From positions 256,001 through 320,000 of the forward strand of contig JAWXAQ010000016.1 in NCBI GenBank assembly GCA_034439575.1: 64,000 bases of DNA, in the 5' to 3' direction. The stretch is from Leptospira sp. GTDB lineage: Bacteria > Spirochaetota > Leptospiria > Leptospirales > Leptospiraceae. The first letter of the stretch is position 1, and every line of letters starts with the position of its first letter. Positions 1 to 64,000 of the stretch are shown here, piece after piece. A program made the position numbers and the translations under genes. The notes below the pieces were generated by a model that saw only the letters and a program-made list of their open reading frames with translations, did no database searches and was not told the origin of the DNA.

Positions 1-2
1 AC

Positions 3-731
3 CTAACAGGCACAAACATCTTCAATCCAAAAAGCACATCCTTTGAAATTAAAAAAGGTCCGATTTTTACAAATATACTTCTTGCCGATGAAATCAATAG
101 AGCTCCCGCAAAAGTACAATCCGCTTTACTGCAATGTATGGAAGAAAAACAGGTAACAATCGCAGAATCAACGTTTGATCTAAATCCTCCATTTTTTGTC
201 ATCGCAACGCAAAACCCCATCGACCAAGACGGGACATATCCATTGCCAGAAGCACAATTGGATAGATTTTTATTTAAAATCCATGTGAATTACCCTAGCG
301 AAGACGAAGAATATTCCGTTTTGCAAATGCATGGTAACCTAACAAATAAACTCCCTAAAACAAAAAAAATTCTCAAAGCTAAAGACTTATTCGAACTTTC
401 AGAAACGGCAGATCTTATATTTATCGATCCTAAATTACAACATTACATTGTAAAATTGATAAGAAATACAAGACCTGAATCTTTACTTGCAGAAGATATT
501 AAACCATTTATAAAACATGGTGCCAGTCCACGAGCAAGTCTTGCCTTACTCAAAGTTTCAAAAATCAATGCTCTATTAGAAGGGAGAGATTTTGTAATTC
601 CAGAAGATATTATCAAATATTTTTACCAAATAGTAAACCATCGCATTTTACTTTCTTTGGAAGCCATTACAGAAGATGTTTCTGTAGATTCGATTATAAA
701 AAGAGTATTGAATATTACAGAAGTTCCGTAG
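3..731 (+). CDS. moxR: MoxR-family AAA+ ATPase (5' end lies outside the window)
   Basis: The frame is open from base 3 and reads LTGTNIFNP...GPIFTNILLADEINRAPAKVQSALLQCM, then ATQNPIDQDGTYPLPEAQLDRF and GASPRAS, which are MoxR motifs. Confidence 0.93.
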   Translation, partial: LTGTNIFNPKSTSFEIKKGPIFTNILLADEINRAPAKVQSALLQCMEEKQVTIAESTFDLNPPFFVIATQNPIDQDGTYPLPEAQLDRFLFKIHVNYPSEDEEYSVLQMHGNLTNKLPKTKKILKAKDLFELSETADLIFIDPKLQHYIVKLIRNTRPESLLAEDIKPFIKHGASPRASLALLKVSKINALLEGRDFVIPEDIIKYFYQIVNHRILLSLEAITEDVSVDSIIKRVLNITEVP

Positions 732-739
732 TCTATCCA

Positions 740-1564
740 ATGTTAGATCCAGAATTAAAAAGACTTCTTGCGATCGTAAAATGGGAAACAAAACGTAAAT
801 TTCAGTCACTCGGCGCAGGCGCTTTAACTCCCAAAAATAGAGGGCGCGGTTTAGAATTTAAAGAAGTAAGACAGTATAATTATGGTGATGACACACGTTA
901 CATAGACTGGAATGTAACTTCTCGGACTGGAGATATTCATGTAAAGGAATACTACTCAGAACAAGATGTCCCAGTACTTATCAATCTAGATTGTTCTGCT
1001 TCCATGAAAGAACAAAAAATTAATACCGCATTACAACTATCATACTTTTTAACATTGTTTCACATCCGAATGGGCAATAGAGTTCGGATCACTTTATTCT
1101 CAGACGATCCTTATCATTCTGGCAAATTATTGACGAGTGAAAATGAAGCGTATGTGGAATTTAAAATGATTAATGATCGTGTCAAAATTAGAAAAAAAAA
1201 CCGCACAAACTATATAAAAACCTTAGAATTCAATTCAAAAATTTCACCAAAATTTAGCATTTGTTACTGGCTTTCCGATTTTTGCCAATTCAATGGTTTT
1301 CAAAATTCAAAATCATTATTAACTCGGTATGAAAATTATGGGCTCTGGATTGAAGAAAAATATTCTGAAATGAACCTTCCTTTTTGGTTTAAAATTTTCA
1401 AATTAAAAGACTCAGAGTTAAATTCATTTTTGACTCATGAAAATCGAATGCAAAAAGATAAAAGATATTTTTTAGAAAGTTTTAAATCAAATGCTATTGT
1501 CATACGACCAGAGATTAAACTTAGCAAACAAATCCTTTCCGTTTTTATGCAGGGAACAAAATGA
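740..1564 (+). CDS. DUF58 domain protein
   Basis: Motif GRGLEFKEVRQYNYGDDTRYIDWNVTSR and a DCSASM MIDAS-like motif; it follows moxR as usual. Confidence 0.9.
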   Translation: MLDPELKRLLAIVKWETKRKFQSLGAGALTPKNRGRGLEFKEVRQYNYGDDTRYIDWNVTSRTGDIHVKEYYSEQDVPVLINLDCSASMKEQKINTALQLSYFLTLFHIRMGNRVRITLFSDDPYHSGKLLTSENEAYVEFKMINDRVKIRKKNRTNYIKTLEFNSKISPKFSICYWLSDFCQFNGFQNSKSLLTRYENYGLWIEEKYSEMNLPFWFKIFKLKDSELNSFLTHENRMQKDKRYFLESFKSNAIVIRPEIKLSKQILSVFMQGTK

Positions 1565-2409
1565 AATTCCTTATTTATTTATTTGTGTTCTTTTTATTTT
1601 TAAGCAATTTATACGGGAAACCGAACGAATCCTTTACACCTAACAATCCATTTGTTGGCGATCTAATCGAATACAATATCGAATTCCAAGAAAAATTACC
1701 AGACACAATCACATATCCGGAAGGTGAATTTATAGAAGAGGGGGAAGAACTAGCACGTTTCAAAGTTTTAGAAGTAATTAAAGAAAACAATTCACTCAAA
1801 TTAAAAATTCGTTTTTACGCATCTGGTGAATTTATTTTGCCTATCGAATGGGAAGAAGGACAGAGTTTAAATCATAGTGAATTAAAAATCAAAATCAGTT
1901 CAGTTTTGACAGGAAACGAAGAAGATATCGAACCTATCGAAAATCCAATTTTATTTTCTGGAAAGTATTGGCATAGGTTACTTCTAGCAATCTTGATATT
2001 CGTATCCCTTTGTTATTTGATATATTCTCTTTTTTTAATATGGAAACGACAAAATAAAATTGTAAATGCGAATTGGGAAAAAATTCCAGAGCCTGAAATA
2101 AGAACCAAAAAACTATACCAAATTGAAGAATTTTTAAAACAGGAACAAATTAATTTAAAAGAATTCACATATCTTTTTTCAAGTTACATCAAAGAAGAAT
2201 ATTCACATAGACTAAATCAAAATTTATCCAATTTGACTGACTCGGCATTTCTAGCCCATTTATACGACCATAGTGGACTTGAAGAATCTATTTTAAGGGA
2301 GCTGCGAATTGTTTTCAGAAAAATAAAATACACAAATCATTCTGAATTTGTTTCTAAAAGTAGTGCGAAAGAATTATTTGAAAGTTGGAAACAAAATCTC
2401 AAATTATAA
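1561..2409 (+). CDS. Bat-operon membrane protein (signal peptide plus one TM helix)
   Basis: N-terminal hydrophobic signal, a central TM segment, ATGA overlap with DUF58, and position upstream of batA. Confidence 0.75.
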   Translation: MKFLIYLFVFFLFLSNLYGKPNESFTPNNPFVGDLIEYNIEFQEKLPDTITYPEGEFIEEGEELARFKVLEVIKENNSLKLKIRFYASGEFILPIEWEEGQSLNHSELKIKISSVLTGNEEDIEPIENPILFSGKYWHRLLLAILIFVSLCYLIYSLFLIWKRQNKIVNANWEKIPEPEIRTKKLYQIEEFLKQEQINLKEFTYLFSSYIKEEYSHRLNQNLSNLTDSAFLAHLYDHSGLEESILRELRIVFRKIKYTNHSEFVSKSSAKELFESWKQNLKL

Positions 2410-2411
2410 TT

Positions 2412-3359
2412 ATGGAATATTTTGAAAGACCATATCTTCTTTTACTTTTTTTTCCGTTAGCTTTATTGATAATTTTAGCGATCCGTAAAAAAAAATATTT
2501 TATTTCTTTAGAAGGCGTTTGGGATCGAAATGAATTATCTACACATACTAATTTATTCTATAAACCTTTTAGCTATATTTCAGCATCGATCTCTTACATT
2601 GCACTTGGATTTTTAATTTATTCTGCAGCGGGCCCAGGACTTAAGTATTCCTTTTTACCTGATGAAACATTGGGTGTTGATATTGTCATTGCTCTAGATA
2701 TTTCTGGATCAATGGTTAATAGTTATGATTTTCTTCCTAATAACAGATTGACAGTTTCAAAAAATCTACTTAAAAATTTTATAATGCGTAGAACGCAAGA
2801 TAGGCTAGGGTTAGTGGTTTTTGCTGGCGCGGCCTATTTGCAATCTCCACTAACGAGCGATAGAGATGCACTTACTCAACTAATTGATGAAGCGGATGAT
2901 ACAAGTATCGACGAACAAGGGACTGCTATCGGCGATGCCCTTATGTTATCCACCTATCGATTGAAAAATTCACAGGCTAAATCAAAAGTTATCGTTCTTT
3001 TGACGGACGGAGTCTCAAATACAGGAAAACTAGATCCTCTTTCTGCCTCTTTTGCATCCAAAGCTTATAAAATTAAAGTCTATTCTATAGGCATTGGAAA
3101 AGAAGCAGGGCAGTACGAAGTGAATTTTGATGCATTAAACTCCATTTCGAAAGAAACCGGCGGTCAATTTTATCGTGCAGAATCAGCAGAAGATTTAGCA
3201 GATGTATTAAATGAGATAGATAGTTTGGAAAAAGATCCATTGCCCAAAAAACCCACCCAATTATCACAAACCTTATTTCCAGACTATGTACTTATATTTA
3301 TATTATTGATGTTACTTGACACCTTACTTAAAATTTTCCCTTTTAAAGAGGCTTTGTAG
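2412..3359 (+). CDS. batA: BatA, vWA domain protein
   Basis: N-terminal TM helices, MIDAS DISGSM, GLVVFAGAAYLQSPLT, GTAIGDAL and LLTDG. The start was moved to the ATG at 2412 (MEYFERP). Confidence 0.9.
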   Translation: MEYFERPYLLLLFFPLALLIILAIRKKKYFISLEGVWDRNELSTHTNLFYKPFSYISASISYIALGFLIYSAAGPGLKYSFLPDETLGVDIVIALDISGSMVNSYDFLPNNRLTVSKNLLKNFIMRRTQDRLGLVVFAGAAYLQSPLTSDRDALTQLIDEADDTSIDEQGTAIGDALMLSTYRLKNSQAKSKVIVLLTDGVSNTGKLDPLSASFASKAYKIKVYSIGIGKEAGQYEVNFDALNSISKETGGQFYRAESAEDLADVLNEIDSLEKDPLPKKPTQLSQTLFPDYVLIFILLMLLDTLLKIFPFKEAL

Positions 3360-3362
3360 AAT

Positions 3363-5033
3363 ATGGAATGGTCGTCGATGCTAATTCCAATAGGCCTAAC
3401 AACAATTATACTCATTTTATTTGTGATTATTATAAAAATATTCTTTTTATATAAGGTTAATCAATATCTATCAGATAAAAAATATTTAGAAATCAGATTT
3501 CTATTACCAAATATCTTTCGTTTGACGTTTGGAAATTTACTCATCGTCACATCCGTTACATTCTCATTACTAGCACTATATCAAACTAAGGCAAATGAAG
3601 CCGAACTTTCACAACAAAAAAAATCAGTGGATATACTTTTTTTAATCGATGTTAGTCTTTCAATGAATGCCGTTGATATCTATCCATCTCGATTAAAAAG
3701 AGCGCAAGATTTATTGCAAAGGATTGCCCCTGATCTTTCAGGCAATCGAGTCGGGATCATCGCCTTCGCAGGAAATGCATTTTCTTTTTGCCCTATGACT
3801 TCTGATATGACAGCTTTCTCTGATTATGTAAATGCACTAGGTGTGGATATGATAGGAAAGAAAGGGACAGATCTTTCAAAGGCATTATCGAAAGCTGAAA
3901 CTCTTTTATCTTCCACTAAACTTTTAAAAAATAGAATCATTGTTATAATTTCAGATGGGGAAGAACATGAGTCTTCTTTACCAAAAAAACTTGATGCGGA
4001 AACTATAGTATGGGGGATAGGAACTGAAGAAGGTGGCAAGATCTATTTTGGCGAAGAAAATGCGGCTAATTCTGGTTATGTTACTAACGCAGGGGGACTA
4101 AGCCAAGACAGTGAAAGCCCAGATATTATCATTACAAAACTGAATGAAAACTTTCTAAAAGAATTATCTGGAATTGGAAATGGCAAATATTATAATGTTA
4201 GCCAAGAATCTTTTGGAGTCTACAAATTGCTTGATCAAATAGATCAAATGCAAAAAAACCAAACATTGTTATTGCAAAAAATAAAAAAAGAAGACGGGGC
4301 AGAAATTTATCTGATCATCGCGGTTGCATGTTTCCTTTTAGAAAGATTGATGCGATTTTTCTATTTTCCAAAAAACAAGATAATCAATGTTTCTTTAATT
4401 TTATTTTTAGTATTAGCTTATACTCCAATTTCAGCGTGGGAATTAGACCCAGGCGGAAACTTAATTGAGGAGGGAAATAAACTTTATGAAGAAAAAAAAT
4501 TCAATGAAGCAAATTCAAAATATAAAGAAGCAGACGAATATTTTTCAGATGATATCAGGTTACAATTTAACAAAGGAGATACGGACTACCAATTAGGCAA
4601 ATTTGAAGAAGCGATAAAAAAAAATCAATCGATCATTGACAATCCAAATGTTTCAAAAGATTTGAAGGCAAAGTCATATTATAACCTAGGAAATGCTTAT
4701 TTTAAACAAAAAGATATGAAAGCAGCTCAGAAGAATTATGAAGAAGCATTAAAACTTAATCCTGAACATCTACCTTCCAAAAAAAATCTAGAATTACTCT
4801 TTCGAAAAAATCCAAATCAAAATTCGACTTCAAATAACAAACAGAGCAATCATCAAAAAAATCAAGAATCAAATTCAGATCATCAATCTAAAGAAAACAA
4901 AAATGCAAAACAAAACAAAGATCAAAGCGAAAGAGAAAGTGCAGATAGAATGATGGATCACTTTTCACCTGATTCCATATTGAAACCAAAAAATAGATCG
5001 GGAGGAAATGGAGAAAATGAGAAGTTTTGGTAA
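3363..5033 (+). CDS. batB: BatB-like vWA domain fused to a BatC-like TPR domain
   Basis: DVSLSM MIDAS and ISDGE in the N-terminal half. The C-terminal half has TPR motifs (YYNLGNAYFKQ, YEEALKLNP) and an N/Q-rich tail. Confidence 0.85.
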   Translation: MEWSSMLIPIGLTTIILILFVIIIKIFFLYKVNQYLSDKKYLEIRFLLPNIFRLTFGNLLIVTSVTFSLLALYQTKANEAELSQQKKSVDILFLIDVSLSMNAVDIYPSRLKRAQDLLQRIAPDLSGNRVGIIAFAGNAFSFCPMTSDMTAFSDYVNALGVDMIGKKGTDLSKALSKAETLLSSTKLLKNRIIVIISDGEEHESSLPKKLDAETIVWGIGTEEGGKIYFGEENAANSGYVTNAGGLSQDSESPDIIITKLNENFLKELSGIGNGKYYNVSQESFGVYKLLDQIDQMQKNQTLLLQKIKKEDGAEIYLIIAVACFLLERLMRFFYFPKNKIINVSLILFLVLAYTPISAWELDPGGNLIEEGNKLYEEKKFNEANSKYKEADEYFSDDIRLQFNKGDTDYQLGKFEEAIKKNQSIIDNPNVSKDLKAKSYYNLGNAYFKQKDMKAAQKNYEEALKLNPEHLPSKKNLELLFRKNPNQNSTSNNKQSNHQKNQESNSDHQSKENKNAKQNKDQSERESADRMMDHFSPDSILKPKNRSGGNGENEKFW

Positions 5034-6642
5034 ATTTTTCTTTTTACTATTACTTCACATAATATCGGTAAGTCTCAACGCTTCAGATCTTAGTTTCGAA
5101 TTGGATAGAAACCGAATCGAGGCAGGCGATGTAATTATTTTAAATGTGATCCATACTGGCGATAAAAAGCTTAACCCAACAGACAGACGTTATATTTCTA
5201 AGAATGTGCAAGTATACTTCTTGGGCAATTCATTCGAAACAAAAATTATAAATTTTAAAGTTACTCGTAGTTCTATTTTGAAATACCAAATATCAAGTGA
5301 TATAATTGGTAAACATGAAATTCCGAACATTAAAGTTAATCTAGATGATGAAATCAAATCATCTCCGAATTTAGTATTTGAAGTAATACCAAAACAAAAA
5401 ATAACCACACCAAAAATGGGGAACAAAAGCATATTTGATGAATTTTTTGGCGATCTAAACCCTTCGAATGAAACAGGGATACCACCAGAAGTCGCATTCC
5501 ATACAAATACTAACATTTGCTATATTGGTGAGCCAATCATTGGATACTATGTGCTTTATTATAATGATTTACGCCAACCCTATTTGGAACGTGATCCAAA
5601 TCAGTCCATATCATTTCCTTTTTTTATCTCCGAAACAATAGATAAAGTCACAGTTCAAATAAACCCAACTGTAAATCGTTCAGGTATTGAAAGAAATACA
5701 TTAGTATATTTAAAAGAAATTTATGGATTAACCCCTTTGAAAGCTGGGAATCTCTCTATAGGCGCAACTAACTTTGTGGTTGGTGATAGTTTAAAATTTG
5801 GTGCCTTACATGAGTCACTCTCAGTCAAAGAGCAGAAAGTGACGGTATTACCACTTCCATTGGGGAGTCCAAAATATTTTTCTGGAGCCATTGGCGAATA
5901 TGATTTATCTTTAATCGCGAAAGAGAAAGCCATCGGAGTAGGGGAGAGTTTTTATTTTTCTATTCGTGTTTTTGGGAAGGGGGCTGGCAATGGGATCAAA
6001 GACCCGCTGCAACTGGATGACTCACATAACAATGGAGAGATACATCTTATTAAAAAAGATAAATCTAAAAGTTTTAGAAAACTGGAGAGCGGTGAGTATG
6101 GTTTTTATTCCGAAAATATATTTCAGTATAGCTTCGAATCGAAAACTGAAGGGATAAAAAATCTCCCTCAAGCAGCATTACATTATTTCTCACCATCCAA
6201 ACATTCTTACGAGAGTAAGTTTTTAAAACTACCTACTATCACAGTAAAAAAATATACACCCAATCTCTCATCTAACAATGAAGAAGGTGTCCATTCTCAA
6301 CCTCATACTTCAACTATCGTTATCAGTATATCTATTGGATTTTCAATACTAATCATTTTTTTTGGATATTTACTTTATATAAAGAAAATTAAGATTACTG
6401 AGCAAATGATAGAATTAGGACAAAAAATTGGTTCCAAGCGCGGAGATATTCTAAAAGACTTTCTAATTAGACATGGGATTAGCGAATCGGATGCATCCAC
6501 TTTGAAAGAATTGTCTTTAGTCTTTCAGAAAGAATCATGGTCTGCAATATACAAAAATTGCAGTAAATCCGACAGAAATATTCTTATTCATACATTTCAT
6601 AAACTTAAAGGAGAATCATATGACAACAGAAGAAAAAGGTAA
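5008..6642 (+). CDS. batD: BatD-family protein
   Basis: Signal peptide, VLPLP...FSGAIGEY motif, FSP motif before a C-terminal TM helix, and operon position. Confidence 0.8.
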
Positions 6643-8455
6643 AATAAGTGTAGAAACGGAAAATATTTTTCCAATCATCAAAAAATGGCTCTATTCAGAA
6701 AAAGACATCTTCATTAGAGAACTAGTTTCTAATGCTTGTGATGCGATCAGTAAATTAAAAAAAGTTTCTCTTTCAGAAGAATTCGAAGGTGGAACTGATT
6801 ACAAAATTGAGCTCTCATTTGATAAAGACAACCGAATACTCGTTATAGAAGATAACGGGATCGGTATGACATCAGATGAAGTAAAAAAATACATTAATCA
6901 AATTGCATTTTCTGGAGCCACTGACTTCGCAAAACATTACCAAAACAATGAAAATAAAACAGAGATTATAGGTCACTTTGGTCTTGGTTTTTAATCTTGT
7001 TTTATGGTATCAAAAAAAGTTACTATAGAGACGAAGTCATATAAAAAAGGTGAACGCGGTGTACTATGGGAAAGCGAATCGGGTACTGACTTTTCCATTT
7101 CATCCATAGAAAAAGAATTAAGAGGAACAAAAATTTCACTCCACCTTGATTCGGAATCAGGAGAATATCTTGATAAATGGAAATTAAAAGATCTAATCAA
7201 AAAGTATTGTGACTTTCTTCCCGTTGGAATCTATGTAGATGGGGAAAAAGCAAATAGGGAAAAACCTTTATGGTCAGAAGAACCTTCAAAGGTCAAACAA
7301 GAAGATTATAGAGATTTTTATAATTATCTTTTTCCATTCTCTGGTGAATCACTTTTTCACATTCATCTAAATGTAGATTTTCCATTTCGTTTGCAAGGTA
7401 TATTATACTTTCCTAAACTAACTCACGAATTGGATGCCGCAAAGAATGGTATAAAATTATTTTGTAACCATGTATTTGTAAGCGACAATGCCAATGAGCT
7501 CATTCCTCAATTTCTAACAATACTCAAAGGTACAATTGATATCCCAGATCTTCCACTGAATGTCTCAAGATCTTATCTACAAAATGACCCGCTCGTTAAA
7601 AAGATATCTGGTCACATAATTAAAAAAGTAGCCGATCGACTTGTTGATGATTTCAAAAAAAACAGGGAAGAGTTTCAGAAAAATTGGACGGATATTTCAA
7701 TATTCGTAAAATATGGTGTACTAACAGACGAAAAATTTTTTGAAGCAGTTAAAGATGTATTAATCTTTAAAAACTCGGAAGCTGGTTTCTATACTCTGAA
7801 TGAGTATTGGGAAAAGAATAAAGAAAAAAATCAAAACAAGATATATTACGCCAATGAAACAGAAATGAGTTCTGTTTATATGGAACTACTTAAATCACAA
7901 GGATTGGAAGCCTTGTTAGTTGACGCGAAAATCGATTCTCATTTAATCCAACATCTTGAAATGAAAAATCCAGATATGAAATTTCAGAGAGTAGATGCAG
8001 AAGTTGCAGATCAAATTGTCGACAAAGAAGCGAGCCCAGGTGTCGTCGATGCGAATAATCAGACGGAAACTGATAGGATTCTTGCATTTTTTAAAACGAC
8101 AGTGCATAGAGAAGGAATAGAAATCAAAGCCGAAGCATTGAAATCTTCTGTCGTTCCCGCGGTAATCTTACTTCCGGAATTTATGAGAAGAATGAGTGAA
8201 ATGAATTCAATGATGAATAAGGACGATTCTATGAATCTTTTAAAGAATCATACCCTACTTATCAATTCAAGTTCGCCACTTGTAAAGTCCGCCTTACGGG
8301 AGTTTGAGGGAGTAAGCCCCGACAAAGGAAAAAAAATCGCTCAATTGATTTACGACCTAGCCTTAATTTCTGCAAAAGCGATGAATGAGCATGAAATCGC
8401 AGAGTACACAAAACGTACAACAGCATTTCTAGAGGAAATTCTAGCTAAAAATTAA
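6620..8455 (+). pseudogene. htpG: Hsp90 chaperone HtpG interrupted by an in-frame TAA at 6992-6994 (nonsense mutation or sequence error)
   Basis: Motifs [25 protein letters not shown] and [13 protein letters not shown]; both ORF pieces are in the same frame; [10 protein letters not shown] lies downstream. Confidence 0.9.
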
Positions 8456-8495
8456 AAAAGGACTTTCCATTTTTCTTTGGCAATGTTGACTCCTA

Positions 8496-10844
8496 TTGTA
8501 CATTGCCAAAGAGAACAACGTGATCAATATATGTATTACCAGTCGTCTTTCATGTTTACCTATTGTTATTGCACACAAAAAAGGTTTTTTTGAAGAATTT
8601 GACACAGATGTAACTCTTCATTCCATCACACACCATAAAGCCATCTTAGCTCTTCTTGAAGCAGGGAGAATTGAAGCTGGAGAAATCCCCTCCATAGCCT
8701 ACCTCCAAGAAAGTTTTTTGAAAAAATCAAAAAACAAACGTATCTATAAAGGATTGATGTTGTATCGATCCCCGCTTTCATATTATTCTAGATTTAGGTT
8801 TCAACCAGAGGATCTATCAAAGAAAAAAGGATATTTTATCCCTGTTCCTCATTTCAACTCTGTAGAAAGATTACTTGCAGAAAAATTTTTGGAAGATTAC
8901 GCTCCTACTAATCCGATTAAGGTGCGTTATATGGATACGCCAAGTTTTTTAGAAGAAAAAGAATTTCTAAAACCTTCATGCCTTGGACTTGCCTCAGATC
9001 CTTTACTAAGCCCATTCTTAAAAAATTATCATGATTTTCGAGATGATAGCTTAATGCCATTATTAAATTCTGATAATTTTATTCCCGCCACCTTACTTGG
9101 GTTTAGTGGTGATTGTATTTTAAATATGGGCCGGGAAGTTTCAGGAGTATTGCTTGCAGTCAAAAAAGCTATAGATTTTATAAATGAAAGTAGCCTCAAT
9201 TCAAATTCCAAAGGTTGGGATGATTTAAATTTAAGCCAATATTTCCCTTTCCTTAGAACTTCAGATTTGAAAAATTTAATTTTTTCAAATCCTCTCGTCC
9301 AAAAGGGAGTCTACTCATATGATATTAATCCAGATACATTAACTCCCCTTTTAAAAGATTCTTACTTTAGACTCATACGTAGAGTAATGACTCCAGAAGC
9401 GATTCGTCCGCTTTTGGATTTTACAGAAATATTAGAATCTTTAACTCCCAAAAAACTCTTCGATGTTCGCAAGCTAACTAGCTTTCAACGAGGAGGGGCC
9501 GCAGACCAACATGCACCTTCCTTAATCAATTATCGAAAATTGAATGCGGTGAGACATCTCATAGTCGATATAAATTCTGTAGCCTTAGATATGTTGCAAG
9601 GCAATTATCAATCCAGACTCAATACAGATGACACACTATTGTTAGATAACAGAGTCAAGGTTCTCATCAATGCAATGTTAGATTCTTTCAATTCTACCTT
9701 TGCCTTACAAAAAGATGAAATCGCCGAATTAGAAAATTTAATCTCCATATTAGAAATCAAACTAGATAGGTCTGCGGTAGATTTACAATATTCAGAAGAG
9801 AAGTATCGATACCTATTTGAATTCTCCAGAGAAGCCATTGCTCTCGTAGATGCAGATACGGGAAATATTTTAGAAGGGAACCACCAATTCCGGAATCTCA
9901 CAGGATACACACGAGGCGACCTTACAAAACTTACAATAGAAGATATAATCATTAGCGAACAAATTGCACCTCAATTGAATTTTGGGGTGGATCGTTCGCA
10001 TGATACAATGTTATCTCTCCCCGATATTGATATTTTATTAAAGGATGGTTCGACTCTTGGAGTAGATTTAAGTTTTGCATCTATATTACTTTCACCCAAA
10101 AAAAGATACCAAGTCCAATTTCGTCCCAATCTCGAGAGAAAAGAACAAGAGCGATTACAACATGAATTTATTTCAAACGTAAGCCATGAACTCCGTAGTC
10201 CCATGACTAACATCCGTGGTTATTTAGAATTTTTTAAATCAGATAGTACTTTGCCATATACCACCGAACATAAAAATATGCTCGAAGTCATTGATAAAAA
10301 TACCAAACGATTAAGTTTTTTGATCGAAAATTTACTGAAGCTTACCACCTCACGAGAGAAAGACGAAAAGGATGATGTTATAGAAATTTTTGATCCAGTA
10401 CCCATCATAGAAGATGTGATACATATGAATTCCCATCTCTCTAAAGGAAAAACTATAGAATGGGATATTTCTTTAAAGAAGGGTCTACTGATTCGTGGTA
10501 TTCGTTTCGAATTTTCACAAATTGTTACGAATCTTTATGTCAATGCTCTAAAATACACCTCGAAAGGAAAAATTTCTGTCATTTTGACTGAAAAGGGTAA
10601 CCAAGTAGAATTTGTAGTACAAGACACTGGCATAGGCATAGATCCAAATTTCAAAAATCAAATCTTTGATCGATTTTTTAGAATTCCATCATTAGACAAT
10701 CGCAAAATAGGTGGAACAGGCCTTGGTCTTTCCATAGTGAAATCGTTAGTCGATAAATTGAACGGAGAAATATTCGTTGAAAGTAAACCAGGGGAGGGGA
10801 GTACATTCAAAGTGATACTCCCAAAGGTAACTACTTCCGTTTAA
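8496..10844 (+). CDS. Sensor histidine kinase with an N-terminal ABC substrate-binding-like (NMT1/NrtA-like) domain and a PAS domain
   Basis: H-box SHELRSPMTNI, N box NALKYT, G boxes DTGIGI and GGTGLGLSI, and a PAS-like segment. The N-terminal LPIVIAHKKGFFEEF resembles NMT1/SsuA. The exact start is uncertain. Confidence 0.85.
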   Translation: MYIAKENNVINICITSRLSCLPIVIAHKKGFFEEFDTDVTLHSITHHKAILALLEAGRIEAGEIPSIAYLQESFLKKSKNKRIYKGLMLYRSPLSYYSRFRFQPEDLSKKKGYFIPVPHFNSVERLLAEKFLEDYAPTNPIKVRYMDTPSFLEEKEFLKPSCLGLASDPLLSPFLKNYHDFRDDSLMPLLNSDNFIPATLLGFSGDCILNMGREVSGVLLAVKKAIDFINESSLNSNSKGWDDLNLSQYFPFLRTSDLKNLIFSNPLVQKGVYSYDINPDTLTPLLKDSYFRLIRRVMTPEAIRPLLDFTEILESLTPKKLFDVRKLTSFQRGGAADQHAPSLINYRKLNAVRHLIVDINSVALDMLQGNYQSRLNTDDTLLLDNRVKVLINAMLDSFNSTFALQKDEIAELENLISILEIKLDRSAVDLQYSEEKYRYLFEFSREAIALVDADTGNILEGNHQFRNLTGYTRGDLTKLTIEDIIISEQIAPQLNFGVDRSHDTMLSLPDIDILLKDGSTLGVDLSFASILLSPKKRYQVQFRPNLERKEQERLQHEFISNVSHELRSPMTNIRGYLEFFKSDSTLPYTTEHKNMLEVIDKNTKRLSFLIENLLKLTTSREKDEKDDVIEIFDPVPIIEDVIHMNSHLSKGKTIEWDISLKKGLLIRGIRFEFSQIVTNLYVNALKYTSKGKISVILTEKGNQVEFVVQDTGIGIDPNFKNQIFDRFFRIPSLDNRKIGGTGLGLSIVKSLVDKLNGEIFVESKPGEGSTFKVILPKVTTSV

Positions 10845-11643
10845 CTGTTTTTCTTGCCTTTTTCTTGGCAGCTTTCTTTTTACTCTTCGCCTTACTCTGA
10901 CTTTGTGAGGTTTTTTCCAATTTGTTTTGAATCAAATGAAGATCCGGCATTTTTTTGGGATCCAAATGCATAGTTGAAATCAAATGAGATAATTCCAACA
11001 TTTCACGTGTCCCGAGTAACCGTAATAACTCTAGAGCCGCACTGACACCTAACTTATGAAATATGGCCAAAGTATTTTCGACTCCAAAATAATTTAATAG
11101 AATAGGAAGCTCTTCGATACCACGCGTTTTTATCCACTTTTTGCAATCACTCACAGAAAGCACACTTACTAAAGATAATATGGAAGTAACATCGGATTCG
11201 GCAACCAACCATAGAAAATCTTTCATAGGAATTTCTTTAAGCAATGAAATCGCTTTGTCCATTCCTAATGTTTTTAATATTTCAACACTAGTTTCACGTC
11301 CGAGTGTCCTTGCCAATAAGCTTACATCAGCTGGAGGAATACTTCGTGCAACAAGCGCTAGATCATTCATAGGAAGTGAATGTATAAAATATACCAAATC
11401 CTCATCCGTATTTTCTCGAATCATGTCTACTAAGACACGTTCTGGAATTTGATTTACTAATTCTACAACTGTATCTTCGCTCAATTTTTGCGTCAGAACA
11501 ATCAATCTTTCTTTTGGCACTTTGCCTGTAAGCGATAGAAGTTTTTCATATCCTAGATTCTTTAGAATTTGAAACGACTTCTTTGGACCAAGTTTTTCCA
11601 AATATTGATAAACGCTTTGAATTGTGACGAGAACTTCTTTCAT
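10831..11643 (-). CDS. Helical-repeat hypothetical protein (MgtE N-domain-like) with a Lys-rich tail
   Basis: 270-aa ORF with roughly 12-residue amphipathic helical periodicity and a basic tail KSKKKAAKKKARK. Confidence 0.6.
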   Translation of the reverse strand: MKEVLVTIQSVYQYLEKLGPKKSFQILKNLGYEKLLSLTGKVPKERLIVLTQKLSEDTVVELVNQIPERVLVDMIRENTDEDLVYFIHSLPMNDLALVARSIPPADVSLLARTLGRETSVEILKTLGMDKAISLLKEIPMKDFLWLVAESDVTSILSLVSVLSVSDCKKWIKTRGIEELPILLNYFGVENTLAIFHKLGVSAALELLRLLGTREMLELSHLISTMHLDPKKMPDLHLIQNKLEKTSQSQSKAKSKKKAAKKKARKTVKRK

Positions 11644-11732
11644 AAAGGAAACTGTGACTCTAGTTTAAAGAAAGGGATGTAACTTCCAGAGAAATTCCTT
11701 GCGTCTGTGGGAATTTTTTTAAAAATTGAGGA

Positions 11733-12929
11733 GTGAAAAGACATTGGTTTCTGATCTCTATATGCATTTTTATTTTTTGTTATAGCTTCCTAATTTATTG
11801 GAAGTTGAGTCCTTACTCAGGGGCTTTTTCAGCATTGATCGGAATTTGGGAAGGTTTTGCTGAAATAAATCCAGATATCGTAGATAGCGGATTTGTTATC
11901 TTTCGAGACGGCGGATACGATGGCCAATTTTTCTATTATCTCGCCAAATCCATGTTTACTGATGTGAGCTGGGATCTTATCGTAGATTCATATGCCTTTC
12001 GTCTTCATAGAATAGGCCTCACTTTATTTCTCGGTGTCCCTTCCTATTTTTTCGGCTTCCAATTTTATCCACTAATAGGCGCTATTCTTCCGATACTTGT
12101 TTTTTTATATTCAGCTAAATGTTTATACAATTTATTTTCCGATGATAAAAAATATTTGACCCTCTTTTATATATTCTCTCCATTCTCTTTGAACTCCCAC
12201 CTTTTACTAGTAGCAGATGGTTTTTTTACCTCTCTCTGTTTAATTTCAATTTATCATATTTTCAAAAAATCAAATATATATTTGATCACAGCACTACTTA
12301 TTTTGACAGTTTTTACAAGAGAAATTGGTATTTTCCTAATTATTCCCTTACTAATGGAATCTATTTACCGCCGTGATTTAAAATCGAGCTCCTTATACGC
12401 ATTACCCCTTCTATTATTTTTTGTATTTTTATTTCTAACTCGTTTTTTCGAACCAAACCATCTAGGTACAAATCCATTAGGATTCACGGATATGATCGAT
12501 TATCCATTATTTGGTTTTTATAAAAGTTTTTTTGATTCAGGGCACTTTCATTTAACAGGAAAAGAAAGTACCAAACTTTTACTCGCATTTATGTGGATAC
12601 TTTCTTCGCTTTTTTGTATTTCATTGATTCAAAATATCAAAGCAAACTTTCAAAATTATTTATGGAATTATAACAATATCTCTTTATTATTGTTTCCGGT
12701 TTGTGCAAGTTTAGGTGTTATATTTTTTGCCGAAGAAGGTTACTGGCGTTCCTTTGATAATTTATCGCGCATGTTCACTTTGATTTTGCCATTGTTGTTA
12801 TTAATTTCATCTCAGAAAAGATCAGTTTTCATTGAGATTTTTCAATATTCAAGTTTGCTATTATTCTTTTTTCTCATTATACGTATTTTAGTCATAACAA
12901 AAGTTAAGGATTTCTATTTTTCATCATGA
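11733..12929 (+). CDS. Polytopic membrane protein, probably GT-C-like (surface glycopolymer synthesis)
   Basis: Many TM helices, a GYDGQFFY loop motif, and a TRE motif after a TM helix. Confidence 0.6.
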   Translation: MKRHWFLISICIFIFCYSFLIYWKLSPYSGAFSALIGIWEGFAEINPDIVDSGFVIFRDGGYDGQFFYYLAKSMFTDVSWDLIVDSYAFRLHRIGLTLFLGVPSYFFGFQFYPLIGAILPILVFLYSAKCLYNLFSDDKKYLTLFYIFSPFSLNSHLLLVADGFFTSLCLISIYHIFKKSNIYLITALLILTVFTREIGIFLIIPLLMESIYRRDLKSSSLYALPLLLFFVFLFLTRFFEPNHLGTNPLGFTDMIDYPLFGFYKSFFDSGHFHLTGKESTKLLLAFMWILSSLFCISLIQNIKANFQNYLWNYNNISLLLFPVCASLGVIFFAEEGYWRSFDNLSRMFTLILPLLLLISSQKRSVFIEIFQYSSLLLFFFLIIRILVITKVKDFYFSS

Positions 12930-13762
12930 TATCAATTGCCTATAGCCCATGCCCCAATGATACTTTCCTATTTTACCACTTGGTTCATAAACAAATTCCA
13001 GGATACGATCAGATTAGTGAAGAGTTATGGGATGTTGAAAATCTAAATGAATTCGCCAAACTAGGAAAATATCCTGTCACAAAAATATCTTTTGCGGCAT
13101 ACTTTTCCGTAATTAAAAATTATATATTACTCGAAACAGGTTCGGCTTTAGGGAGAGGTTGTGGTCCACTCGTAGTGAGAAAAAAGGGGAGCCATGCCAA
13201 ATTAAAAGAAGGTTCTGACATACTCGTACCTGGCCTTCTAACGACCGCTAATCTTTTATTATCCCTTGTTACATCTGGTAGTCATAAAGCGAGGCCTATG
13301 CGCTATGATCAGATTATCCCGAATGTATTAAATGATGAATCTGAATTAGGTGTCATCATTCACGAAGAAAGATTCACTTATGAACAAAGAGGATTAGAAA
13401 AGGTCATTGATTTAGGAGAATGGTGGGAAAAAGACACTGGTTTACCCATACCCCTTGGTGCTATAGCCATTCACCGCGATATACCAAGAGATGAGGCATT
13501 GCATTTTCAATCAGGCCTCAAAAAAAGCTTAGATGCTGCGTATAACAAACCTGATGCTATGTATAAGTATATAAAAGAAAATTCTCAGAATAAAGAAGAT
13601 GACGTGATTAAGGCTCACATTGATTTATATGTTAATTCTTTCACAAAATCATTGGGTGAGGAAGGGCACAATGCGATTCAAGTTTTGTTTGATAGAGCTG
13701 TTAATGCAGGGTTTACCAAACAAAACGATGAAAATCTGCCACTTTTTTTAGGACAAAGTTAA
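12926..13762 (+). CDS. mqnD: 1,4-dihydroxy-6-naphthoate synthase (futalosine menaquinone pathway)
   Basis: Motifs SPCPNDTF, GSALGRGCGP, IIHEERFTY, DLGEWWE..TGLPIPLG and HIDLYVN. Confidence 0.93.
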   Translation: MISIAYSPCPNDTFLFYHLVHKQIPGYDQISEELWDVENLNEFAKLGKYPVTKISFAAYFSVIKNYILLETGSALGRGCGPLVVRKKGSHAKLKEGSDILVPGLLTTANLLLSLVTSGSHKARPMRYDQIIPNVLNDESELGVIIHEERFTYEQRGLEKVIDLGEWWEKDTGLPIPLGAIAIHRDIPRDEALHFQSGLKKSLDAAYNKPDAMYKYIKENSQNKEDDVIKAHIDLYVNSFTKSLGEEGHNAIQVLFDRAVNAGFTKQNDENLPLFLGQS

Positions 13763-16258
13763 GAGACAAAGTATAAGCCCTTTATCTCTCTTTAGGGGTT
13801 CTAATGCTTTCGCAACTAACATACCAGGCTTCAATTTATTCGGATCCGCTTTGATTGCATGACCCGAAGCTAATCCAGAAACAAGTAAGTCTCCGGGTAT
13901 AATGCCACCTTGAGTCGCATCCGCATGAATCTTTGTAAAGCCAAGAAATGCGACAAGTGCATATTCAAGCCCCTTTATTTCTTTACCGAATATTAAATTG
14001 GCACTTCCCACACAAACCCCTATGACATTGGTAGAGTAGGGGTGTTTGGATCTTGAAAGCACATTTGATTCTTCTGTTCCGACAAGTAAATCACCTGGAG
14101 TGACCACATCTCTTTGGTCTAATCGGAAAAATCTTCCGATACATTCTTCTTGCCCATCTTTGGACACACGAATGTTGCCATCAAATAATGAGTCGCCTAA
14201 CGCATGTACTGCCCTGCCAGAACCAAGCCATTCATTTTCTGGAATGCCTGCACCATTAGCAAAAATTGCATACCCTGATTGAGAAATAAATTGTCCTCCT
14301 GATGTATTGGCACCAACACCTAACACACCAGCACTATCTTTGAAATCCTTCCCTTTGGAAAGACCGATGACCCCTATTTTTTCTGAAAAACCGACAAGCC
14401 CACTTCCATTTCCTATCCCAATTATGCCTGAACCTTCACTCGTATTTTTACCATATATCACAGAGTCATTCGCGACTGGAGGGACTAGACCCTTTGATGG
14501 AGAAGAGGATTCACCAGAAATTCGTAAAAATCCAATATGGGAATCATAACTATGCTGTTTTTCGGCATATTCGTGTGTATGTGGCTTCGGATCCCTTTTG
14601 TCACTGAGTCTCGGATCATCAGCTAACACGACTTTGCCCGAAGCAGACTCTCCAAGCCTTGACAATGTGACAACGCCCGCCTTATCAAAATCAGCAGGCT
14701 GGATTCGTTTATCATCACCCTGTACAACGACCCCCGCTTTATTCTCCCCAGAATGAGCTAATTGAACAATACCATACTGTTCCGTGGTTCCATGCTTTAA
14801 TCTCTTATCATTGGCTTGTACTACTGTATCTGGCTCTTCGCCACCGTTTAACGCTAATTTTACGATACCTTTTGCAGTGGCAGTCGCATCTCTTAACCTT
14901 GAATCATCTCCAGTCACTACGCGGTCATGCGCTACTTCAGCAGAATCTGCGAGTTGCACAAGGCCATACGTTTTTTTTGTCGCAATACGTAAACGGGAAT
15001 CATTTCCTTGCACGACCACACCAGGTCTTGTTTCACCATCTTCAGCAAGTTCTACGATCCCCGAGTGCTCTGTACTTGCTGTGCGTAATCTCTCATCATC
15101 AGATTGGACAACAAGACCAGGTCTTGCCTCACCCGACCTTCCCAAACGCACCAATCCATGGGAAAGTTCAGTGGCGATTTTTAGGCGTTTATCATTTCCT
15201 TGAACAACAACTCCAGGTTTTTCTTCACCATCACTCGCAAGTTCTACGATACCGCGATATTCGGTGCTGGCATCGCGAAGTCTTCTGTCATTCGATTGGA
15301 CAACCACTCCTTCTTTTACTTCACCATCTACAGCAAGACGAATAATTCCTGAACGTAAGACAGAAGCGTAGGGGAGGGGTTCTCTCATAGGGCCACCTGA
15401 ATCTTTTTTATCAGGGCTAGAATAAAGTTCAATTTCTATAACTTCCGTTATATACTCTTTTTTGTTTTGTTGTTTTTCTTGTATAAAAACGATTTTCAAA
15501 AAACGCAAATTAACCGGAGAAACTCGCCATTTATACCATGTTCCAGGTTCAGAAAGAAAATTATTCTCTTCGTGTAACTGGTGCCAGGTGAGGTCGTCTT
15601 CACTATAATATGCTATAAACCGCTCTGGGAAATTTGTAATCGGATCATTTTTTGTCAACATACGAATTTCTTCGACTCGGTTGACACTGCCTAAATCAAA
15701 GATTAAATATTCGTCTTCAGGTTCTTCTTTTTTTTGTGAAGACCATCCATAGTCCGGCCTAGTATCGATTAAATTTTCTTTTACCCATAAGCGATCCAAT
15801 TCGGAACTCGCTTTTATACTAGTAACGCCCGTTACAAGAAGCTTCAAATTTCCGAAATTAATTCTATTTTTCCCACTGCTAGTCTTACGTGCAATTTTTG
15901 AAACGAACTTCACATAACGAGCGCTAGTTAGCGAAAAAAGCCACTTCGCTTGCGTTTTGAATGATTTGCGAAAAGCAGATTCTTGGAGTATGGGCTCCCA
16001 GTACTTTCCATCGTGCGATAATTCAAACCTAAATGAGTCAGGGAAATAGTCCAAACCGTCTTTTCCAGGATGCAATTCAATCCCATTGAAAAATACAGCT
16101 TCATCAAATTCAAAAATAATGGAGGATAGTCCCGCTTGGTCTCTTTCTTCAAAAAAGGAAACGAACTCTTGGTTTTTCAATTCGTATTGTCCCGTCGTTT
16201 TTACGGAACGAATGGGTAGCGAATTGGGGTGGCTGACACGGATCAGATTATCTTTCAT
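13748..16258 (-). CDS. Protein with discoidin (F5/8 type C)-like domains and phage tail-fibre-like repeats
   Basis: Two N-terminal beta-sandwich units (FPxxF...SxDxxxW...RYVKF/RFLKI), eight 32-aa repeats, an HTH His motif, a Gly-rich segment, and a C-terminal PGDLLV...KALE domain. Confidence 0.8.
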   Translation of the reverse strand: MKDNLIRVSHPNSLPIRSVKTTGQYELKNQEFVSFFEERDQAGLSSIIFEFDEAVFFNGIELHPGKDGLDYFPDSFRFELSHDGKYWEPILQESAFRKSFKTQAKWLFSLTSARYVKFVSKIARKTSSGKNRINFGNLKLLVTGVTSIKASSELDRLWVKENLIDTRPDYGWSSQKKEEPEDEYLIFDLGSVNRVEEIRMLTKNDPITNFPERFIAYYSEDDLTWHQLHEENNFLSEPGTWYKWRVSPVNLRFLKIVFIQEKQQNKKEYITEVIEIELYSSPDKKDSGGPMREPLPYASVLRSGIIRLAVDGEVKEGVVVQSNDRRLRDASTEYRGIVELASDGEEKPGVVVQGNDKRLKIATELSHGLVRLGRSGEARPGLVVQSDDERLRTASTEHSGIVELAEDGETRPGVVVQGNDSRLRIATKKTYGLVQLADSAEVAHDRVVTGDDSRLRDATATAKGIVKLALNGGEEPDTVVQANDKRLKHGTTEQYGIVQLAHSGENKAGVVVQGDDKRIQPADFDKAGVVTLSRLGESASGKVVLADDPRLSDKRDPKPHTHEYAEKQHSYDSHIGFLRISGESSSPSKGLVPPVANDSVIYGKNTSEGSGIIGIGNGSGLVGFSEKIGVIGLSKGKDFKDSAGVLGVGANTSGGQFISQSGYAIFANGAGIPENEWLGSGRAVHALGDSLFDGNIRVSKDGQEECIGRFFRLDQRDVVTPGDLLVGTEESNVLSRSKHPYSTNVIGVCVGSANLIFGKEIKGLEYALVAFLGFTKIHADATQGGIIPGDLLVSGLASGHAIKADPNKLKPGMLVAKALEPLKRDKGLILCLLTLS
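14600..15367 (-). repeat. Eight tandem 96-nt (32-aa) coding repeats, consensus AxxxxxGIVxLAxxGExxxGVVVQGxDxRLxx
   Basis: Read directly from the translation, from ASVLRSGIIRLA to DDPRLSD. Confidence 0.9.
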
Positions 16259-16303
16259 GCTATATTAAACTTCCTTCCAAAAATTTCAATTTTTCTCTCT
16301 AGT

Positions 16304-17215
16304 CTATCGAATTTCACTCAAACGTGATTCTTCTTCTTTTTCTTGAAAAATAACGACCAGCTTCGGGGAAACTTTTTCAGTGAAATATTTATGTATAATT
16401 TGTTTTGCAAAACCGGAAACGGGGGAAATGATCAATAAAACCTTTCCATCCAGATGGATCTCTATTTTTTCCAAATCCTTCCAAGTTGTATGAGAAAGCT
16501 GCTGGCTTGCCCATCCCAAAAATCCTAACCAAGAAGCAGGGTGGGTGACCTGTACTTCATCTGTTTTAATCTGCTCAAATTTAGTCAATTTTCCATTCTT
16601 TTGCATTACCTTCTCTTTGCAGAGACCAAGTAAATAATTCATATCTTTTTCCAGTTGCAAAGATGACGCATGAGAATAGCAAGAAAATGCGATATCCGTC
16701 CCAAAAAGGGAGACTAGTTCTTCCAGGGAACTTGTCTTTTCTTCCTGCTTTGGATTCAAATTCCCTTTGGGGTCTAATTGGTTAGTATTAGATATAGTTA
16801 TATTAATATGGTTCGGGGATATTCCAGTAACCCCCTTATCTGGATTTTGATCCCCCCCTGCCTGGTCAAAACGTATCCCACCGTGGGGTATATTTGTATC
16901 CCCGAGGGGGGTAATTTTGGATCCCTCATAGTGGAATGAAAAGTGGTATCTGGTCGCAGTTTTTCCGCTCCCAGGGACTTGGTACAAAAGACCGGCTTTG
17001 GTCAGTTCTTTTTTTGCCTGAACGATTGATTTTTTAGTTTTGAAACCTGTTAATCCGAGTAGGGTTTCTGTGCCAGGCCAAACCGGCTTAAACTTAGAAT
17101 CACTAAATTTCAAAAGCACCGGGTACAGAGTTTTAGCGGCACTGGACAAATTTGCCCAGACACCAGAATCTATAATGTCCGTCATAAAGCGGATATAGGG
17201 ATGGTAGTCACTCAT
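16304..17215 (-). CDS. rep: Replication initiator Rep (N-terminal winged HTH) of the secondary replicon
   Basis: N-terminal wHTH of phage/plasmid-initiator type (LSSAAKTLYPVLL...VWPGTETLLGLTG...KELTKAGLL), directly downstream of parAB. The ATG at 17215 is preceded by GGAGG. Confidence 0.78.
   Translation of the reverse strand: MSDYHPYIRFMTDIIDSGVWANLSSAAKTLYPVLLKFSDSKFKPVWPGTETLLGLTGFKTKKSIVQAKKELTKAGLLYQVPGSGKTATRYHFSFHYEGSKITPLGDTNIPHGGIRFDQAGGDQNPDKGVTGISPNHINITISNTNQLDPKGNLNPKQEEKTSSLEELVSLFGTDIAFSCYSHASSLQLEKDMNYLLGLCKEKVMQKNGKLTKFEQIKTDEVQVTHPASWLGFLGWASQQLSHTTWKDLEKIEIHLDGKVLLIISPVSGFAKQIIHKYFTEKVSPKLVVIFQEKEEESRLSEIR
16781..16930. repeat. Iteron-like repeats at 21-25 bp spacing plus an adjacent AT-rich tract inside rep (candidate origin)
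   Basis: GTAACCCC at 16827, TGATCCCC at 16848, GTATCCCA at 16873, GTATCCCC at 16896 and GGATCCCT at 16919; AT-rich tract at 16781-16810. Confidence 0.5.
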
Positions 17216-17275
17216 CCGACCTCCTATAAAATTGCGCAAAAAACAAACTAATTCTAAGCAAATTTTACGAAGGTC

Positions 17276-17303
17276 TTGACATTATTTGACATAATGTTAA
17301 TTA
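17276..17303 (+). promoter_or_regulatory. Candidate sigma70 promoter for the counter-transcript
   Basis: TTGACA at 17276-17281 (second copy at 17286) and an imperfect -10 in TGTTAATTA; the region also forms an imperfect inverted repeat TTGACATTA...TAATGTTAA. Confidence 0.4.
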
Positions 17304-17307
17304 TGTC

Positions 17308-17367
17308 TCATCCAACAACATTCCTTCGGGAAAACCCGGTCCCCTGTTCGCGCAGGGGATTTTTTTT
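17308..17367 (+). ncRNA. Putative ~60-nt antisense counter-transcript to the rep leader
   Basis: TTCC-TTCG-GGAA hairpin (C-UUCG-G tetraloop) at 17321-17332, followed by an intrinsic terminator. It lies opposite to parB-rep. The 5' end is estimated. Confidence 0.55.
17339..17367 (+). terminator. Rho-independent terminator
   Basis: GTCCCCTG-TTCGCG-CAGGGGAT stem-loop followed by a run of 8 T. Confidence 0.8.
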
Positions 17368-17457
17368 ATCTTTCTCGCAAGATATAGGTTTTCCTACGTT
17401 CCGTATCTATTTTTATCGGGACGAAGTACTTAAATTTCGTTTACTATATTATGTCAC

Positions 17458-17485
17458 ATTATTGCCAAATCCCAGAGACTGTCAA
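17458..17485 (-). promoter_or_regulatory. Candidate sigma70 promoter for rep
   Basis: The minus strand reads TTGACA-16 nt-AATAAT, which would give a leader of about 235 nt before the rep ATG. Confidence 0.55.
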
Positions 17486-17554
17486 GTTTGTACCTAATTT
17501 TTTGCCTAGGCACCTAATATTTTTTGTCTAAGTACTTGACAAGCAAGTACTTGT

Positions 17555-18379
17555 TTAGGTATTGGCTGATTCGCCGAATTTTTTTGAAAGTTCCTTTTTC
17601 AGGTATTTCAGAATTTCTCCGAGCAAAATTTCATCTTCCGATTGGATGGAAATTGTGTTTCCTGTCCGCTTTACTTTATATTGAGCAGGTATCCTTCTCT
17701 CGGGAGATGTTTTGGTTTCTTTCCCTTTTTTATTAAAATCTTTGGCATCCCGAACTGTCTTCAAAACACCTTTAGAATACATCTCTAAAAAATTTTGCAA
17801 AGAGCCACTTTTTGCAGCCTGTGCAGCTTGGACGAGAAGGTTCTTATTTTGTATATTTACAGCTCTACATTTCGCCAAATCAGGTTTTGTCATGCCAGCA
17901 ATGGAGAGCACTTCGGACATATAACTTCGACTTTTTCCAAAAAGATCCCCCAGTTCTGCATCAGTATAACTGTGAGCATTTTTCAAAAAGAGTAGGGCAT
18001 CCACTTCTTCATAAGGTGATAAATTTTCTCTTTGGAGGTTTTCGATAACGGCAAGTTTATAAATTTCCTTTTCTGGACGGTCTAGAATTTTACATTCAAT
18101 TTCAGTCCAGCCAATTGATTTTGCCGCGTGGAATCTTCTTTCCCCGGCGATGATTCGGTAATGGTCCTCACCACGACCTTTCGAAACTACAATTGGTTGT
18201 AACAACCCATCCGTACGAAGGGAAGAGGCTAACTCATCGATTCCTTTCTTTCTTTCTTGCCTTGGTTGGTTTTCTGCTGGTTCGATTTTATCCAAACGGA
18301 TTGTTCGAATCGTTCCATCTAAATTTTCGGATTGGTAAATATCGGCAAGTGAGCCGAGTCTTTTACTTTTTAAGCTCAC
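17555..18379 (-). CDS. parB: ParB/Spo0J partition protein
   Basis: Motifs QPR, GLLQPIVV, IIAGERRFHAA and IENLQRENLSP, plus an HTH (LGDLFGKSRSYMS). Confidence 0.95.
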   Translation of the reverse strand: MSLKSKRLGSLADIYQSENLDGTIRTIRLDKIEPAENQPRQERKKGIDELASSLRTDGLLQPIVVSKGRGEDHYRIIAGERRFHAAKSIGWTEIECKILDRPEKEIYKLAVIENLQRENLSPYEEVDALLFLKNAHSYTDAELGDLFGKSRSYMSEVLSIAGMTKPDLAKCRAVNIQNKNLLVQAAQAAKSGSLQNFLEMYSKGVLKTVRDAKDFNKKGKETKTSPERRIPAQYKVKRTGNTISIQSEDEILLGEILKYLKKELSKKFGESANT

Positions 18380-19115
18380 GGAGAACCTCCTCTAAAAATC
18401 CTTCATATTCTTGAGATTGTCTCGAAGTGCGATTATAGTCATAAACTGATTTTTTTGCTAAATGACTTTCTCCAATGGCGACTCCATCCGAAATCGTATG
18501 GTCAAAAATCCTGAAATATTTGCCGAGAACTGGTAAAATTGTTTTGGTAAGTAGAGTTTGCGGTTTTAGCTGAGTGATTAACGCACCCAAAATTTCCAAA
18601 TCTGGATTGATCCTTTTTTTGATAGAGGATATGGTCTGTTGGAGTCCCATAATTCCATCCATCGAAAATTTCTCTGCTTGGAGAGGGATCAAAACATAAT
18701 TTGAGGCAACCAAACTATTGACTGTAAAAATTGAAAGAGAAGGTGGACAGTCAATGATCGCAAAATCGAAGTCTTTTAAATCCTGGAGCGAGTCCCGCAG
18801 AATATAAGGAGCTTCCACGGAATTAACAGAAACCGTTTCCATTTCCGCCAAGCGCATGCTAGATGGAGCTATCCACAAATATTCGTTATACGCCGGGATG
18901 ATGATATCTTTTATTTTCGCAGCGTTTTGAAATAAATGCGCAAGGTCTTTGTCGATGGTCTCTGGGTTTATAAAAATTCCCGTCGAGTTGGCTTGCGGGT
19001 CCATATCGATCAGAAGGGTTTTGTAATTTTTCCTAGCAAGTCCCATAGCAAGGTTGAGAGATGTAGTTGTTTTTCCTTCTCCGCCCTTTTGGTTTGCAAT
19101 TGCGATGGTGATCAT
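18363..19115 (-). CDS. parA: ParA/Soj partition ATPase
   Basis: Deviant Walker A NQKGGEGKTT, IDMDPQAN and IIDCPPSL; overlaps parB. Confidence 0.95.
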   Translation of the reverse strand: MITIAIANQKGGEGKTTTSLNLAMGLARKNYKTLLIDMDPQANSTGIFINPETIDKDLAHLFQNAAKIKDIIIPAYNEYLWIAPSSMRLAEMETVSVNSVEAPYILRDSLQDLKDFDFAIIDCPPSLSIFTVNSLVASNYVLIPLQAEKFSMDGIMGLQQTISSIKKRINPDLEILGALITQLKPQTLLTKTILPVLGKYFRIFDHTISDGVAIGESHLAKKSVYDYNRTSRQSQEYEGFLEEVLRELKK

Positions 19116-19222
19116 AGGCCTCTAATTCCTTCTCTTTTGGTATGGTTTTGATGGAAAATACTTCTAGCAATTGAAATTTCAAAATTGTATAAAAAAAGAA
19201 ATTTTGTCTGCATCTCCTTTAT

Positions 19223-19289
19223 TGTCGGACATCCGACATACCAAAAATTAGAAAAAAGTATCTGTTGGATTTGTGTCGGACATCCGACA
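19223..19289. promoter_or_regulatory. Two identical 16-bp palindromes TGTCGGA-CA-TCCGACA (candidate parS or parAB operator)
   Basis: Exact copies at 19223-19238 and 19274-19289, just upstream of parA. Confidence 0.7.
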
Positions 19290-19341
19290 TTCAAAACGGT
19301 ACGTACTTGACAAAGTGATTAAATTTAAACAGTTTCATAGC

Positions 19342-20667
19342 ATGCCATTCTCTGGCAAGTCAGCCATTTATTCTGCTGAAACAGGTAAGTCTTGGATAGA
19401 AAAAATCCTTCCCTTGGCCTGGGAAGAGTTATGTACAAGCATGGGAATCCTGGCGGGAGTCGTTGTCCTCAAGTCGTTTGAAGATGACTCTTTTATGGAG
19501 AGTGCTTCTTTCGGGTATGGTGAAGACGGATTTTATTATCCATTTTTGGCAAGAGGCGAATCCGAACTCGAAGAGGTAAAGTTGAGTTTAGGTCCAGTGA
19601 TGTTCTCTGGTGAAACGCACTCTTTGTTTTCGGAAGATGCTAATGCCTATGTGATGGGAATCCGATGTGAAAACCCATTAGAATTTTCAGGTTTCATACT
19701 TGCCGAGTTTCCAAAAAAAGATCAAAATTTTAGCCAACTCCTTTACCTTTTCGCTGAGAAAATAGCCAAAGAAATCGAATCTATTCATATTCAAAAAAAA
19801 TATATAAGCGAGCAGGCGATCACTCCGACGCCCCAAGAATCTCCATTTATAATCCATTTCATTTCAGGATTAAATCAAAAAATTGAGGCTTTAAAAAAAG
19901 AAGGGTATGTAAGTATTTTTGGTAAAAAAGGAACAGGAAAACGCACCCTTGCCAAGTGGATCCATAGCCAGACTCGACCTCATTCGCCTTGTTTATTTAT
20001 TAGTTCTATTCCCGATCATTTAGGAAAATTGGAAAAAGCAATCTCTCATTGGTCAGAAGAAATTGGCCGAGGAACCTTGGTGTTTTCAGGGCCCAAAAAA
20101 TGGAGTCTCGGGCAACAGAAAATCCTTTTGGATTGGGTTTCCACAAAGCTAGAATGCCAAATTTTATTCTTGGATGGTTTGGAGGAAGCAGAAGAATTGT
20201 TGCCAGCTTTCGGAAAGCACTTGCGCAAAAATAGCATCCAAGTTTCCGAATTATCCTTTTTTAATAAAACTGACATTCAAGAAATCGCGACTCGCATGTT
20301 TCAAGATTTGGCCCGTGAGCAAAATAGAAGTGGTCTTAGTTTAGATGCAAAAGCTTTAGATAGCATATGTGAACAAGATTTTCCAGGAAATTTTACTGAT
20401 TTGAAAAACCTTTTACTCTCTGGAATTTTGAAATGCAAAAGCAATATTGTCACCGAAACCGATCTTGATTTTAGTGATTCCCACCTTAATTTAGGCGTTC
20501 CCGATTCGGAAGATTTAGACTTGCGGAGAGGGATTCAGGCACTAGAAAGGCAGAAGATTCTAAATGCAAAACGGATATTCTCCGGCAACCAAATTCGAAT
20601 GGCAAAGGCTTTAGGAATCTCTCGCGGGGCTTTACAAAATAAAATGAAACAACTAGGCTTACTTTAA
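19342..20667 (+). CDS. Fis-HTH transcriptional regulator with a degenerate sigma54-activator-like AAA domain
   Basis: Walker-A-like GKKGTGKR, FPGNFTDLKN (compare WPGNxREL), and C-terminal GNQIRMAKALGISRGALQNKM. No GAFTGA motif. The start was moved to ATG 19342. Confidence 0.75.
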   Translation: MPFSGKSAIYSAETGKSWIEKILPLAWEELCTSMGILAGVVVLKSFEDDSFMESASFGYGEDGFYYPFLARGESELEEVKLSLGPVMFSGETHSLFSEDANAYVMGIRCENPLEFSGFILAEFPKKDQNFSQLLYLFAEKIAKEIESIHIQKKYISEQAITPTPQESPFIIHFISGLNQKIEALKKEGYVSIFGKKGTGKRTLAKWIHSQTRPHSPCLFISSIPDHLGKLEKAISHWSEEIGRGTLVFSGPKKWSLGQQKILLDWVSTKLECQILFLDGLEEAEELLPAFGKHLRKNSIQVSELSFFNKTDIQEIATRMFQDLAREQNRSGLSLDAKALDSICEQDFPGNFTDLKNLLLSGILKCKSNIVTETDLDFSDSHLNLGVPDSEDLDLRRGIQALERQKILNAKRIFSGNQIRMAKALGISRGALQNKMKQLGLL

Positions 20668-20672
20668 TCTTT

Positions 20673-21677
20673 ATGGAAGAAACGGTTTACGAAGAGAGAA
20701 AAACTCCGGGTGGGTTTCTTGTAAAAGTGAGACTGTCAAAAATGACCTATGTCGTTTTTACAGAATCTGGGCCAGAAGTACCCAAAGGTGCCAAAAATAA
20801 TTCCATTGTATCCGTAGTTCCCAAAGTAGGTTTTTTTGGAACAGATTTTGATCTTTCTCATTTTCATTTGGGCGAATTATCTTTTGTAAACGTGAAAGCT
20901 GGTAAAATGGTGATCCCTTACCAACACGGATTTTCAAATGAAATCAAAACTATCTATCTGGGAACAGGTAGCCAAAGCGACGCGCTCCCTGTCGTCATTC
21001 AACATTTCAAAACCAAAGAAGCCTTGATGCAGGCCTGGGAGAAGGGAGAACAAGTTCAGTATCTAGTTGTAGATGAAGAGATACCAAGATCCGATATGGT
21101 GACTTTCAAAATCAGATACCCGAGCCTTAATATCTTAGTAATTAAGAAACGAATCAATACTTCTGCTGAATCGCAAGCGGCTAAACCAATCGGGAATAGT
21201 GACTCTGACAAAGGTATCGTGGACTATGATAAAGTCCGAGCCACGGATGTTGCCAAAAATGCAAATTTAAATATGTATAGCGAGAACCCAGTTTTTTTAG
21301 CTAGGATCCACCTTCGGAATGTTGAATTAGACAAGGTAAAACAATTGCTCTTGGACTTCAAATTGAGTGCGGAAGATGTTACATTTATCCGTACTTTTTT
21401 GGAAGTCATGATCAAAAATGAATACCAAAAACCAGAGCTTGAAAAATTAAAACCGCAATTGATCGCATTAAATGAAGCCTTTCGACTTTCCGTTTTAATT
21501 CTAGAATTTGGCATCGAAGCTTTCGAGAAAGAATTAGAAAAAGGATTCTCCTCGGAAATTTCTAGCATGATTTATGCGATGTTAGCTAAAGAACAAGAAG
21601 CCGCGACAGAAACTGAAAAAGAAATCGTGCTTTGGGAATGGAAACTAAGAACTCGAGAAATGATGTATGGCCGCTAA
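20673..21677 (+). CDS. Hypothetical protein
   Basis: 334-aa ORF starting 5 nt after the regulator, with normal composition. Confidence 0.7.
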   Translation: MEETVYEERKTPGGFLVKVRLSKMTYVVFTESGPEVPKGAKNNSIVSVVPKVGFFGTDFDLSHFHLGELSFVNVKAGKMVIPYQHGFSNEIKTIYLGTGSQSDALPVVIQHFKTKEALMQAWEKGEQVQYLVVDEEIPRSDMVTFKIRYPSLNILVIKKRINTSAESQAAKPIGNSDSDKGIVDYDKVRATDVAKNANLNMYSENPVFLARIHLRNVELDKVKQLLLDFKLSAEDVTFIRTFLEVMIKNEYQKPELEKLKPQLIALNEAFRLSVLILEFGIEAFEKELEKGFSSEISSMIYAMLAKEQEAATETEKEIVLWEWKLRTREMMYGR

Positions 21678-21773
21678 TTTTTCCTCAAAATAGGTAAAAA
21701 AAGCTATCTTTTTAGGCAAAAACCTTCAAAATTGAGGAAAGTTGCTATGAAAATGCTCCAAACTTCACTAAAA

Positions 21774-21790
21774 TTGGCACGAAACTTGCT
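21774..21790 (+). promoter_or_regulatory. Sigma-54 (RpoN) -24/-12 promoter
   Basis: TTGGCACGAAACTTGCT matches the consensus YTGGCACGNNNNTTGCW exactly. Confidence 0.75.
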
Positions 21791-21815
21791 GACCCAATTG
21801 GGCTTTGCTGGGCTA

Positions 21816-22553
21816 GTGTTTCTATTTTGTGGGAGTTCTATTTTTGCTAATGTTTCAGAAAAACCTATCATTATCCCTGCTGATCCCCTCCTAACTCCTG
21901 TTCAGTTAGTGAATGGTATCATTTCAGAAGTGACTGTCCCTTCAACTTCCATTGCAGTTATCGCACACGCTGACTTTTTCCCATCCAGTAAAATAACTGG
22001 GACAAAAGGGAACGGCAAAGTTAAATCTATTCGTTTAACGCATGAGACCTATTTTTCAAATTCCATTCGTTTAGAAAGCCCAGCAAGTGTGGATGATCTG
22101 AGAAATGAAAATGCTCCTTTTGGTTTTTTAGCCAAAAGGAGTATTTTTAAAATAAAATCTGACTTACGACAATCTGTGTTAAAATCGATTGCCAAGACAG
22201 GTCTTTTTGCTTTTTTTGAAATATGTCTCAGCCAAAGCGAGTTGCCTTCCAAAAATTTATCAATGCGATGCGAAAACTCTCAGTGGAAGTCAATGACACA
22301 GAGATCTGCAAACGCTTGGAAATCCTCATGGCCACTAGCAAAGATGACCTACCTATTGCCCAAGTCAATTTGCTCCTTGCTGACCCGAAAAGCTTCGACC
22401 CACGTGCCATCGCAGAGCCGTTTACGCAGTATGTCCGACACTTTATCTATATGGTCAAACGAAGTGGTAAGCTCCCAGCAGACCTCGCCGGCGATTCCTC
22501 AGCCACAACTGGAAGCAATCGCGGCCAAGATACAGCTAAATCCAAAAAGCTAG
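21816..22553 (+). CDS. Possible exported hypothetical protein; its 3' half overlaps the next ORF
   Basis: Signal-peptide-like VFLFCGSSIFA follows the sigma54 site. The last 331 nt overlap another ORF and look like off-frame sequence. The start is uncertain. Confidence 0.35.
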   Translation: MFLFCGSSIFANVSEKPIIIPADPLLTPVQLVNGIISEVTVPSTSIAVIAHADFFPSSKITGTKGNGKVKSIRLTHETYFSNSIRLESPASVDDLRNENAPFGFLAKRSIFKIKSDLRQSVLKSIAKTGLFAFFEICLSQSELPSKNLSMRCENSQWKSMTQRSANAWKSSWPLAKMTYLLPKSICSLLTRKASTHVPSQSRLRSMSDTLSIWSNEVVSSQQTSPAIPQPQLEAIAAKIQLNPKS

Positions 22554-22606
22554 TTTCCGCCAAAAAGACCAATCCTCGCCCAAAAAAATCTCTCAAAACC
22601 AAATAA
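22223..22606 (+). CDS. Small basic hypothetical protein
   Basis: 127-aa ORF with a helical N-terminal domain and a Lys-rich disordered tail. Confidence 0.7.
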   Translation: MSQPKRVAFQKFINAMRKLSVEVNDTEICKRLEILMATSKDDLPIAQVNLLLADPKSFDPRAIAEPFTQYVRHFIYMVKRSGKLPADLAGDSSATTGSNRGQDTAKSKKLVSAKKTNPRPKKSLKTK

Positions 22607-23494
22607 GGTACTCCGACCTAGTTTTTACCTGCATCCAACAGCGCCCTATGCCTAGCACAGAAGCAAATAAGCAAAATCTATAGTTTTGTGTCTAAAGCAC
22701 ACAAAAGAAAGAAGATCGAATTCGATCTAAATAATTGCTTAGTTTTGGTCAATTATCTGCCAAAATCATGACTCGGTTGGATCTCCGTCTCGCTGTCTCG
22801 AATTCTTTGCCTGAATCTGGGCATATATGAATAATAATAAAAAACGGAATTTAAATGCCTAAGGAACAAGGCCAGAATTGGTCATTTGGATATCTGGCGA
22901 AGGGCAGTCACTAAAGAGAGGCCTATGCCGATTTTTCGGCCGCCGTTTTATCGCCAGATCATAGTTTTGTTCCTTCGATTGGGCATTTAGATTTTGAGCT
23001 TTTGGGTCTTTTTCAAAGTGGATTGGCTAAAGGAGCGAATCAAATTCAGATCATTCTTTTTTAGTGAATGCAGAAAGGAAGGTACATATTATTGCGATAA
23101 ATGTCAAAAAATCGGCAGTTAGCGCTCCTTCCTAATGAGAAAAATTCTCTGAATGTCTGATACTATGCCAGAAGCCAAAAGAGAGGAATTCCTTTCTGGC
23201 AAATCGCCATGATTCCATATATAAAGAAAAATGGTCAAAAATATGCTTCTGATTGGGACAGAATGTCGACATCCCTCAAATTTGAGTGGAATGAATGTAA
23301 ATGTCAAAAAATCGGCAACAGTGGGTTGATAATGGACGGGTTCCGCTGCATTTACGGGAGAATCCTGTATATCGGGGGATATTCGATCCAAAACATGACA
23401 AATTGACATGTGTATGCAATAGACAGAAGCATGAATATTTGTCAGGGATGAATAGTGCTTTACTTGGGCCGGCCACAGGCAGTAATCTCGCCCA
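22607..23494. ncRNA. Long intergenic region, candidate large structured RNA or regulatory array
   Basis: No convincing ORF; several nested 8-9 bp complementary helices and a 20-bp exact repeat. Confidence 0.4.
23098..23317 (+). repeat. 20-bp exact direct repeat TAAATGTCAAAAAATCGGCA, two copies 200 bp apart
   Basis: Copies at 23098-23117 and 23298-23317; a partial inverted copy TGCCGATTTTT lies at 22926-22936. Confidence 0.92.
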
Positions 23495-23710
23495 ATGGCC
23501 GAAACAATAAGATTGCGTGTAAAATGCCACGCATGTTCCAATTTAATTGAAGGAAGTGCGAAGTATGGGTCCGGGCACTTTGTCCCTGAAGGGGTCGTAT
23601 TTGAGTTTGTAGCTGTGGGAAAGGTCGAAGGAGCCCAGGGGAAGCGAGTGAAGGCGGAAGTTACCTGCGTTTGCCCCAACTGCGGGGTAAAATGCAAATA
23701 CAATGTTTAA
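23495..23710 (+). CDS. Small zinc-ribbon-like protein
   Basis: 71 aa with CHAC and CPNC motifs. Confidence 0.7.
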   Translation: MAETIRLRVKCHACSNLIEGSAKYGSGHFVPEGVVFEFVAVGKVEGAQGKRVKAEVTCVCPNCGVKCKYNV

Positions 23711-23784
23711 ATGCTTGATTCTAAGCATGAATATGCTCGATTTTCTTTCTACCTCTGAGCTAAACACAGGAGCTTGGCAGAAAA

Positions 23785-25287
23785 GTGCTTTTTAATAGTC
23801 CGATATATGTTATATTTGTAGGCGTTTTATTGCTTATGCATTGGTCATTAAAATGCCTTTATATGGGCGCAAATAGATCGCTGCCCAATAGCGTACAAGG
23901 AACTGCTGCTCTACCGGTCATTATATTGCTTATATTTAGTGGATTATTCTACTCGGCTTGGAATCCCACATACTTCGGCCTTCTAGTATGGGTTGCCGCT
24001 GTAGATTATAAAATAGCATTGCGTATTTATGCAGCCAAGACTGATTCCAAGAGAAAATTTTTACTAATTCTTTCTCTATCGAATAGCCTGGGGATCCTAT
24101 TTTTCTTTAAGTACTTTGGCTTTTTCCAAGAAAATCTCCTGGAAACCTTGCATATTTTGGGATTGAGTGCTCACTTTGAAATCATTCGTATTTTACTCCC
24201 TGTGGGAATTTCCTTTTATGTCTTCCAATCCGTTTCCTACATCGTAGATGTCTATCGGCGCAATATTTTGCCTGAGAAGAATTTGAGCCATTATTTACTA
24301 TTTCTTTCCTTTTTCCCGCAATTAGTGGCAGGCCCAATCGTAAATGCTAAGTCATTTTTGCCACAATTGAAAAATCTACTGCCCTTTTCCGAAATCCGAT
24401 GGAACTTTGCTCTTTTTCTCATACTACTCGGTGCTTTCAAAAAAGTAGTTATCGCAGACCATTTGGCTATCACTTCCGATTTTTCCTTTTCTCATGTCGG
24501 GGAGGTAAATAGGGAATTTTTGTGGATTGGCTTACTGTCCTACGCAGGTCAGATATATTGTGATTTTTCGGGGTATACTGATATTGCCCAAGGCACGGCA
24601 CTTATGTTCGGGTTTGAGCTACCTGAGAATTTTAGGATGCCTTATCTGGCTCGTGGGTTTTCTGACTTTTGGCGGAGGTGGCATATCTCGCTTTCTGATT
24701 GGTTGAAAAATTATTTGTACATACCTCTCGGTGGAAATCGTGCGGCAAAATTGGGCATATATAAGAATCTAATGGTGGTTATGCTACTTGGTGGGCTTTG
24801 GCATGGCGCAAATTGGAATTTTCTATTTTGGGGGGCTGGTCATGGATTTTTATTGGTCTGTGAGAGGTTGGTTCGAAATTTAAATATAAATACTAAATAT
24901 TTGGAAATCCGTCTGCTAATGCCAATTTATCATTTTATGTATACGGCTTTGACCTTTTTATGCGTATGTTTTCTTTGGGTATTCTTTCGTAGTCAGAATT
25001 TTAGTGATTCCCTGTGCTATCTACAGGGCCTTTTTGTGAAAAACGCTGATATTTCCATTCCTTATGCCCAATTGATGACAACATATTGGTGTTTTTTTGC
25101 GATGATTGTCGGTCATATCATAGGTCAAAAAATCTTTAAAAATAATGAATCTCTATCAATGAAGTTTGATGCTATGGAACAAACGGCTGTTAAAAAAATT
25201 GCACTTGGAGCCTTATATTCATTGGGTTTTATCGCTGTAGTGCTAATGTCTGGGAATGCTCTACCTTTTGTATATTTTGTATTTTAA
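23785..25287 (+). CDS. MBOAT family O-acyltransferase (AlgI/PatA-like)
   Basis: Motifs LPVGISFYVFQ, FFPQLVAGPI, DFSGYTDIA, FWRRWHISLS and GLWHGANWNF. Confidence 0.93.
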   Translation: MLFNSPIYVIFVGVLLLMHWSLKCLYMGANRSLPNSVQGTAALPVIILLIFSGLFYSAWNPTYFGLLVWVAAVDYKIALRIYAAKTDSKRKFLLILSLSNSLGILFFFKYFGFFQENLLETLHILGLSAHFEIIRILLPVGISFYVFQSVSYIVDVYRRNILPEKNLSHYLLFLSFFPQLVAGPIVNAKSFLPQLKNLLPFSEIRWNFALFLILLGAFKKVVIADHLAITSDFSFSHVGEVNREFLWIGLLSYAGQIYCDFSGYTDIAQGTALMFGFELPENFRMPYLARGFSDFWRRWHISLSDWLKNYLYIPLGGNRAAKLGIYKNLMVVMLLGGLWHGANWNFLFWGAGHGFLLVCERLVRNLNINTKYLEIRLLMPIYHFMYTALTFLCVCFLWVFFRSQNFSDSLCYLQGLFVKNADISIPYAQLMTTYWCFFAMIVGHIIGQKIFKNNESLSMKFDAMEQTAVKKIALGALYSLGFIAVVLMSGNALPFVYFVF

Positions 25288-26825
25288 TGAAAAATAAATC
25301 CAAACAATATATTTTCCTTTTGTCCTTTGTTATGTTTTTGTTTGTATTTGATTTTTTATTTTTCCGTGAAGGACAATTCAGACTCCCGAATGAATCTCCT
25401 TGGAATACAAATCACTTTTTCAATTTCCTATATGAATATAAATATTTGCTTAGAACGAAGAAATCTAAGCCTAGAATTCTAATTCTTGGAAGTTCGATCG
25501 CCTATTATTCGTTTTCAGCGAATGAATTGAAAGAAGAATTGAATAAGATTACTGGCAAGGAATTTGAAATTTGTTTTTTAGCTTACGCGGGTAATAGTCC
25601 CTTGTATGTTTATTTGTTACTTGATTGGTTGTTTCCCTTGGAACCTGACCTTGTTATTTATCCTATCAATTTTATTGATTACCGATTGCACCGAACATAC
25701 GTTTTGTTCCCAGAGGGAAAAAATGAATCTGTAGATGAAGAGATACTTGTTCGGGATGCACTGACTTTTGCAGAAGCGCCACAGTCACTTTGGGTCTTCC
25801 CTTGGGAAACACTTATGGAAGTGGGAAAATCTATGACTGTGGATGAGAAGGCACGATACTTTTTAGCCAGCACATTTGGATTCTTCAGGTTTCAAGATAT
25901 TTACCTAACAAATCTGCAAAATTTGTACAACCATAGGTTTGGTCGGAACACCAGTTATCATGCCTATATGGGTGTAGATATCCCCGAGGGAATTAATACT
26001 TTGGGTTGGACGGGGAAAAAATTTTCGTTTTATCCAACGGAAAGAATGAAAAAGGATAATGCGGGATTTTGGATCGAAGTCACAACATTTTTGTTGAAGA
26101 AAGGCCCCGTGACTCTCACCTTCACAGATAAATTTGAGCGAAAACAAGTTCAGGTTTTGGACAAACCTGGTTGGTTACAAGTCCATTTAGATAAAAGTTT
26201 TTATGAAAATCCTAGTTTAGTCACCGCTGAACTTTCAGATGTTTGGTTTGCCAATGAGGCCGAGGGTGCCTATTTGGATTATCATTATGATCCAATGGGC
26301 GTTAGGCTACAGCAAAACTTTGGCTTAATCAATCCCATTCAAAACCAACAATACAGAAGGCCCGTTCGTTCAGAGGATTTACGGTATCTTGGTATGGGTG
26401 ATGCACAATATGAACGGTATTTTTATTACCGGCTACTTGAAGGATTAGAAAAACGTCCTGGAATCGGCTATCTCGTAGCATTAGAAAGGGCCAAAAAACG
26501 AATTGCCACAGAGAGTTTTCGACCCTTATTTCACTTGGGTTATTTGAAAAAAATTTCCGAAACATTTCAAAGAAAGGGAATTCCTTTGGTGGTGATAAAT
26601 AACCCAGAAAATCCTATCTCACTTTCCTGGTACAAAAACTCAAAATGGTATACAGATTACCTGATTTACTTGCAATCCTTGGAAACGGATAAGGTCCAAG
26701 TTTGGGATTTGAAAGAGGCTTTGCCCATGCAAGGATTCTCGGATTTTCATCATTTTACCTACGATGGAATGTTACAAATGAATTCGATTTATGCAAAACG
26801 AATCGGAAATCTCTTTTCTAAATAG
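25287..26825 (+). CDS. Membrane-anchored SGNH/DltD-like partner of the MBOAT
   Basis: N-terminal TM helix, ILGSS motif, C-terminal FSDFHH (DxxH); translationally coupled to the MBOAT. Confidence 0.6.
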   Translation: MKNKSKQYIFLLSFVMFLFVFDFLFFREGQFRLPNESPWNTNHFFNFLYEYKYLLRTKKSKPRILILGSSIAYYSFSANELKEELNKITGKEFEICFLAYAGNSPLYVYLLLDWLFPLEPDLVIYPINFIDYRLHRTYVLFPEGKNESVDEEILVRDALTFAEAPQSLWVFPWETLMEVGKSMTVDEKARYFLASTFGFFRFQDIYLTNLQNLYNHRFGRNTSYHAYMGVDIPEGINTLGWTGKKFSFYPTERMKKDNAGFWIEVTTFLLKKGPVTLTFTDKFERKQVQVLDKPGWLQVHLDKSFYENPSLVTAELSDVWFANEAEGAYLDYHYDPMGVRLQQNFGLINPIQNQQYRRPVRSEDLRYLGMGDAQYERYFYYRLLEGLEKRPGIGYLVALERAKKRIATESFRPLFHLGYLKKISETFQRKGIPLVVINNPENPISLSWYKNSKWYTDYLIYLQSLETDKVQVWDLKEALPMQGFSDFHHFTYDGMLQMNSIYAKRIGNLFSK

Positions 26826-26862
26826 GCTAAAATTTATACCTTACGAATAGGTAAGGAATTTT

Positions 26863-27912
<1,050 letters not shown>

Positions 27913-27923
27913 GTTAATTTGCG

Positions 27924-29888
27924 ATGTTAGACCCCAATCTCCCCGAACTTAGAGTGATGGATTATACTGCCTGCTTGCAAAAGGTGCAGGCAATGGATTC
28001 ACGGGGAGACTTTTCTTACAAAGGTATTTATAAAGTACTTCTTGTTATCTTTGAATGGACTGATAAATTTTTACAGAATAAAGTTTTACCAAACATCGAA
28101 CAAATCGAAAGAGATAGTTCTATTGATCGGGATCGCACAGAAATTTATGCAACTGATTTATGTTTTCGTCAAAACCCACCTATATTAAAAAAATTGAATG
28201 TGATTGAATTCCATCCAAATGAAGTGGGTGATTCGGAAAATCCTAGGACATTTTTAAAACACAATACCGTATTTGCAAGGCCTACAACGAGTGATGGTGG
28301 TACTGCTTTTCGATATGCACTTGGATTGAATGAATTATCGGCAAATGCAATTAAGAGTTGGTTTTCAGAAAAACGAAAGTATGTGGGAAAAGAGAAATTA
28401 AAAAAAATTATCAAAGCCGCAGTCGATTCCAGTAGATTATTTGATACCTATTCATCTACAGAACTTGGAAATTTATTTCAATGCCCTTTTGATAAAACCA
28501 AAGCACAGAAAGATGCGACAATCATCATCCATCTGAAACCTATACTCAAACAATTGGTTGATGATAAAGTATTGTTTTTCTTCAGAAATGATAAAGCTAG
28601 TCGGCCTGGGAACAAATCAGTATTTGTTTATAATAAATCCGAAGAACTGGCCGATAGATACGAAGCCTATTTGGACTACATTAAAAATACCATTTACCCC
28701 GCATTGCAAAAACTAGGTGTTGTCAATGAAGTGAATGAAGATACTTGGAAAGCTCCCAAGGCAAAATTAACAGAAATACTCGGATATTTAAACGATTCTT
28801 ATGGTGATCAAAAGACATTAGTTGAAGAATCTATCATCCTGAATGAAATTATTGAAAAAGATAAAGAAAAAGAAGAAAAACAAAAGCGCAAACAACAGAT
28901 AGAAGATATAATGACTTTTCTCGCACAGGCGGGAAGGATCGTTGAACTTAATTTATTACGTGTAGCTGGGGAGCCGATCACAGATGAGTTCCGAGCCCAA
29001 TTGTTATCACAACCTGAAATACTATATGCAGAGTTTGCAGATCGAAAAATTTACAATGAATTTATTTTACATAAAGCTTGTATCGAAGCTGCTATAGAAT
29101 CTGCAAAAAGAAATTTTATATCAAAAAAAGCTGATTTAGAAATACGAGTTCTTGGACTAATGAATGTTACGGTGCACTTAATGGATGAAGGCCCAAAACG
29201 AATATTGGAAGAAATAGAGGCGCAAAGTTTTTTTAGTTTTTTACCTTTGATTACAAAGTTATGGCGCATGTTAATCGGTGCAATGACGGTTCATAAACAT
29301 GAGATTCCTGCGATCAGAGCTAGGCTACAAAACCAATTGAGTCGGGATTTAGCCACTCAAAAAGCCATTAAAATGTCCAAGGAAAAAGAAAGGATCGTCA
29401 AAGAACGCGTCAAAGAAAGAGAAGAGAAAGAAACGAAAACTGTCGTCAAGCAAGCGTCAGCTGATGGCGAAGAAAGTGAACCTGTTAAGACAGGAAGCCC
29501 CGAAGAAGAAAAGAAATGGAAAGAATCCATGGACGAAATTGTTAAAATTTTGGACGAAGCATGGGATTTTGGAGTATTTCCAGATCGCGAATACGTTTTA
29601 TCAAAATTAAACGGTAAGTATACCGAAGAAAATTTGATTTTCTTTTTAAAGAAATTTGGTGGTAAAGAAATTTATTCCTATTCGATCCGCAACCAAAGAG
29701 AGAAATTTCCATGGCCAGTCCTTGTTTCCTCTAGTTATTTGAAAAAGAACGGAAAAAAATTATTAGAAAAAGCAAATGAAGATAGTAACAAACAACGTAA
29801 CGAAAAATTTCCAAATCAAGAAAAATTTGACATTGCCGAATCGCAAGTCGACTTTCTAAATAGAATCTTACCTCGATTAAAACAATAA
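27924..29888 (+). CDS. Hypothetical protein with coiled-coil segments
   Basis: 654-aa ORF packed tightly between asd and pyk. Confidence 0.75.
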
Positions 29889-29889
29889 A

Positions 29890-31323
29890 ATGCCTGCAAT
29901 AGAAGATAGAAGAGCCCGTAAAACGAAGATTATTTGTACCATTGGACCGGCGACGGCAACCAAGGATATGTTGTACCAACTAGCAATGGCTGGAATGAAC
30001 ATTGCCAGAATTAACATGTCTCATGGGGACCATGAGTTTCATAGAAAGATCATTCGAACTATCAAAAGTTTGAATAAAGACGAATTGCATAAACATCCTA
30101 TTTCCATACTTTTAGATACACAAGGTCCAGAGATTCGAACTGGGGATGTTTTGAATGATCTACATTTAAATGTAGGAGAAACATTTACATTTCATATCAT
30201 ACCTGGTATGGAAGCGGAAGCACAAAGTGTATTTGTGAACTACCGAGATATTGTAAAAGATTTAAAAGTAGGTGATAAGGTAACAGTCGATAACGGACTC
30301 ATCAATTTAGTCGTATTGGAAATCAAAGAAAACGAATTGGTCTGTACTGTGTTAGATGGTGGTAAACTTGGTTCAAGAAAACATATAAATTTACCAGGCA
30401 TTCGAGTTAATTTACCTTCGATAACGCCAAAAGATTTAAAAGATATTGTTTTCGGTTTGGAAGAGGATATTGATTTTGTGGCCCTTTCTTTTGTTCGGTC
30501 ACATGAAGATGTGATACAGCTAAGAGGTATCATAGAAGAAAGAAACCATCATGCGCAAATCATTGCAAAAATTGAAGACCAAGAGGGTTTAAAAAACCTA
30601 GACGAAATCATCAAATATTCTGATGGGATTATGGTGGCACGAGGGGATCTCGGGGTAGAGATCGAGATCGAAGAGTTACCCATCGTTCAAAGAAGGATTA
30701 TTAAACGTTGCCAAGAAGAAGGCAAACGAGTGATAGTTGCAACTCATTTACTTGAGTCTATGATAAATAATGCTTCACCTACCCGTGCTGAGGTGACTGA
30801 TGTTGCCAATGCGGTTTATGAAGAAGCAGATGCTATCATGTTGTCTGGCGAAACTGCAATGGGGAAATTTCCAGTTCGTTGTGTTGAAATGTTGGACAAA
30901 ATTTCACGTAGGATGGAGCGGTCGATTAACTTGGGTATGGCGGCAAACCGCAATCCAAAAGACAAAAAAGAAGAGATGGCGAAGGCTGCCGCAAATCTAG
31001 CCGATAATTTACAATCTCCAGCGATCATTGTCATTACAAGACGCGGGATTACAGCAAATAATGTAGCATCTTTTCATCCTAAATATCCAATTGTTCATGC
31101 ATTTACAAATATGACATCCGTTCGGCGGAAGTTATGGATGACCAGGGGTGTGATACCGTATCGCGTTGATTTTTCTTCAGATCCAGAAAAAACTATAAAA
31201 CTTGCGATTCAAACATTGCAAAACAATGGTTATTTGCAAATCGGTGAGAAAGTTGTCATTTTATCCGATATCATTGCGGGTGAAGATAGAGTCGAAACAA
31301 TCCAAGTGCGTGATGTAAAATAA
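29890..31323 (+). CDS. pyk: Pyruvate kinase
   Basis: Motifs [43 protein letters not shown] and PTRAEVTDV. Confidence 0.97.
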
Positions 31324-31337
31324 GAGTTACAATTTGC

Positions 31338-32795
31338 GTGAGGGATTTTTTAAGTTACAGAATAGCGAGTATTAGTTGTTTTATTTTGTATTTTTTGTTT
31401 GGACTTTCTGTATCCTTGTACTCACAAGATTCGCCAGTAAAACCCAAGCCTCTTCATGAAATTCCTTCTTGGATCGGTGAGTTTAAAAAATTAGATGAAA
31501 AGGAATTAGCGCAAAAAAAGGAAGGATGGTACATTACTGGACTTCCACTTTTTGGAAGTGATGCGGTCTCTGGCAGTGGCGCTGGAGTTTTAGCTAATGT
31601 TTTTATCAATGGGGATAAAAATAATCCTTCTTTTGCCTATGTACCTTACGAACATCAGATTTCTGTCGGGGCATATCAGACAACAAGGTCAACTAAGAAC
31701 TATTTTGTGGCATGGGATGCACCGTATTTTTTAGATTCTCCTTTTCGTGTTAAAACTTTGTTAGGTCATGATTCAAATTTGCATAATCAATATTTTGGAG
31801 TTGGGAAGGAAGCACTAACACCTCTTTCCTATTTAGAGCGTAATCAACCTGATGGAAGACTTGTTCGCAATGGGACGTATTCGGATTTTGAGACTGCAAA
31901 TTCTTATTATACAAATAGAGGATTTGGTCGAGAGGCTGTATCAACGCAGAGAAATCATGAATACCAATTTGAAACGACCTATGCTCAGTTTTTTTTAGAT
32001 AAAACAATTTATCAGGTATTCCGTGTTTGGATTGGTTCAGAACTATCAAAAAATGTGATACGGCGCTACGATGGTAAATGGACAGAAGCGAGAGATCCTC
32101 TCACAAATGTTAAAATTCCTGTCCAGGAAAATACAACGCAAGTGACAAGGGATTCTCAGGAAGGAAAAATACTTGGGATACATGGTGGTAATTTAAATTA
32201 TCTAAGAGCAGGTATCGCTTATGATACAAGGGACTTTGAACCTGATCCCGATCGTGGATGGCTTATAGAATACAATGTGAATCGAGCAGAACGAGTGATA
32301 GGTTCTGATTATTCTTACCTAAGACATTTTTTTCAGGCCAAAAATTATTGGCAACCTTTCCCAAAAATATTTGAAGAACTGGTATTGGCGCAAAGAGTAG
32401 CTTTAACTAAGATAGATGGGAATGTCCCATTTTTTGAATATAGATATTTGTATTCCATAGATGGTCCGTTTGGTGGTGTGGGTGGTCAGAATACATCGCG
32501 TGGTTTTAGAGCAGAAAGATTTTTTGGACCTGTGATGGGTTTTTATAATGTAGAACTTAGATGGAGATTTGGAAGTTTCCAAGCCTGGGATTCCTTATTT
32601 CAATTTAGTTTAGCACCTTTTTATGACATTGCCAATGTTTGGGATCGATTGAGTGATATTACAAGACAAGGATATAAACACTCTCGTGGGATTGGACTGC
32701 GTATTGTTTGGGACCAGTCCACTGTGATTCTAATGGACTGGGCGAGATCAAGAGAGGATTCCCTATTTTATTTAGACATGGGTCATACTTTTTAA
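31338..32795 (+). CDS. Omp85-family outer-membrane beta-barrel protein
   Basis: Signal peptide, YDTRD, an SRGF lid-lock-like motif, GIGLR and a C-terminal Phe. Confidence 0.8.
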   Translation: MRDFLSYRIASISCFILYFLFGLSVSLYSQDSPVKPKPLHEIPSWIGEFKKLDEKELAQKKEGWYITGLPLFGSDAVSGSGAGVLANVFINGDKNNPSFAYVPYEHQISVGAYQTTRSTKNYFVAWDAPYFLDSPFRVKTLLGHDSNLHNQYFGVGKEALTPLSYLERNQPDGRLVRNGTYSDFETANSYYTNRGFGREAVSTQRNHEYQFETTYAQFFLDKTIYQVFRVWIGSELSKNVIRRYDGKWTEARDPLTNVKIPVQENTTQVTRDSQEGKILGIHGGNLNYLRAGIAYDTRDFEPDPDRGWLIEYNVNRAERVIGSDYSYLRHFFQAKNYWQPFPKIFEELVLAQRVALTKIDGNVPFFEYRYLYSIDGPFGGVGGQNTSRGFRAERFFGPVMGFYNVELRWRFGSFQAWDSLFQFSLAPFYDIANVWDRLSDITRQGYKHSRGIGLRIVWDQSTVILMDWARSREDSLFYLDMGHTF

Positions 32796-33502
32796 AATTT
32801 CATAGGTACTTCGATACATAAAATTTCACTGACCACTTCTGCCGTCAGTGAAATTTCTTTAGTTTCCCAAACACCGAGTCCATCCCGTCTTTCTAATGTT
32901 TGGTCATTGATCTTTATTTTACCACTGATGAGAAAAAAGTAAGCACCTTGGTTTGCTTCATGAATGTTGTAATTTAGGATATGCCCAGGCTCCAATGTAG
33001 CGAATGAAAAGTAAGCTGATTGATTGATCCAGACCGCCTCGGGATCGCTAGGTGAAACTACGGTTTGCCATTTATTTTTTGAATGTGTTCTAGAAAATGA
33101 TTTTTGTTCATACCGAGGCTCAATGTTTAATTTTTTAGGTAAAATCCAAATTTGGAGAAAGTTTACATTTTTATCAGGACTATGATTGAATTCGGAATGA
33201 CGAATGCCCGTACCCGCAGACATGATTTGCACATCGCCTGTTAGTATCACCCCATTGGTTCCCGTACTATCCTTGTGCGCCAATTCGCCGTATAACGGGA
33301 TTGATACGATTTCCATATTATCATGAGGATGAGTGCCAAATCCCATAGCAGGTGTGACGATATCATCATTCAGAACTCGCAGTGCCCCAAAATTTGTTTT
33401 CTCTGGATCGTAATAACTTCCAAAACTGAAAGAATGGTGACTGTCCAACCAACCAAAATTGGCATGTCCACGTTCACTTGCCGGATGAAAAATTTGTTTC
33501 AT
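32792..33502 (-). CDS. Pirin-family protein (YhhW-like)
   Basis: Motifs GWLDSHHSFSF, LRVLNDD, FGTHPHDNMEI, QIMSAGTGIRHSEFN and LQIWI. The start was moved to 33502. Confidence 0.93.
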   Translation of the reverse strand: MKQIFHPASERGHANFGWLDSHHSFSFGSYYDPEKTNFGALRVLNDDIVTPAMGFGTHPHDNMEIVSIPLYGELAHKDSTGTNGVILTGDVQIMSAGTGIRHSEFNHSPDKNVNFLQIWILPKKLNIEPRYEQKSFSRTHSKNKWQTVVSPSDPEAVWINQSAYFSFATLEPGHILNYNIHEANQGAYFFLISGKIKINDQTLERRDGLGVWETKEISLTAEVVSEILCIEVPMKF

Positions 33503-33512
33503 ACAATTATCC

Positions 33513-33540
33513 TTTGATATCATATAGTTTAATATCAAAC
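33513..33540. promoter_or_regulatory. Inverted repeat, candidate repressor operator between the divergent pirin and SDR genes
   Basis: TTTGATAT-N11-ATATCAAA, overlapping the near-palindrome GTTTAATATCAAAC. Confidence 0.4.
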
Positions 33541-33624
33541 CAATATATGTCAACTAGGAAAATAGAATTTTGATGTCGTTTGACACAATCTAGCCGAATG
33601 CTGAACTTCTCCTAAGGAAAACAA

Positions 33625-34421
33625 ATGTATTGGAAAAATAAAATTGTCTGGGTCACTGGAGCTTCTTCTGGTATTGGCGAAGCATTGGTAAAGGAACTAG
33701 CAGCACTCGGTGCAAAGGTGATATTATCTTCGAGGAATCAAGCTGAACTTATCAGAGTGCAAAAAGAGGCAAAATTGACTCATGAGAATTCGCTTGTACT
33801 TCCGTTAGATTTAGAAAATATAAAGATTTGGAAAAATATGTTTCTAAGGCATTAAAGCCTTGGGGAAAAATCGATACATTGATAAATAATGGAGGTATAA
33901 GCCAGCGCGATTTAGCAGAAAACACAAGTTTGGCGGTTTCAGAAAAAATCATGAATATAAATTTTTTTGGAGCCGTGTCATTGACAATGGCTTTATATCC
34001 ACATTTGAAATCTCAAAAAAATGGAACGATAGCAGTCATTTCGAGCATTGCTGGAAAAGTCGGAACAAGGATGCGGTCAAGTTATTGCGCGAGTAAACAC
34101 GCGTTACAAGGTTACTTTGATAGTCTTCGTGCGGAAGCTTTTCAAGACGGAATTCAAGTAAGTATCATTTGTCCAGGCTATATAAAAACAAATATTTCTA
34201 TGAATGCACTCATAGGTTCTGGTAAATCTCAAAATAAAATGGATGATGGGATCGCTTCAGGTCTTGATGTAAATGTGACAGCTAAAAAAATTCTTAAGGG
34301 ATTAGAAAAAGGAAAAGAGGAAATAATAATCAGTGGTTTCAAAGAACGATTTGCCACATATATGAAACGATTTTTTCCCAGAATTTTGTCGATCATCCTT
34401 AGAACTGCAAAAGTAACTTAA
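33625..34421 (+). pseudogene. Short-chain dehydrogenase/reductase with a 1-nt frameshift near 33820
   Basis: TGASSGIG lies in the first piece; NNGG and YCASK lie in the second. Inserting one base restores LPLDLENYKDLEKYV. Confidence 0.85.
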
Positions 34422-34427
34422 ATAAAA

Positions 34428-35138
34428 ATGCCTTGGGAAAATGGAAATAAATATGGATCTTTTAAAAAAATTCTCATTCCAGAGGAAGAATTAAAAAAAG
34501 AATCGGTTCTACTCGGTGCCAAATTTATCGAACTAGAAAATTTGTTCAAAGAAAATTCCATCTCCCAGGCCAGTTTGTGTTTTAAATTTATTCTTTGTTA
34601 TATGGAGTCTAGGTTAGGAAATAAAGCATTTTTGAAAATGGGGACTCCTCTGGCCAATCCGGAAAATGAAATTTTATTTTTAGAATCTGTAAGATTTTAC
34701 GGTATGCCTGATACCGTGAGAGGTGCCTTATATTATTGGATGAGGGGTGATTGGAAAATAGTTTTAACAGAGACTCATCCCACAGGCAAAGAGATGTTAT
34801 ATGCCCAGAGTCTTGGCTATAGATTGACGACGATTGATTGGGATGCTTGTAAATCAGGTACCTTAGTTGAGGGGAAAAGAGATGCATTTGAACATTTGTT
34901 GCATGATTTGGCTCACGCTTATATGTTTTTTCGAGAGGATTACGATTATCCAGGCCAAGTGAAATTTTTTCAAACTATGTACGAAGATTTTTCTATTTAT
35001 GAACCATTTCTCGAATCTAATAAAGAGTTTAAGAAAAAATTTGAATACTGTATCTCTGATATGAATTCGCATCCCGCACATTTAAGTGCCTATTGGAATG
35101 CGATTCAAAAAGAGGAAGGTATCAATATCCATCGCTAA
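34428..35138 (+). CDS. Hypothetical protein
   Basis: 236-aa ORF with a His cluster EHLLHDLAH. Confidence 0.65.
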   Translation: MPWENGNKYGSFKKILIPEEELKKESVLLGAKFIELENLFKENSISQASLCFKFILCYMESRLGNKAFLKMGTPLANPENEILFLESVRFYGMPDTVRGALYYWMRGDWKIVLTETHPTGKEMLYAQSLGYRLTTIDWDACKSGTLVEGKRDAFEHLLHDLAHAYMFFREDYDYPGQVKFFQTMYEDFSIYEPFLESNKEFKKKFEYCISDMNSHPAHLSAYWNAIQKEEGINIHR

Positions 35139-35140
35139 TC

Positions 35141-37792
35141 GTGAGAAAAATTTATTATAAAATATTAATCTTCTGTATTTTCCAGGCAAACTTTCTTTAT
35201 GCGGAGGGAACTTTGCTTGTGAAGGTAGTCCTTGTTCGCGGCCAAACGGGGAAGCCTGTCGCCAATGCAACTGTGGTATCAAAAAGTGGAAAAACTACTG
35301 GCATCACAGACAAAGAGGGAAAAGTTACATTATCCTTTTCTAGTGTCGGTTATCATGAATTAAAAATAGTTACAGCAGATAACATACAGAATGTGACAAG
35401 AGAGATTCGCTATAATGGACAAGAATTATTAATACCTATTAGAGAGATCAGTCAGACTGGTATCAATGTGAGCGGAGAGAGAGATAAAACCGTGCTTTCT
35501 CGTTATGGTTTCCAACAAGAAGATATTAAACGCATTCCAGGTGTGGCTGGGGATTCCTTAAAAGCCATACAAACTGTTCCTGGTGTTGTCATCGGGGTTC
35601 CTATCGGGGTATTGCCAACGGTATTTACAAATGTTGGTAACAGCATAACAGGAAATCCTTATTCCAATAGTGAGCGAGGAGATCTTTCTTTGCGCGGTGG
35701 TGGAACCAGACAAAACCAATTTTACTTTGATGGGTTTCCATTGCCCTATGCCTTCCATTTAGGAAATCAATCTTCCGTTTTAAACAATAATTTGATTCGC
35801 TCATTTGATGTTTATAGCGGCTCGTTTCCGTCAAGGTATGGTTTTGCGACAGGAGGAATCATAGCCATAGAAGGGACAGATAAAGTAGAAGACAACAGAA
35901 CAATCGTTAATGTTAATTTTTTCTTATCAGATATTTACAATCAAACCAAATTATTACCATCATTATCTATGATCACATCTGGAAGGAAAAATTATCCAAA
36001 TTTTGTATTGTTGCAGGCGTATCCTGCCGGTATTCCAGAAGATGCAAAATTTGCTGAATACCAAGATTTTCAGTGGAAATTAATATGGGATTTGGATTTA
36101 GATCATAGGATCACAGTACAGACGTTTGGTACAAGAGATAGACAGGCTTATACGAAACAACAAGCTTCGTATGAAAGAGGAGGTGAAGATCCGAGGCCTC
36201 CAACTGGATTAGATCGTGGATTTAGAACCGATGCTATGCGATATGTCTGGAAAGGAAAAACATTCCGAAATTCCATATCATATTCCAGAACTTCTTTTAA
36301 CGAATTTTTTGAAGTCAGAGTTACAAATCCATTGACAGCTGAAAATATTTTTGGACTTCAAAATAGAACTAGAGATTATTTGAGTTTCGTTGAACAAAGA
36401 TTTGAATGGGAACTTATAGAAGAACATTTAAAATTTGAATCGGGTCTTCAAATGAGATCCCGTGAAACAAATTTAAAAGGTGAAAATATTTCATCCACAA
36501 ATCGGCTGTTTGCTGATATATTTAATGATTTATTAAATTCCAGTGCACAATTTCGTTCTGTGATAGATGGAGATAGGATACGTTATCAAGAAACAGGTGG
36601 TTATGCAGAGTTTCAAGGTAGATGGAATGGATTTAGATTCACTCCTGGCGGTCGCGTTGATTCCTACAGTGGTTCACGTGAAGTAAATCTTTCGCCTCGC
36701 GTTACTGGTGGTTATGTGATAGAAAGCACTAAGACCAGTTTTCTTGCAGGACATGGAATTCATTATAATAGTCCTGTGAGTGTAGAGCAACTTTCACAAA
36801 AATCAGGAAATCCAAATTTATTTATGGAACGATCCGAACATAATTCCATTGGTATCCAACAAGAATTTGTGAATGGATGGTCGGTAAAAGTAGAGGCTTT
36901 TCGTAACATCTTTCAAAATGTAATCGTTGCTGATAATTTTATTACAGATCCATATGCACCTAATAATGATTTGCGAATCATTGCTAATGATCCCATCAAA
37001 GCTATCAATCAACCGCTTACACAAAGAAATTTAAATTATTCAAATTCAGGATATGGGCATTCGGATGGTGTGGAATTTTTTATCAAAAAAGCTAGAGATC
37101 CTAGAATTGAATCTGGTGCGTATGGTTGGATTTCTTATACCAATTCCATTACAAAGAGAATTAATAACCAAGCAAGAAGAACGACCGATGAAAATACAAA
37201 CAGAGCCTTGTTAAATGGCACTAGAGAGTTGATTGCCCAATCAAAAATCGGTACCAATTATATAAATTATTATGATGATAACCAATTTGAGATTATCTAT
37301 AATAATGATAGAGAAGAATTGTACGACCTTGACCGAAGGCACATATTAAATTTTGTGTTTGGTTATAAATTTAATCCTGATTGGCAAATAGGTGGAAGGT
37401 ATCGTTACTTTTCTGGAACACCATACACACCGATTATAAATTCCAATCGGGCCAATCAAGCGGCTACCTTTGGAGTGAATTTAAATTTCCCAGAGTATTC
37501 TAAAAATTATAATAGCGATCGATTGTTACCATTCCATCAAATTGATATTCGTATCGATGCCTTTGATCATTATTCTTGGGGATATATCAATGTGTATTTG
37601 GAATTTGTAAACTTTTACGGAAGGCAAAACGTAACTGGTTACAATTTTGATAATTTACAAGCATACCAAAGGGGAGTCAATCCATCATCAACATATGATA
37701 CTGTAAATTCTCCTTACATTCAGTCACAACGTCCGAATGGCAGTCCTATCAATTTACCTCTTGTGAATTTAGGTATGGAGGTGCGATTTTGA
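35141..37792 (+). CDS. TonB-dependent receptor
   Basis: Signal peptide, N-terminal beta-sandwich, plug motifs (IQTVPGV, LSLRGG, YFDG), barrel strands and a C-terminal Phe. The start was moved to GTG 35141. Confidence 0.9.
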   Translation: MRKIYYKILIFCIFQANFLYAEGTLLVKVVLVRGQTGKPVANATVVSKSGKTTGITDKEGKVTLSFSSVGYHELKIVTADNIQNVTREIRYNGQELLIPIREISQTGINVSGERDKTVLSRYGFQQEDIKRIPGVAGDSLKAIQTVPGVVIGVPIGVLPTVFTNVGNSITGNPYSNSERGDLSLRGGGTRQNQFYFDGFPLPYAFHLGNQSSVLNNNLIRSFDVYSGSFPSRYGFATGGIIAIEGTDKVEDNRTIVNVNFFLSDIYNQTKLLPSLSMITSGRKNYPNFVLLQAYPAGIPEDAKFAEYQDFQWKLIWDLDLDHRITVQTFGTRDRQAYTKQQASYERGGEDPRPPTGLDRGFRTDAMRYVWKGKTFRNSISYSRTSFNEFFEVRVTNPLTAENIFGLQNRTRDYLSFVEQRFEWELIEEHLKFESGLQMRSRETNLKGENISSTNRLFADIFNDLLNSSAQFRSVIDGDRIRYQETGGYAEFQGRWNGFRFTPGGRVDSYSGSREVNLSPRVTGGYVIESTKTSFLAGHGIHYNSPVSVEQLSQKSGNPNLFMERSEHNSIGIQQEFVNGWSVKVEAFRNIFQNVIVADNFITDPYAPNNDLRIIANDPIKAINQPLTQRNLNYSNSGYGHSDGVEFFIKKARDPRIESGAYGWISYTNSITKRINNQARRTTDENTNRALLNGTRELIAQSKIGTNYINYYDDNQFEIIYNNDREELYDLDRRHILNFVFGYKFNPDWQIGGRYRYFSGTPYTPIINSNRANQAATFGVNLNFPEYSKNYNSDRLLPFHQIDIRIDAFDHYSWGYINVYLEFVNFYGRQNVTGYNFDNLQAYQRGVNPSSTYDTVNSPYIQSQRPNGSPINLPLVNLGMEVRF

Positions 37793-38436
37793 ATCAAATT
37801 GTTATCTGTTTAATATTTGTTAGTCTTTTTTTATCTTGTGAGGATGGAGAAGAGAAAAATAAAAAGAGAATTCAAAATCAAAACAATTTCATGTTTTTGT
37901 TAAGTTATTCTAGAGAAACTGGAAATTGTAAAATAGAAATTACAGATGAGACGACCAAATTAAAAACTACAACTTGTAATCGAAAACCGAACGGCGTATG
38001 CAATATAAATACTTCGCTCATCACACAAAGTGAAATCACTCTTCAATTATCAGAAGGTAAAAAAATAACGGATAAATATTCGGAATGTGAGTTGAGTTTT
38101 TTACAATCCGGAATACTTCTATTAAAGCCAACGACAAGCGAAGAGGAATCAAAAATGAAAAGTAACACAATTTATGCGAGTATAGAAAGTTGTGAATCAG
38201 ATGGTTTTAATTTAAATAGTGAAAGCCGATTGGCAACATTTCATGAATTGAGATTTTTGGAATCGGCTCGCGGCAAAATCGGAAAAACCGCAAAAAACAT
38301 AACAATCAATCGATTCTTATCATTAACGATCAGAGAGAGAGCCACTGCTTGTCTTGAGAAAGAGTATTCTTTGGCAGAAAGAAATTTTTATGATGATTTA
38401 GTCTTATCTAGAATAGTAGAATCAGTTAGAAAATAG
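37789..38436 (+). CDS. Putative lipoprotein
   Basis: Hydrophobic leader ending FLSC; overlaps the receptor stop codon; several Cys. Confidence 0.7.
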   Translation: MNQIVICLIFVSLFLSCEDGEEKNKKRIQNQNNFMFLLSYSRETGNCKIEITDETTKLKTTTCNRKPNGVCNINTSLITQSEITLQLSEGKKITDKYSECELSFLQSGILLLKPTTSEEESKMKSNTIYASIESCESDGFNLNSESRLATFHELRFLESARGKIGKTAKNITINRFLSLTIRERATACLEKEYSLAERNFYDDLVLSRIVESVRK

Positions 38437-38546
38437 TAAGGTAAGTTAATAAATAAATATACGCTAGTTTTATGGGCAAAGCGATAAGACCAAACTCTCA
38501 CAATTAAATATAATCCGAATGTCTCTACACCGAAACTTCACGATAA

Positions 38547-38870
38547 TTATAATACAGAAACAGAAATGTTGTGGAAGATACCGATAGTATCATTATATCT
38601 TGGTTCCGAGTAAAGAAGTTCTGATTTCCGAAATTGCATGTCAAATTTATCTGAAAATTTACTAGGATCAGGTGACAAGATGCCTGCTGGGTCTCCAATT
38701 TGGACAGACTCACCTGGTTTTAAATTGGATTCAATATGTAGCAGTTTAACCGTTTTTGCTTGAAACTCAGGTCTAACGGAATTTTCACATTCAATTGATG
38801 TGTTTAATTCATCCGAAAATATTGAAAAATGTATTAGCAAAGAGATGAAAATGATTAATTTTCTTTTCAT
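38547..38870 (-). CDS. Small exported hypothetical protein (possibly truncated)
   Basis: Signal peptide MKRKLIIFISLLIHFSIFS. Confidence 0.45.
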   Translation of the reverse strand: MKRKLIIFISLLIHFSIFSDELNTSIECENSVRPEFQAKTVKLLHIESNLKPGESVQIGDPAGILSPDPSKFSDKFDMQFRKSELLYSEPRYNDTIGIFHNISVSVL

Positions 38871-38946
38871 TAGATTTTAAAGTCTCTTGCGTTTAATTAT
38901 TTGTTATGCGAAAGTAAGAAAATTAATACAATCAAAAATTTTAAAC

Positions 38947-39576
38947 CTAATCCTTCTTACAAATAATATACCAAAATTTCTGTATTGGTTTATTATCAAA
39001 ATTAATTTTCGGTTCCTCTATTTCTTCTGCTTTTTGTAAACCCAAATTGGCAAATTCCAATTGAATGGAATCTAAATCGTAAAAAAATAATGTGACTCCA
39101 TGATTGGTTTTGAATGAATCTTTACTCAATTGCTCGCCTTGGCCATATCGGAAATCCGTTTTTGATAAGGATACAAAAAACATATGTCCGTTAGGTTTTA
39201 GTTGATTGAAACAATTGTGCAAGAATTTGATTCGTTCCTCTCTATTCAATAAATGTAATAGGGCATAGCTGAAAATTCCATCATATAATTCTTCATCGAA
39301 TGGCATCGAATTGACTGAACCAGAGTAAATTTTGAATTTATTTTTTATTTGATTTTTAGCTATATCTATCGCTGTTTCAGATATTTCTATTCCTGTTACT
39401 TCGAAACCATTGTCTAAAAAAATTTTACCATTTCTTCCATATCCAAAACCTGGAATTAAAATTTTCGAAATCTCTTTTTCCTTAAAGAATTCTAATGTTG
39501 CGATAGCAGAATCGCTTGGTACCCAACCCCACATTTCTTTTTTCTCTTTAAAACTTGATTCCCAAAATTCTGTCAT
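38947..39576 (-). CDS. Class I SAM-dependent methyltransferase
   Basis: Motifs ILIPGFGYGRN, VTGIEIS, YDGIF and LKPNG. Confidence 0.88.
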   Translation of the reverse strand: MTEFWESSFKEKKEMWGWVPSDSAIATLEFFKEKEISKILIPGFGYGRNGKIFLDNGFEVTGIEISETAIDIAKNQIKNKFKIYSGSVNSMPFDEELYDGIFSYALLHLLNREERIKFLHNCFNQLKPNGHMFFVSLSKTDFRYGQGEQLSKDSFKTNHGVTLFFYDLDSIQLEFANLGLQKAEEIEEPKINFDNKPIQKFWYIICKKD

Positions 39577-39660
39577 AAAGGCTTTTTCTTAACTTTATAA
39601 ATAGAACAAATCTTTTACTACTTTATTTTATTGCATAGAGTTAAACCTATAATTCTCCAA

Positions 39661-39797
39661 GCGCCAGTGATCGATGCGTAAATCCTTTGCTAATCGCAAA
39701 TTAACACATTTATTAAATAACATCGCAAAGATTGGAGCGGAGAGCACGTTCGGTTATTAAGATGCGTATAGATTCATCTAACGAATCCGAGGCGCCC
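39661..39797. repeat. Structured intergenic element resembling Leptospira dispersed repeats (MITE/REP-like)
   Basis: GCGCC...GGCGC termini, internal arms AATCCTTTGC...GCAAAGATT and a GATTC...GAATC hairpin. Only one copy is in the window; the family resemblance is from memory. Confidence 0.5.
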
Positions 39798-39805
39798 CAG
39801 TGAAA

Positions 39806-40129
39806 CTAAAGTTTCTCATTATTTTTATGTCTATCTATATCGCGCTTGGTATTTTTTTCCAATGTAACTTTGATACAGTCTTCAAGGGAAAGGTCCATTT
39901 GGTTAGCAAGGCAGGTTAAAACAAAAAGGATATCTCCGATTTCGCTTGGGATATTTTTTTCAGATTCTCCTTTTTTAAAAGATTGGTCACCGTAGGTTCT
40001 CGCTATAAGTCTCGAAAGTTCTCCAACTTCTTCAACTAATACGGCTAAGTTGGTGAGCTCGGAAAAATATCTAACACCTATTGATTTTATCCAGTCATCT
40101 ACTTCCTTTTGCAATTCTGATAAGGTCAT
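39806..40129 (-). CDS. MazG-like nucleotide pyrophosphohydrolase (YpjD-like)
   Basis: Motifs LVEEVGELSR and EIGDILFVLTCLANQ. The start was moved to 40129. Confidence 0.9.
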   Translation of the reverse strand: MTLSELQKEVDDWIKSIGVRYFSELTNLAVLVEEVGELSRLIARTYGDQSFKKGESEKNIPSEIGDILFVLTCLANQMDLSLEDCIKVTLEKNTKRDIDRHKNNEKL

Positions 40130-40130
40130 A

Positions 40131-41273
40131 TTACTTAGTAAACCTACGCGCCATTTCTTTGCCAAGGATCTCGGAGAACTTTTCCATACCCTTATGATTT
40201 AGATGTATCAAATCAAAACAATATTCACCATTTTCATCGGCACCGAGCGCATCTTGGTAATCCAATTGGTCAAGACTTTGATAAGGTAACAATGCATATG
40301 TTAATCCGTCTTGCCATATCTTCATTCTCCCTTTTCCATTTAAATTGCGAATCACAGATGAATAAGGTGCAAAAACATCAATAATATGGATCTTTTTGCT
40401 ACCAATTAACGAATATAAGTTTTTAAGTCTGTTGAAATATCTTTCCGTATTTTCTGTTTTAATGGCGTCTTTCGGAACACTTCTCGCTATGATACACGTT
40501 TCATAGATCATACGTTTGTGGTCAGGATTGGAAGAAGTTGGAACTGGATCTTTTGAGTCAGGACCTGTGATTTTCAAACATTCATCAATCGACTTTATGT
40601 TATACGGGCCCATGGACTCTGTTTGAGGGTTTTCGTAATCCCAAGGATTGTTGTTGGGATTTTTATTTCTGCGTGCTATGGATTTAATTCTTTCATTGAA
40701 ATTGATTACCATATCAGCCAAATCTTTTTTGTAGGCTAAGGATTTTAATGTCAAAAAGATATAGTCTGAAAAGTTCGCTTCATACTTATAATCATTGATG
40801 AGACTCATTGCTCTAAAATTTCCGACTTCCGATAACATAACAAGTGTAGGCTCTACCAAATGTGGGCGATCCACCCAAGCCATACCGGGTTCTAGTACAT
40901 GGATGATGGTATGCACTTTTGGAAATTGATGTAGGTGTTTTTCCAATAGTTCATGTTGAACTATCAATTCGGAACCACGAACTGCGATAGATTGAACCTT
41001 TTCACCAGTTTTTTCTAATTGTTCGTTGAGAATTCTGACACTAATGCCTTCAAAAGCAACAGAAGTTCCCACAATCAGAATCGTCGGATCAAGAACTTTC
41101 TTTTGTTTGATGATATGATTTGTGACACGATTGATGTTGGATGCATAGGAATTTTTTTTAAGATAGGTTCTATAGATTCCTGTTTGCAAAAGTAATTCTA
41201 CAGCGAGTAAGATTCCGAGGGCAAAAATTAGTTTTTTATCTAATAAAAAATTTAAAAATTCTTTGATTTTCAT
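40131..41273 (-). CDS. Membrane-anchored SGNH-like protein, MBOAT partner
   Basis: N-terminal TM helix, IVGTS motif and C-terminal FDLIHLN (DxxH). Confidence 0.6.
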   Translation of the reverse strand: MKIKEFLNFLLDKKLIFALGILLAVELLLQTGIYRTYLKKNSYASNINRVTNHIIKQKKVLDPTILIVGTSVAFEGISVRILNEQLEKTGEKVQSIAVRGSELIVQHELLEKHLHQFPKVHTIIHVLEPGMAWVDRPHLVEPTLVMLSEVGNFRAMSLINDYKYEANFSDYIFLTLKSLAYKKDLADMVINFNERIKSIARRNKNPNNNPWDYENPQTESMGPYNIKSIDECLKITGPDSKDPVPTSSNPDHKRMIYETCIIARSVPKDAIKTENTERYFNRLKNLYSLIGSKKIHIIDVFAPYSSVIRNLNGKGRMKIWQDGLTYALLPYQSLDQLDYQDALGADENGEYCFDLIHLNHKGMEKFSEILGKEMARRFTK

Positions 41274-41279
41274 ATATTT

Positions 41280-42776
41280 CTAAAACTGAAAGTAGAGAAA
41301 ATTCTGACTTTCTGTAACTCCAAATAACAGTAGTAAGTAGATGTTTACAACAATAAATGCAGTAAACTTAAAAGGATTTCCTTGGAATAAGGTTGGGATT
41401 TGTTTTTTAGAAAAAAGGTAAGTGGCAATAAAACAAATTAAAATAAGTATGCCATAACGATAATTTAACCATCTATATACGGGAATTGCTTCATTTCCGA
41501 TAAATAATAATCCTTTCATCATCACCCAAGCTTTTTCCATGGTCTCTGCTCTAAACATGATAAAGCCGAATGATAAACAAAACATGGTAAAAACTCGCGC
41601 GAATATTTCATATAGTCTCCCTCCTTTTTCATTTAAGGTTTTTGAAATGGATGAGTCACTATAATATTTATGTATCAAAAGCATAACTCCTTGCCAGACA
41701 CCCCAGCTAACATAATGATATGCTGCCCCATGCCATAAACCAGCAAATAGCCATGTAATCATAATATTGCGGACATACATAACGGGTGATACACGTGATC
41801 CACCGAGGGGGATGTAAATATAATCTCTGATCCATGTAGAGAAGGAGATATGCCATCTTGACCAATGATCAGCAATGTTACGGCAATACATGGGGAAATT
41901 AAAATTTGGGTTGAATTGGAAACCAAATAATCTAGCTACGCCAATGGCGATATCCGTATAACCTGCAAAGTCAAAATAGATTTGCCAACCAAAGGCTAAT
42001 GCACCTGTCCAAAGTTCAATGGGATTTAATGTTTGGTAGTTTGAGAATGTAGCATCGACTACTTTGGCAAGGTTGTCAGCAAAAACGACCTTCCGTGTGA
42101 GACCGATTAAAATTAAGGCAAAAGCGGATTCTATATTTTCTTTATATACCGCAAGCCTGTGGTCTAGATCACGAAAAAAAGTTTCCGCACGAACTATGGG
42201 ACCTGCAACTAACTGAGGAAAGAAGGCGACATACAAAGAAAAATCCAAAAATGATTTACGAGCTTCAATCTTTCCGAAATAAACATCTATTGTATAACTC
42301 ATAGATTGGAATGTATAGAAGGAAATGCCTACAGGCAGGATGATATTTTGTGCTTCAAATTGAAACTCATTGATGAAGTTTATATCATTAAACAATCCGA
42401 GTAAAAAATTTGTGTATTTAAAAAACCCAAGTGTGCCTAAATTTACGATCAAAGATAATAATAAAAACAGACGTTTCTTAAATAATTGGTTATGTGATTT
42501 TTCTATGATTAAGGCTGAAAAATAATCTACAATAGTAGAAAATATTAATATTCCTATGTACGCATTTATTTTAAAGTCGCAGTACAAAGTATCAATTAAA
42601 AAACCCAGTCCTTCCGTATTTCTAGCATCACATTTGACTGAACTCGGCTGCCAAGCCATATAGAAATAGTAACTTGCCAAAAGGAAGAATAGTTTTTGGA
42701 AACGATTCTTTAAAAGATTGCCTATGATGATGGTTATAGGGAAGAAAATTAAAAATTCTACAGAATTAAATAACAT
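41280..42776 (-). CDS. MBOAT family O-acyltransferase (AlgI/PatA-like)
   Basis: Motifs LPVGISFYTFQ, FFPQLVAGPI, DFAGYTDIA, WSRWHISFS and GLWHGA. Confidence 0.93.
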   Translation of the reverse strand: MLFNSVEFLIFFPITIIIGNLLKNRFQKLFFLLASYYFYMAWQPSSVKCDARNTEGLGFLIDTLYCDFKINAYIGILIFSTIVDYFSALIIEKSHNQLFKKRLFLLLSLIVNLGTLGFFKYTNFLLGLFNDINFINEFQFEAQNIILPVGISFYTFQSMSYTIDVYFGKIEARKSFLDFSLYVAFFPQLVAGPIVRAETFFRDLDHRLAVYKENIESAFALILIGLTRKVVFADNLAKVVDATFSNYQTLNPIELWTGALAFGWQIYFDFAGYTDIAIGVARLFGFQFNPNFNFPMYCRNIADHWSRWHISFSTWIRDYIYIPLGGSRVSPVMYVRNIMITWLFAGLWHGAAYHYVSWGVWQGVMLLIHKYYSDSSISKTLNEKGGRLYEIFARVFTMFCLSFGFIMFRAETMEKAWVMMKGLLFIGNEAIPVYRWLNYRYGILILICFIATYLFSKKQIPTLFQGNPFKFTAFIVVNIYLLLLFGVTESQNFLYFQF

Positions 42777-42784
42777 GTTATGAA

Positions 42785-44071
42785 TTACCTATTGTAAATT
42801 TTTTCATCAGCCAGTTTGAGAACAGGACCTTGTATGCCTTCGATATAACCGAATTTCGGCCCAATTGACCTTGGTAAGGTGGAAAAAGTAAAATTAGTTA
42901 GAAAATAAAGCCCACCTATGATAGCATAGGTGGTATGTAGAATTGCTTTTGAAAATGAAGGCAGAGATAAAAACGATAGTGATTTTAAAATATAAAAGTT
43001 TAGAATCCAAAGTGCAATCGTTGTTCCTACCCAAAATTCAAAAAAATATCCTTCCCACCATGTATAAAAACAAAGAGAAGGAATGATCCAAAATAACATG
43101 ATTAGCAACTCCGATTTAAAGGTTCTCCATAATTTTCTAAAATTTAGAAATCCTAAGGACAAGGAAAAAATCCAGAATAGCACATTCAGATTGAATAGTA
43201 CATTATTTTTTGCGAAAAAATTAGCGAAGTCGACTCTAAATTTTGGTGTTACATTTTGAAATATGAGAAAAGCATCACCAATCCCTCTATAAAAATAGAG
43301 AAAATAATTTTTTTCTCCTTCACTCATTCCCCAACGATTGATGGCAGCATATAAGAACATCCAAAAACTAAAATGTTTTTCATCAATAGGCCCAAGACCT
43401 CTCTTTAAAATGATAAAGCCCACAAACAAATAGGAGAGTATCGTCGCAATTCCAAGTAAGGTTAGGTAGGTAAATGTGGTACGCAGTTTGTTGCCAAGAT
43501 TTCTATGAGTGCTTAAAAAAATGGTCATGGGAACAATTCCAAAATGAATCACATTGGATTGATGAAAATAAATAGTAAAAAGCTGTAGGCACCAAAGGAA
43601 CGCTAGGTGCCAATTCGATAATCCTTTCCTTAAGAACAATACGGAAAATAAAAATAAAAGTGCGAGTAAGCAAGAATGAATGAGTGGGGTATCATTATGG
43701 AGACTATAAAACCAAAACGCTTGACTAAATTGAATTAATAGTGCAATTAAAACTGCCAAAACAAAATCATGATAGAGTTTATCCATTAACCAGATAAAGG
43801 TGGCAAGGAAAAACAGAGAAGCCGCAAGTATCCTCAGTCTTAAAAAAAACATTATATCATTCGTTGGGAATATGGACTGAACCATTTTCCAGTAGAGAAG
43901 GCCTGATGATTCAAATCCTAGGTGATGTGGATTAAAAAAGGCCGATTCCACTCTATTTTTTTGAATATTTAAAGCATACACACATGAATCCCAATCAAAG
44001 TTACGCGATAAGTAGCGCAAATGAAAAAGAAATAAAATGAGGATTAGAAAAAATATTAATATTTTTTTCAA
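42785..44071 (-). CDS. Polytopic membrane protein (possible GT-C glycosyltransferase)
   Basis: Many TM helices, with DWDS and PHH motifs in the first external loop. Confidence 0.55.
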   Translation of the reverse strand: MKKILIFFLILILFLFHLRYLSRNFDWDSCVYALNIQKNRVESAFFNPHHLGFESSGLLYWKMVQSIFPTNDIMFFLRLRILAASLFFLATFIWLMDKLYHDFVLAVLIALLIQFSQAFWFYSLHNDTPLIHSCLLALLFLFSVLFLRKGLSNWHLAFLWCLQLFTIYFHQSNVIHFGIVPMTIFLSTHRNLGNKLRTTFTYLTLLGIATILSYLFVGFIILKRGLGPIDEKHFSFWMFLYAAINRWGMSEGEKNYFLYFYRGIGDAFLIFQNVTPKFRVDFANFFAKNNVLFNLNVLFWIFSLSLGFLNFRKLWRTFKSELLIMLFWIIPSLCFYTWWEGYFFEFWVGTTIALWILNFYILKSLSFLSLPSFSKAILHTTYAIIGGLYFLTNFTFSTLPRSIGPKFGYIEGIQGPVLKLADEKIYNR

Positions 44072-44086
44072 AGAAATGATTTCCGA

Positions 44087-44677
44087 TTACCTATTGAGAA
44101 TTTGGTTGAGCAATTTTTTATTTTTACCATAAGGAAAAAAATAAGGGGAATGAGCGAGAATTTGATCTCCTTTTTTCCAAACGATACGGTTTAATCCCAG
44201 AAAATTTAAAAAACCAGAGTGTAACCATTCAATTTGAATATCGTCTTTCGCATTCGTAAATTTTGTCAATTTATCACCTAAGCCATGTCTTTTGATCATC
44301 CAAATTTCGTTTTTAACTAAATACAATTTGGTATTTAATTTTCCAAGGATTGTCGCAATATCCGAAAGGAGTGAAATGGAGATATAAAGAAAAAAGAATA
44401 ATGTTAGGTATTGGTAATATTTGATATGATCTAAAAAAGGAATTTTTAAAACTTTCGTAATTTCTAAAACGCCAACGAACCAATATAAAAAATCAGATAG
44501 ATAATGTATGTTCAATAGAAATAGATAAAAAAATCCTGAAGCACATATTATCAGAACAATTTGTGGAAGTGGGTTCGCTTCTATTTTTTCGTACAAAGAG
44601 GTTCCAAAGTATGAATTTTTTCTTCGGGCAAAATATTCTTTGATTAAAAACATAAGTCTCGTTAGTTTATATTTCAT
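44087..44677 (-). CDS. Hypothetical membrane protein
   Basis: 196 aa, TM segments, coupled to the GT4 gene. Confidence 0.65.
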   Translation of the reverse strand: MKYKLTRLMFLIKEYFARRKNSYFGTSLYEKIEANPLPQIVLIICASGFFYLFLLNIHYLSDFLYWFVGVLEITKVLKIPFLDHIKYYQYLTLFFFLYISISLLSDIATILGKLNTKLYLVKNEIWMIKRHGLGDKLTKFTNAKDDIQIEWLHSGFLNFLGLNRIVWKKGDQILAHSPYFFPYGKNKKLLNQILNR

Positions 44678-45762
44678 TTTAATAGTTCCTTTTCAAGTAA
44701 TTGTGTTGTTCTATCCCAAGACCAGTTTGTTTCCTTAAATTTCGGAATTCTATTTTTGGTTTTGAACTTAGAAACTTCTTCAAATGCCATTTCCCACTTT
44801 TCTGTATCGAATGGATCAACGTATAAATCATTTTTATCTTCTAAAATTTCTTTAAATACAGGAATGTTAGAGGCGATGCAACGTTTGTTTTCAATCATAG
44901 CCTCAAGTAAGGGGAGTCCGAATCCTTCGTGCAATGATGGGAAGAAAAAAGATTCACATTCATGTATTGCTTGGCCAAGTAAATCATCGCTAGGATTTTC
45001 TATAAACTGAATGGAAAGTTTTTTTGCTGTATCGGAAGTTAAAAATGAAAAAAGTTCCATCCCTTCTTCTCCCCAGCCTTTTCTCCCTAAAATAAGCAAG
45101 CTGTGTTTGTCTTTGGGATTTTTGATTTTAAAATTTTGAAAAGCAGTTGTGAGGCGTTTGATATTTTTTCTTGGCTCCAAAGTTCCGACCGTTAAAAAAA
45201 AGTTAGTTGGTAAAACATTCTTTATTTTTTTGAAATTTCTTTTGACAACACCTGGAAAAATCACGACACATTTATTTTTTGCAAATGGAAAGTTTATCTC
45301 AATATCATGGAAAGTATTTTTGGAAAGACAAAATATACGATCCGCAATTTTCAATGTTCTTGGTGAAAAGAATTTATGTTGGTAATAATTCCACTTTGCC
45401 ATCGTTTCCGGTGCAGAAATAAAATTAAGATCATGATAATTGACAAAAGTAGGGATATTTAATTTAAAAAATGGTAATAGCTGTAAGGTGGCCCAAAATT
45501 TAACTATATTGTCCTTTTTAATTCGACGAGGTAGAAAAAAATGGAGATAGATCGGTCCTGGAATACTTTTATCTTCAATTCGTAAAACTACATTCGAATG
45601 ATTGATTAAATCTTCAAAAATAGGGTGTATCGGTTTATTGCTATAAAAATAGAACTGCACATTTTTATGTTTCGGGATCATCCGTCGGAGTGTTTCCGCT
45701 AGATAACGCGAGTTACCTGTGACGCCGTATGCCAGTGGCCTTACATCAATTCCTAATTTCAT
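44674..45762 (-). CDS. Glycosyltransferase family 4
   Basis: Motifs VGTLEPRKN, FPSLHEGFGLPLLEAM and SNIPVFKEI. Confidence 0.93.
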   Translation of the reverse strand: MKLGIDVRPLAYGVTGNSRYLAETLRRMIPKHKNVQFYFYSNKPIHPIFEDLINHSNVVLRIEDKSIPGPIYLHFFLPRRIKKDNIVKFWATLQLLPFFKLNIPTFVNYHDLNFISAPETMAKWNYYQHKFFSPRTLKIADRIFCLSKNTFHDIEINFPFAKNKCVVIFPGVVKRNFKKIKNVLPTNFFLTVGTLEPRKNIKRLTTAFQNFKIKNPKDKHSLLILGRKGWGEEGMELFSFLTSDTAKKLSIQFIENPSDDLLGQAIHECESFFFPSLHEGFGLPLLEAMIENKRCIASNIPVFKEILEDKNDLYVDPFDTEKWEMAFEEVSKFKTKNRIPKFKETNWSWDRTTQLLEKELLK

Positions 45763-47035
45763 CTTTTATAAAAATTTCTCTGAGGATAAAGATATAAAGT
45801 GCAATGCTTGTATAAAATAAAATAGAGAACATCAAAAAGACTCCCTCCATCACACCACCAATAATGGATCTATGTGTTAGCAATGGTATCACCAAGATAA
45901 GGATCAAGGATATAGATTCTTTCTTAGTATAATTTTGATTTAAATAGCGAGATATTAGTAAAAATATAGGGAAAATACATATCACAAAACTATGAATCCA
46001 GCTGATGCCACTAAAAATTGCCGAGGCTAAAAATAGTAAGGCGGTCAGTTCCCATTTTTTATCTTTCATCTTCAAAATAAATAAAACCGGAATGCCAAAG
46101 ATTCCTATGATAACCAATTGGATGAATTTGACAACTTCCATGGAAAGGCTAACGAAAGGCATACGGTATAAGGGTTGGTTTACGAAATCTGCACCTGAAA
46201 TAAAATATTTTGCCAATGTGGAAGGCAGACTTTGGTTATTTTTCCAGGAACGTAACAAAGGATTTGTGAGAGCATTGCCAAGGACTTCCTGAAACCAGAC
46301 TTTTGTCATTTCTATCGTATAATGGGGATTATAAACCATTGGCAAAAGATTCCATAGAAACAATCCTATAAAAAACCAAAGGATAGATCTCCATTTTTTT
46401 TCATAAAATAAAACAAAGAGAAAAACAATCGGAGTCACTTTTATCGTTGTCGCAAGGGCGAGTAAAATTCCAGAAATTATTTCATTTTTAACAGTCAGTG
46501 ACAACAATACAAGTAACACGAGTAATAAGCCCACTTGGTTATTTTGGATATGACTTTCTATATAACGAAAGTTAATGACTAGCACCAATGATAATAACCA
46601 TTCTATGTTTTTTATGCGAATGCCAAATTTTTCTGGTCTTGAAAATAAAAATAAAATGCCACATAAAGATAAAAAGTTGATACTGGTATGAATTCCTGAT
46701 GCAGTCTTTTCAGAAAAATAAGTAAGAGGTAAGAGTAAAAAAGAAAACAGAGGAGGGTAAATGTAAGTCGCAGTTTGCGTTTGTAAGGCTGTGAGCAAAC
46801 TTATGTTCTCTGGTAAAAATAATTCTTCCCAAGATTTGACTTTATCTTTTAATTCATAAGCGACATCAAATTTATAAAGATTTTCGCTCGTTTTCCATCG
46901 TTCACTGGCATGGTAATAATCTAAGAAGTCCGATTTTTGGGAGACACGCGAAAGGCTAGCTACTAAAAAGTAACAGAGGAAAAGGATTAGAACGAACCGT
47001 CCTCCTATTTCTGACTTTTGAAATGACTTCCACAT
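45746..47035 (-). CDS. Glycosyltransferase family 87 (DUF2029, GT-C)
   Basis: Motifs DFLDYY, YIYPPLF, NQV, IKVTP, NQSL and SWIH, with many TM helices. Confidence 0.85.
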   Translation of the reverse strand: MWKSFQKSEIGGRFVLILFLCYFLVASLSRVSQKSDFLDYYHASERWKTSENLYKFDVAYELKDKVKSWEELFLPENISLLTALQTQTATYIYPPLFSFLLLPLTYFSEKTASGIHTSINFLSLCGILFLFSRPEKFGIRIKNIEWLLSLVLVINFRYIESHIQNNQVGLLLVLLVLLSLTVKNEIISGILLALATTIKVTPIVFLFVLFYEKKWRSILWFFIGLFLWNLLPMVYNPHYTIEMTKVWFQEVLGNALTNPLLRSWKNNQSLPSTLAKYFISGADFVNQPLYRMPFVSLSMEVVKFIQLVIIGIFGIPVLFILKMKDKKWELTALLFLASAIFSGISWIHSFVICIFPIFLLISRYLNQNYTKKESISLILILVIPLLTHRSIIGGVMEGVFLMFSILFYTSIALYIFILREIFIKDEIRN

Positions 47036-47090
47036 TGATTTCCTACCAATTTTTGGTTTTTCCCCAATATAGCAAGATTTTCCTGACAGA

Positions 47091-48137
47091 ATGAGCCTAG
47101 ACTTCCTGGATGAGTACGATTTTCCCCTCGATGAGAGTCAAATCGCAAAATATCCAGCAAAAGAGCGAGATGAATCAAAACTATTGGTTCTAAAAAGACA
47201 AAGTTCTACGATTACAAAGCATAAAAATTTTCGTGAAATTACTTCATATCTTAGGTCTGGAGATGTACTAGTTTATAATGAAACTAAAGTCTCTAAACGA
47301 AGGGTCTTTTTGGAAACGAAATCGGGACGTAAGCATGAATCCATTTTTTTGGAATCTCGTGACCCCGAGGGCTTGGAATGGTTGTGTATTTTAAAGAATC
47401 GTAAGAAACTTAAGTTAGGTGAAAGTATCTGGCCAATTGGTGAAACAGAAATATCCTTTTCCTATACCGAAGCCAAAGAAGAACTGTCTCTCCTTCATTC
47501 CTCAAAAAAAATTACGGAAGAAGATTTTGAAAAATGGGGAAAAATTCCTATTCCTCCCTATCTGAAACGGGAGGCCACTGAAGATGATGAAGAAAGATAC
47601 CAAACAATATTTGCAAAAAATCTTGGTTCGGTCGCGGCACCCACGGCAGGTTTGCATTTTACAAATGAATTAAAGGAACAATTGTTAAATATTGGAGTGC
47701 AATTTGTACCTATCAATTTGGAAATTGGTTATGGCACCTTCCAACCGCTAAGTGAGGCCCAAGTCGTCGAAAAAAAATTGCACAAAGAAAAGTATTTTGT
47801 CTCATTAGAAAGTGCTGAACTCCTAACACTTGCCAGGAGGGAAGGTCGACGTATTATTTCCATAGGTACCACAAGCCTTCGTGTATTAGAAACAATCTAT
47901 GAGAATCATTCTCAACTATTTGTGGCAGGGCAAGGTGAAACTGACATATTTGTGTCACCAGGAGATGAGATTCATTCCATCGACGGTTTAGTCACGAATT
48001 TTCATCTGCCGAGAAGTTCTTTGCTCTTACTTGTTAGTACATTTGCGGGTAAAGAATTAATTATGAAATCTTATCATCATGCTTTGGACAATGGCTTCCG
48101 ATTTTACTCATACGGTGACACAATGTTTGTGCTTTGA
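47091..48137 (+). CDS. queA: S-adenosylmethionine:tRNA ribosyltransferase-isomerase
   Basis: Motifs PIPPYL, YQTIFA, GSVAAPTAGLHF, GTTSLR, TNFHLPRSS and FYSYGD. Confidence 0.96.
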   Translation: MSLDFLDEYDFPLDESQIAKYPAKERDESKLLVLKRQSSTITKHKNFREITSYLRSGDVLVYNETKVSKRRVFLETKSGRKHESIFLESRDPEGLEWLCILKNRKKLKLGESIWPIGETEISFSYTEAKEELSLLHSSKKITEEDFEKWGKIPIPPYLKREATEDDEERYQTIFAKNLGSVAAPTAGLHFTNELKEQLLNIGVQFVPINLEIGYGTFQPLSEAQVVEKKLHKEKYFVSLESAELLTLARREGRRIISIGTTSLRVLETIYENHSQLFVAGQGETDIFVSPGDEIHSIDGLVTNFHLPRSSLLLLVSTFAGKELIMKSYHHALDNGFRFYSYGDTMFVL

Positions 48138-48198
48138 AAAAGGGATTTACAAAGTAATCAGCATTCACTAAATTCGAAGGACACTAATAATTCATTTC

Positions 48199-49515
48199 AT
48201 GTTTTCCCCTCAATCTTCAGTAATCATTTCCTTACTCTCCGGAGTGGGTTTAGTGGCAGTTGTGTCCTTAGCACCTGTACGCTCAAATGGTTCGGGAGAT
48301 CCTTCGGTTCCGATTCAAAAAGAGAAAAATATCCTTTTTCCTAATATAAATCGCCATCCTAGTGAAGGTTTAGAATCCGATGGCCTGAGCAAAATCGTTA
48401 GAGAGCCTGATCAAACGGAATTCAATTTAAAAGCAGATATGAACGATTCCTTCCGTTCAGAAAACAAAATTTGGGCAGATACGATTTTGCCTTCTCAATC
48501 AGAAGGTAGATTTTCATCGATTCGTTCTCAGTCAGATTGGGATCTCTATGAAAATCAAAATGGAGAACGAAAAATTTATTTCCAAAAAGATGGACTCGTT
48601 ATGCGAGGACTTTCAAATCAAACTTCTCTTAGCTCAAGTTTGAGCCGTCGCGATTTTACGCCAAGCGAGCGCTTTGCGAATAGAAGACTCGACGCCTATG
48701 AAGTTCAGTATGCGATTACACCTAGCATCGGTGCAGTGGTGCAAGGTGGAAACATCGACCAGATTGATGATAGATCTAGATTCCAGAGAAATTTTGCTAT
48801 GGCGGGAGTCTCCATCAAAGGGGGAGACTTTTTTCAAGCAAAAGTGCTCACAGGTGACACGAGCGTCACTACAAACCAATCGTCAAATTTTAATTTCAAT
48901 CCTTTGAACCCAAATCGCCCCAATGATATTTCCAGACGTGAACGTGATGATGTGAAGCAGTTATATGAATGGCAGGCAAATTTCACACCGTCCGATTATT
49001 TTAAATTACAAACATCGCTTTATAACCAAAGAACGGAAAATTCATTGAATATGTCCTCGCCTGACGGTGGTAAGGTCTCCGTATTTGTTGGTGGCAAACA
49101 AGTACAAATGAATCTCCGATACAATTATTTAACAAATCGAAATGCTTCTGGTTTTTCTTCGAATGGACAAACTTTCAACCCTTCACAAGATCTCGCATCC
49201 CTTGGAGTGGTTGTATTTTTGGATCAGTCGCAAAGGTATTCCGTTTATGTGGGTAATAATTTTTACAATGTTCTCAATGACCCAGCGAACCAAATCAAAG
49301 ATGCCAGTGGACGATCTCCTTCCACATTCACTGCCTCCTTTCGTGGTAAAAACCCATCATCTAGCAGGTCTAGTTTTTTCTTAAACTTCCAAAATCAATT
49401 TTATAAGGATGGAGCTGTGATTGGATTGCCTGGTGTGATTCCGATTTCAGGTGCCCAACAGGGAAAATCTTTCTATGAATACGCGACTTCACTTGGTGTA
49501 GATGTCTCATTTTAG
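48199..49515 (+). CDS. Hypothetical protein, probable outer-membrane beta-barrel
   Basis: N-terminal hydrophobic segment, amphipathic strands, and C-terminus YEYATSLGVDVSF. Confidence 0.6.
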   Translation: MFSPQSSVIISLLSGVGLVAVVSLAPVRSNGSGDPSVPIQKEKNILFPNINRHPSEGLESDGLSKIVREPDQTEFNLKADMNDSFRSENKIWADTILPSQSEGRFSSIRSQSDWDLYENQNGERKIYFQKDGLVMRGLSNQTSLSSSLSRRDFTPSERFANRRLDAYEVQYAITPSIGAVVQGGNIDQIDDRSRFQRNFAMAGVSIKGGDFFQAKVLTGDTSVTTNQSSNFNFNPLNPNRPNDISRRERDDVKQLYEWQANFTPSDYFKLQTSLYNQRTENSLNMSSPDGGKVSVFVGGKQVQMNLRYNYLTNRNASGFSSNGQTFNPSQDLASLGVVVFLDQSQRYSVYVGNNFYNVLNDPANQIKDASGRSPSTFTASFRGKNPSSSRSSFFLNFQNQFYKDGAVIGLPGVIPISGAQQGKSFYEYATSLGVDVSF

Positions 49516-49999
49516 AATTTCCCTTCTACTTTTGGTATTTTTATGTTCCTGTTTTTTTAGCGAAGAAAAGGATTCTCCTCCAAAGAAAGTGCAGATTCCT
49601 CCTTTGGAAAAATTGGCCATTTCACTTTCTGAAAAAGGGTTTTTGGTCAACAAACAAAGATTGATCGTGCTTACCTTTACCTCCACCGAGGGCACGGCAA
49701 ATGTCTACGGCAATATATTATCCGAAAAACTGACTACAGAACTGGTTAAAAAAGATCGTTTTTCCGTTTTGGATCGGATGGTAAATGAAAAGACCCTTCG
49801 CGAAAAATCACTGAGCCTTGAGTCTTCTTTGGACATTGCCACCTTGCGAAAAATAGGCGAAGTATTAAATTTAGACGTCATAGTCACGGGAATCATTAGC
49901 CCTTATCAAAATGGAGTTTTTGTAAATACCCGCTTAATTGATATAAAAACAGGATTAATTCTCAAAGCTGAAGAGGTCTATGTCCTAATCGACGGCTAA
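49502..49999 (+). CDS. FlgO/CsgG-like lipoprotein
   Basis: Lipobox-like LCSC; motifs FSVLDR, IGEVLNLDVIVTG and NTRLIDIKTG. Confidence 0.75.
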   Translation: MSHFRISLLLLVFLCSCFFSEEKDSPPKKVQIPPLEKLAISLSEKGFLVNKQRLIVLTFTSTEGTANVYGNILSEKLTTELVKKDRFSVLDRMVNEKTLREKSLSLESSLDIATLRKIGEVLNLDVIVTGIISPYQNGVFVNTRLIDIKTGLILKAEEVYVLIDG

Positions 50000-50089
50000 T
50001 CTTTCAATTTCTCTAATTTTACTCATGTAGGATTCAATTTTGGATTGATTCTGACTTTTACAAACTCATAAATGTATCAAGAGGACACG

Positions 50090-52345
50090 ATGGCATTTGA
50101 TATAGAAATGATTCAGGCTCGCTACAAGAAAATGGAAGCGGCGATTGCTGCGGCAAGAAAGGTAGTTGGACGACCCCTTACACTTACGGAAAAAATTCTT
50201 TACTCCCACCTTTGGGACGGAAACGCAAAACAAGCGTTTGATCGAGGTAAAGACTATGTAGATTTCGCACCTGACAGAGTTGCGATGCAAGATGCTACAG
50301 CCCAAATGGCTTTATTACAATTTATGCAAGCTGGTCGCAAAAAAGTTGCCGTTCCTTCAACGGTTCATTGTGACCATTTAATTACTGCTAAGGTGGAGTC
50401 AGGGAAAGACCTCGGTGTGGCCCTTGACGAAAACAAAGAAGTGTATGACTTCCTATCTTCTGTTTCTACAAAGTACGGCATAGGTTTTTGGAAACCTGGT
50501 GCTGGTATCATTCACCAAGTTGTTTTAGAAAACTATGCATTTCCTGGCGGGATGATGATCGGAACAGATTCTCATACGGTCAATGCTGGCGGACTTGGAA
50601 TGATTGCTATTGGTGTTGGTGGAGCTGACGCTTGTGATGTGATGGCTGGGCTTGCTTGGGAATTAAAATGGCCAAAAGCAATTGGTATCAAACTCACAGG
50701 TAAGTTAAATGGCTGGACTGCTGCTAAAGATGTGATCCTTAAAGTAGCTGGTATCCTTACTGTAAAAGGTGGAACAGGTGCTATTGTTGAATACTTTGGA
50801 CCAGGTGCAGAATCCCTATCTTGCACTGGCAAAGGAACCATTTGCAATATGGGTGCCGAAATTGGTGCGACAACATCTACCTTTGCTTATGATGCATCCA
50901 TGGAAAGATACCTTCGTTCCACTAACAGAGCTGATGTGGCAGACCTTGCCAATCAGTACAAAGAATATCTGACTGCAGACAAAGAAGTATACGCGGACCC
51001 ACAAAAATACTTTGATGAAGTCATCGAAATAAATCTTGATACACTTGAGCCATACGTTAACGGCCCTTTTACGCCAGACCTTGCAACTCCAATTTCAAAA
51101 TTGAAAGAAGAAGCGATCAAAAATGGCTGGCCTATGAAAGTGGAAGTTGGCCTTATCGGTTCTTGCACAAATTCTTCTTATGAAGATATCTCACGTGCGG
51201 CTTCCCTCGCCAAACAAGTAGCAGATAAAGGTTTAAAGACAAAGGCTGAATTTACGATCACTCCTGGCTCTGAACTAGTGCGTTATACGATCCAACGCGA
51301 TGGATTTATCGATACCTTCTATAAAATCGGTGCTAAGGTATTTTCCAATGCTTGTGGTCCTTGCATTGGGATGTGGTCACGGGTGGGTGCGGATAAAAAG
51401 GAAAAAAACACAATTGTTCATTCCTTTAATCGTAACTTCCAAGCGCGCCAAGACGGTAACCCAAACACATATGCATTTGTAGCTTCACCAGAACTCACAA
51501 CAGCTCTTGCGATTGCAGGAGATTTGGGCTTTAATCCGCTCACAGACTCACTTATCAATGAAAAGGGAGAGAGTGTGAAACTGGATCCACCTTCAGGGGA
51601 AGAGTTACCGAAAAAAGGATTTGCTGTGGAAGATGCAGGTTACCTTGCACCAGCGGCCGATGGTTCGGGTGTGCAAGTGATCGTTGATCCAAAATCAACT
51701 AGATTACAGCTTCTTGCTCCATTCCAAAAATGGGAAGGTTCAGATCTTAAAGGTTTGAAATTACTAATCAAAGCAAAGGGAAAGTGTACTACGGATCATA
51801 TTTCTATGGCAGGGCCTTGGTTGAAGTTTAGAGGTCATTTGGACAATATTTCCAATAACCTTTTGATTGGTGCCACAAACTTTGCCAATGGAAAACAAAA
51901 CGAAGTCAAAAACCAGCTAACAGGAAACTACGAACCAGTCCCACAAACCCAACGTGCCTATAAGGCGGCAGGAATTGGGTCCATTGTAGTGGGTGATGAA
52001 AATTATGGGGAAGGATCTTCTAGAGAACATGCCGCTATGGAACCAAGACATCTTGGTGTTCGTGCCGTTCTTGTGAAATCTTTCGCTCGTATTCACGAAA
52101 CAAACCTCAAAAAGCAAGGGATGTTGGCTTTGACATTTGCCAATAAAGAAGATTATGATAAAATCCAAGAAGATGATGTGATAGATATCATTGGACTGAC
52201 TTCTTTCGCAGAAGGTAAGCCTCTCACATTAGTTTTGAATCATAAAGATGGTAAAAAGGATGAAATCACTGTTAACCATACTTACAATGCACAGCAGATA
52301 GATTGGTTCAAAGCGGGGGCCGCATTGAACCTTATGAAAGCTTAA
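50090..52345 (+). CDS. acnA: Aconitate hydratase (mitochondrial-like type)
   Basis: Motifs [42 protein letters not shown] and [10 protein letters not shown]. The start at 50090 follows GAGG. Confidence 0.95.
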
Positions 52346-52366
52346 AAAAACTCCAATTTCGACAAA

Positions 52367-52407
52367 CACTGGCTAGCTGAAACTCAAAGGCTAACCAGTG
52401 CTTTTTT
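52367..52407 (+). terminator. Rho-independent terminator after aconitase
   Basis: CACTGGCTAG...CTAACCAGTG stem (one mismatch) followed by a T run. Confidence 0.7.
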
Positions 52408-52416
52408 ATAAAACCT

Positions 52417-53613
52417 ATGCCCAAAGTATCTAATAATAAAATTCAAAAAAAAACTTCCATTTCCAAAACAAAAGCTAAAACCATAAATCCTCAATCAGAG
52501 GATCAAACAAATGTAGTATGGGTGAGTACCGGATCAAATCAAACCAAAGCGCAAAAAGAATTTAACGATGCTCTGGGTAAACACAAAGAAACCCAAAATA
52601 AAGTCAAAGAAGCGGAAGCTCTCTTTACTCTCGTCAATGAAAGATATCTGAAAGATGTCATCCCTGAAATTGAAAAACAAAAGAGTATGATCAAAAAAAG
52701 ATACACTCTTATGTTTGAGATTCTCACGGAAGAAAAATGTTCCTTATCTGTGACTCAAAGAGAGTTTATCCGTCGTTATCTGATGGAGAGTGCTTATGAA
52801 CTTCTTTCAGAGGACAATGCTTTTTATTTGGGACTGATCGAAGTACTTGAAACCAAAGCTGAAAAACAAGAACGCCTAGGAAACAAACGAAGAGCCGAAG
52901 CTCAAATTAAACAAAAGTTTGGTGTTGATATTGATCTTGATGAATTAAATCAAACAGAATTTGATAGTGAAGAAGAAAGACAAGCGCATGATGAAAAGTT
53001 TAGAGAATTTCGGGAGAAATTTGAAGAATATAGAAACAATCATTATGAAAAATTTGGCAGGGAAGACAGATCCCAAGAAAGAAAAAAATCCAAGGCACAA
53101 ATAGAAAAGGAAAAGAAAATATCGGAGGCAGAAAAGATGATAAGCCTTGATATCAATTCTCTTTTTAAAAGTCTTACAAAACTTATCCATCCAGATAAAG
53201 AATTGGATCCTGTACTTAGAGAAAAAAAATCTCAAATCATGCGAAATCTTTCGGGCGCTAGAGATAATATGAATATAGCTGAGATTTTAGAAATCAAAAT
53301 GCAAGTGGATGAGTTGATTCCTGATAACCAAACCGAAGTTTCATTTAATGACAAAACGATCAAACGATTTGTTTCTATCATTAAAACAAAAATTAAAGAA
53401 TTGGAAATGATGATTTCGAGAAGATTATTTTCGCATCCCTTATTAGAGTCCTATCCTGGTCGGAGTTTGAGTCCAGAATCGCTTAGAAAATATGTTGAAA
53501 AGATAGTAAACGACAATCGTTCCATTACGAAAGTGATCCAGATAGATGTGGAGAGGTTAGAACGTGACCCCAAGCACATTAAGAATATGATTCGTTCTTT
53601 GCAAGAATATTGA
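52417..53613 (+). CDS. Coiled-coil protein with a J-domain-like HPD motif
   Basis: KSLTKLIHPDKE in an otherwise charged helical protein. Confidence 0.65.
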   Translation: MPKVSNNKIQKKTSISKTKAKTINPQSEDQTNVVWVSTGSNQTKAQKEFNDALGKHKETQNKVKEAEALFTLVNERYLKDVIPEIEKQKSMIKKRYTLMFEILTEEKCSLSVTQREFIRRYLMESAYELLSEDNAFYLGLIEVLETKAEKQERLGNKRRAEAQIKQKFGVDIDLDELNQTEFDSEEERQAHDEKFREFREKFEEYRNNHYEKFGREDRSQERKKSKAQIEKEKKISEAEKMISLDINSLFKSLTKLIHPDKELDPVLREKKSQIMRNLSGARDNMNIAEILEIKMQVDELIPDNQTEVSFNDKTIKRFVSIIKTKIKELEMMISRRLFSHPLLESYPGRSLSPESLRKYVEKIVNDNRSITKVIQIDVERLERDPKHIKNMIRSLQEY

Positions 53614-53616
53614 TTT

Positions 53617-54315
53617 ATGCCTATCAAATCGTTTTTGAATCAAAGAGGAACGAATGTTAGTCGCAGTGGTCTTGGTAAAAATGGAAAGACATTCGAGTCA
53701 GATTATTGGACAGAAATATATGGGAGCGGACTTGACGTAGACGGCTCATACAATGCGAAACAACATGCTACTTACTTACATTCGTTACTTGCACTAATGG
53801 AGATTCCGATTTACAAAATTGCCGATTTTGGATTTGGGAAGGGTATTTTATTAAAAGAATTTGTCAGAACATTTGCACCTGTTAAAGTTTATGCTGTGGA
53901 TGCTTCCAAAGATGCATATCTTGAATTATTAAAAAAAGATTGGGTGAAAAAATCGGATAAATTTCAAGTATATCATTCCTCTTTAGAGGATTTTTCTTTG
54001 GCAAAATTGGAAAGGGAACCTGTAGAACTTGGCATTTGCAATTCCGTTTTACAGTATTTGCCGGACTCAGTTTTGCCCCAAGTGATAGAAAGGCTTGCCA
54101 AATATTGCAATTATTTGTATTTCACAGTCCCCACTAAGGCTGATTATGATTTGATGCGAAAAGAAATGAATTTTTCCGATCCCTATGCCTTCGAACGTAG
54201 CCAAAAAAAATACAGAAAATTACTTTCGAGGGATTTTGAAATCGTCAGTTACAATCTTTTGCAGAGCAAATGGCTCGGCGAAAAGGGGTTTCGTGAGGAG
54301 TTCTTTCGAGTTTAA
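53617..54315 (+). CDS. Class I SAM-dependent methyltransferase
   Basis: Motifs IADFGFGKG, YAVDAS and CNSVLQY. Confidence 0.8.
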   Translation: MPIKSFLNQRGTNVSRSGLGKNGKTFESDYWTEIYGSGLDVDGSYNAKQHATYLHSLLALMEIPIYKIADFGFGKGILLKEFVRTFAPVKVYAVDASKDAYLELLKKDWVKKSDKFQVYHSSLEDFSLAKLEREPVELGICNSVLQYLPDSVLPQVIERLAKYCNYLYFTVPTKADYDLMRKEMNFSDPYAFERSQKKYRKLLSRDFEIVSYNLLQSKWLGEKGFREEFFRV

Positions 54316-54381
54316 TCAGGTAAATTTCTTTACTATTTGAACTCATACCGGAGAATAAGAAAGGTATTTGGAATTCAAAAA

Positions 54382-57300
54382 ATGAAAAGGATTTTTATCT
54401 TAGGGACGATATTCATACAATTCGCGTGCGGGATTCCCTCCCTCACAAGAAACCCTCTAGAATTCTTTTCTCTCCTACGTATATTTGGTCGTTCCTCATC
54501 CACTCTTACTGAACATAGTTTAGGTGGTGCTGTATCTGGCTTACTCTCTGGAACTTCTGTGACTTTGACAAATAACCAGGAATCAGTAATTGTCAGCGCG
54601 GATGGGAATTTTACCTTTCCTACAAAACTTAAATCAGGTACTACCTACAGTGTCACATTGACAACAACTGCCACTAACCTAACATGCACACTTAGCAATG
54701 CCCAAGGGACAGTTCAAAGTTCTGACATTTCCAATGTGAGCGTGACTTGCGGTTGGGGAAATAACTACTATGAGGTGGGAGTCAATGTTTCAGGAATTAG
54801 CGGGACTATCACCGTTCAAAACAATGCTTCAAATTCTTTGAATATTTCTGCCAATGGTCTACATAAATTTTCCGAGCGAATTGCCACTGGATCGAGTTTT
54901 GCTGTGACCATATCTTCGCAACCAGTTGGGACCATATGTTCTTTTGATGAGCCGACATTAACCATAGGTAGTATCGCAACTTCTAATATTACTTTGTATA
55001 TAACCTGCGTTACTGGATACTTGGTTGGTGGAAATTTGCATCTCTCGGCAAGTTCCGATCTTGGCACAAATCTCATTTCTCGAAATGCGTATCTTAGGAC
55101 AAGGGTGGGTTCTTATCCACCTACCTCTTCGTCTGGTTTAGCTGTTCCCAGCGCAGGACCAACAGCTGCTCGGTTCAATAGCCCAGCTATGATCGCAACA
55201 GATTATAATTTTATTTATGTAGCCGATTCAGTAAACGCTGTCATTCGAAAAATCGACAAGTCTAACGGCACAACTACGATCCTCGCGGGAGGAGATACAG
55301 GTGGCGGAACCACTTGCCCTGGAGGCTCGACTGTAAATTGCAAAGATGGTGTTGAAACTGCCGCACAGTTCAATGGTATCGTCGGCCTTGCTACTAATGG
55401 GAATAATTTATATGTTTTGGAGTCAACTGGTAGAAGGATTAGAAAAGTAAATCTTACGAATGCGGTGGTTTCTACCTTTGCCGGAACTGGTTTTGCTGCC
55501 TCAGCGGACAATGCTTCTGGTATGCTTGCATCATTTAACAACCCTTCGTGGATCACGGTATTCAATGGAAACCTTTACGTAGTGGATCGTGGCAATTGTA
55601 CGATACGAGTTGTGAATCCTGTTACGACTGCTGTCACCACTCTTGCTGGTGGTCCGACACTTTGTAACTTTACAAATGATCCAATAGGAACAAACGCTCG
55701 TTTTGTTTCTCCGTTAGGCATTGTAGGTCTTGGTACTTACCTTTATGTAACTGATATAGGACCAGGGGGAGGACATAAAATTCGCCGTATCTCACTTAGC
55801 GGAACAAATGCGGTTGATACGATTGCTGGCGATGGTGTGCAAGCCTCAACTGATGGATTTGGCACAAATGCCCAGTTCAATGACCCCCACGGTATCACAA
55901 CAGATGGAACAAATTTATTTATTTCAGAATGGTCCGGACACAAAATTCGACATGTGCGTTTATCAGATAATAAAGTAACAACTTTAGTAGGCAGTGTTTC
56001 TGGTTATGAAGACAATACTTCCGGGAATGGTCTTTTGAATTTTCCGGGTTATATTTTGTCTGATGGAGTGAATATTTATATTTCCGACACAGGCAATCAT
56101 TCCATCCGTTACCTTGAGCATTCCGAAATTCTTCGTTATACGTTTGATGGAGATTCAAATGATTCTATCGGAACTAACCACGGTTTATTGACAGGTTCCC
56201 CGACGACAACTACGGATGAAAACGGAAATGCCAGTGGTGCGTATGAATTTGATGGCAGTACCCAATACATCCAATCAACATCCAACATATCTCCTGTGAT
56301 TACAGACAACCTAACAATTTCTGCTTGGGTTTATCCTGCGGGTGTTTCAGGAAGCCAATTTCTTTTTTATAATGGACAAGGTGGCGCCAATGGCTACGGA
56401 GTTATTTTCAATGGTAGTAATCGAACTATCAATATATCCTTAGGTGGTGTGGCGGCTAGTGGAAATTCAACCATGATGTTACCTTTAAACCAATGGTCTC
56501 ATATAGTCCTTACACGAAAGGCTACGAACTGGCAAGTTTTTATAAATGGCAAAAGTGATTCACTAGTTTTTTCACTAGCACCAATTGCTCCAGCTAGTAC
56601 TTTCAAAGTGGCTGATGCAGGAAATGGTTTTTATTTCAAAGGTAAAATCTCTGATGTGCGTTTTCTAAATGGTGCACTAGACAATGATGCGATCCAAAAA
56701 CTTGCCATCCAAGTTCCGTCTGGCCTTATCTCCTATTTCCCGTTAAATGGCAATTCTAAAGATTATGGAAATTATCTAAATCATTTGACCGTATCTGGTG
56801 CTACTACAACGACAGATAGAAATGGTCACGCCAATGGTGCCTACAATTTTAATGGTGGCGCCTTTATGCAAAAATTAAATCCGAGTGGTTTGCCGACGGG
56901 AAGCAGCCCACGTACGAATTGTGTTTGGTTTAGAACGACAAACACTGTTGGTCAATATTTAGTGGGTTACGGCCTTATGAACCCACCTGCTGGTCTTGGC
57001 AATGGACTTGTGATCACCTCAACTGTCACTGGCAATTTTGGTGTCACAGACGATGCCAATGTCTTTCATGAGGAATTCATAAATCAGTGGATGCACCTTT
57101 GTGGAATTTACGATTCTACGACAGCCTATGTCTATGAGAATGGAGTGTTGCGTCATTCCGAACCTAAAACTTGGTCAACGGCCACGAGTCCAAATTTAGA
57201 AGTGGGAAGACTCATCAATGGAACGGGGAATTTTTTTGGTGATATCGACGATGTGCGAATTTACAATCGTGCATTATCTGTCTCTGAAATGAAAGCTTTA

Positions 57301-58086
57301 GCTGGGCATTACCCGACACAAGTCAGTAGCTGGAACCAAACACTCGCTAGCAGTAGTTTGAAGTTTTTTCTTATGCCACAAGCCACTACTTATAGTGGTG
57401 GCCTTTGTAGTGGAGGAGTCAATTGTGTTAGTGCTTGGAATGATAGAAGTGGCAGCGGTTATAATGTTAGTCAAGGTTTAGGTACTTCACAGCCATTTTA
57501 TAATGCGACTGGAATCAATGGTTCACCTGCTGTGCGTTTTGTGGGCACTGTAGTAACTCCAGCATATATGACGAAAGTATGTGAGCCAGCTCTTAATTCA
57601 ACTTCCAATTCAATTTTTGCTGTTCTGCGAGAAGTAGATGTCACTGGCAATAATGGAATTTTCCAAAATGGAGCTCAGACATCAGGAAAACTAGTTTACT
57701 TCCCTGATGCCGGCGGTAACAGGCTAAGTTTAATGGATCGTCAAATTGCTGCAGATAAATTAATTACAACTGGAGCCTTTAACATTTCGAATGAAGAGGT
57801 TATAATGGCTTTGAACTTTAATGGTACAAGTGGAAATATTTATAAGAGTGGTTCTTTAGTCGGATCCAATAGTTTCGCTGGTATAGCTTATAATTGTAGC
57901 GGAGGGGATTTACATATCGGTCGCAAATATAATGGTGGGATCTTCCCTTTTGATGGAGATTATTTCGAAGGATTCATCGGTGACTTTCTTTACTTCGACC
58001 AAGTTCTTTCTGCTAGTGATCGCCAAATTGTAGAATGTTATTTATCCAATAAATATAATATCCCTGTCGGACATACTTGTCCCTAA
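54382..58086 (+). CDS. Large surface lipoprotein: Ig-like repeats, NHL beta-propeller, LamG/lectin-like domains
   Basis: Leader ending QFAC; two Cys-bounded beta repeats; NHL motifs (ARFNSP, YVAD...IRKI, AQFNDPHGI); LamG motifs (TISAWV, WSHIV, GDIDDVRIYNRALS). The start was moved to 54382. Confidence 0.85.
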   Translation: MKRIFILGTIFIQFACGIPSLTRNPLEFFSLLRIFGRSSSTLTEHSLGGAVSGLLSGTSVTLTNNQESVIVSADGNFTFPTKLKSGTTYSVTLTTTATNLTCTLSNAQGTVQSSDISNVSVTCGWGNNYYEVGVNVSGISGTITVQNNASNSLNISANGLHKFSERIATGSSFAVTISSQPVGTICSFDEPTLTIGSIATSNITLYITCVTGYLVGGNLHLSASSDLGTNLISRNAYLRTRVGSYPPTSSSGLAVPSAGPTAARFNSPAMIATDYNFIYVADSVNAVIRKIDKSNGTTTILAGGDTGGGTTCPGGSTVNCKDGVETAAQFNGIVGLATNGNNLYVLESTGRRIRKVNLTNAVVSTFAGTGFAASADNASGMLASFNNPSWITVFNGNLYVVDRGNCTIRVVNPVTTAVTTLAGGPTLCNFTNDPIGTNARFVSPLGIVGLGTYLYVTDIGPGGGHKIRRISLSGTNAVDTIAGDGVQASTDGFGTNAQFNDPHGITTDGTNLFISEWSGHKIRHVRLSDNKVTTLVGSVSGYEDNTSGNGLLNFPGYILSDGVNIYISDTGNHSIRYLEHSEILRYTFDGDSNDSIGTNHGLLTGSPTTTTDENGNASGAYEFDGSTQYIQSTSNISPVITDNLTISAWVYPAGVSGSQFLFYNGQGGANGYGVIFNGSNRTINISLGGVAASGNSTMMLPLNQWSHIVLTRKATNWQVFINGKSDSLVFSLAPIAPASTFKVADAGNGFYFKGKISDVRFLNGALDNDAIQKLAIQVPSGLISYFPLNGNSKDYGNYLNHLTVSGATTTTDRNGHANGAYNFNGGAFMQKLNPSGLPTGSSPRTNCVWFRTTNTVGQYLVGYGLMNPPAGLGNGLVITSTVTGNFGVTDDANVFHEEFINQWMHLCGIYDSTTAYVYENGVLRHSEPKTWSTATSPNLEVGRLINGTGNFFGDIDDVRIYNRALSVSEMKALAGHYPTQVSSWNQTLASSSLKFFLMPQATTYSGGLCSGGVNCVSAWNDRSGSGYNVSQGLGTSQPFYNATGINGSPAVRFVGTVVTPAYMTKVCEPALNSTSNSIFAVLREVDVTGNNGIFQNGAQTSGKLVYFPDAGGNRLSLMDRQIAADKLITTGAFNISNEEVIMALNFNGTSGNIYKSGSLVGSNSFAGIAYNCSGGDLHIGRKYNGGIFPFDGDYFEGFIGDFLYFDQVLSASDRQIVECYLSNKYNIPVGHTCP

Positions 58087-58135
58087 ATTGAAATCGAATT
58101 CTGTTGTCTAAATATTTCATTATCTGGTTCTCAAT

Positions 58136-58789
58136 TTGGAAATAATTAAATCTTATTTATCGCTAGATTTTATAATATTCGAAATTTTGAATTACCCTGT
58201 CAGCTTACTTGAATTTATTGGGATCATATCTGGTCTCATTTGTGTGTACACTGCCGCCAAAAATCAAATCATCACATGGCCAATTGGTATAATAAATTCT
58301 GTATGTTTTTTATTTTTATTTTACCAAGTACAATTGTACTCGGATATGATATTGCAGATTTACTTTTTCGCTTCGAGCATTTATGGATGGATTTTTTGGC
58401 AAAAAAGAAAGGGGAAAGAGATTCCGATCACAAGTGCTTCACAAAAAGTATTTATTTATTTAATATTAATTATTATTATTTCAAGTTATCTGTTAGGTGA
58501 ATTTACTCTTAGACTTCCTATTTTCTTTCCTGTTTACTTTCCATTGCCTCCAGCGTTTCCTTACTTTGATGCCTTCACAACCACTGCAAGTGTCGTCGCA
58601 AATTTTTTACTCGCAAGACGTATATTGCAAGCATGGTATCTATGGGTAGCCGTGGATGTGGTTTGTATTGTTATTTATTTTATGAAGGGAATTGATCTGA
58701 TCGCTATAGAATATATTGTGTTTTTGATGATTGCCATCCAAGGCATTCGACATTGGAATGCGGAGTTTAAGCTCCAGCATTCCGTTTGA
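58136..58789 (+). CDS. pnuC: Nicotinamide riboside transporter PnuC family
   Basis: Motifs WPIGIIN, LYSDMILQ, YGW, DAFTT and WYLWVAVD. Confidence 0.9.
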   Translation: MEIIKSYLSLDFIIFEILNYPVSLLEFIGIISGLICVYTAAKNQIITWPIGIINSVCFLFLFYQVQLYSDMILQIYFFASSIYGWIFWQKRKGKEIPITSASQKVFIYLILIIIISSYLLGEFTLRLPIFFPVYFPLPPAFPYFDAFTTTASVVANFLLARRILQAWYLWVAVDVVCIVIYFMKGIDLIAIEYIVFLMIAIQGIRHWNAEFKLQHSV

Positions 58790-59105
58790 TTTTGTCGGCC
58801 ACAAAAGCTTTGTAAGCTGGTGAACCAAAACTAACATCCATACGAATGATTTCAGGCGCAATGTATGGATGTTTTTTCATTATGTAGTCTTCGATAGCTG
58901 CGTAATGAGTGGCATCTGCTTTGAGTAAAATTTTATTTTCTGTATCAACGGTAATTTTTCCATCCCACATATAAACAAGTTCTACTTCGGGGAAAATAGT
59001 CCCCGATTTAATGATTCCTTGTTCTAACATTTCAGAGATATGCTCTTCGGCCATATCCCTGTCTCCAATTGTCGTAAAAACTAAAATCTCTTCCGATGAT
59101 GCCAT
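58767..59105 (-). CDS. cutA: Divalent-cation tolerance protein CutA
   Basis: Motifs YMWDGKI...E and HPYIAPEII. Confidence 0.85.
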   Translation of the reverse strand: MASSEEILVFTTIGDRDMAEEHISEMLEQGIIKSGTIFPEVELVYMWDGKITVDTENKILLKADATHYAAIEDYIMKKHPYIAPEIIRMDVSFGSPAYKAFVADKIKRNAGA

Positions 59106-59123
59106 TTAAATTTGCTCCGTAAT

Positions 59124-61571
59124 TTAGTTCTTTGAAAAACTAAATTCTAAATCCTCTCCAAGTTCACTCACTCCCTGCAATCGTACAAGTGAATTTCCAG
59201 GTACATCTTTTTGCAAATCGAGTTGCATCCCATTGGTTCGGATACCACTGCTACCAGGAGTCCAAGTGCCCGCATAAGTTTTAGTGACTTTATCATTAAT
59301 TTTTAAGTTAGCTTTGAAATCTTGATTGGCACCAGTCACCTCTAAGCTAAGTTTTTGTGGGCCTGATTTGGGATTCCAATATACACCCGACCAATTCCCG
59401 ATAAAATCTTTTGGCAATTCGGCGAGGCTAAAGGCCCTCTTTTTCACTTTATTTTGTTCTGGGTTTAAAAAAACGGAAACTAAGTTAGAGTCTTTGGATT
59501 CAGCACCAAACTCTGATTTGGAGCGAACACTATAAAGATAAAGATCCCCAGCACTGCCTGGGAAATTTTCAGAATAAGTAGTTTGTATACCAGGAACAGA
59601 ATTTACGAAATCGAATTTCTTTGCCGTTGCACCTGATTTTGATTTCATTAGTTTGCGATACACATAGTATTCGTTAGAGTCTTTGACCGCTTTCCACTTA
59701 AGTTTGATTTTATTGTCTTTGGAATTGATCTCAGAACTTAAATTAGCTGGAGGTGCCAAGGTTTTTCCTGCAGCACGTTTAGCTAATTCGGGATCAACAC
59801 TTCCTACAACATAGTCGCTCTGTTCAGAATATCCAGCTGTATTGTACGCATACAATGTATAGGAAAAGTAACCACCCTTTAAGACTTTAGGATCTTTATC
59901 TTCATAACTAGAACCAGATACGGTAAATTCTTTAGATAGTTCCGCATTTTCATCAAATCTAAAAACATAATAACCTGTGGCGCCAGGAACCTGAGTCCAA
60001 CTGATCACAATTTTATCTGGGTATTCACCATCTGATGCATGTAAGTCGGATACTTGGCCGGAAGGGGCTAATTCTGCTTCCTCAGAACCAATATCAATGC
60101 CGAAACTTTCACTCCATGCTCCTAGTTTTCGATTACTAGAAACTGCTCTAACCCGGTATGTGTTAGTTGCCTCTTTTGAGGGAGAGCTGTCCGTATAAGA
60201 AGGGCTGGAAACATTCCCTAGAATTTTCCATTTGCCACCGGATGTTGCTTTAGAAACTGAATAATTGGAGATACCATCAATTTCTGACCAAGTGATTGTC
60301 ACCTTTGCTTGGTTACCCTCTAAAGAAGTAGATCCATGAATTCCTACGACTTGCGGTGGGTTAGCATCAAAATTTACCTTAGCCAAGGTATAACCTTCCA
60401 CTTCCTTCGAAGCCCCGGAACTTTCTTCATTCGACATAGAGATGACGCGATAAAAATAAGTAGTACTTGGCGTTACGTTGGTGTCGATAAAGGAAGTTGT
60501 ATTTGAATAGGCGATATCAGTAAAATTTTTCTCTTCTTCGTCTCTTCTTTGGATTTGGTAATTGATGGCACCGGCACTCGCTTCCCAATTGAGAGTAATT
60601 TTTATATCAGATTCTCCTCTGGACGCATTTACATTATTAGGTGGAGAAAGAGGCTTCACCACAACATTGTTTGTATTGGGAGTGTTATTGATTTTTGTAT
60701 CATCAATTAATGCATAGGCTTCCTGACCAACGCTTGCGAGCATTCCGTAAGACAACCAACCAAAACCTTTATCGCCCCAACGATCTCCCCAGGAGTTTTG
60801 AAATTTGAAAGCACCTTGGTGGCCTTTTTTTGATTTTTTATTATCATCATAACCAACAATCGTCATGGCATGACCACCATAACTTTTTCCACCTGCTTGG
60901 TCATAAATTTCGGATCCTTTTACTTTATAGAAGGCATCATCTATTACGATTCCAAAAAGGACAACGTTTCCGCCAGCTAATACGCGCTTGATATCATCTG
61001 GTTTTTTAATATTCAGTCGAGAATAAGATTTAATTCGATAATTCATCGCTTCCTGTTTGGCGGAAGCAGAAGGTTGGGATCTATAATCCTTATCCGAGTA
61101 GGGCATACTACTCCAAGGTACAACTCCACTTTTTTGGAGGAAGTCCATGGTTTTGTAATAGTATAATCCTTCGTCTTTTCCTCCGTTTTGTTGGTTATAA
61201 ATAAAAGCGGGAGAAAATACATTTTTACCATTGCCGCCAGCAAAAGGAGGATCATAACTGGAAAATTTCCCGCCACTTTTTGCCAAATAAGATTTGATCG
61301 CATAACCAGAAGCCCAGGCCACACAACTGTTTTGTTGGCCTTGGTTTCCTACAGGTGGCATTTTGGAAGAAAGATCCACACTTGAGGGTAGGTCCTCAAA
61401 GCTATTAAAATCGCGTTTGAGTGGGATGGTATCTTGAATTTCTTTAGGAGCAGGCTGGTAACCACAGTTAAACGTATCAGGTTTGCAATTTTTTGACCGA
61501 ACAGAATTTGGATCAAACTCTTGGGCTATAAGTGGACTAAAAGTGAGAAGGGCAATAAGTAAAAGCTTCAT
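59124..61571 (-). CDS. Secreted C1 (papain-like) cysteine peptidase with fibronectin type III repeats
   Basis: Signal peptide; QGQQNSCVAWA, GGHAM and QNSWG; about four FN3-like units. The start may instead be 61589. Confidence 0.9.
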   Translation of the reverse strand: MKLLLIALLTFSPLIAQEFDPNSVRSKNCKPDTFNCGYQPAPKEIQDTIPLKRDFNSFEDLPSSVDLSSKMPPVGNQGQQNSCVAWASGYAIKSYLAKSGGKFSSYDPPFAGGNGKNVFSPAFIYNQQNGGKDEGLYYYKTMDFLQKSGVVPWSSMPYSDKDYRSQPSASAKQEAMNYRIKSYSRLNIKKPDDIKRVLAGGNVVLFGIVIDDAFYKVKGSEIYDQAGGKSYGGHAMTIVGYDDNKKSKKGHQGAFKFQNSWGDRWGDKGFGWLSYGMLASVGQEAYALIDDTKINNTPNTNNVVVKPLSPPNNVNASRGESDIKITLNWEASAGAINYQIQRRDEEEKNFTDIAYSNTTSFIDTNVTPSTTYFYRVISMSNEESSGASKEVEGYTLAKVNFDANPPQVVGIHGSTSLEGNQAKVTITWSEIDGISNYSVSKATSGGKWKILGNVSSPSYTDSSPSKEATNTYRVRAVSSNRKLGAWSESFGIDIGSEEAELAPSGQVSDLHASDGEYPDKIVISWTQVPGATGYYVFRFDENAELSKEFTVSGSSYEDKDPKVLKGGYFSYTLYAYNTAGYSEQSDYVVGSVDPELAKRAAGKTLAPPANLSSEINSKDNKIKLKWKAVKDSNEYYVYRKLMKSKSGATAKKFDFVNSVPGIQTTYSENFPGSAGDLYLYSVRSKSEFGAESKDSNLVSVFLNPEQNKVKKRAFSLAELPKDFIGNWSGVYWNPKSGPQKLSLEVTGANQDFKANLKINDKVTKTYAGTWTPGSSGIRTNGMQLDLQKDVPGNSLVRLQGVSELGEDLEFSFSKN

Positions 61572-61585
61572 TGGTTTGCGGTGTT

Positions 61586-62083
61586 TCATGGTTTGATTCC
61601 TTTCATAATCGTGACGATTTCTTTTTTGGTTTTAAATTCGCTTTTATCAATATCTTGGAAAAGATAATAAAATTTAGATTTTTTGGTTCCTAAGTGAAAC
61701 TCAACGGTGTTATAGTTGACACCTAACAATCTTTCTTTGGGCAATTCTTCTATTCCGAATTTTTCTATGCCCAATTTGATAAGTTTCGAAGATATTTTTT
61801 CATAAGTTTTCTCTGAAATTCGCTTCTTAGTATGCACAATGGATTCGCCAGCCTTAGTTTCTTTTCGAAAAATAAATAATCCATGTTTGGTGGCTTCTAT
61901 ATAGGTATCGAGAGTATAACGGTATTCAGGTGCAACAGCTCCAGAACTTTCAGACAGAGATATGTGCAGGGTGCGCCAGTCTCCCGCTTCGTTTTTTAAG
62001 GGATTATTCTTGAGATTGGTTTTGTCAGAAGCATTTAATTCCATAATTGCAAAAAGGAAAAAAAAATAGATAAGGATACGCAC
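61586..62083 (-). CDS. Exported hypothetical protein
   Basis: Signal peptide; immediately upstream of the protease on the same strand. Confidence 0.65.
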   Translation of the reverse strand: MRILIYFFFLFAIMELNASDKTNLKNNPLKNEAGDWRTLHISLSESSGAVAPEYRYTLDTYIEATKHGLFIFRKETKAGESIVHTKKRISEKTYEKISSKLIKLGIEKFGIEELPKERLLGVNYNTVEFHLGTKKSKFYYLFQDIDKSEFKTKKEIVTIMKGIKP

Positions 62084-62145
62084 GGGAACACAATCCTATC
62101 TAGAATTATAGAATAAGCAATTATTTTTATATGGGATTTTTCCCT

Positions 62146-62394
62146 TTACGTAGGGGAATTGTCTGTTGGGTCTTTTCGGTAAGCCGCAACTCCATCCATA
62201 AATTTTTCAAGGATTCCGGATTGTTTGATGGTCCTTCCAACTCTTTGCCAAAATCGGATTTTCCCTTGGAACTGATTCCATTCCAATTCCAAGTCCAATC
62301 GTTTGATTTTTAAAAGCATACGTAGTTCATCAAGACTCATGTCTCTAGGGTCTTTACTGGAATAGAGATCGTGGTCTTTGAGTGGATTGAACAT
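62146..62394 (-). CDS. Small hypothetical protein (YqjK-like position)
   Basis: 82 aa, starting 1 nt after the previous stop; LKIKRLDLELEW helix. Confidence 0.55.
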   Translation of the reverse strand: MFNPLKDHDLYSSKDPRDMSLDELRMLLKIKRLDLELEWNQFQGKIRFWQRVGRTIKQSGILEKFMDGVAAYRKDPTDNSPT

Positions 62395-62395
62395 T

Positions 62396-62767
62396 TTATT
62401 TTTTGGACTTCAAAACAACTTCAATGAGAATGATGGCAAAAAATAAAAAGATCCCGGATGTCACAAAACTGGAAAGGATAGGGTCTCCATTCATTAAAAA
62501 CTTTTGAAGGCTTAAAAAAACGGCATAGGATAGATAAACGAAGGCGATGAAGATAAAAAAGAGAGCAGAGAAAATCCAAACGGATGAGAATATTAAATTT
62601 CTTAAGAAGAGATGGATATTTTTCTCAATGTAAATAGCCATGACCTCCCAATAAGCGACAAGCTTATCTAGAAGGTCATAGAAAGCCGCTTTGATCCCGC
62701 CTTTTTTGCGAGATTGATTGCTGCCGGTTGGATTTTGCGATTGGGAGTTTTTTTCTCTACTAGACAA
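62396..62767 (-). CDS. Two-TM membrane protein (YqjE/holin-X-like)
   Basis: Amphipathic N-terminus followed by two TM helices; follows the DUF883 gene. Confidence 0.6.
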   Translation of the reverse strand: MSSREKNSQSQNPTGSNQSRKKGGIKAAFYDLLDKLVAYWEVMAIYIEKNIHLFLRNLIFSSVWIFSALFFIFIAFVYLSYAVFLSLQKFLMNGDPILSSFVTSGIFLFFAIILIEVVLKSKK

Positions 62768-62770
62768 AAC

Positions 62771-63055
62771 TTATTTTCTTTTGAAAAACCAACCGAGTGC
62801 TAAGCCAACGCCAAGGCCCACACCGAAACCAATCACTGCCGCTTTTTGTGGGTTTTCTTTTACGTAATTTCCTACGTTATCAATTACTTCTTTGGCTCTA
62901 AGTGTAGCTTCTTCACTAGCTTTTCCGAATTTTTGTTTGATATCAGATACTTGTTCCATATATTTCTCCTTGGCGATTCGCTCAATTTCCTTTGCTTTCT
63001 TCTCGTATAACTTGATCTCGTCGATCAATGATTTGTGAGGTTTTGTTTCTTCCAT
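62771..63055 (-). CDS. DUF883 / YqjD-ElaB family tail-anchored protein
   Basis: YVKENPQKAAVIGFGVGLGVGLALG followed by a basic tail. Confidence 0.85.
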   Translation of the reverse strand: MEETKPHKSLIDEIKLYEKKAKEIERIAKEKYMEQVSDIKQKFGKASEEATLRAKEVIDNVGNYVKENPQKAAVIGFGVGLGVGLALGWFFKRK

Positions 63056-63058
63056 ACA

Positions 63059-63784
63059 CTAGTCAGGCACCACAATATTTTCATAATTATCGGTAAAACG
63101 ATACCCAATTCCCCAGATTGTTTCAATCCATTCTGGTTGGGCAGAATTTTTTTCTAGTTTGGAACGAATTCTTTTGATATGGCTATCGATCATTCGTTCA
63201 AAGCCGTCCCATTCCACACCCCAGACTGATTCTAAAATCATCTCGCGAGAAAAAACCTTTCCAGGTGAGCCTGCAAGCAATTGTAGAATATCGAATTCTT
63301 TCCTAGAGATATTTATAATGTTTTCATTTAAGGTCACTCGTCGGCGAATGGAATCAATTTTTAAGGCTCCTCTAAGGATTTCTCCGGCTTGGCCTACATT
63401 TGGTTTGATTCCAATTTTTTTATCCCAACGTCTGAAAAAAACATCGACTCTTGTTTTTAATTCTCTAACAGAAAATGGCTTTGTGATGTAATCATCAGCA
63501 CCTAACTCGAGACCCATGATGCGATCTATTTCTTCTGTTCTCGCAGATAAAATAAAAACAGGAGTGCTTTCATCTGCTTTGCGAATGCTTCGGCAAATTT
63601 CAATCCCATCAATATCGGGAAGGGAGAGATCCAAGATGATAAGATCTGGGTGATTTGATTTATAAAACTTCAAACCATCTTCTCCATTTTCAAAAACGGA
63701 AGTAGTGTAATGCGCTGAATCTAGGGATTTACGGATTAAGTTTCCAATGTCCGGATCATCCTCGATAACCAAAATATTTTTCAT
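63059..63784 (-). CDS. OmpR/PhoB-family response regulator
   Basis: Motifs [24 protein letters not shown] and [11 protein letters not shown]. Confidence 0.95.
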
Positions 63785-63848
63785 GTTTTTCCCTTGAGTT
63801 CTATCTCAATTTGTTTCTTCTAGGAGAAAAAAAAAGTAAAAAATACAA

Positions 63849-64000
63849 ATGGAAACGCAAAGGGAACCAAAATCATGGGCAATGATCGCTATTTTCGGAC
63901 CAAAGGTCAAACCTGTGGAAATCACGTCCAAATTGGGTATGGATCCAGATTATTTCCATGACTCTGACATAAAAGACATAAATAATGTAAGCCTGGAGCC
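63849..64000 (+). CDS. 5' part of a DUF4279-like protein (runs off the window; not in the ORF track)
   Basis: Manual translation: METQREPKSWAMIAIFGPKVKPVEITSKLGMDPDYFH..., open to the window end. Confidence 0.55.
   Translation, partial: METQREPKSWAMIAIFGPKVKPVEITSKLGMDPDYFHDSDIKDINNVSLE

Follow-up and report, generated by a model that had tools for sequence, protein, structure and literature searches.

In the repABC plasmids and chromids of Alphaproteobacteria, an antisense RNA of ~50 nt, known as RepE, IncA, or inc-alpha, is encoded between the parB-like gene and the initiator gene; according to a review of secondary-chromosome replication, its stem-loop doubles as a terminator, and the RNA lowers initiator expression and determines incompatibility (PMC6090056). 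The same review, in its passages on Leptospira, names the genus merely as a chromid carrier. A second related system is found on the streptococcal plasmid pMV158, where the small antisense RNA RNAII is described as inhibiting initiator translation and as having a 5' tail critical for target binding (PMC4485353).

This work describes a unit of comparable layout in the parB-rep gap of a Leptospira replicon, at positions 17216-17554 of the window (the whole 64,000-nucleotide stretch of DNA analyzed here). The unit resembles the alphaproteobacterial RNA in position, size, orientation, and replicon type, the last being a secondary chromosome. It differs in that it has no sequence or structure match to the ctRNA families of Rfam at E values up to 10, in that it faces an HTH_36 initiator rather than RepC, and in that transcription of rep starts at a strong distal promoter of its own and does not rely only on read-through from the operon promoter. 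The host phylum, Spirochaetota, is also different, as are the invariant tail of the RNA and a second complementary site on chromosome I. Like RNAII, the Leptospira RNA is predicted to carry a single-stranded 5' tail followed by a terminator hairpin, whereas the initiator of pMV158, a small rolling-circle plasmid, is unrelated. In contrast to RNAII, the Leptospira site lies ~95-160 nt upstream of the start codon, away from the ribosome-binding site; any translational effect must therefore be indirect.

The original prediction held that antisense RNA controls the copy number of this replicon. We find that the antisense RNA gene is real and conserved, and control of rep by this small RNA (sRNA) is likely. 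In our overall reading, which we regard as fairly probable, the gap encodes a plus-strand antisense RNA of ~58-63 nt that lowers Rep and determines how many copies of chromosome II are kept; within that reading, in vivo pairing, the sign of the effect, and its connection to copy number are inferred. Such control had been thought undescribed, and our literature search turned up no report of a Leptospira replicon under antisense control; the main text of PMC13224635 and of PMC10715090 makes no mention of the locus. Transcription in the gap, however, had already been recorded as the candidate sRNA LIC2nc40, which is discussed below.

The chromosome II locus and its plus-strand unit

Three minus-strand genes define the locus: parA, for the partition ATPase (18363-19115; Pfam AAA_31, E value of 1.1e-52, and CbiA/ParA); parB (17555-18379; Pfam ParB_N, E value of 9.2e-22); and rep, for a putative chromosome II initiator of 303 aa (16304-17215; HTH_36, E value of 1.6e-08). 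The naming, with a partition operon and a putative rep gene downstream, follows the description given by Picardeau in 2008 (PMC2229662). The C terminus of Rep matches phage "replication initiation protein" families (PHROG, E values of 1.2e-12 and 4e-4). With only an HTH_36 domain and this phage-type similarity, the initiator candidate is not of the RepC type, and the locus falls outside repABC. Assignment of the replicon to chromosome II is borne out by matches in closed genomes, which lie on contig C2 at ~1.7-2 kb from an end, and by the gene order parA-parB-rep-discoidin gene, which is common to the window and L. interrogans chromosome II.

All motifs listed in the original prediction were located at the coordinates given there. 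The sRNA promoter, TTGACA-17-AATTAT, occupies 17276-17304 of the plus strand (-35 at 17276-17281, -10 at 17299-17304; score of 10/12). The small RNA as modeled is 63 nt long (plus strand, 17305-17367) and scores 83.3 bits with covariance model R1, which reaches at most 11.2 bits elsewhere in the window; with its start predicted near 17310, the RNA would measure ~58 nt. Its 5' seed, TCCAACAACATTCC (17311-17324), is unpaired in the fold and thus predicted to be single stranded. Downstream of the seed are a small hairpin, CGGG-AAAA-CCCG (17327-17338), supported by the minimum-energy fold and by cross-species pairing, and an intrinsic terminator (17339-17367; GC stem at 17338-17361, stem-loop at 17341-17358, T8 at 17360-17367), supported by a terminator scan and by covariation. 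The 66-nt unit folds at -21.1 kcal/mol (z score of -3.25), and none of 200 shuffles was equally stable. Both hairpins of the original prediction, the terminator and UUCC-UUCG-GGAA (17321-17332), are present, but the latter competes with the overlapping CGGG-AAAA-CCCG. It is CGGG-AAAA-CCCG that is chosen in the minimum-energy fold, and across species it fares slightly better (92.9% of cells paired and 9 double changes, against 85.3% and 1 for the UUCG hairpin).

A scan of 3.5 kb returned 12 promoter-like sites (7.3 +/- 2.7 in shuffles) and 8 terminator-like sites (3.6 +/- 2.1 in shuffles). With such sites this common, single motif matches prove little, and the case rests on comparison; there, conservation in the alignments shows that the predicted promoter and terminator sites of the unit are not chance matches. 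As originally claimed, no plus-strand gene precedes the terminator: the sole plus-strand open reading frame (ORF) there (17276-17497, 73 aa, TTG start) was rejected as a gene, as it crosses hairpin loops of species-variable length. A minus-strand leader ORF of six codons (AUG UUG UUG GAU GAG ACA UAA) was also rejected, being lost in genus g14 through a change of AUG to AUA. An Rfam cmscan of 16000-19500 at E values up to 10 gave seven chance-level matches, with no family at threshold and no ctRNA family (repABC ctRNA_p42d or the plasmid ctRNA families) among them. Over the unit, a betaproteobacterial toxic sRNA scored best, with 16.6 bits versus a gathering score of 50.

The whole gap was matched in 41/41 genomes of the genus, and a 111-nt unit was matched in 112 of the 114 Leptospiraceae genomes, representing 13 of 14 genera. 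The 25-kb plasmid pTURPA.01 of Turneriella parva, which has the same gene order, also contains a model match (21.7 bits, E value of 3.3e-5), situated in its parB-rep gap on the strand opposite to rep. In a blastn search for homologous units in plasmids and phages, no phage matched, and the sole plasmid entries were two records of L. interrogans chromosome II that are filed as such. One L. mayottensis plasmid, whose Rep is distant, was rejected as a carrier; its match reached 12.6 bits only and lies inside its rep gene. The RNA regions of the window and of L. interrogans share 82% identity over 122 nt, including an invariant block. The sRNA tail is almost invariant, whereas Rep is 43.4% identical between the same two genomes (53-75% within the clade); judged by these alignments, conservation is stronger in the unit than in the protein encoded opposite it.

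Model R1 matches 55 of the 56 related loci searched; an extra weak match (L011, 3157-3213) was judged spurious. Covariation was counted on an alignment fitted to the model, with rows that are related to one another, and on this basis 90.4% of cells are paired versus 81.3% in shuffles (0/500 reached the value) and at most 73.7% in slid controls. Double changes occur in 8/11 pairs overall and in 7/7 pairs of the terminator stem (56 rows). Aligning the orthologous gaps and checking for covariation, as had been proposed, thus revealed terminator pairing that is kept through sequence change: by genus, the stems read CCCCUGG, CCUCCAUUGG, CCCCGG, CUCCUGGG, UUUCCCCCG, and GGGCAUG, and the loop varies in length and sequence while the stem covaries. 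A T-run lies directly 3' of the hairpin on the plus strand in 53/53 distinct sequences; the plus strand is the better-folding strand in 34 of these 53, a weak signal. At the promoter, TTGAC[A/T/G/C] stands 17-18 nt from a hexamer abutting GTCTCAT in 50/50 distinct upstream sequences. This -10 hexamer is AATTAT in 17, TATTAT in 15, ACTTAT in 10, and of other forms in 8 sequences, and the usual A at position 2 is absent in 12 of the 50, including L. interrogans (AGTTAT). The constant -35 and spacing, the covarying stem, and the constant T-run agree with the original view of a short RNA gene with its own promoter and terminator, and they support the conclusion that both the build of the unit and its pattern of evolution are those of a small RNA gene.

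The rep leader and its transcripts

The distal rep promoter, TTGACA-16-AATAAT (minus strand, 17458-17485; score of 11/12), abuts an invariant GTGACATAAT. Upstream, GTGACATAA is present with at most one mismatch in 78/78 loci scanned, and the -35 element TTGAC[A/G/T] is in register at 16-18 nt in 48 of 59 distinct upstream sequences, the remaining 11 being shifted by 1-3 nt. Both the sRNA promoter and the distal rep promoter keep their sequence and spacing, and their spacers vary. From the promoter position, the rep leader is predicted to be ~236 nt long (minus strand, 17216-17451; fold of -67.6 kcal/mol, z score of -4.6). The distal rep start and the sRNA 5' end are separated by 92-255 nt (median of 143) in the 78 loci. 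In all 78, the leader fully overlaps the sRNA, as originally claimed, and L. interrogans sense reads run through the overlap into rep.

Stranded RNA-seq was mapped on locus L111, which is identical to L. interrogans chromosome II, with orientation fixed by the parB and rep reads; the libraries consist of 101-nt paired reads, which a 60-nt RNA escapes. Sense 5' ends cluster at L111 positions 544 and 547 (47, 43, and 32 molecules), 12-15 nt downstream of the predicted distal start. Sense depth peaks at 754, drops to 145 across positions 666-791, and is 128-155 in rep; the fall across the overlap with the sRNA-complementary region (723-781) is ~5-fold. The resulting sense fragment exceeds rep mRNA 4- to 5-fold and antisense reads 10- to 15-fold in abundance, and its 3' boundary (~767-771) lies within the stretch complementary to the sRNA tail. 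Antisense depth is 27-54 over positions 540-749 and 0-2.4 beyond 771, and the antisense/sense ratio is ~6-18% inside the leader versus ~1% in rep. The antisense 5' boundary, at 771 and 767, is 10-14 nt from the predicted sRNA start at 781, and the reads represent long forms. Both ends of these antisense molecules (544/531 and 771/767) are the same as those of the sense fragment; the molecules could represent read-through RNA that was trimmed while in a duplex, or an artifact that an abundant short RNA creates in the library. As a whole, the RNA-seq is consistent with activity of the distal promoter, with a leader that in most cases stops within the overlap, and with antisense RNA being made from the predicted promoter. 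By promoter conservation and RNA-seq, rep is served by its own promoter and not solely by transcription of the parA-parB operon. Logan contigs of run X1 hold the stretch within a single 28-kb contig and are uninformative on transcripts.

A candidate proximal rep promoter, GAGACA-17-AATAAT (minus strand, 17281-17309; score of 9/12), overlaps the sRNA promoter on the other strand. Run X24, with a sense depth of 0-1 at L111 750-812 and 8-15 from 813 onward (63 reads only), lends it weak support.

The abundant leader fragment probably corresponds to LIC2nc40, a candidate L. interrogans sRNA of 223 nt (chromosome II, 348,946-349,168) placed in the 5' untranslated region (UTR) of LIC20276, with RT-PCR recorded as "-" (Caimano 2014, PMC3953431); it was also detected by Zhukova in 2017 (PMC5243855). 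The entries for LIC2nc40 in these two papers give no strand logic, antisense partner, or replication link. Transferred to the rotated 350,181-bp record, LIC2nc40 spans L111 544-766; the transfer assumes that the records differ by rotation only, and a check using the cobalamin riboswitch LIC2nc10 agrees within 20 nt.

Nearer to the gene, a predicted hairpin (minus strand, 17218-17275) would close the rep ribosome-binding site, with the anti-Shine-Dalgarno (anti-SD) segment GACCUUCG (17275-17268) pairing to the SD AGGAGG (17225-17220). The 3' leader is not alignable, so RNAalifold found no consensus for it across the family, and duplex tests were instead done per sequence. The anti-SD:SD duplex beats at least 190 of 200 shuffles in 42/60 distinct sequences; the same anti-SD is also complementary to the part of the leader that lies under the sRNA tail, and this complementarity is significant in 23/60. 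In equilibrium folding, the ribosome-binding site has an accessibility of 0.30 in the free leader, compared with 0.23 when the sRNA site is blocked and 0.26 when a control block is used; blocking the sRNA site lowered it in 27/65 sequences and the control block in 21/65, and this equilibrium test did not separate the three-part switch from its control. Pairing of the sRNA 5' end with the rep start codon region through the repeat CTCATCCGAC / CTCATCCAAC was rejected for lack of conservation: in most of the clade the rep start codon is GTG, and its context differs.

In the mechanism that we propose, a sigma-70-type promoter would drive an RNA in which ~20 nt of unstructured 5' tail are followed by a small hairpin and then by an intrinsic terminator. 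Its transcription would converge with that of the ~236-nt rep leader, which begins at the conserved distal promoter. Lying wholly inside that leader, the sRNA is perfectly complementary to it. Pairing would probably begin at the 5' tail of the sRNA and reduce Rep synthesis by one or both of two routes: the leader may be cut or trimmed at the duplex, leaving a stable 5' fragment, or the sRNA may occupy leader segment CCCGAAGGAAU, which could otherwise hold the anti-SD segment, so that the freed anti-SD would close the rep ribosome-binding site. Less Rep would mean fewer initiations, and the sRNA would thereby set the copy number of chromosome II.

The seed and a second site on chromosome I

A cis-antisense pair requires no sequence conservation, and the invariant tail therefore needs a further cause. 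The exact 14-mer complement of the seed is present in 98 of the 114 family genomes and in two or more copies in 70, while a reversed control 14-mer occurs once in all 114 together. In 24 of 26 cases, the second site lies 35-39 nt upstream of one orthologous chromosome-I gene, and the longest exact complement measures 14-19 nt in 21/21 genome pairs. A conserved seed, predicted to be single stranded, is thus combined with a conserved complement close to the start of a candidate target mRNA encoded elsewhere in the genome, the pattern expected of a trans-acting sRNA. The conserved chromosome-I gene, which lies between a fapA-like gene and remA-gmk, codes for a coiled-coil protein anchored in the membrane; its product has no match in Pfam or NCBIfam, and Atlas leads point to clusters with a minority of DUF6115 or DUF2802 members (scores of 0.90-0.94).

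It is possible, if somewhat doubtful, that the sRNA is a dual regulator, acting in cis on rep and pairing in trans, through its invariant 14-nt seed, with the 5' UTR of the chromosome-I gene; such a target would freeze the tail across more than 100 species. Genus g14, where the seed differs, bears on this proposal. Its variant 14-mer has one copy per genome in 6 of the 7 g14 genomes holding the variant; genome G111 has it twice, in the C form in its own leader and in the T form on another contig. The chromosome-I orthologues of G109 and G113 have no variant-seed motif. With no covarying second site where the seed differs, g14 provides no compensatory evidence for trans pairing. Genomes G052 (g7) and G056 (g8) also are without the chromosome-I site, and the tail has drifted in two of the three genera checked that lack it.

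Alternative readings and biological meaning

The conserved block might instead act as DNA, which we consider unlikely: it would be the origin or operator of chromosome II, with two overlapping back-to-back promoters and the plus-strand transcript as a by-product. The GACATAAT repeats and GTAC palindromes would then be sites for Rep, ParB, or another protein, and the hairpin would be a bidirectional transcription stop or an insulator between the partition operon and rep. The repeats themselves fit this reading. All three exact copies of GACATAAT in the window fall in the gap; the palindrome GACATAAT-N4-ATTATGTC spans the sRNA -10 element (17288-17307) as a candidate operator for a putative binding protein, and further copies of the element lie at 17278-17285 (GACATTAT) and at 17448-17455, the distal rep start. 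GTAC-centered repeats flank the distal rep promoter in all genera read. Similarly, AAGTACTT occurs 6 times in the window against 0.96 expected, and 3 of these copies are in the gap: two form the inverted repeat AAGTACTT-N7-AAGTACTT just past the parB stop (17530-17552), a candidate parS and/or parAB terminator hairpin, and the third lies within the rep leader (17424-17431). The overlap of the candidate proximal rep promoter with the sRNA promoter and the invariance of 40+ nt, typical for protein and promoter sites, point in the same direction. Given the GC-skew minimum at 16-18 kb of the window, origin functions at the DNA level may add to the conservation of the gap. However, a covarying stem with a variable loop points to RNA pairing, and the T-run is always on the plus strand, although no plus-strand gene there needs a terminator. 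Sense reads of the minus strand cross the hairpin at a depth of 145-200, which means that rep is not insulated from its distal promoter, and an origin site does not account for the conserved second seed copy in the chromosome-I mRNA leader.

Less probable still is that the sense leader is itself the functional RNA; the ~225-nt fragment (probably LIC2nc40) would then arise by termination or processing independent of any antisense partner and would be either a regulatory RNA of high stability or an attenuated leader. A protein could, for example, bind it through the GGA-containing motif GAAGGAAUGUUGUUGGAUG, and the motif in the chromosome-I leader might be a shared protein site. The abundance of the fragment and the report of LIC2nc40 from the gap, by coordinate transfer, speak for this reading, as do two GGA triplets 11 nt apart in both the rep and the chromosome-I leaders; we take this two-GGA motif to resemble CsrA-type sites. 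On the other hand, the minus strand has no T-run after its hairpins, a protein site would not require all 14 nt to be fixed, spacer included, and the conserved plus-strand -35, spacing, and T-run are left unexplained. The 3' end of the fragment, inside the complement of the sRNA tail, is as expected if a duplex defines the boundary.

Interference between convergent promoters alone, with polymerase collision or occlusion of the proximal rep promoter and an RNA product without a role, is very improbable, for although the facing starts are 92-255 nt apart, the sRNA promoter and the candidate proximal rep promoter occupy the same 34 bp, and sense depth declines across the overlap, it requires neither a covarying conserved terminator nor an invariant single-stranded tail and leaves the second complementary site on chromosome I unexplained.

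Antisense control of rep is our preferred reading. A conserved antisense RNA facing the rep leader is a concrete handle on the copy control of chromosome II, testable in the saprophyte L. biflexa, and it offers an explanation for LIC2nc40, an L. interrogans transcript that had been published without one. Because Leptospira replicons are used to build shuttle vectors, such an RNA could matter for vector copy number and incompatibility. The 25-kb Turneriella plasmid also carries the module, which supports the view that chromosome II arose from a plasmid and kept its control circuit intact. The finding would add spirochetes, with an unrelated initiator, to the Alphaproteobacteria as bacteria in which an antisense RNA controls the initiator of a chromid, and, if the chromosome-I site is a true target, there would be a direct RNA link from the initiator control of the secondary replicon to a chromosome-I gene.

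Locus and conservation of the small-RNA gene

The plus-strand unit in the parB-rep gap (window 17305-17367; predicted RNA of ~58 to 63 nt) is a genuine and ancient gene for a small RNA, which by position is a counter-transcript to the leader of the chromosome II initiator gene. On the minus strand, the locus comprises parA (18363-19115), parB (17555-18379), and rep (16304-17215); the last encodes a 303-amino-acid HTH_36 protein with a C-terminus similar to phage replication-initiation proteins and is followed by a discoidin (F5/8 type C) gene. The chromosome II replicon and gene names of the original prediction hold, because the order parA, parB, HTH gene, discoidin gene, and metF is the same on L. 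interrogans chromosome II, closed relatives carry the locus on contig C2 at 1.7 to 2 kb from one end, and the cumulative GC skew of the 64-kb window reaches its minimum at 16 to 18 kb, in the bin (16001-18000) with rep and the gap. Picardeau 2008 (PMC2229662) likewise describes the chromosome II origin as a partition operon with a putative rep gene downstream. The skew minimum is consistent with an origin at or beside the gap. A sigma-54-activator-like gene (19273-20667) is divergent from parA.

The motifs originally listed for the gap are all present, yet alone they are weak evidence, because 3.5 kb contained 12 promoter-like sites versus 7.3 ± 2.7 in shuffles. No Rfam family matched the unit. 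The proposed UUCG hairpin is a possible fold, but an overlapping CGGG/CCCG hairpin is slightly better supported.

Conservation is extensive. The whole gap was matched in 41/41 genomes of the GTDB genus and the 111-nt unit in 112 of 114 family genomes (13 of 14 genera), the exceptions being G041 (75% complete) and G107. In stretches taken from other genera, a 33-nt core was found with ≤6 changes in 37/40; among the remaining three, a covariance model of the sRNA found two, at 31.6 to 31.7 bits, and missed one. Rep identity is 53 to 75% within the clade and, between the window and L. interrogans, 43.4%, despite which identity across 122 nt of the RNA region is 82%. Among 53 distinct sequences, GTCTCATCCAACAACATTCCTTCGG is mostly invariant. 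By blastn, no match was found in any true Leptospira plasmid or phage record.

An RNA-level signature was seen in orthologous gaps, where hairpin conservation and covariation had been proposed as a check. After realignment of 56 rows (including one spurious 15-bit match) to the model, standard pairs made up 90.4% of cells versus 81.3% in column shuffles (0/500 as high), and both sides changed in 8/11 pairs overall and 7/7 terminator pairs; these are upper estimates, because the sequences are related to one another and were aligned to fit the structure. Every pairing measure dropped in a control with partner columns slid. Differing terminator stems are also directly readable in the sequences of other genera and Turneriella, and the terminator loop varies in length and sequence between relatives. 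A plus-strand T-run follows the hairpin in 53/53 distinct sequences, and in 34 of them the plus-strand fold is slightly better than that of the complementary strand.

Promoters and transcripts

The sRNA -35 element (TTGAC followed by A, T, G, or C) lies 17 to 18 nt from a hexamer abutting GTCTCAT in all 50 distinct upstream sequences. AATTAT or TATTAT is the -10 hexamer in 32 of these, and 12 have a base other than A at position 2. The distal rep promoter (17458-17485) is conserved too: GTGACATAA, which it abuts, occurs with ≤1 mismatch in 78/78 loci. Of 59 distinct sequences, 48 have a TTGAC hexamer at 16 to 18 nt from a hexamer of xxxAAT type, and the other 11 have it shifted by 1 to 3 nt. 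Promoter spacers keep their length and vary in sequence. At every locus, the sRNA is positioned 92 to 255 nt inside the rep leader (predicted ~236 nt in the window), and the 34 bp of the sRNA promoter also contain, on the other strand, a candidate proximal promoter for rep. The octamer GACATAAT makes up a palindrome over the -10 element of the sRNA and is present again where the distal rep transcript would start; its three exact copies in the window are all in the gap, and from sequence it is a candidate operator common to both promoters. Separately, AAGTACTT occurs six times in the window versus 0.96 expected, with three exact palindromes outside the gap (24109-24116, 28033-28040, and 52841-52848); these dispersed copies could be centromere-like sites of chromosome II.

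Expression was read at the L. interrogans-type locus L111, identical to L. interrogans chromosome II over 1501 nt, from runs X21 and X22 (stranded paired-end), X24 (single-end), and X1 (contigs); parB and rep reads established that first mates are antiparallel to the transcript. Sense 5' ends cluster at L111 544 and 547 (47, 43, and 32 molecules); the predicted start for TTGACA-17-TTTAAT is 12 to 15 nt upstream of them. Sense depth in X21 falls from 754 at 624-644 to 145 at 771-791 and is 128 to 155 in rep, so that about four-fifths of leader molecules stop short of rep; complementarity to the sRNA spans 723-781. In X24 (63 reads), depth is 18 to 19 at 624-728, 0 at 750-770, and 8 to 15 from 813 onward, which hints at the candidate proximal rep promoter.

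The abundant fragment probably corresponds to a published transcript. According to Caimano 2014 (PMC3953431), LIC2nc40 is a candidate sRNA of 223 nt (chromosome II 348,946-349,168) in the 5' UTR of LIC20276, and Zhukova 2017 (PMC5243855) has it detected a second time. Assuming that NZ_CP020413.2 (350,181 bp) is a rotation of the Caimano 2014 record, LIC2nc40 maps to L111 544-766 and coincides exactly with the abundant piece of the leader. With this offset, LIC2nc10 falls no more than 20 nt from an Rfam cobalamin riboswitch upstream of a CbiX gene. A literature search, made without supplementary tables, turned up no description of a Leptospira replicon under antisense control.

Antisense depth is 27 to 54 at 540-749, 19 at 750-770, 2.4 at 771-791, and 0 to 2 further on, or ~6 to 18% of sense within the leader versus ~1% in rep. 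Molecules end at 771 and 767 (8, 7, and 5 molecules), 10 to 14 nt into the sRNA from its predicted start (781). They are long and show no drop at the terminator, and both of their ends are those of the abundant sense fragment, all of which counts against the antisense reading. They may come from read-through transcription followed by trimming of the duplex, or may be an artefact to which an abundant short RNA gives rise. A 60-nt RNA is below what such libraries can show.

Two further features were seen in sense reads. In three runs, many parB-sense molecules end at L111 387-389 (window equivalent near 17555-17565, the parB end). The annotated stop codon ends ~10 nt further on (398) and a strong inverted repeat (404-433) begins after 15 nt; the read ends may mark a processing site or an annotation issue. 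Within L111 622-712, reads go back at the joints 691 to 622 and 712 to 623 (15 to 18 reads per run in X21 and X22, 5 to 6 nt common at the joint) and 711 to 622 (5 and 2 reads, no common nt). These joints lie within the ~110-nt excess of the L. interrogans-type leader (370 nt versus 255 to 261 in other leaders of genus g12) and may stem from a tandem duplication that this strain carries, a circular form, or template switching.

Proposed control of rep and a possible second seed site

In the predicted fold, an upstream anti-SD segment (17275-17268) pairs with the rep RBS (17225-17220). This duplex is better than at least 190/200 shuffles in 42 of 60 distinct sequences, and its two sides switch together between clades (GACC/GGUC in the window, CUCC/GGAG in most of the genus). 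Under the 5' tail of the sRNA lies a leader segment (CCCGAAGGAAU) that is also complementary to this anti-SD, at a significant level in 23/60; in the pathogen clade this segment resembles the true rep start region. The anti-SD-to-RBS interval also holds a TTTGCTTAAAATTAAT-like block (17245-17262, minus strand; TTTGCTTAGAATTAG), kept in most genera and preceding the opposite-strand sRNA -35 by ~20 to 35 nt.

The complementarities suggest a three-part switch of tail site, anti-SD, and RBS: pairing of the tail site with the anti-SD would leave the RBS open, and sRNA bound to the tail site would let the anti-SD close it. Equilibrium folding of the leader did not confirm this arrangement, so the switch would have to be kinetic. 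Alternatively, the leader would be cleaved or trimmed at the sRNA duplex, which fits a truncated leader ending there equally well. By either route, negative control of rep by the sRNA is the best reading and somewhat probable, given the geometry and the truncated leader.

A cis-antisense pair stays complementary under any mutation, so something else must account for the frozen tail. The exact 14-nt complement of the seed within the tail (17311-17324) has at least two copies in 70/114 genomes (g1, 37/41; g12, 18/22; g13, 12/24; g5, 2/2; g4, 1/5), versus one occurrence in total of a reversed control. In 24 of 26 inspected cases, the second site precedes the start codon of a single chromosome-I orthologue by 35 to 39 nt, with flanks that differ between genera, and one g4 genome has 13/14 nt of the motif at the same place. 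The longest exact complement is 14 to 19 nt in 21/21 genome pairs. The product (320 to 377 aa, beginning MELF) matched no family; its gene has a FapA-domain gene and a small ORF upstream and remA-gmk downstream. In the window's own genome (G000:C30:219045-220042, on a chromosome I contig; L124), the cluster starts with a FapA-domain gene and a 95-aa ORF. Next, after a short spacer with the motif, come the gene for the coiled-coil protein, here 320 aa and membrane-anchored, one for a RemA-like protein, and a last ORF that we read from sequence as a putative guanylate kinase. A rival to seed pairing is a protein site common to both leaders. In g14 and g7 the seed is changed and the chromosome-I orthologue has no such motif, and in g8 the orthologue lacks the motif with the seed unchanged; compensatory proof of pairing was thus not obtained.

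The unit on a Turneriella plasmid

The 25-kb plasmid pTURPA.01 of Turneriella parva (NC_018021.1) carries, at 6891-12553, a divergent Fis-family regulator gene, parA, parB, an HTH rep gene, a hypothetical gene, and a discoidin gene. Its parB-rep gap matches the model on the strand opposite to rep (21.7 bits; E = 3.3e-5), with a U8 tail and a quite different terminator stem. That this plasmid carries the Leptospira chromosome II module, antisense unit included, fits a plasmid origin of chromosome II.
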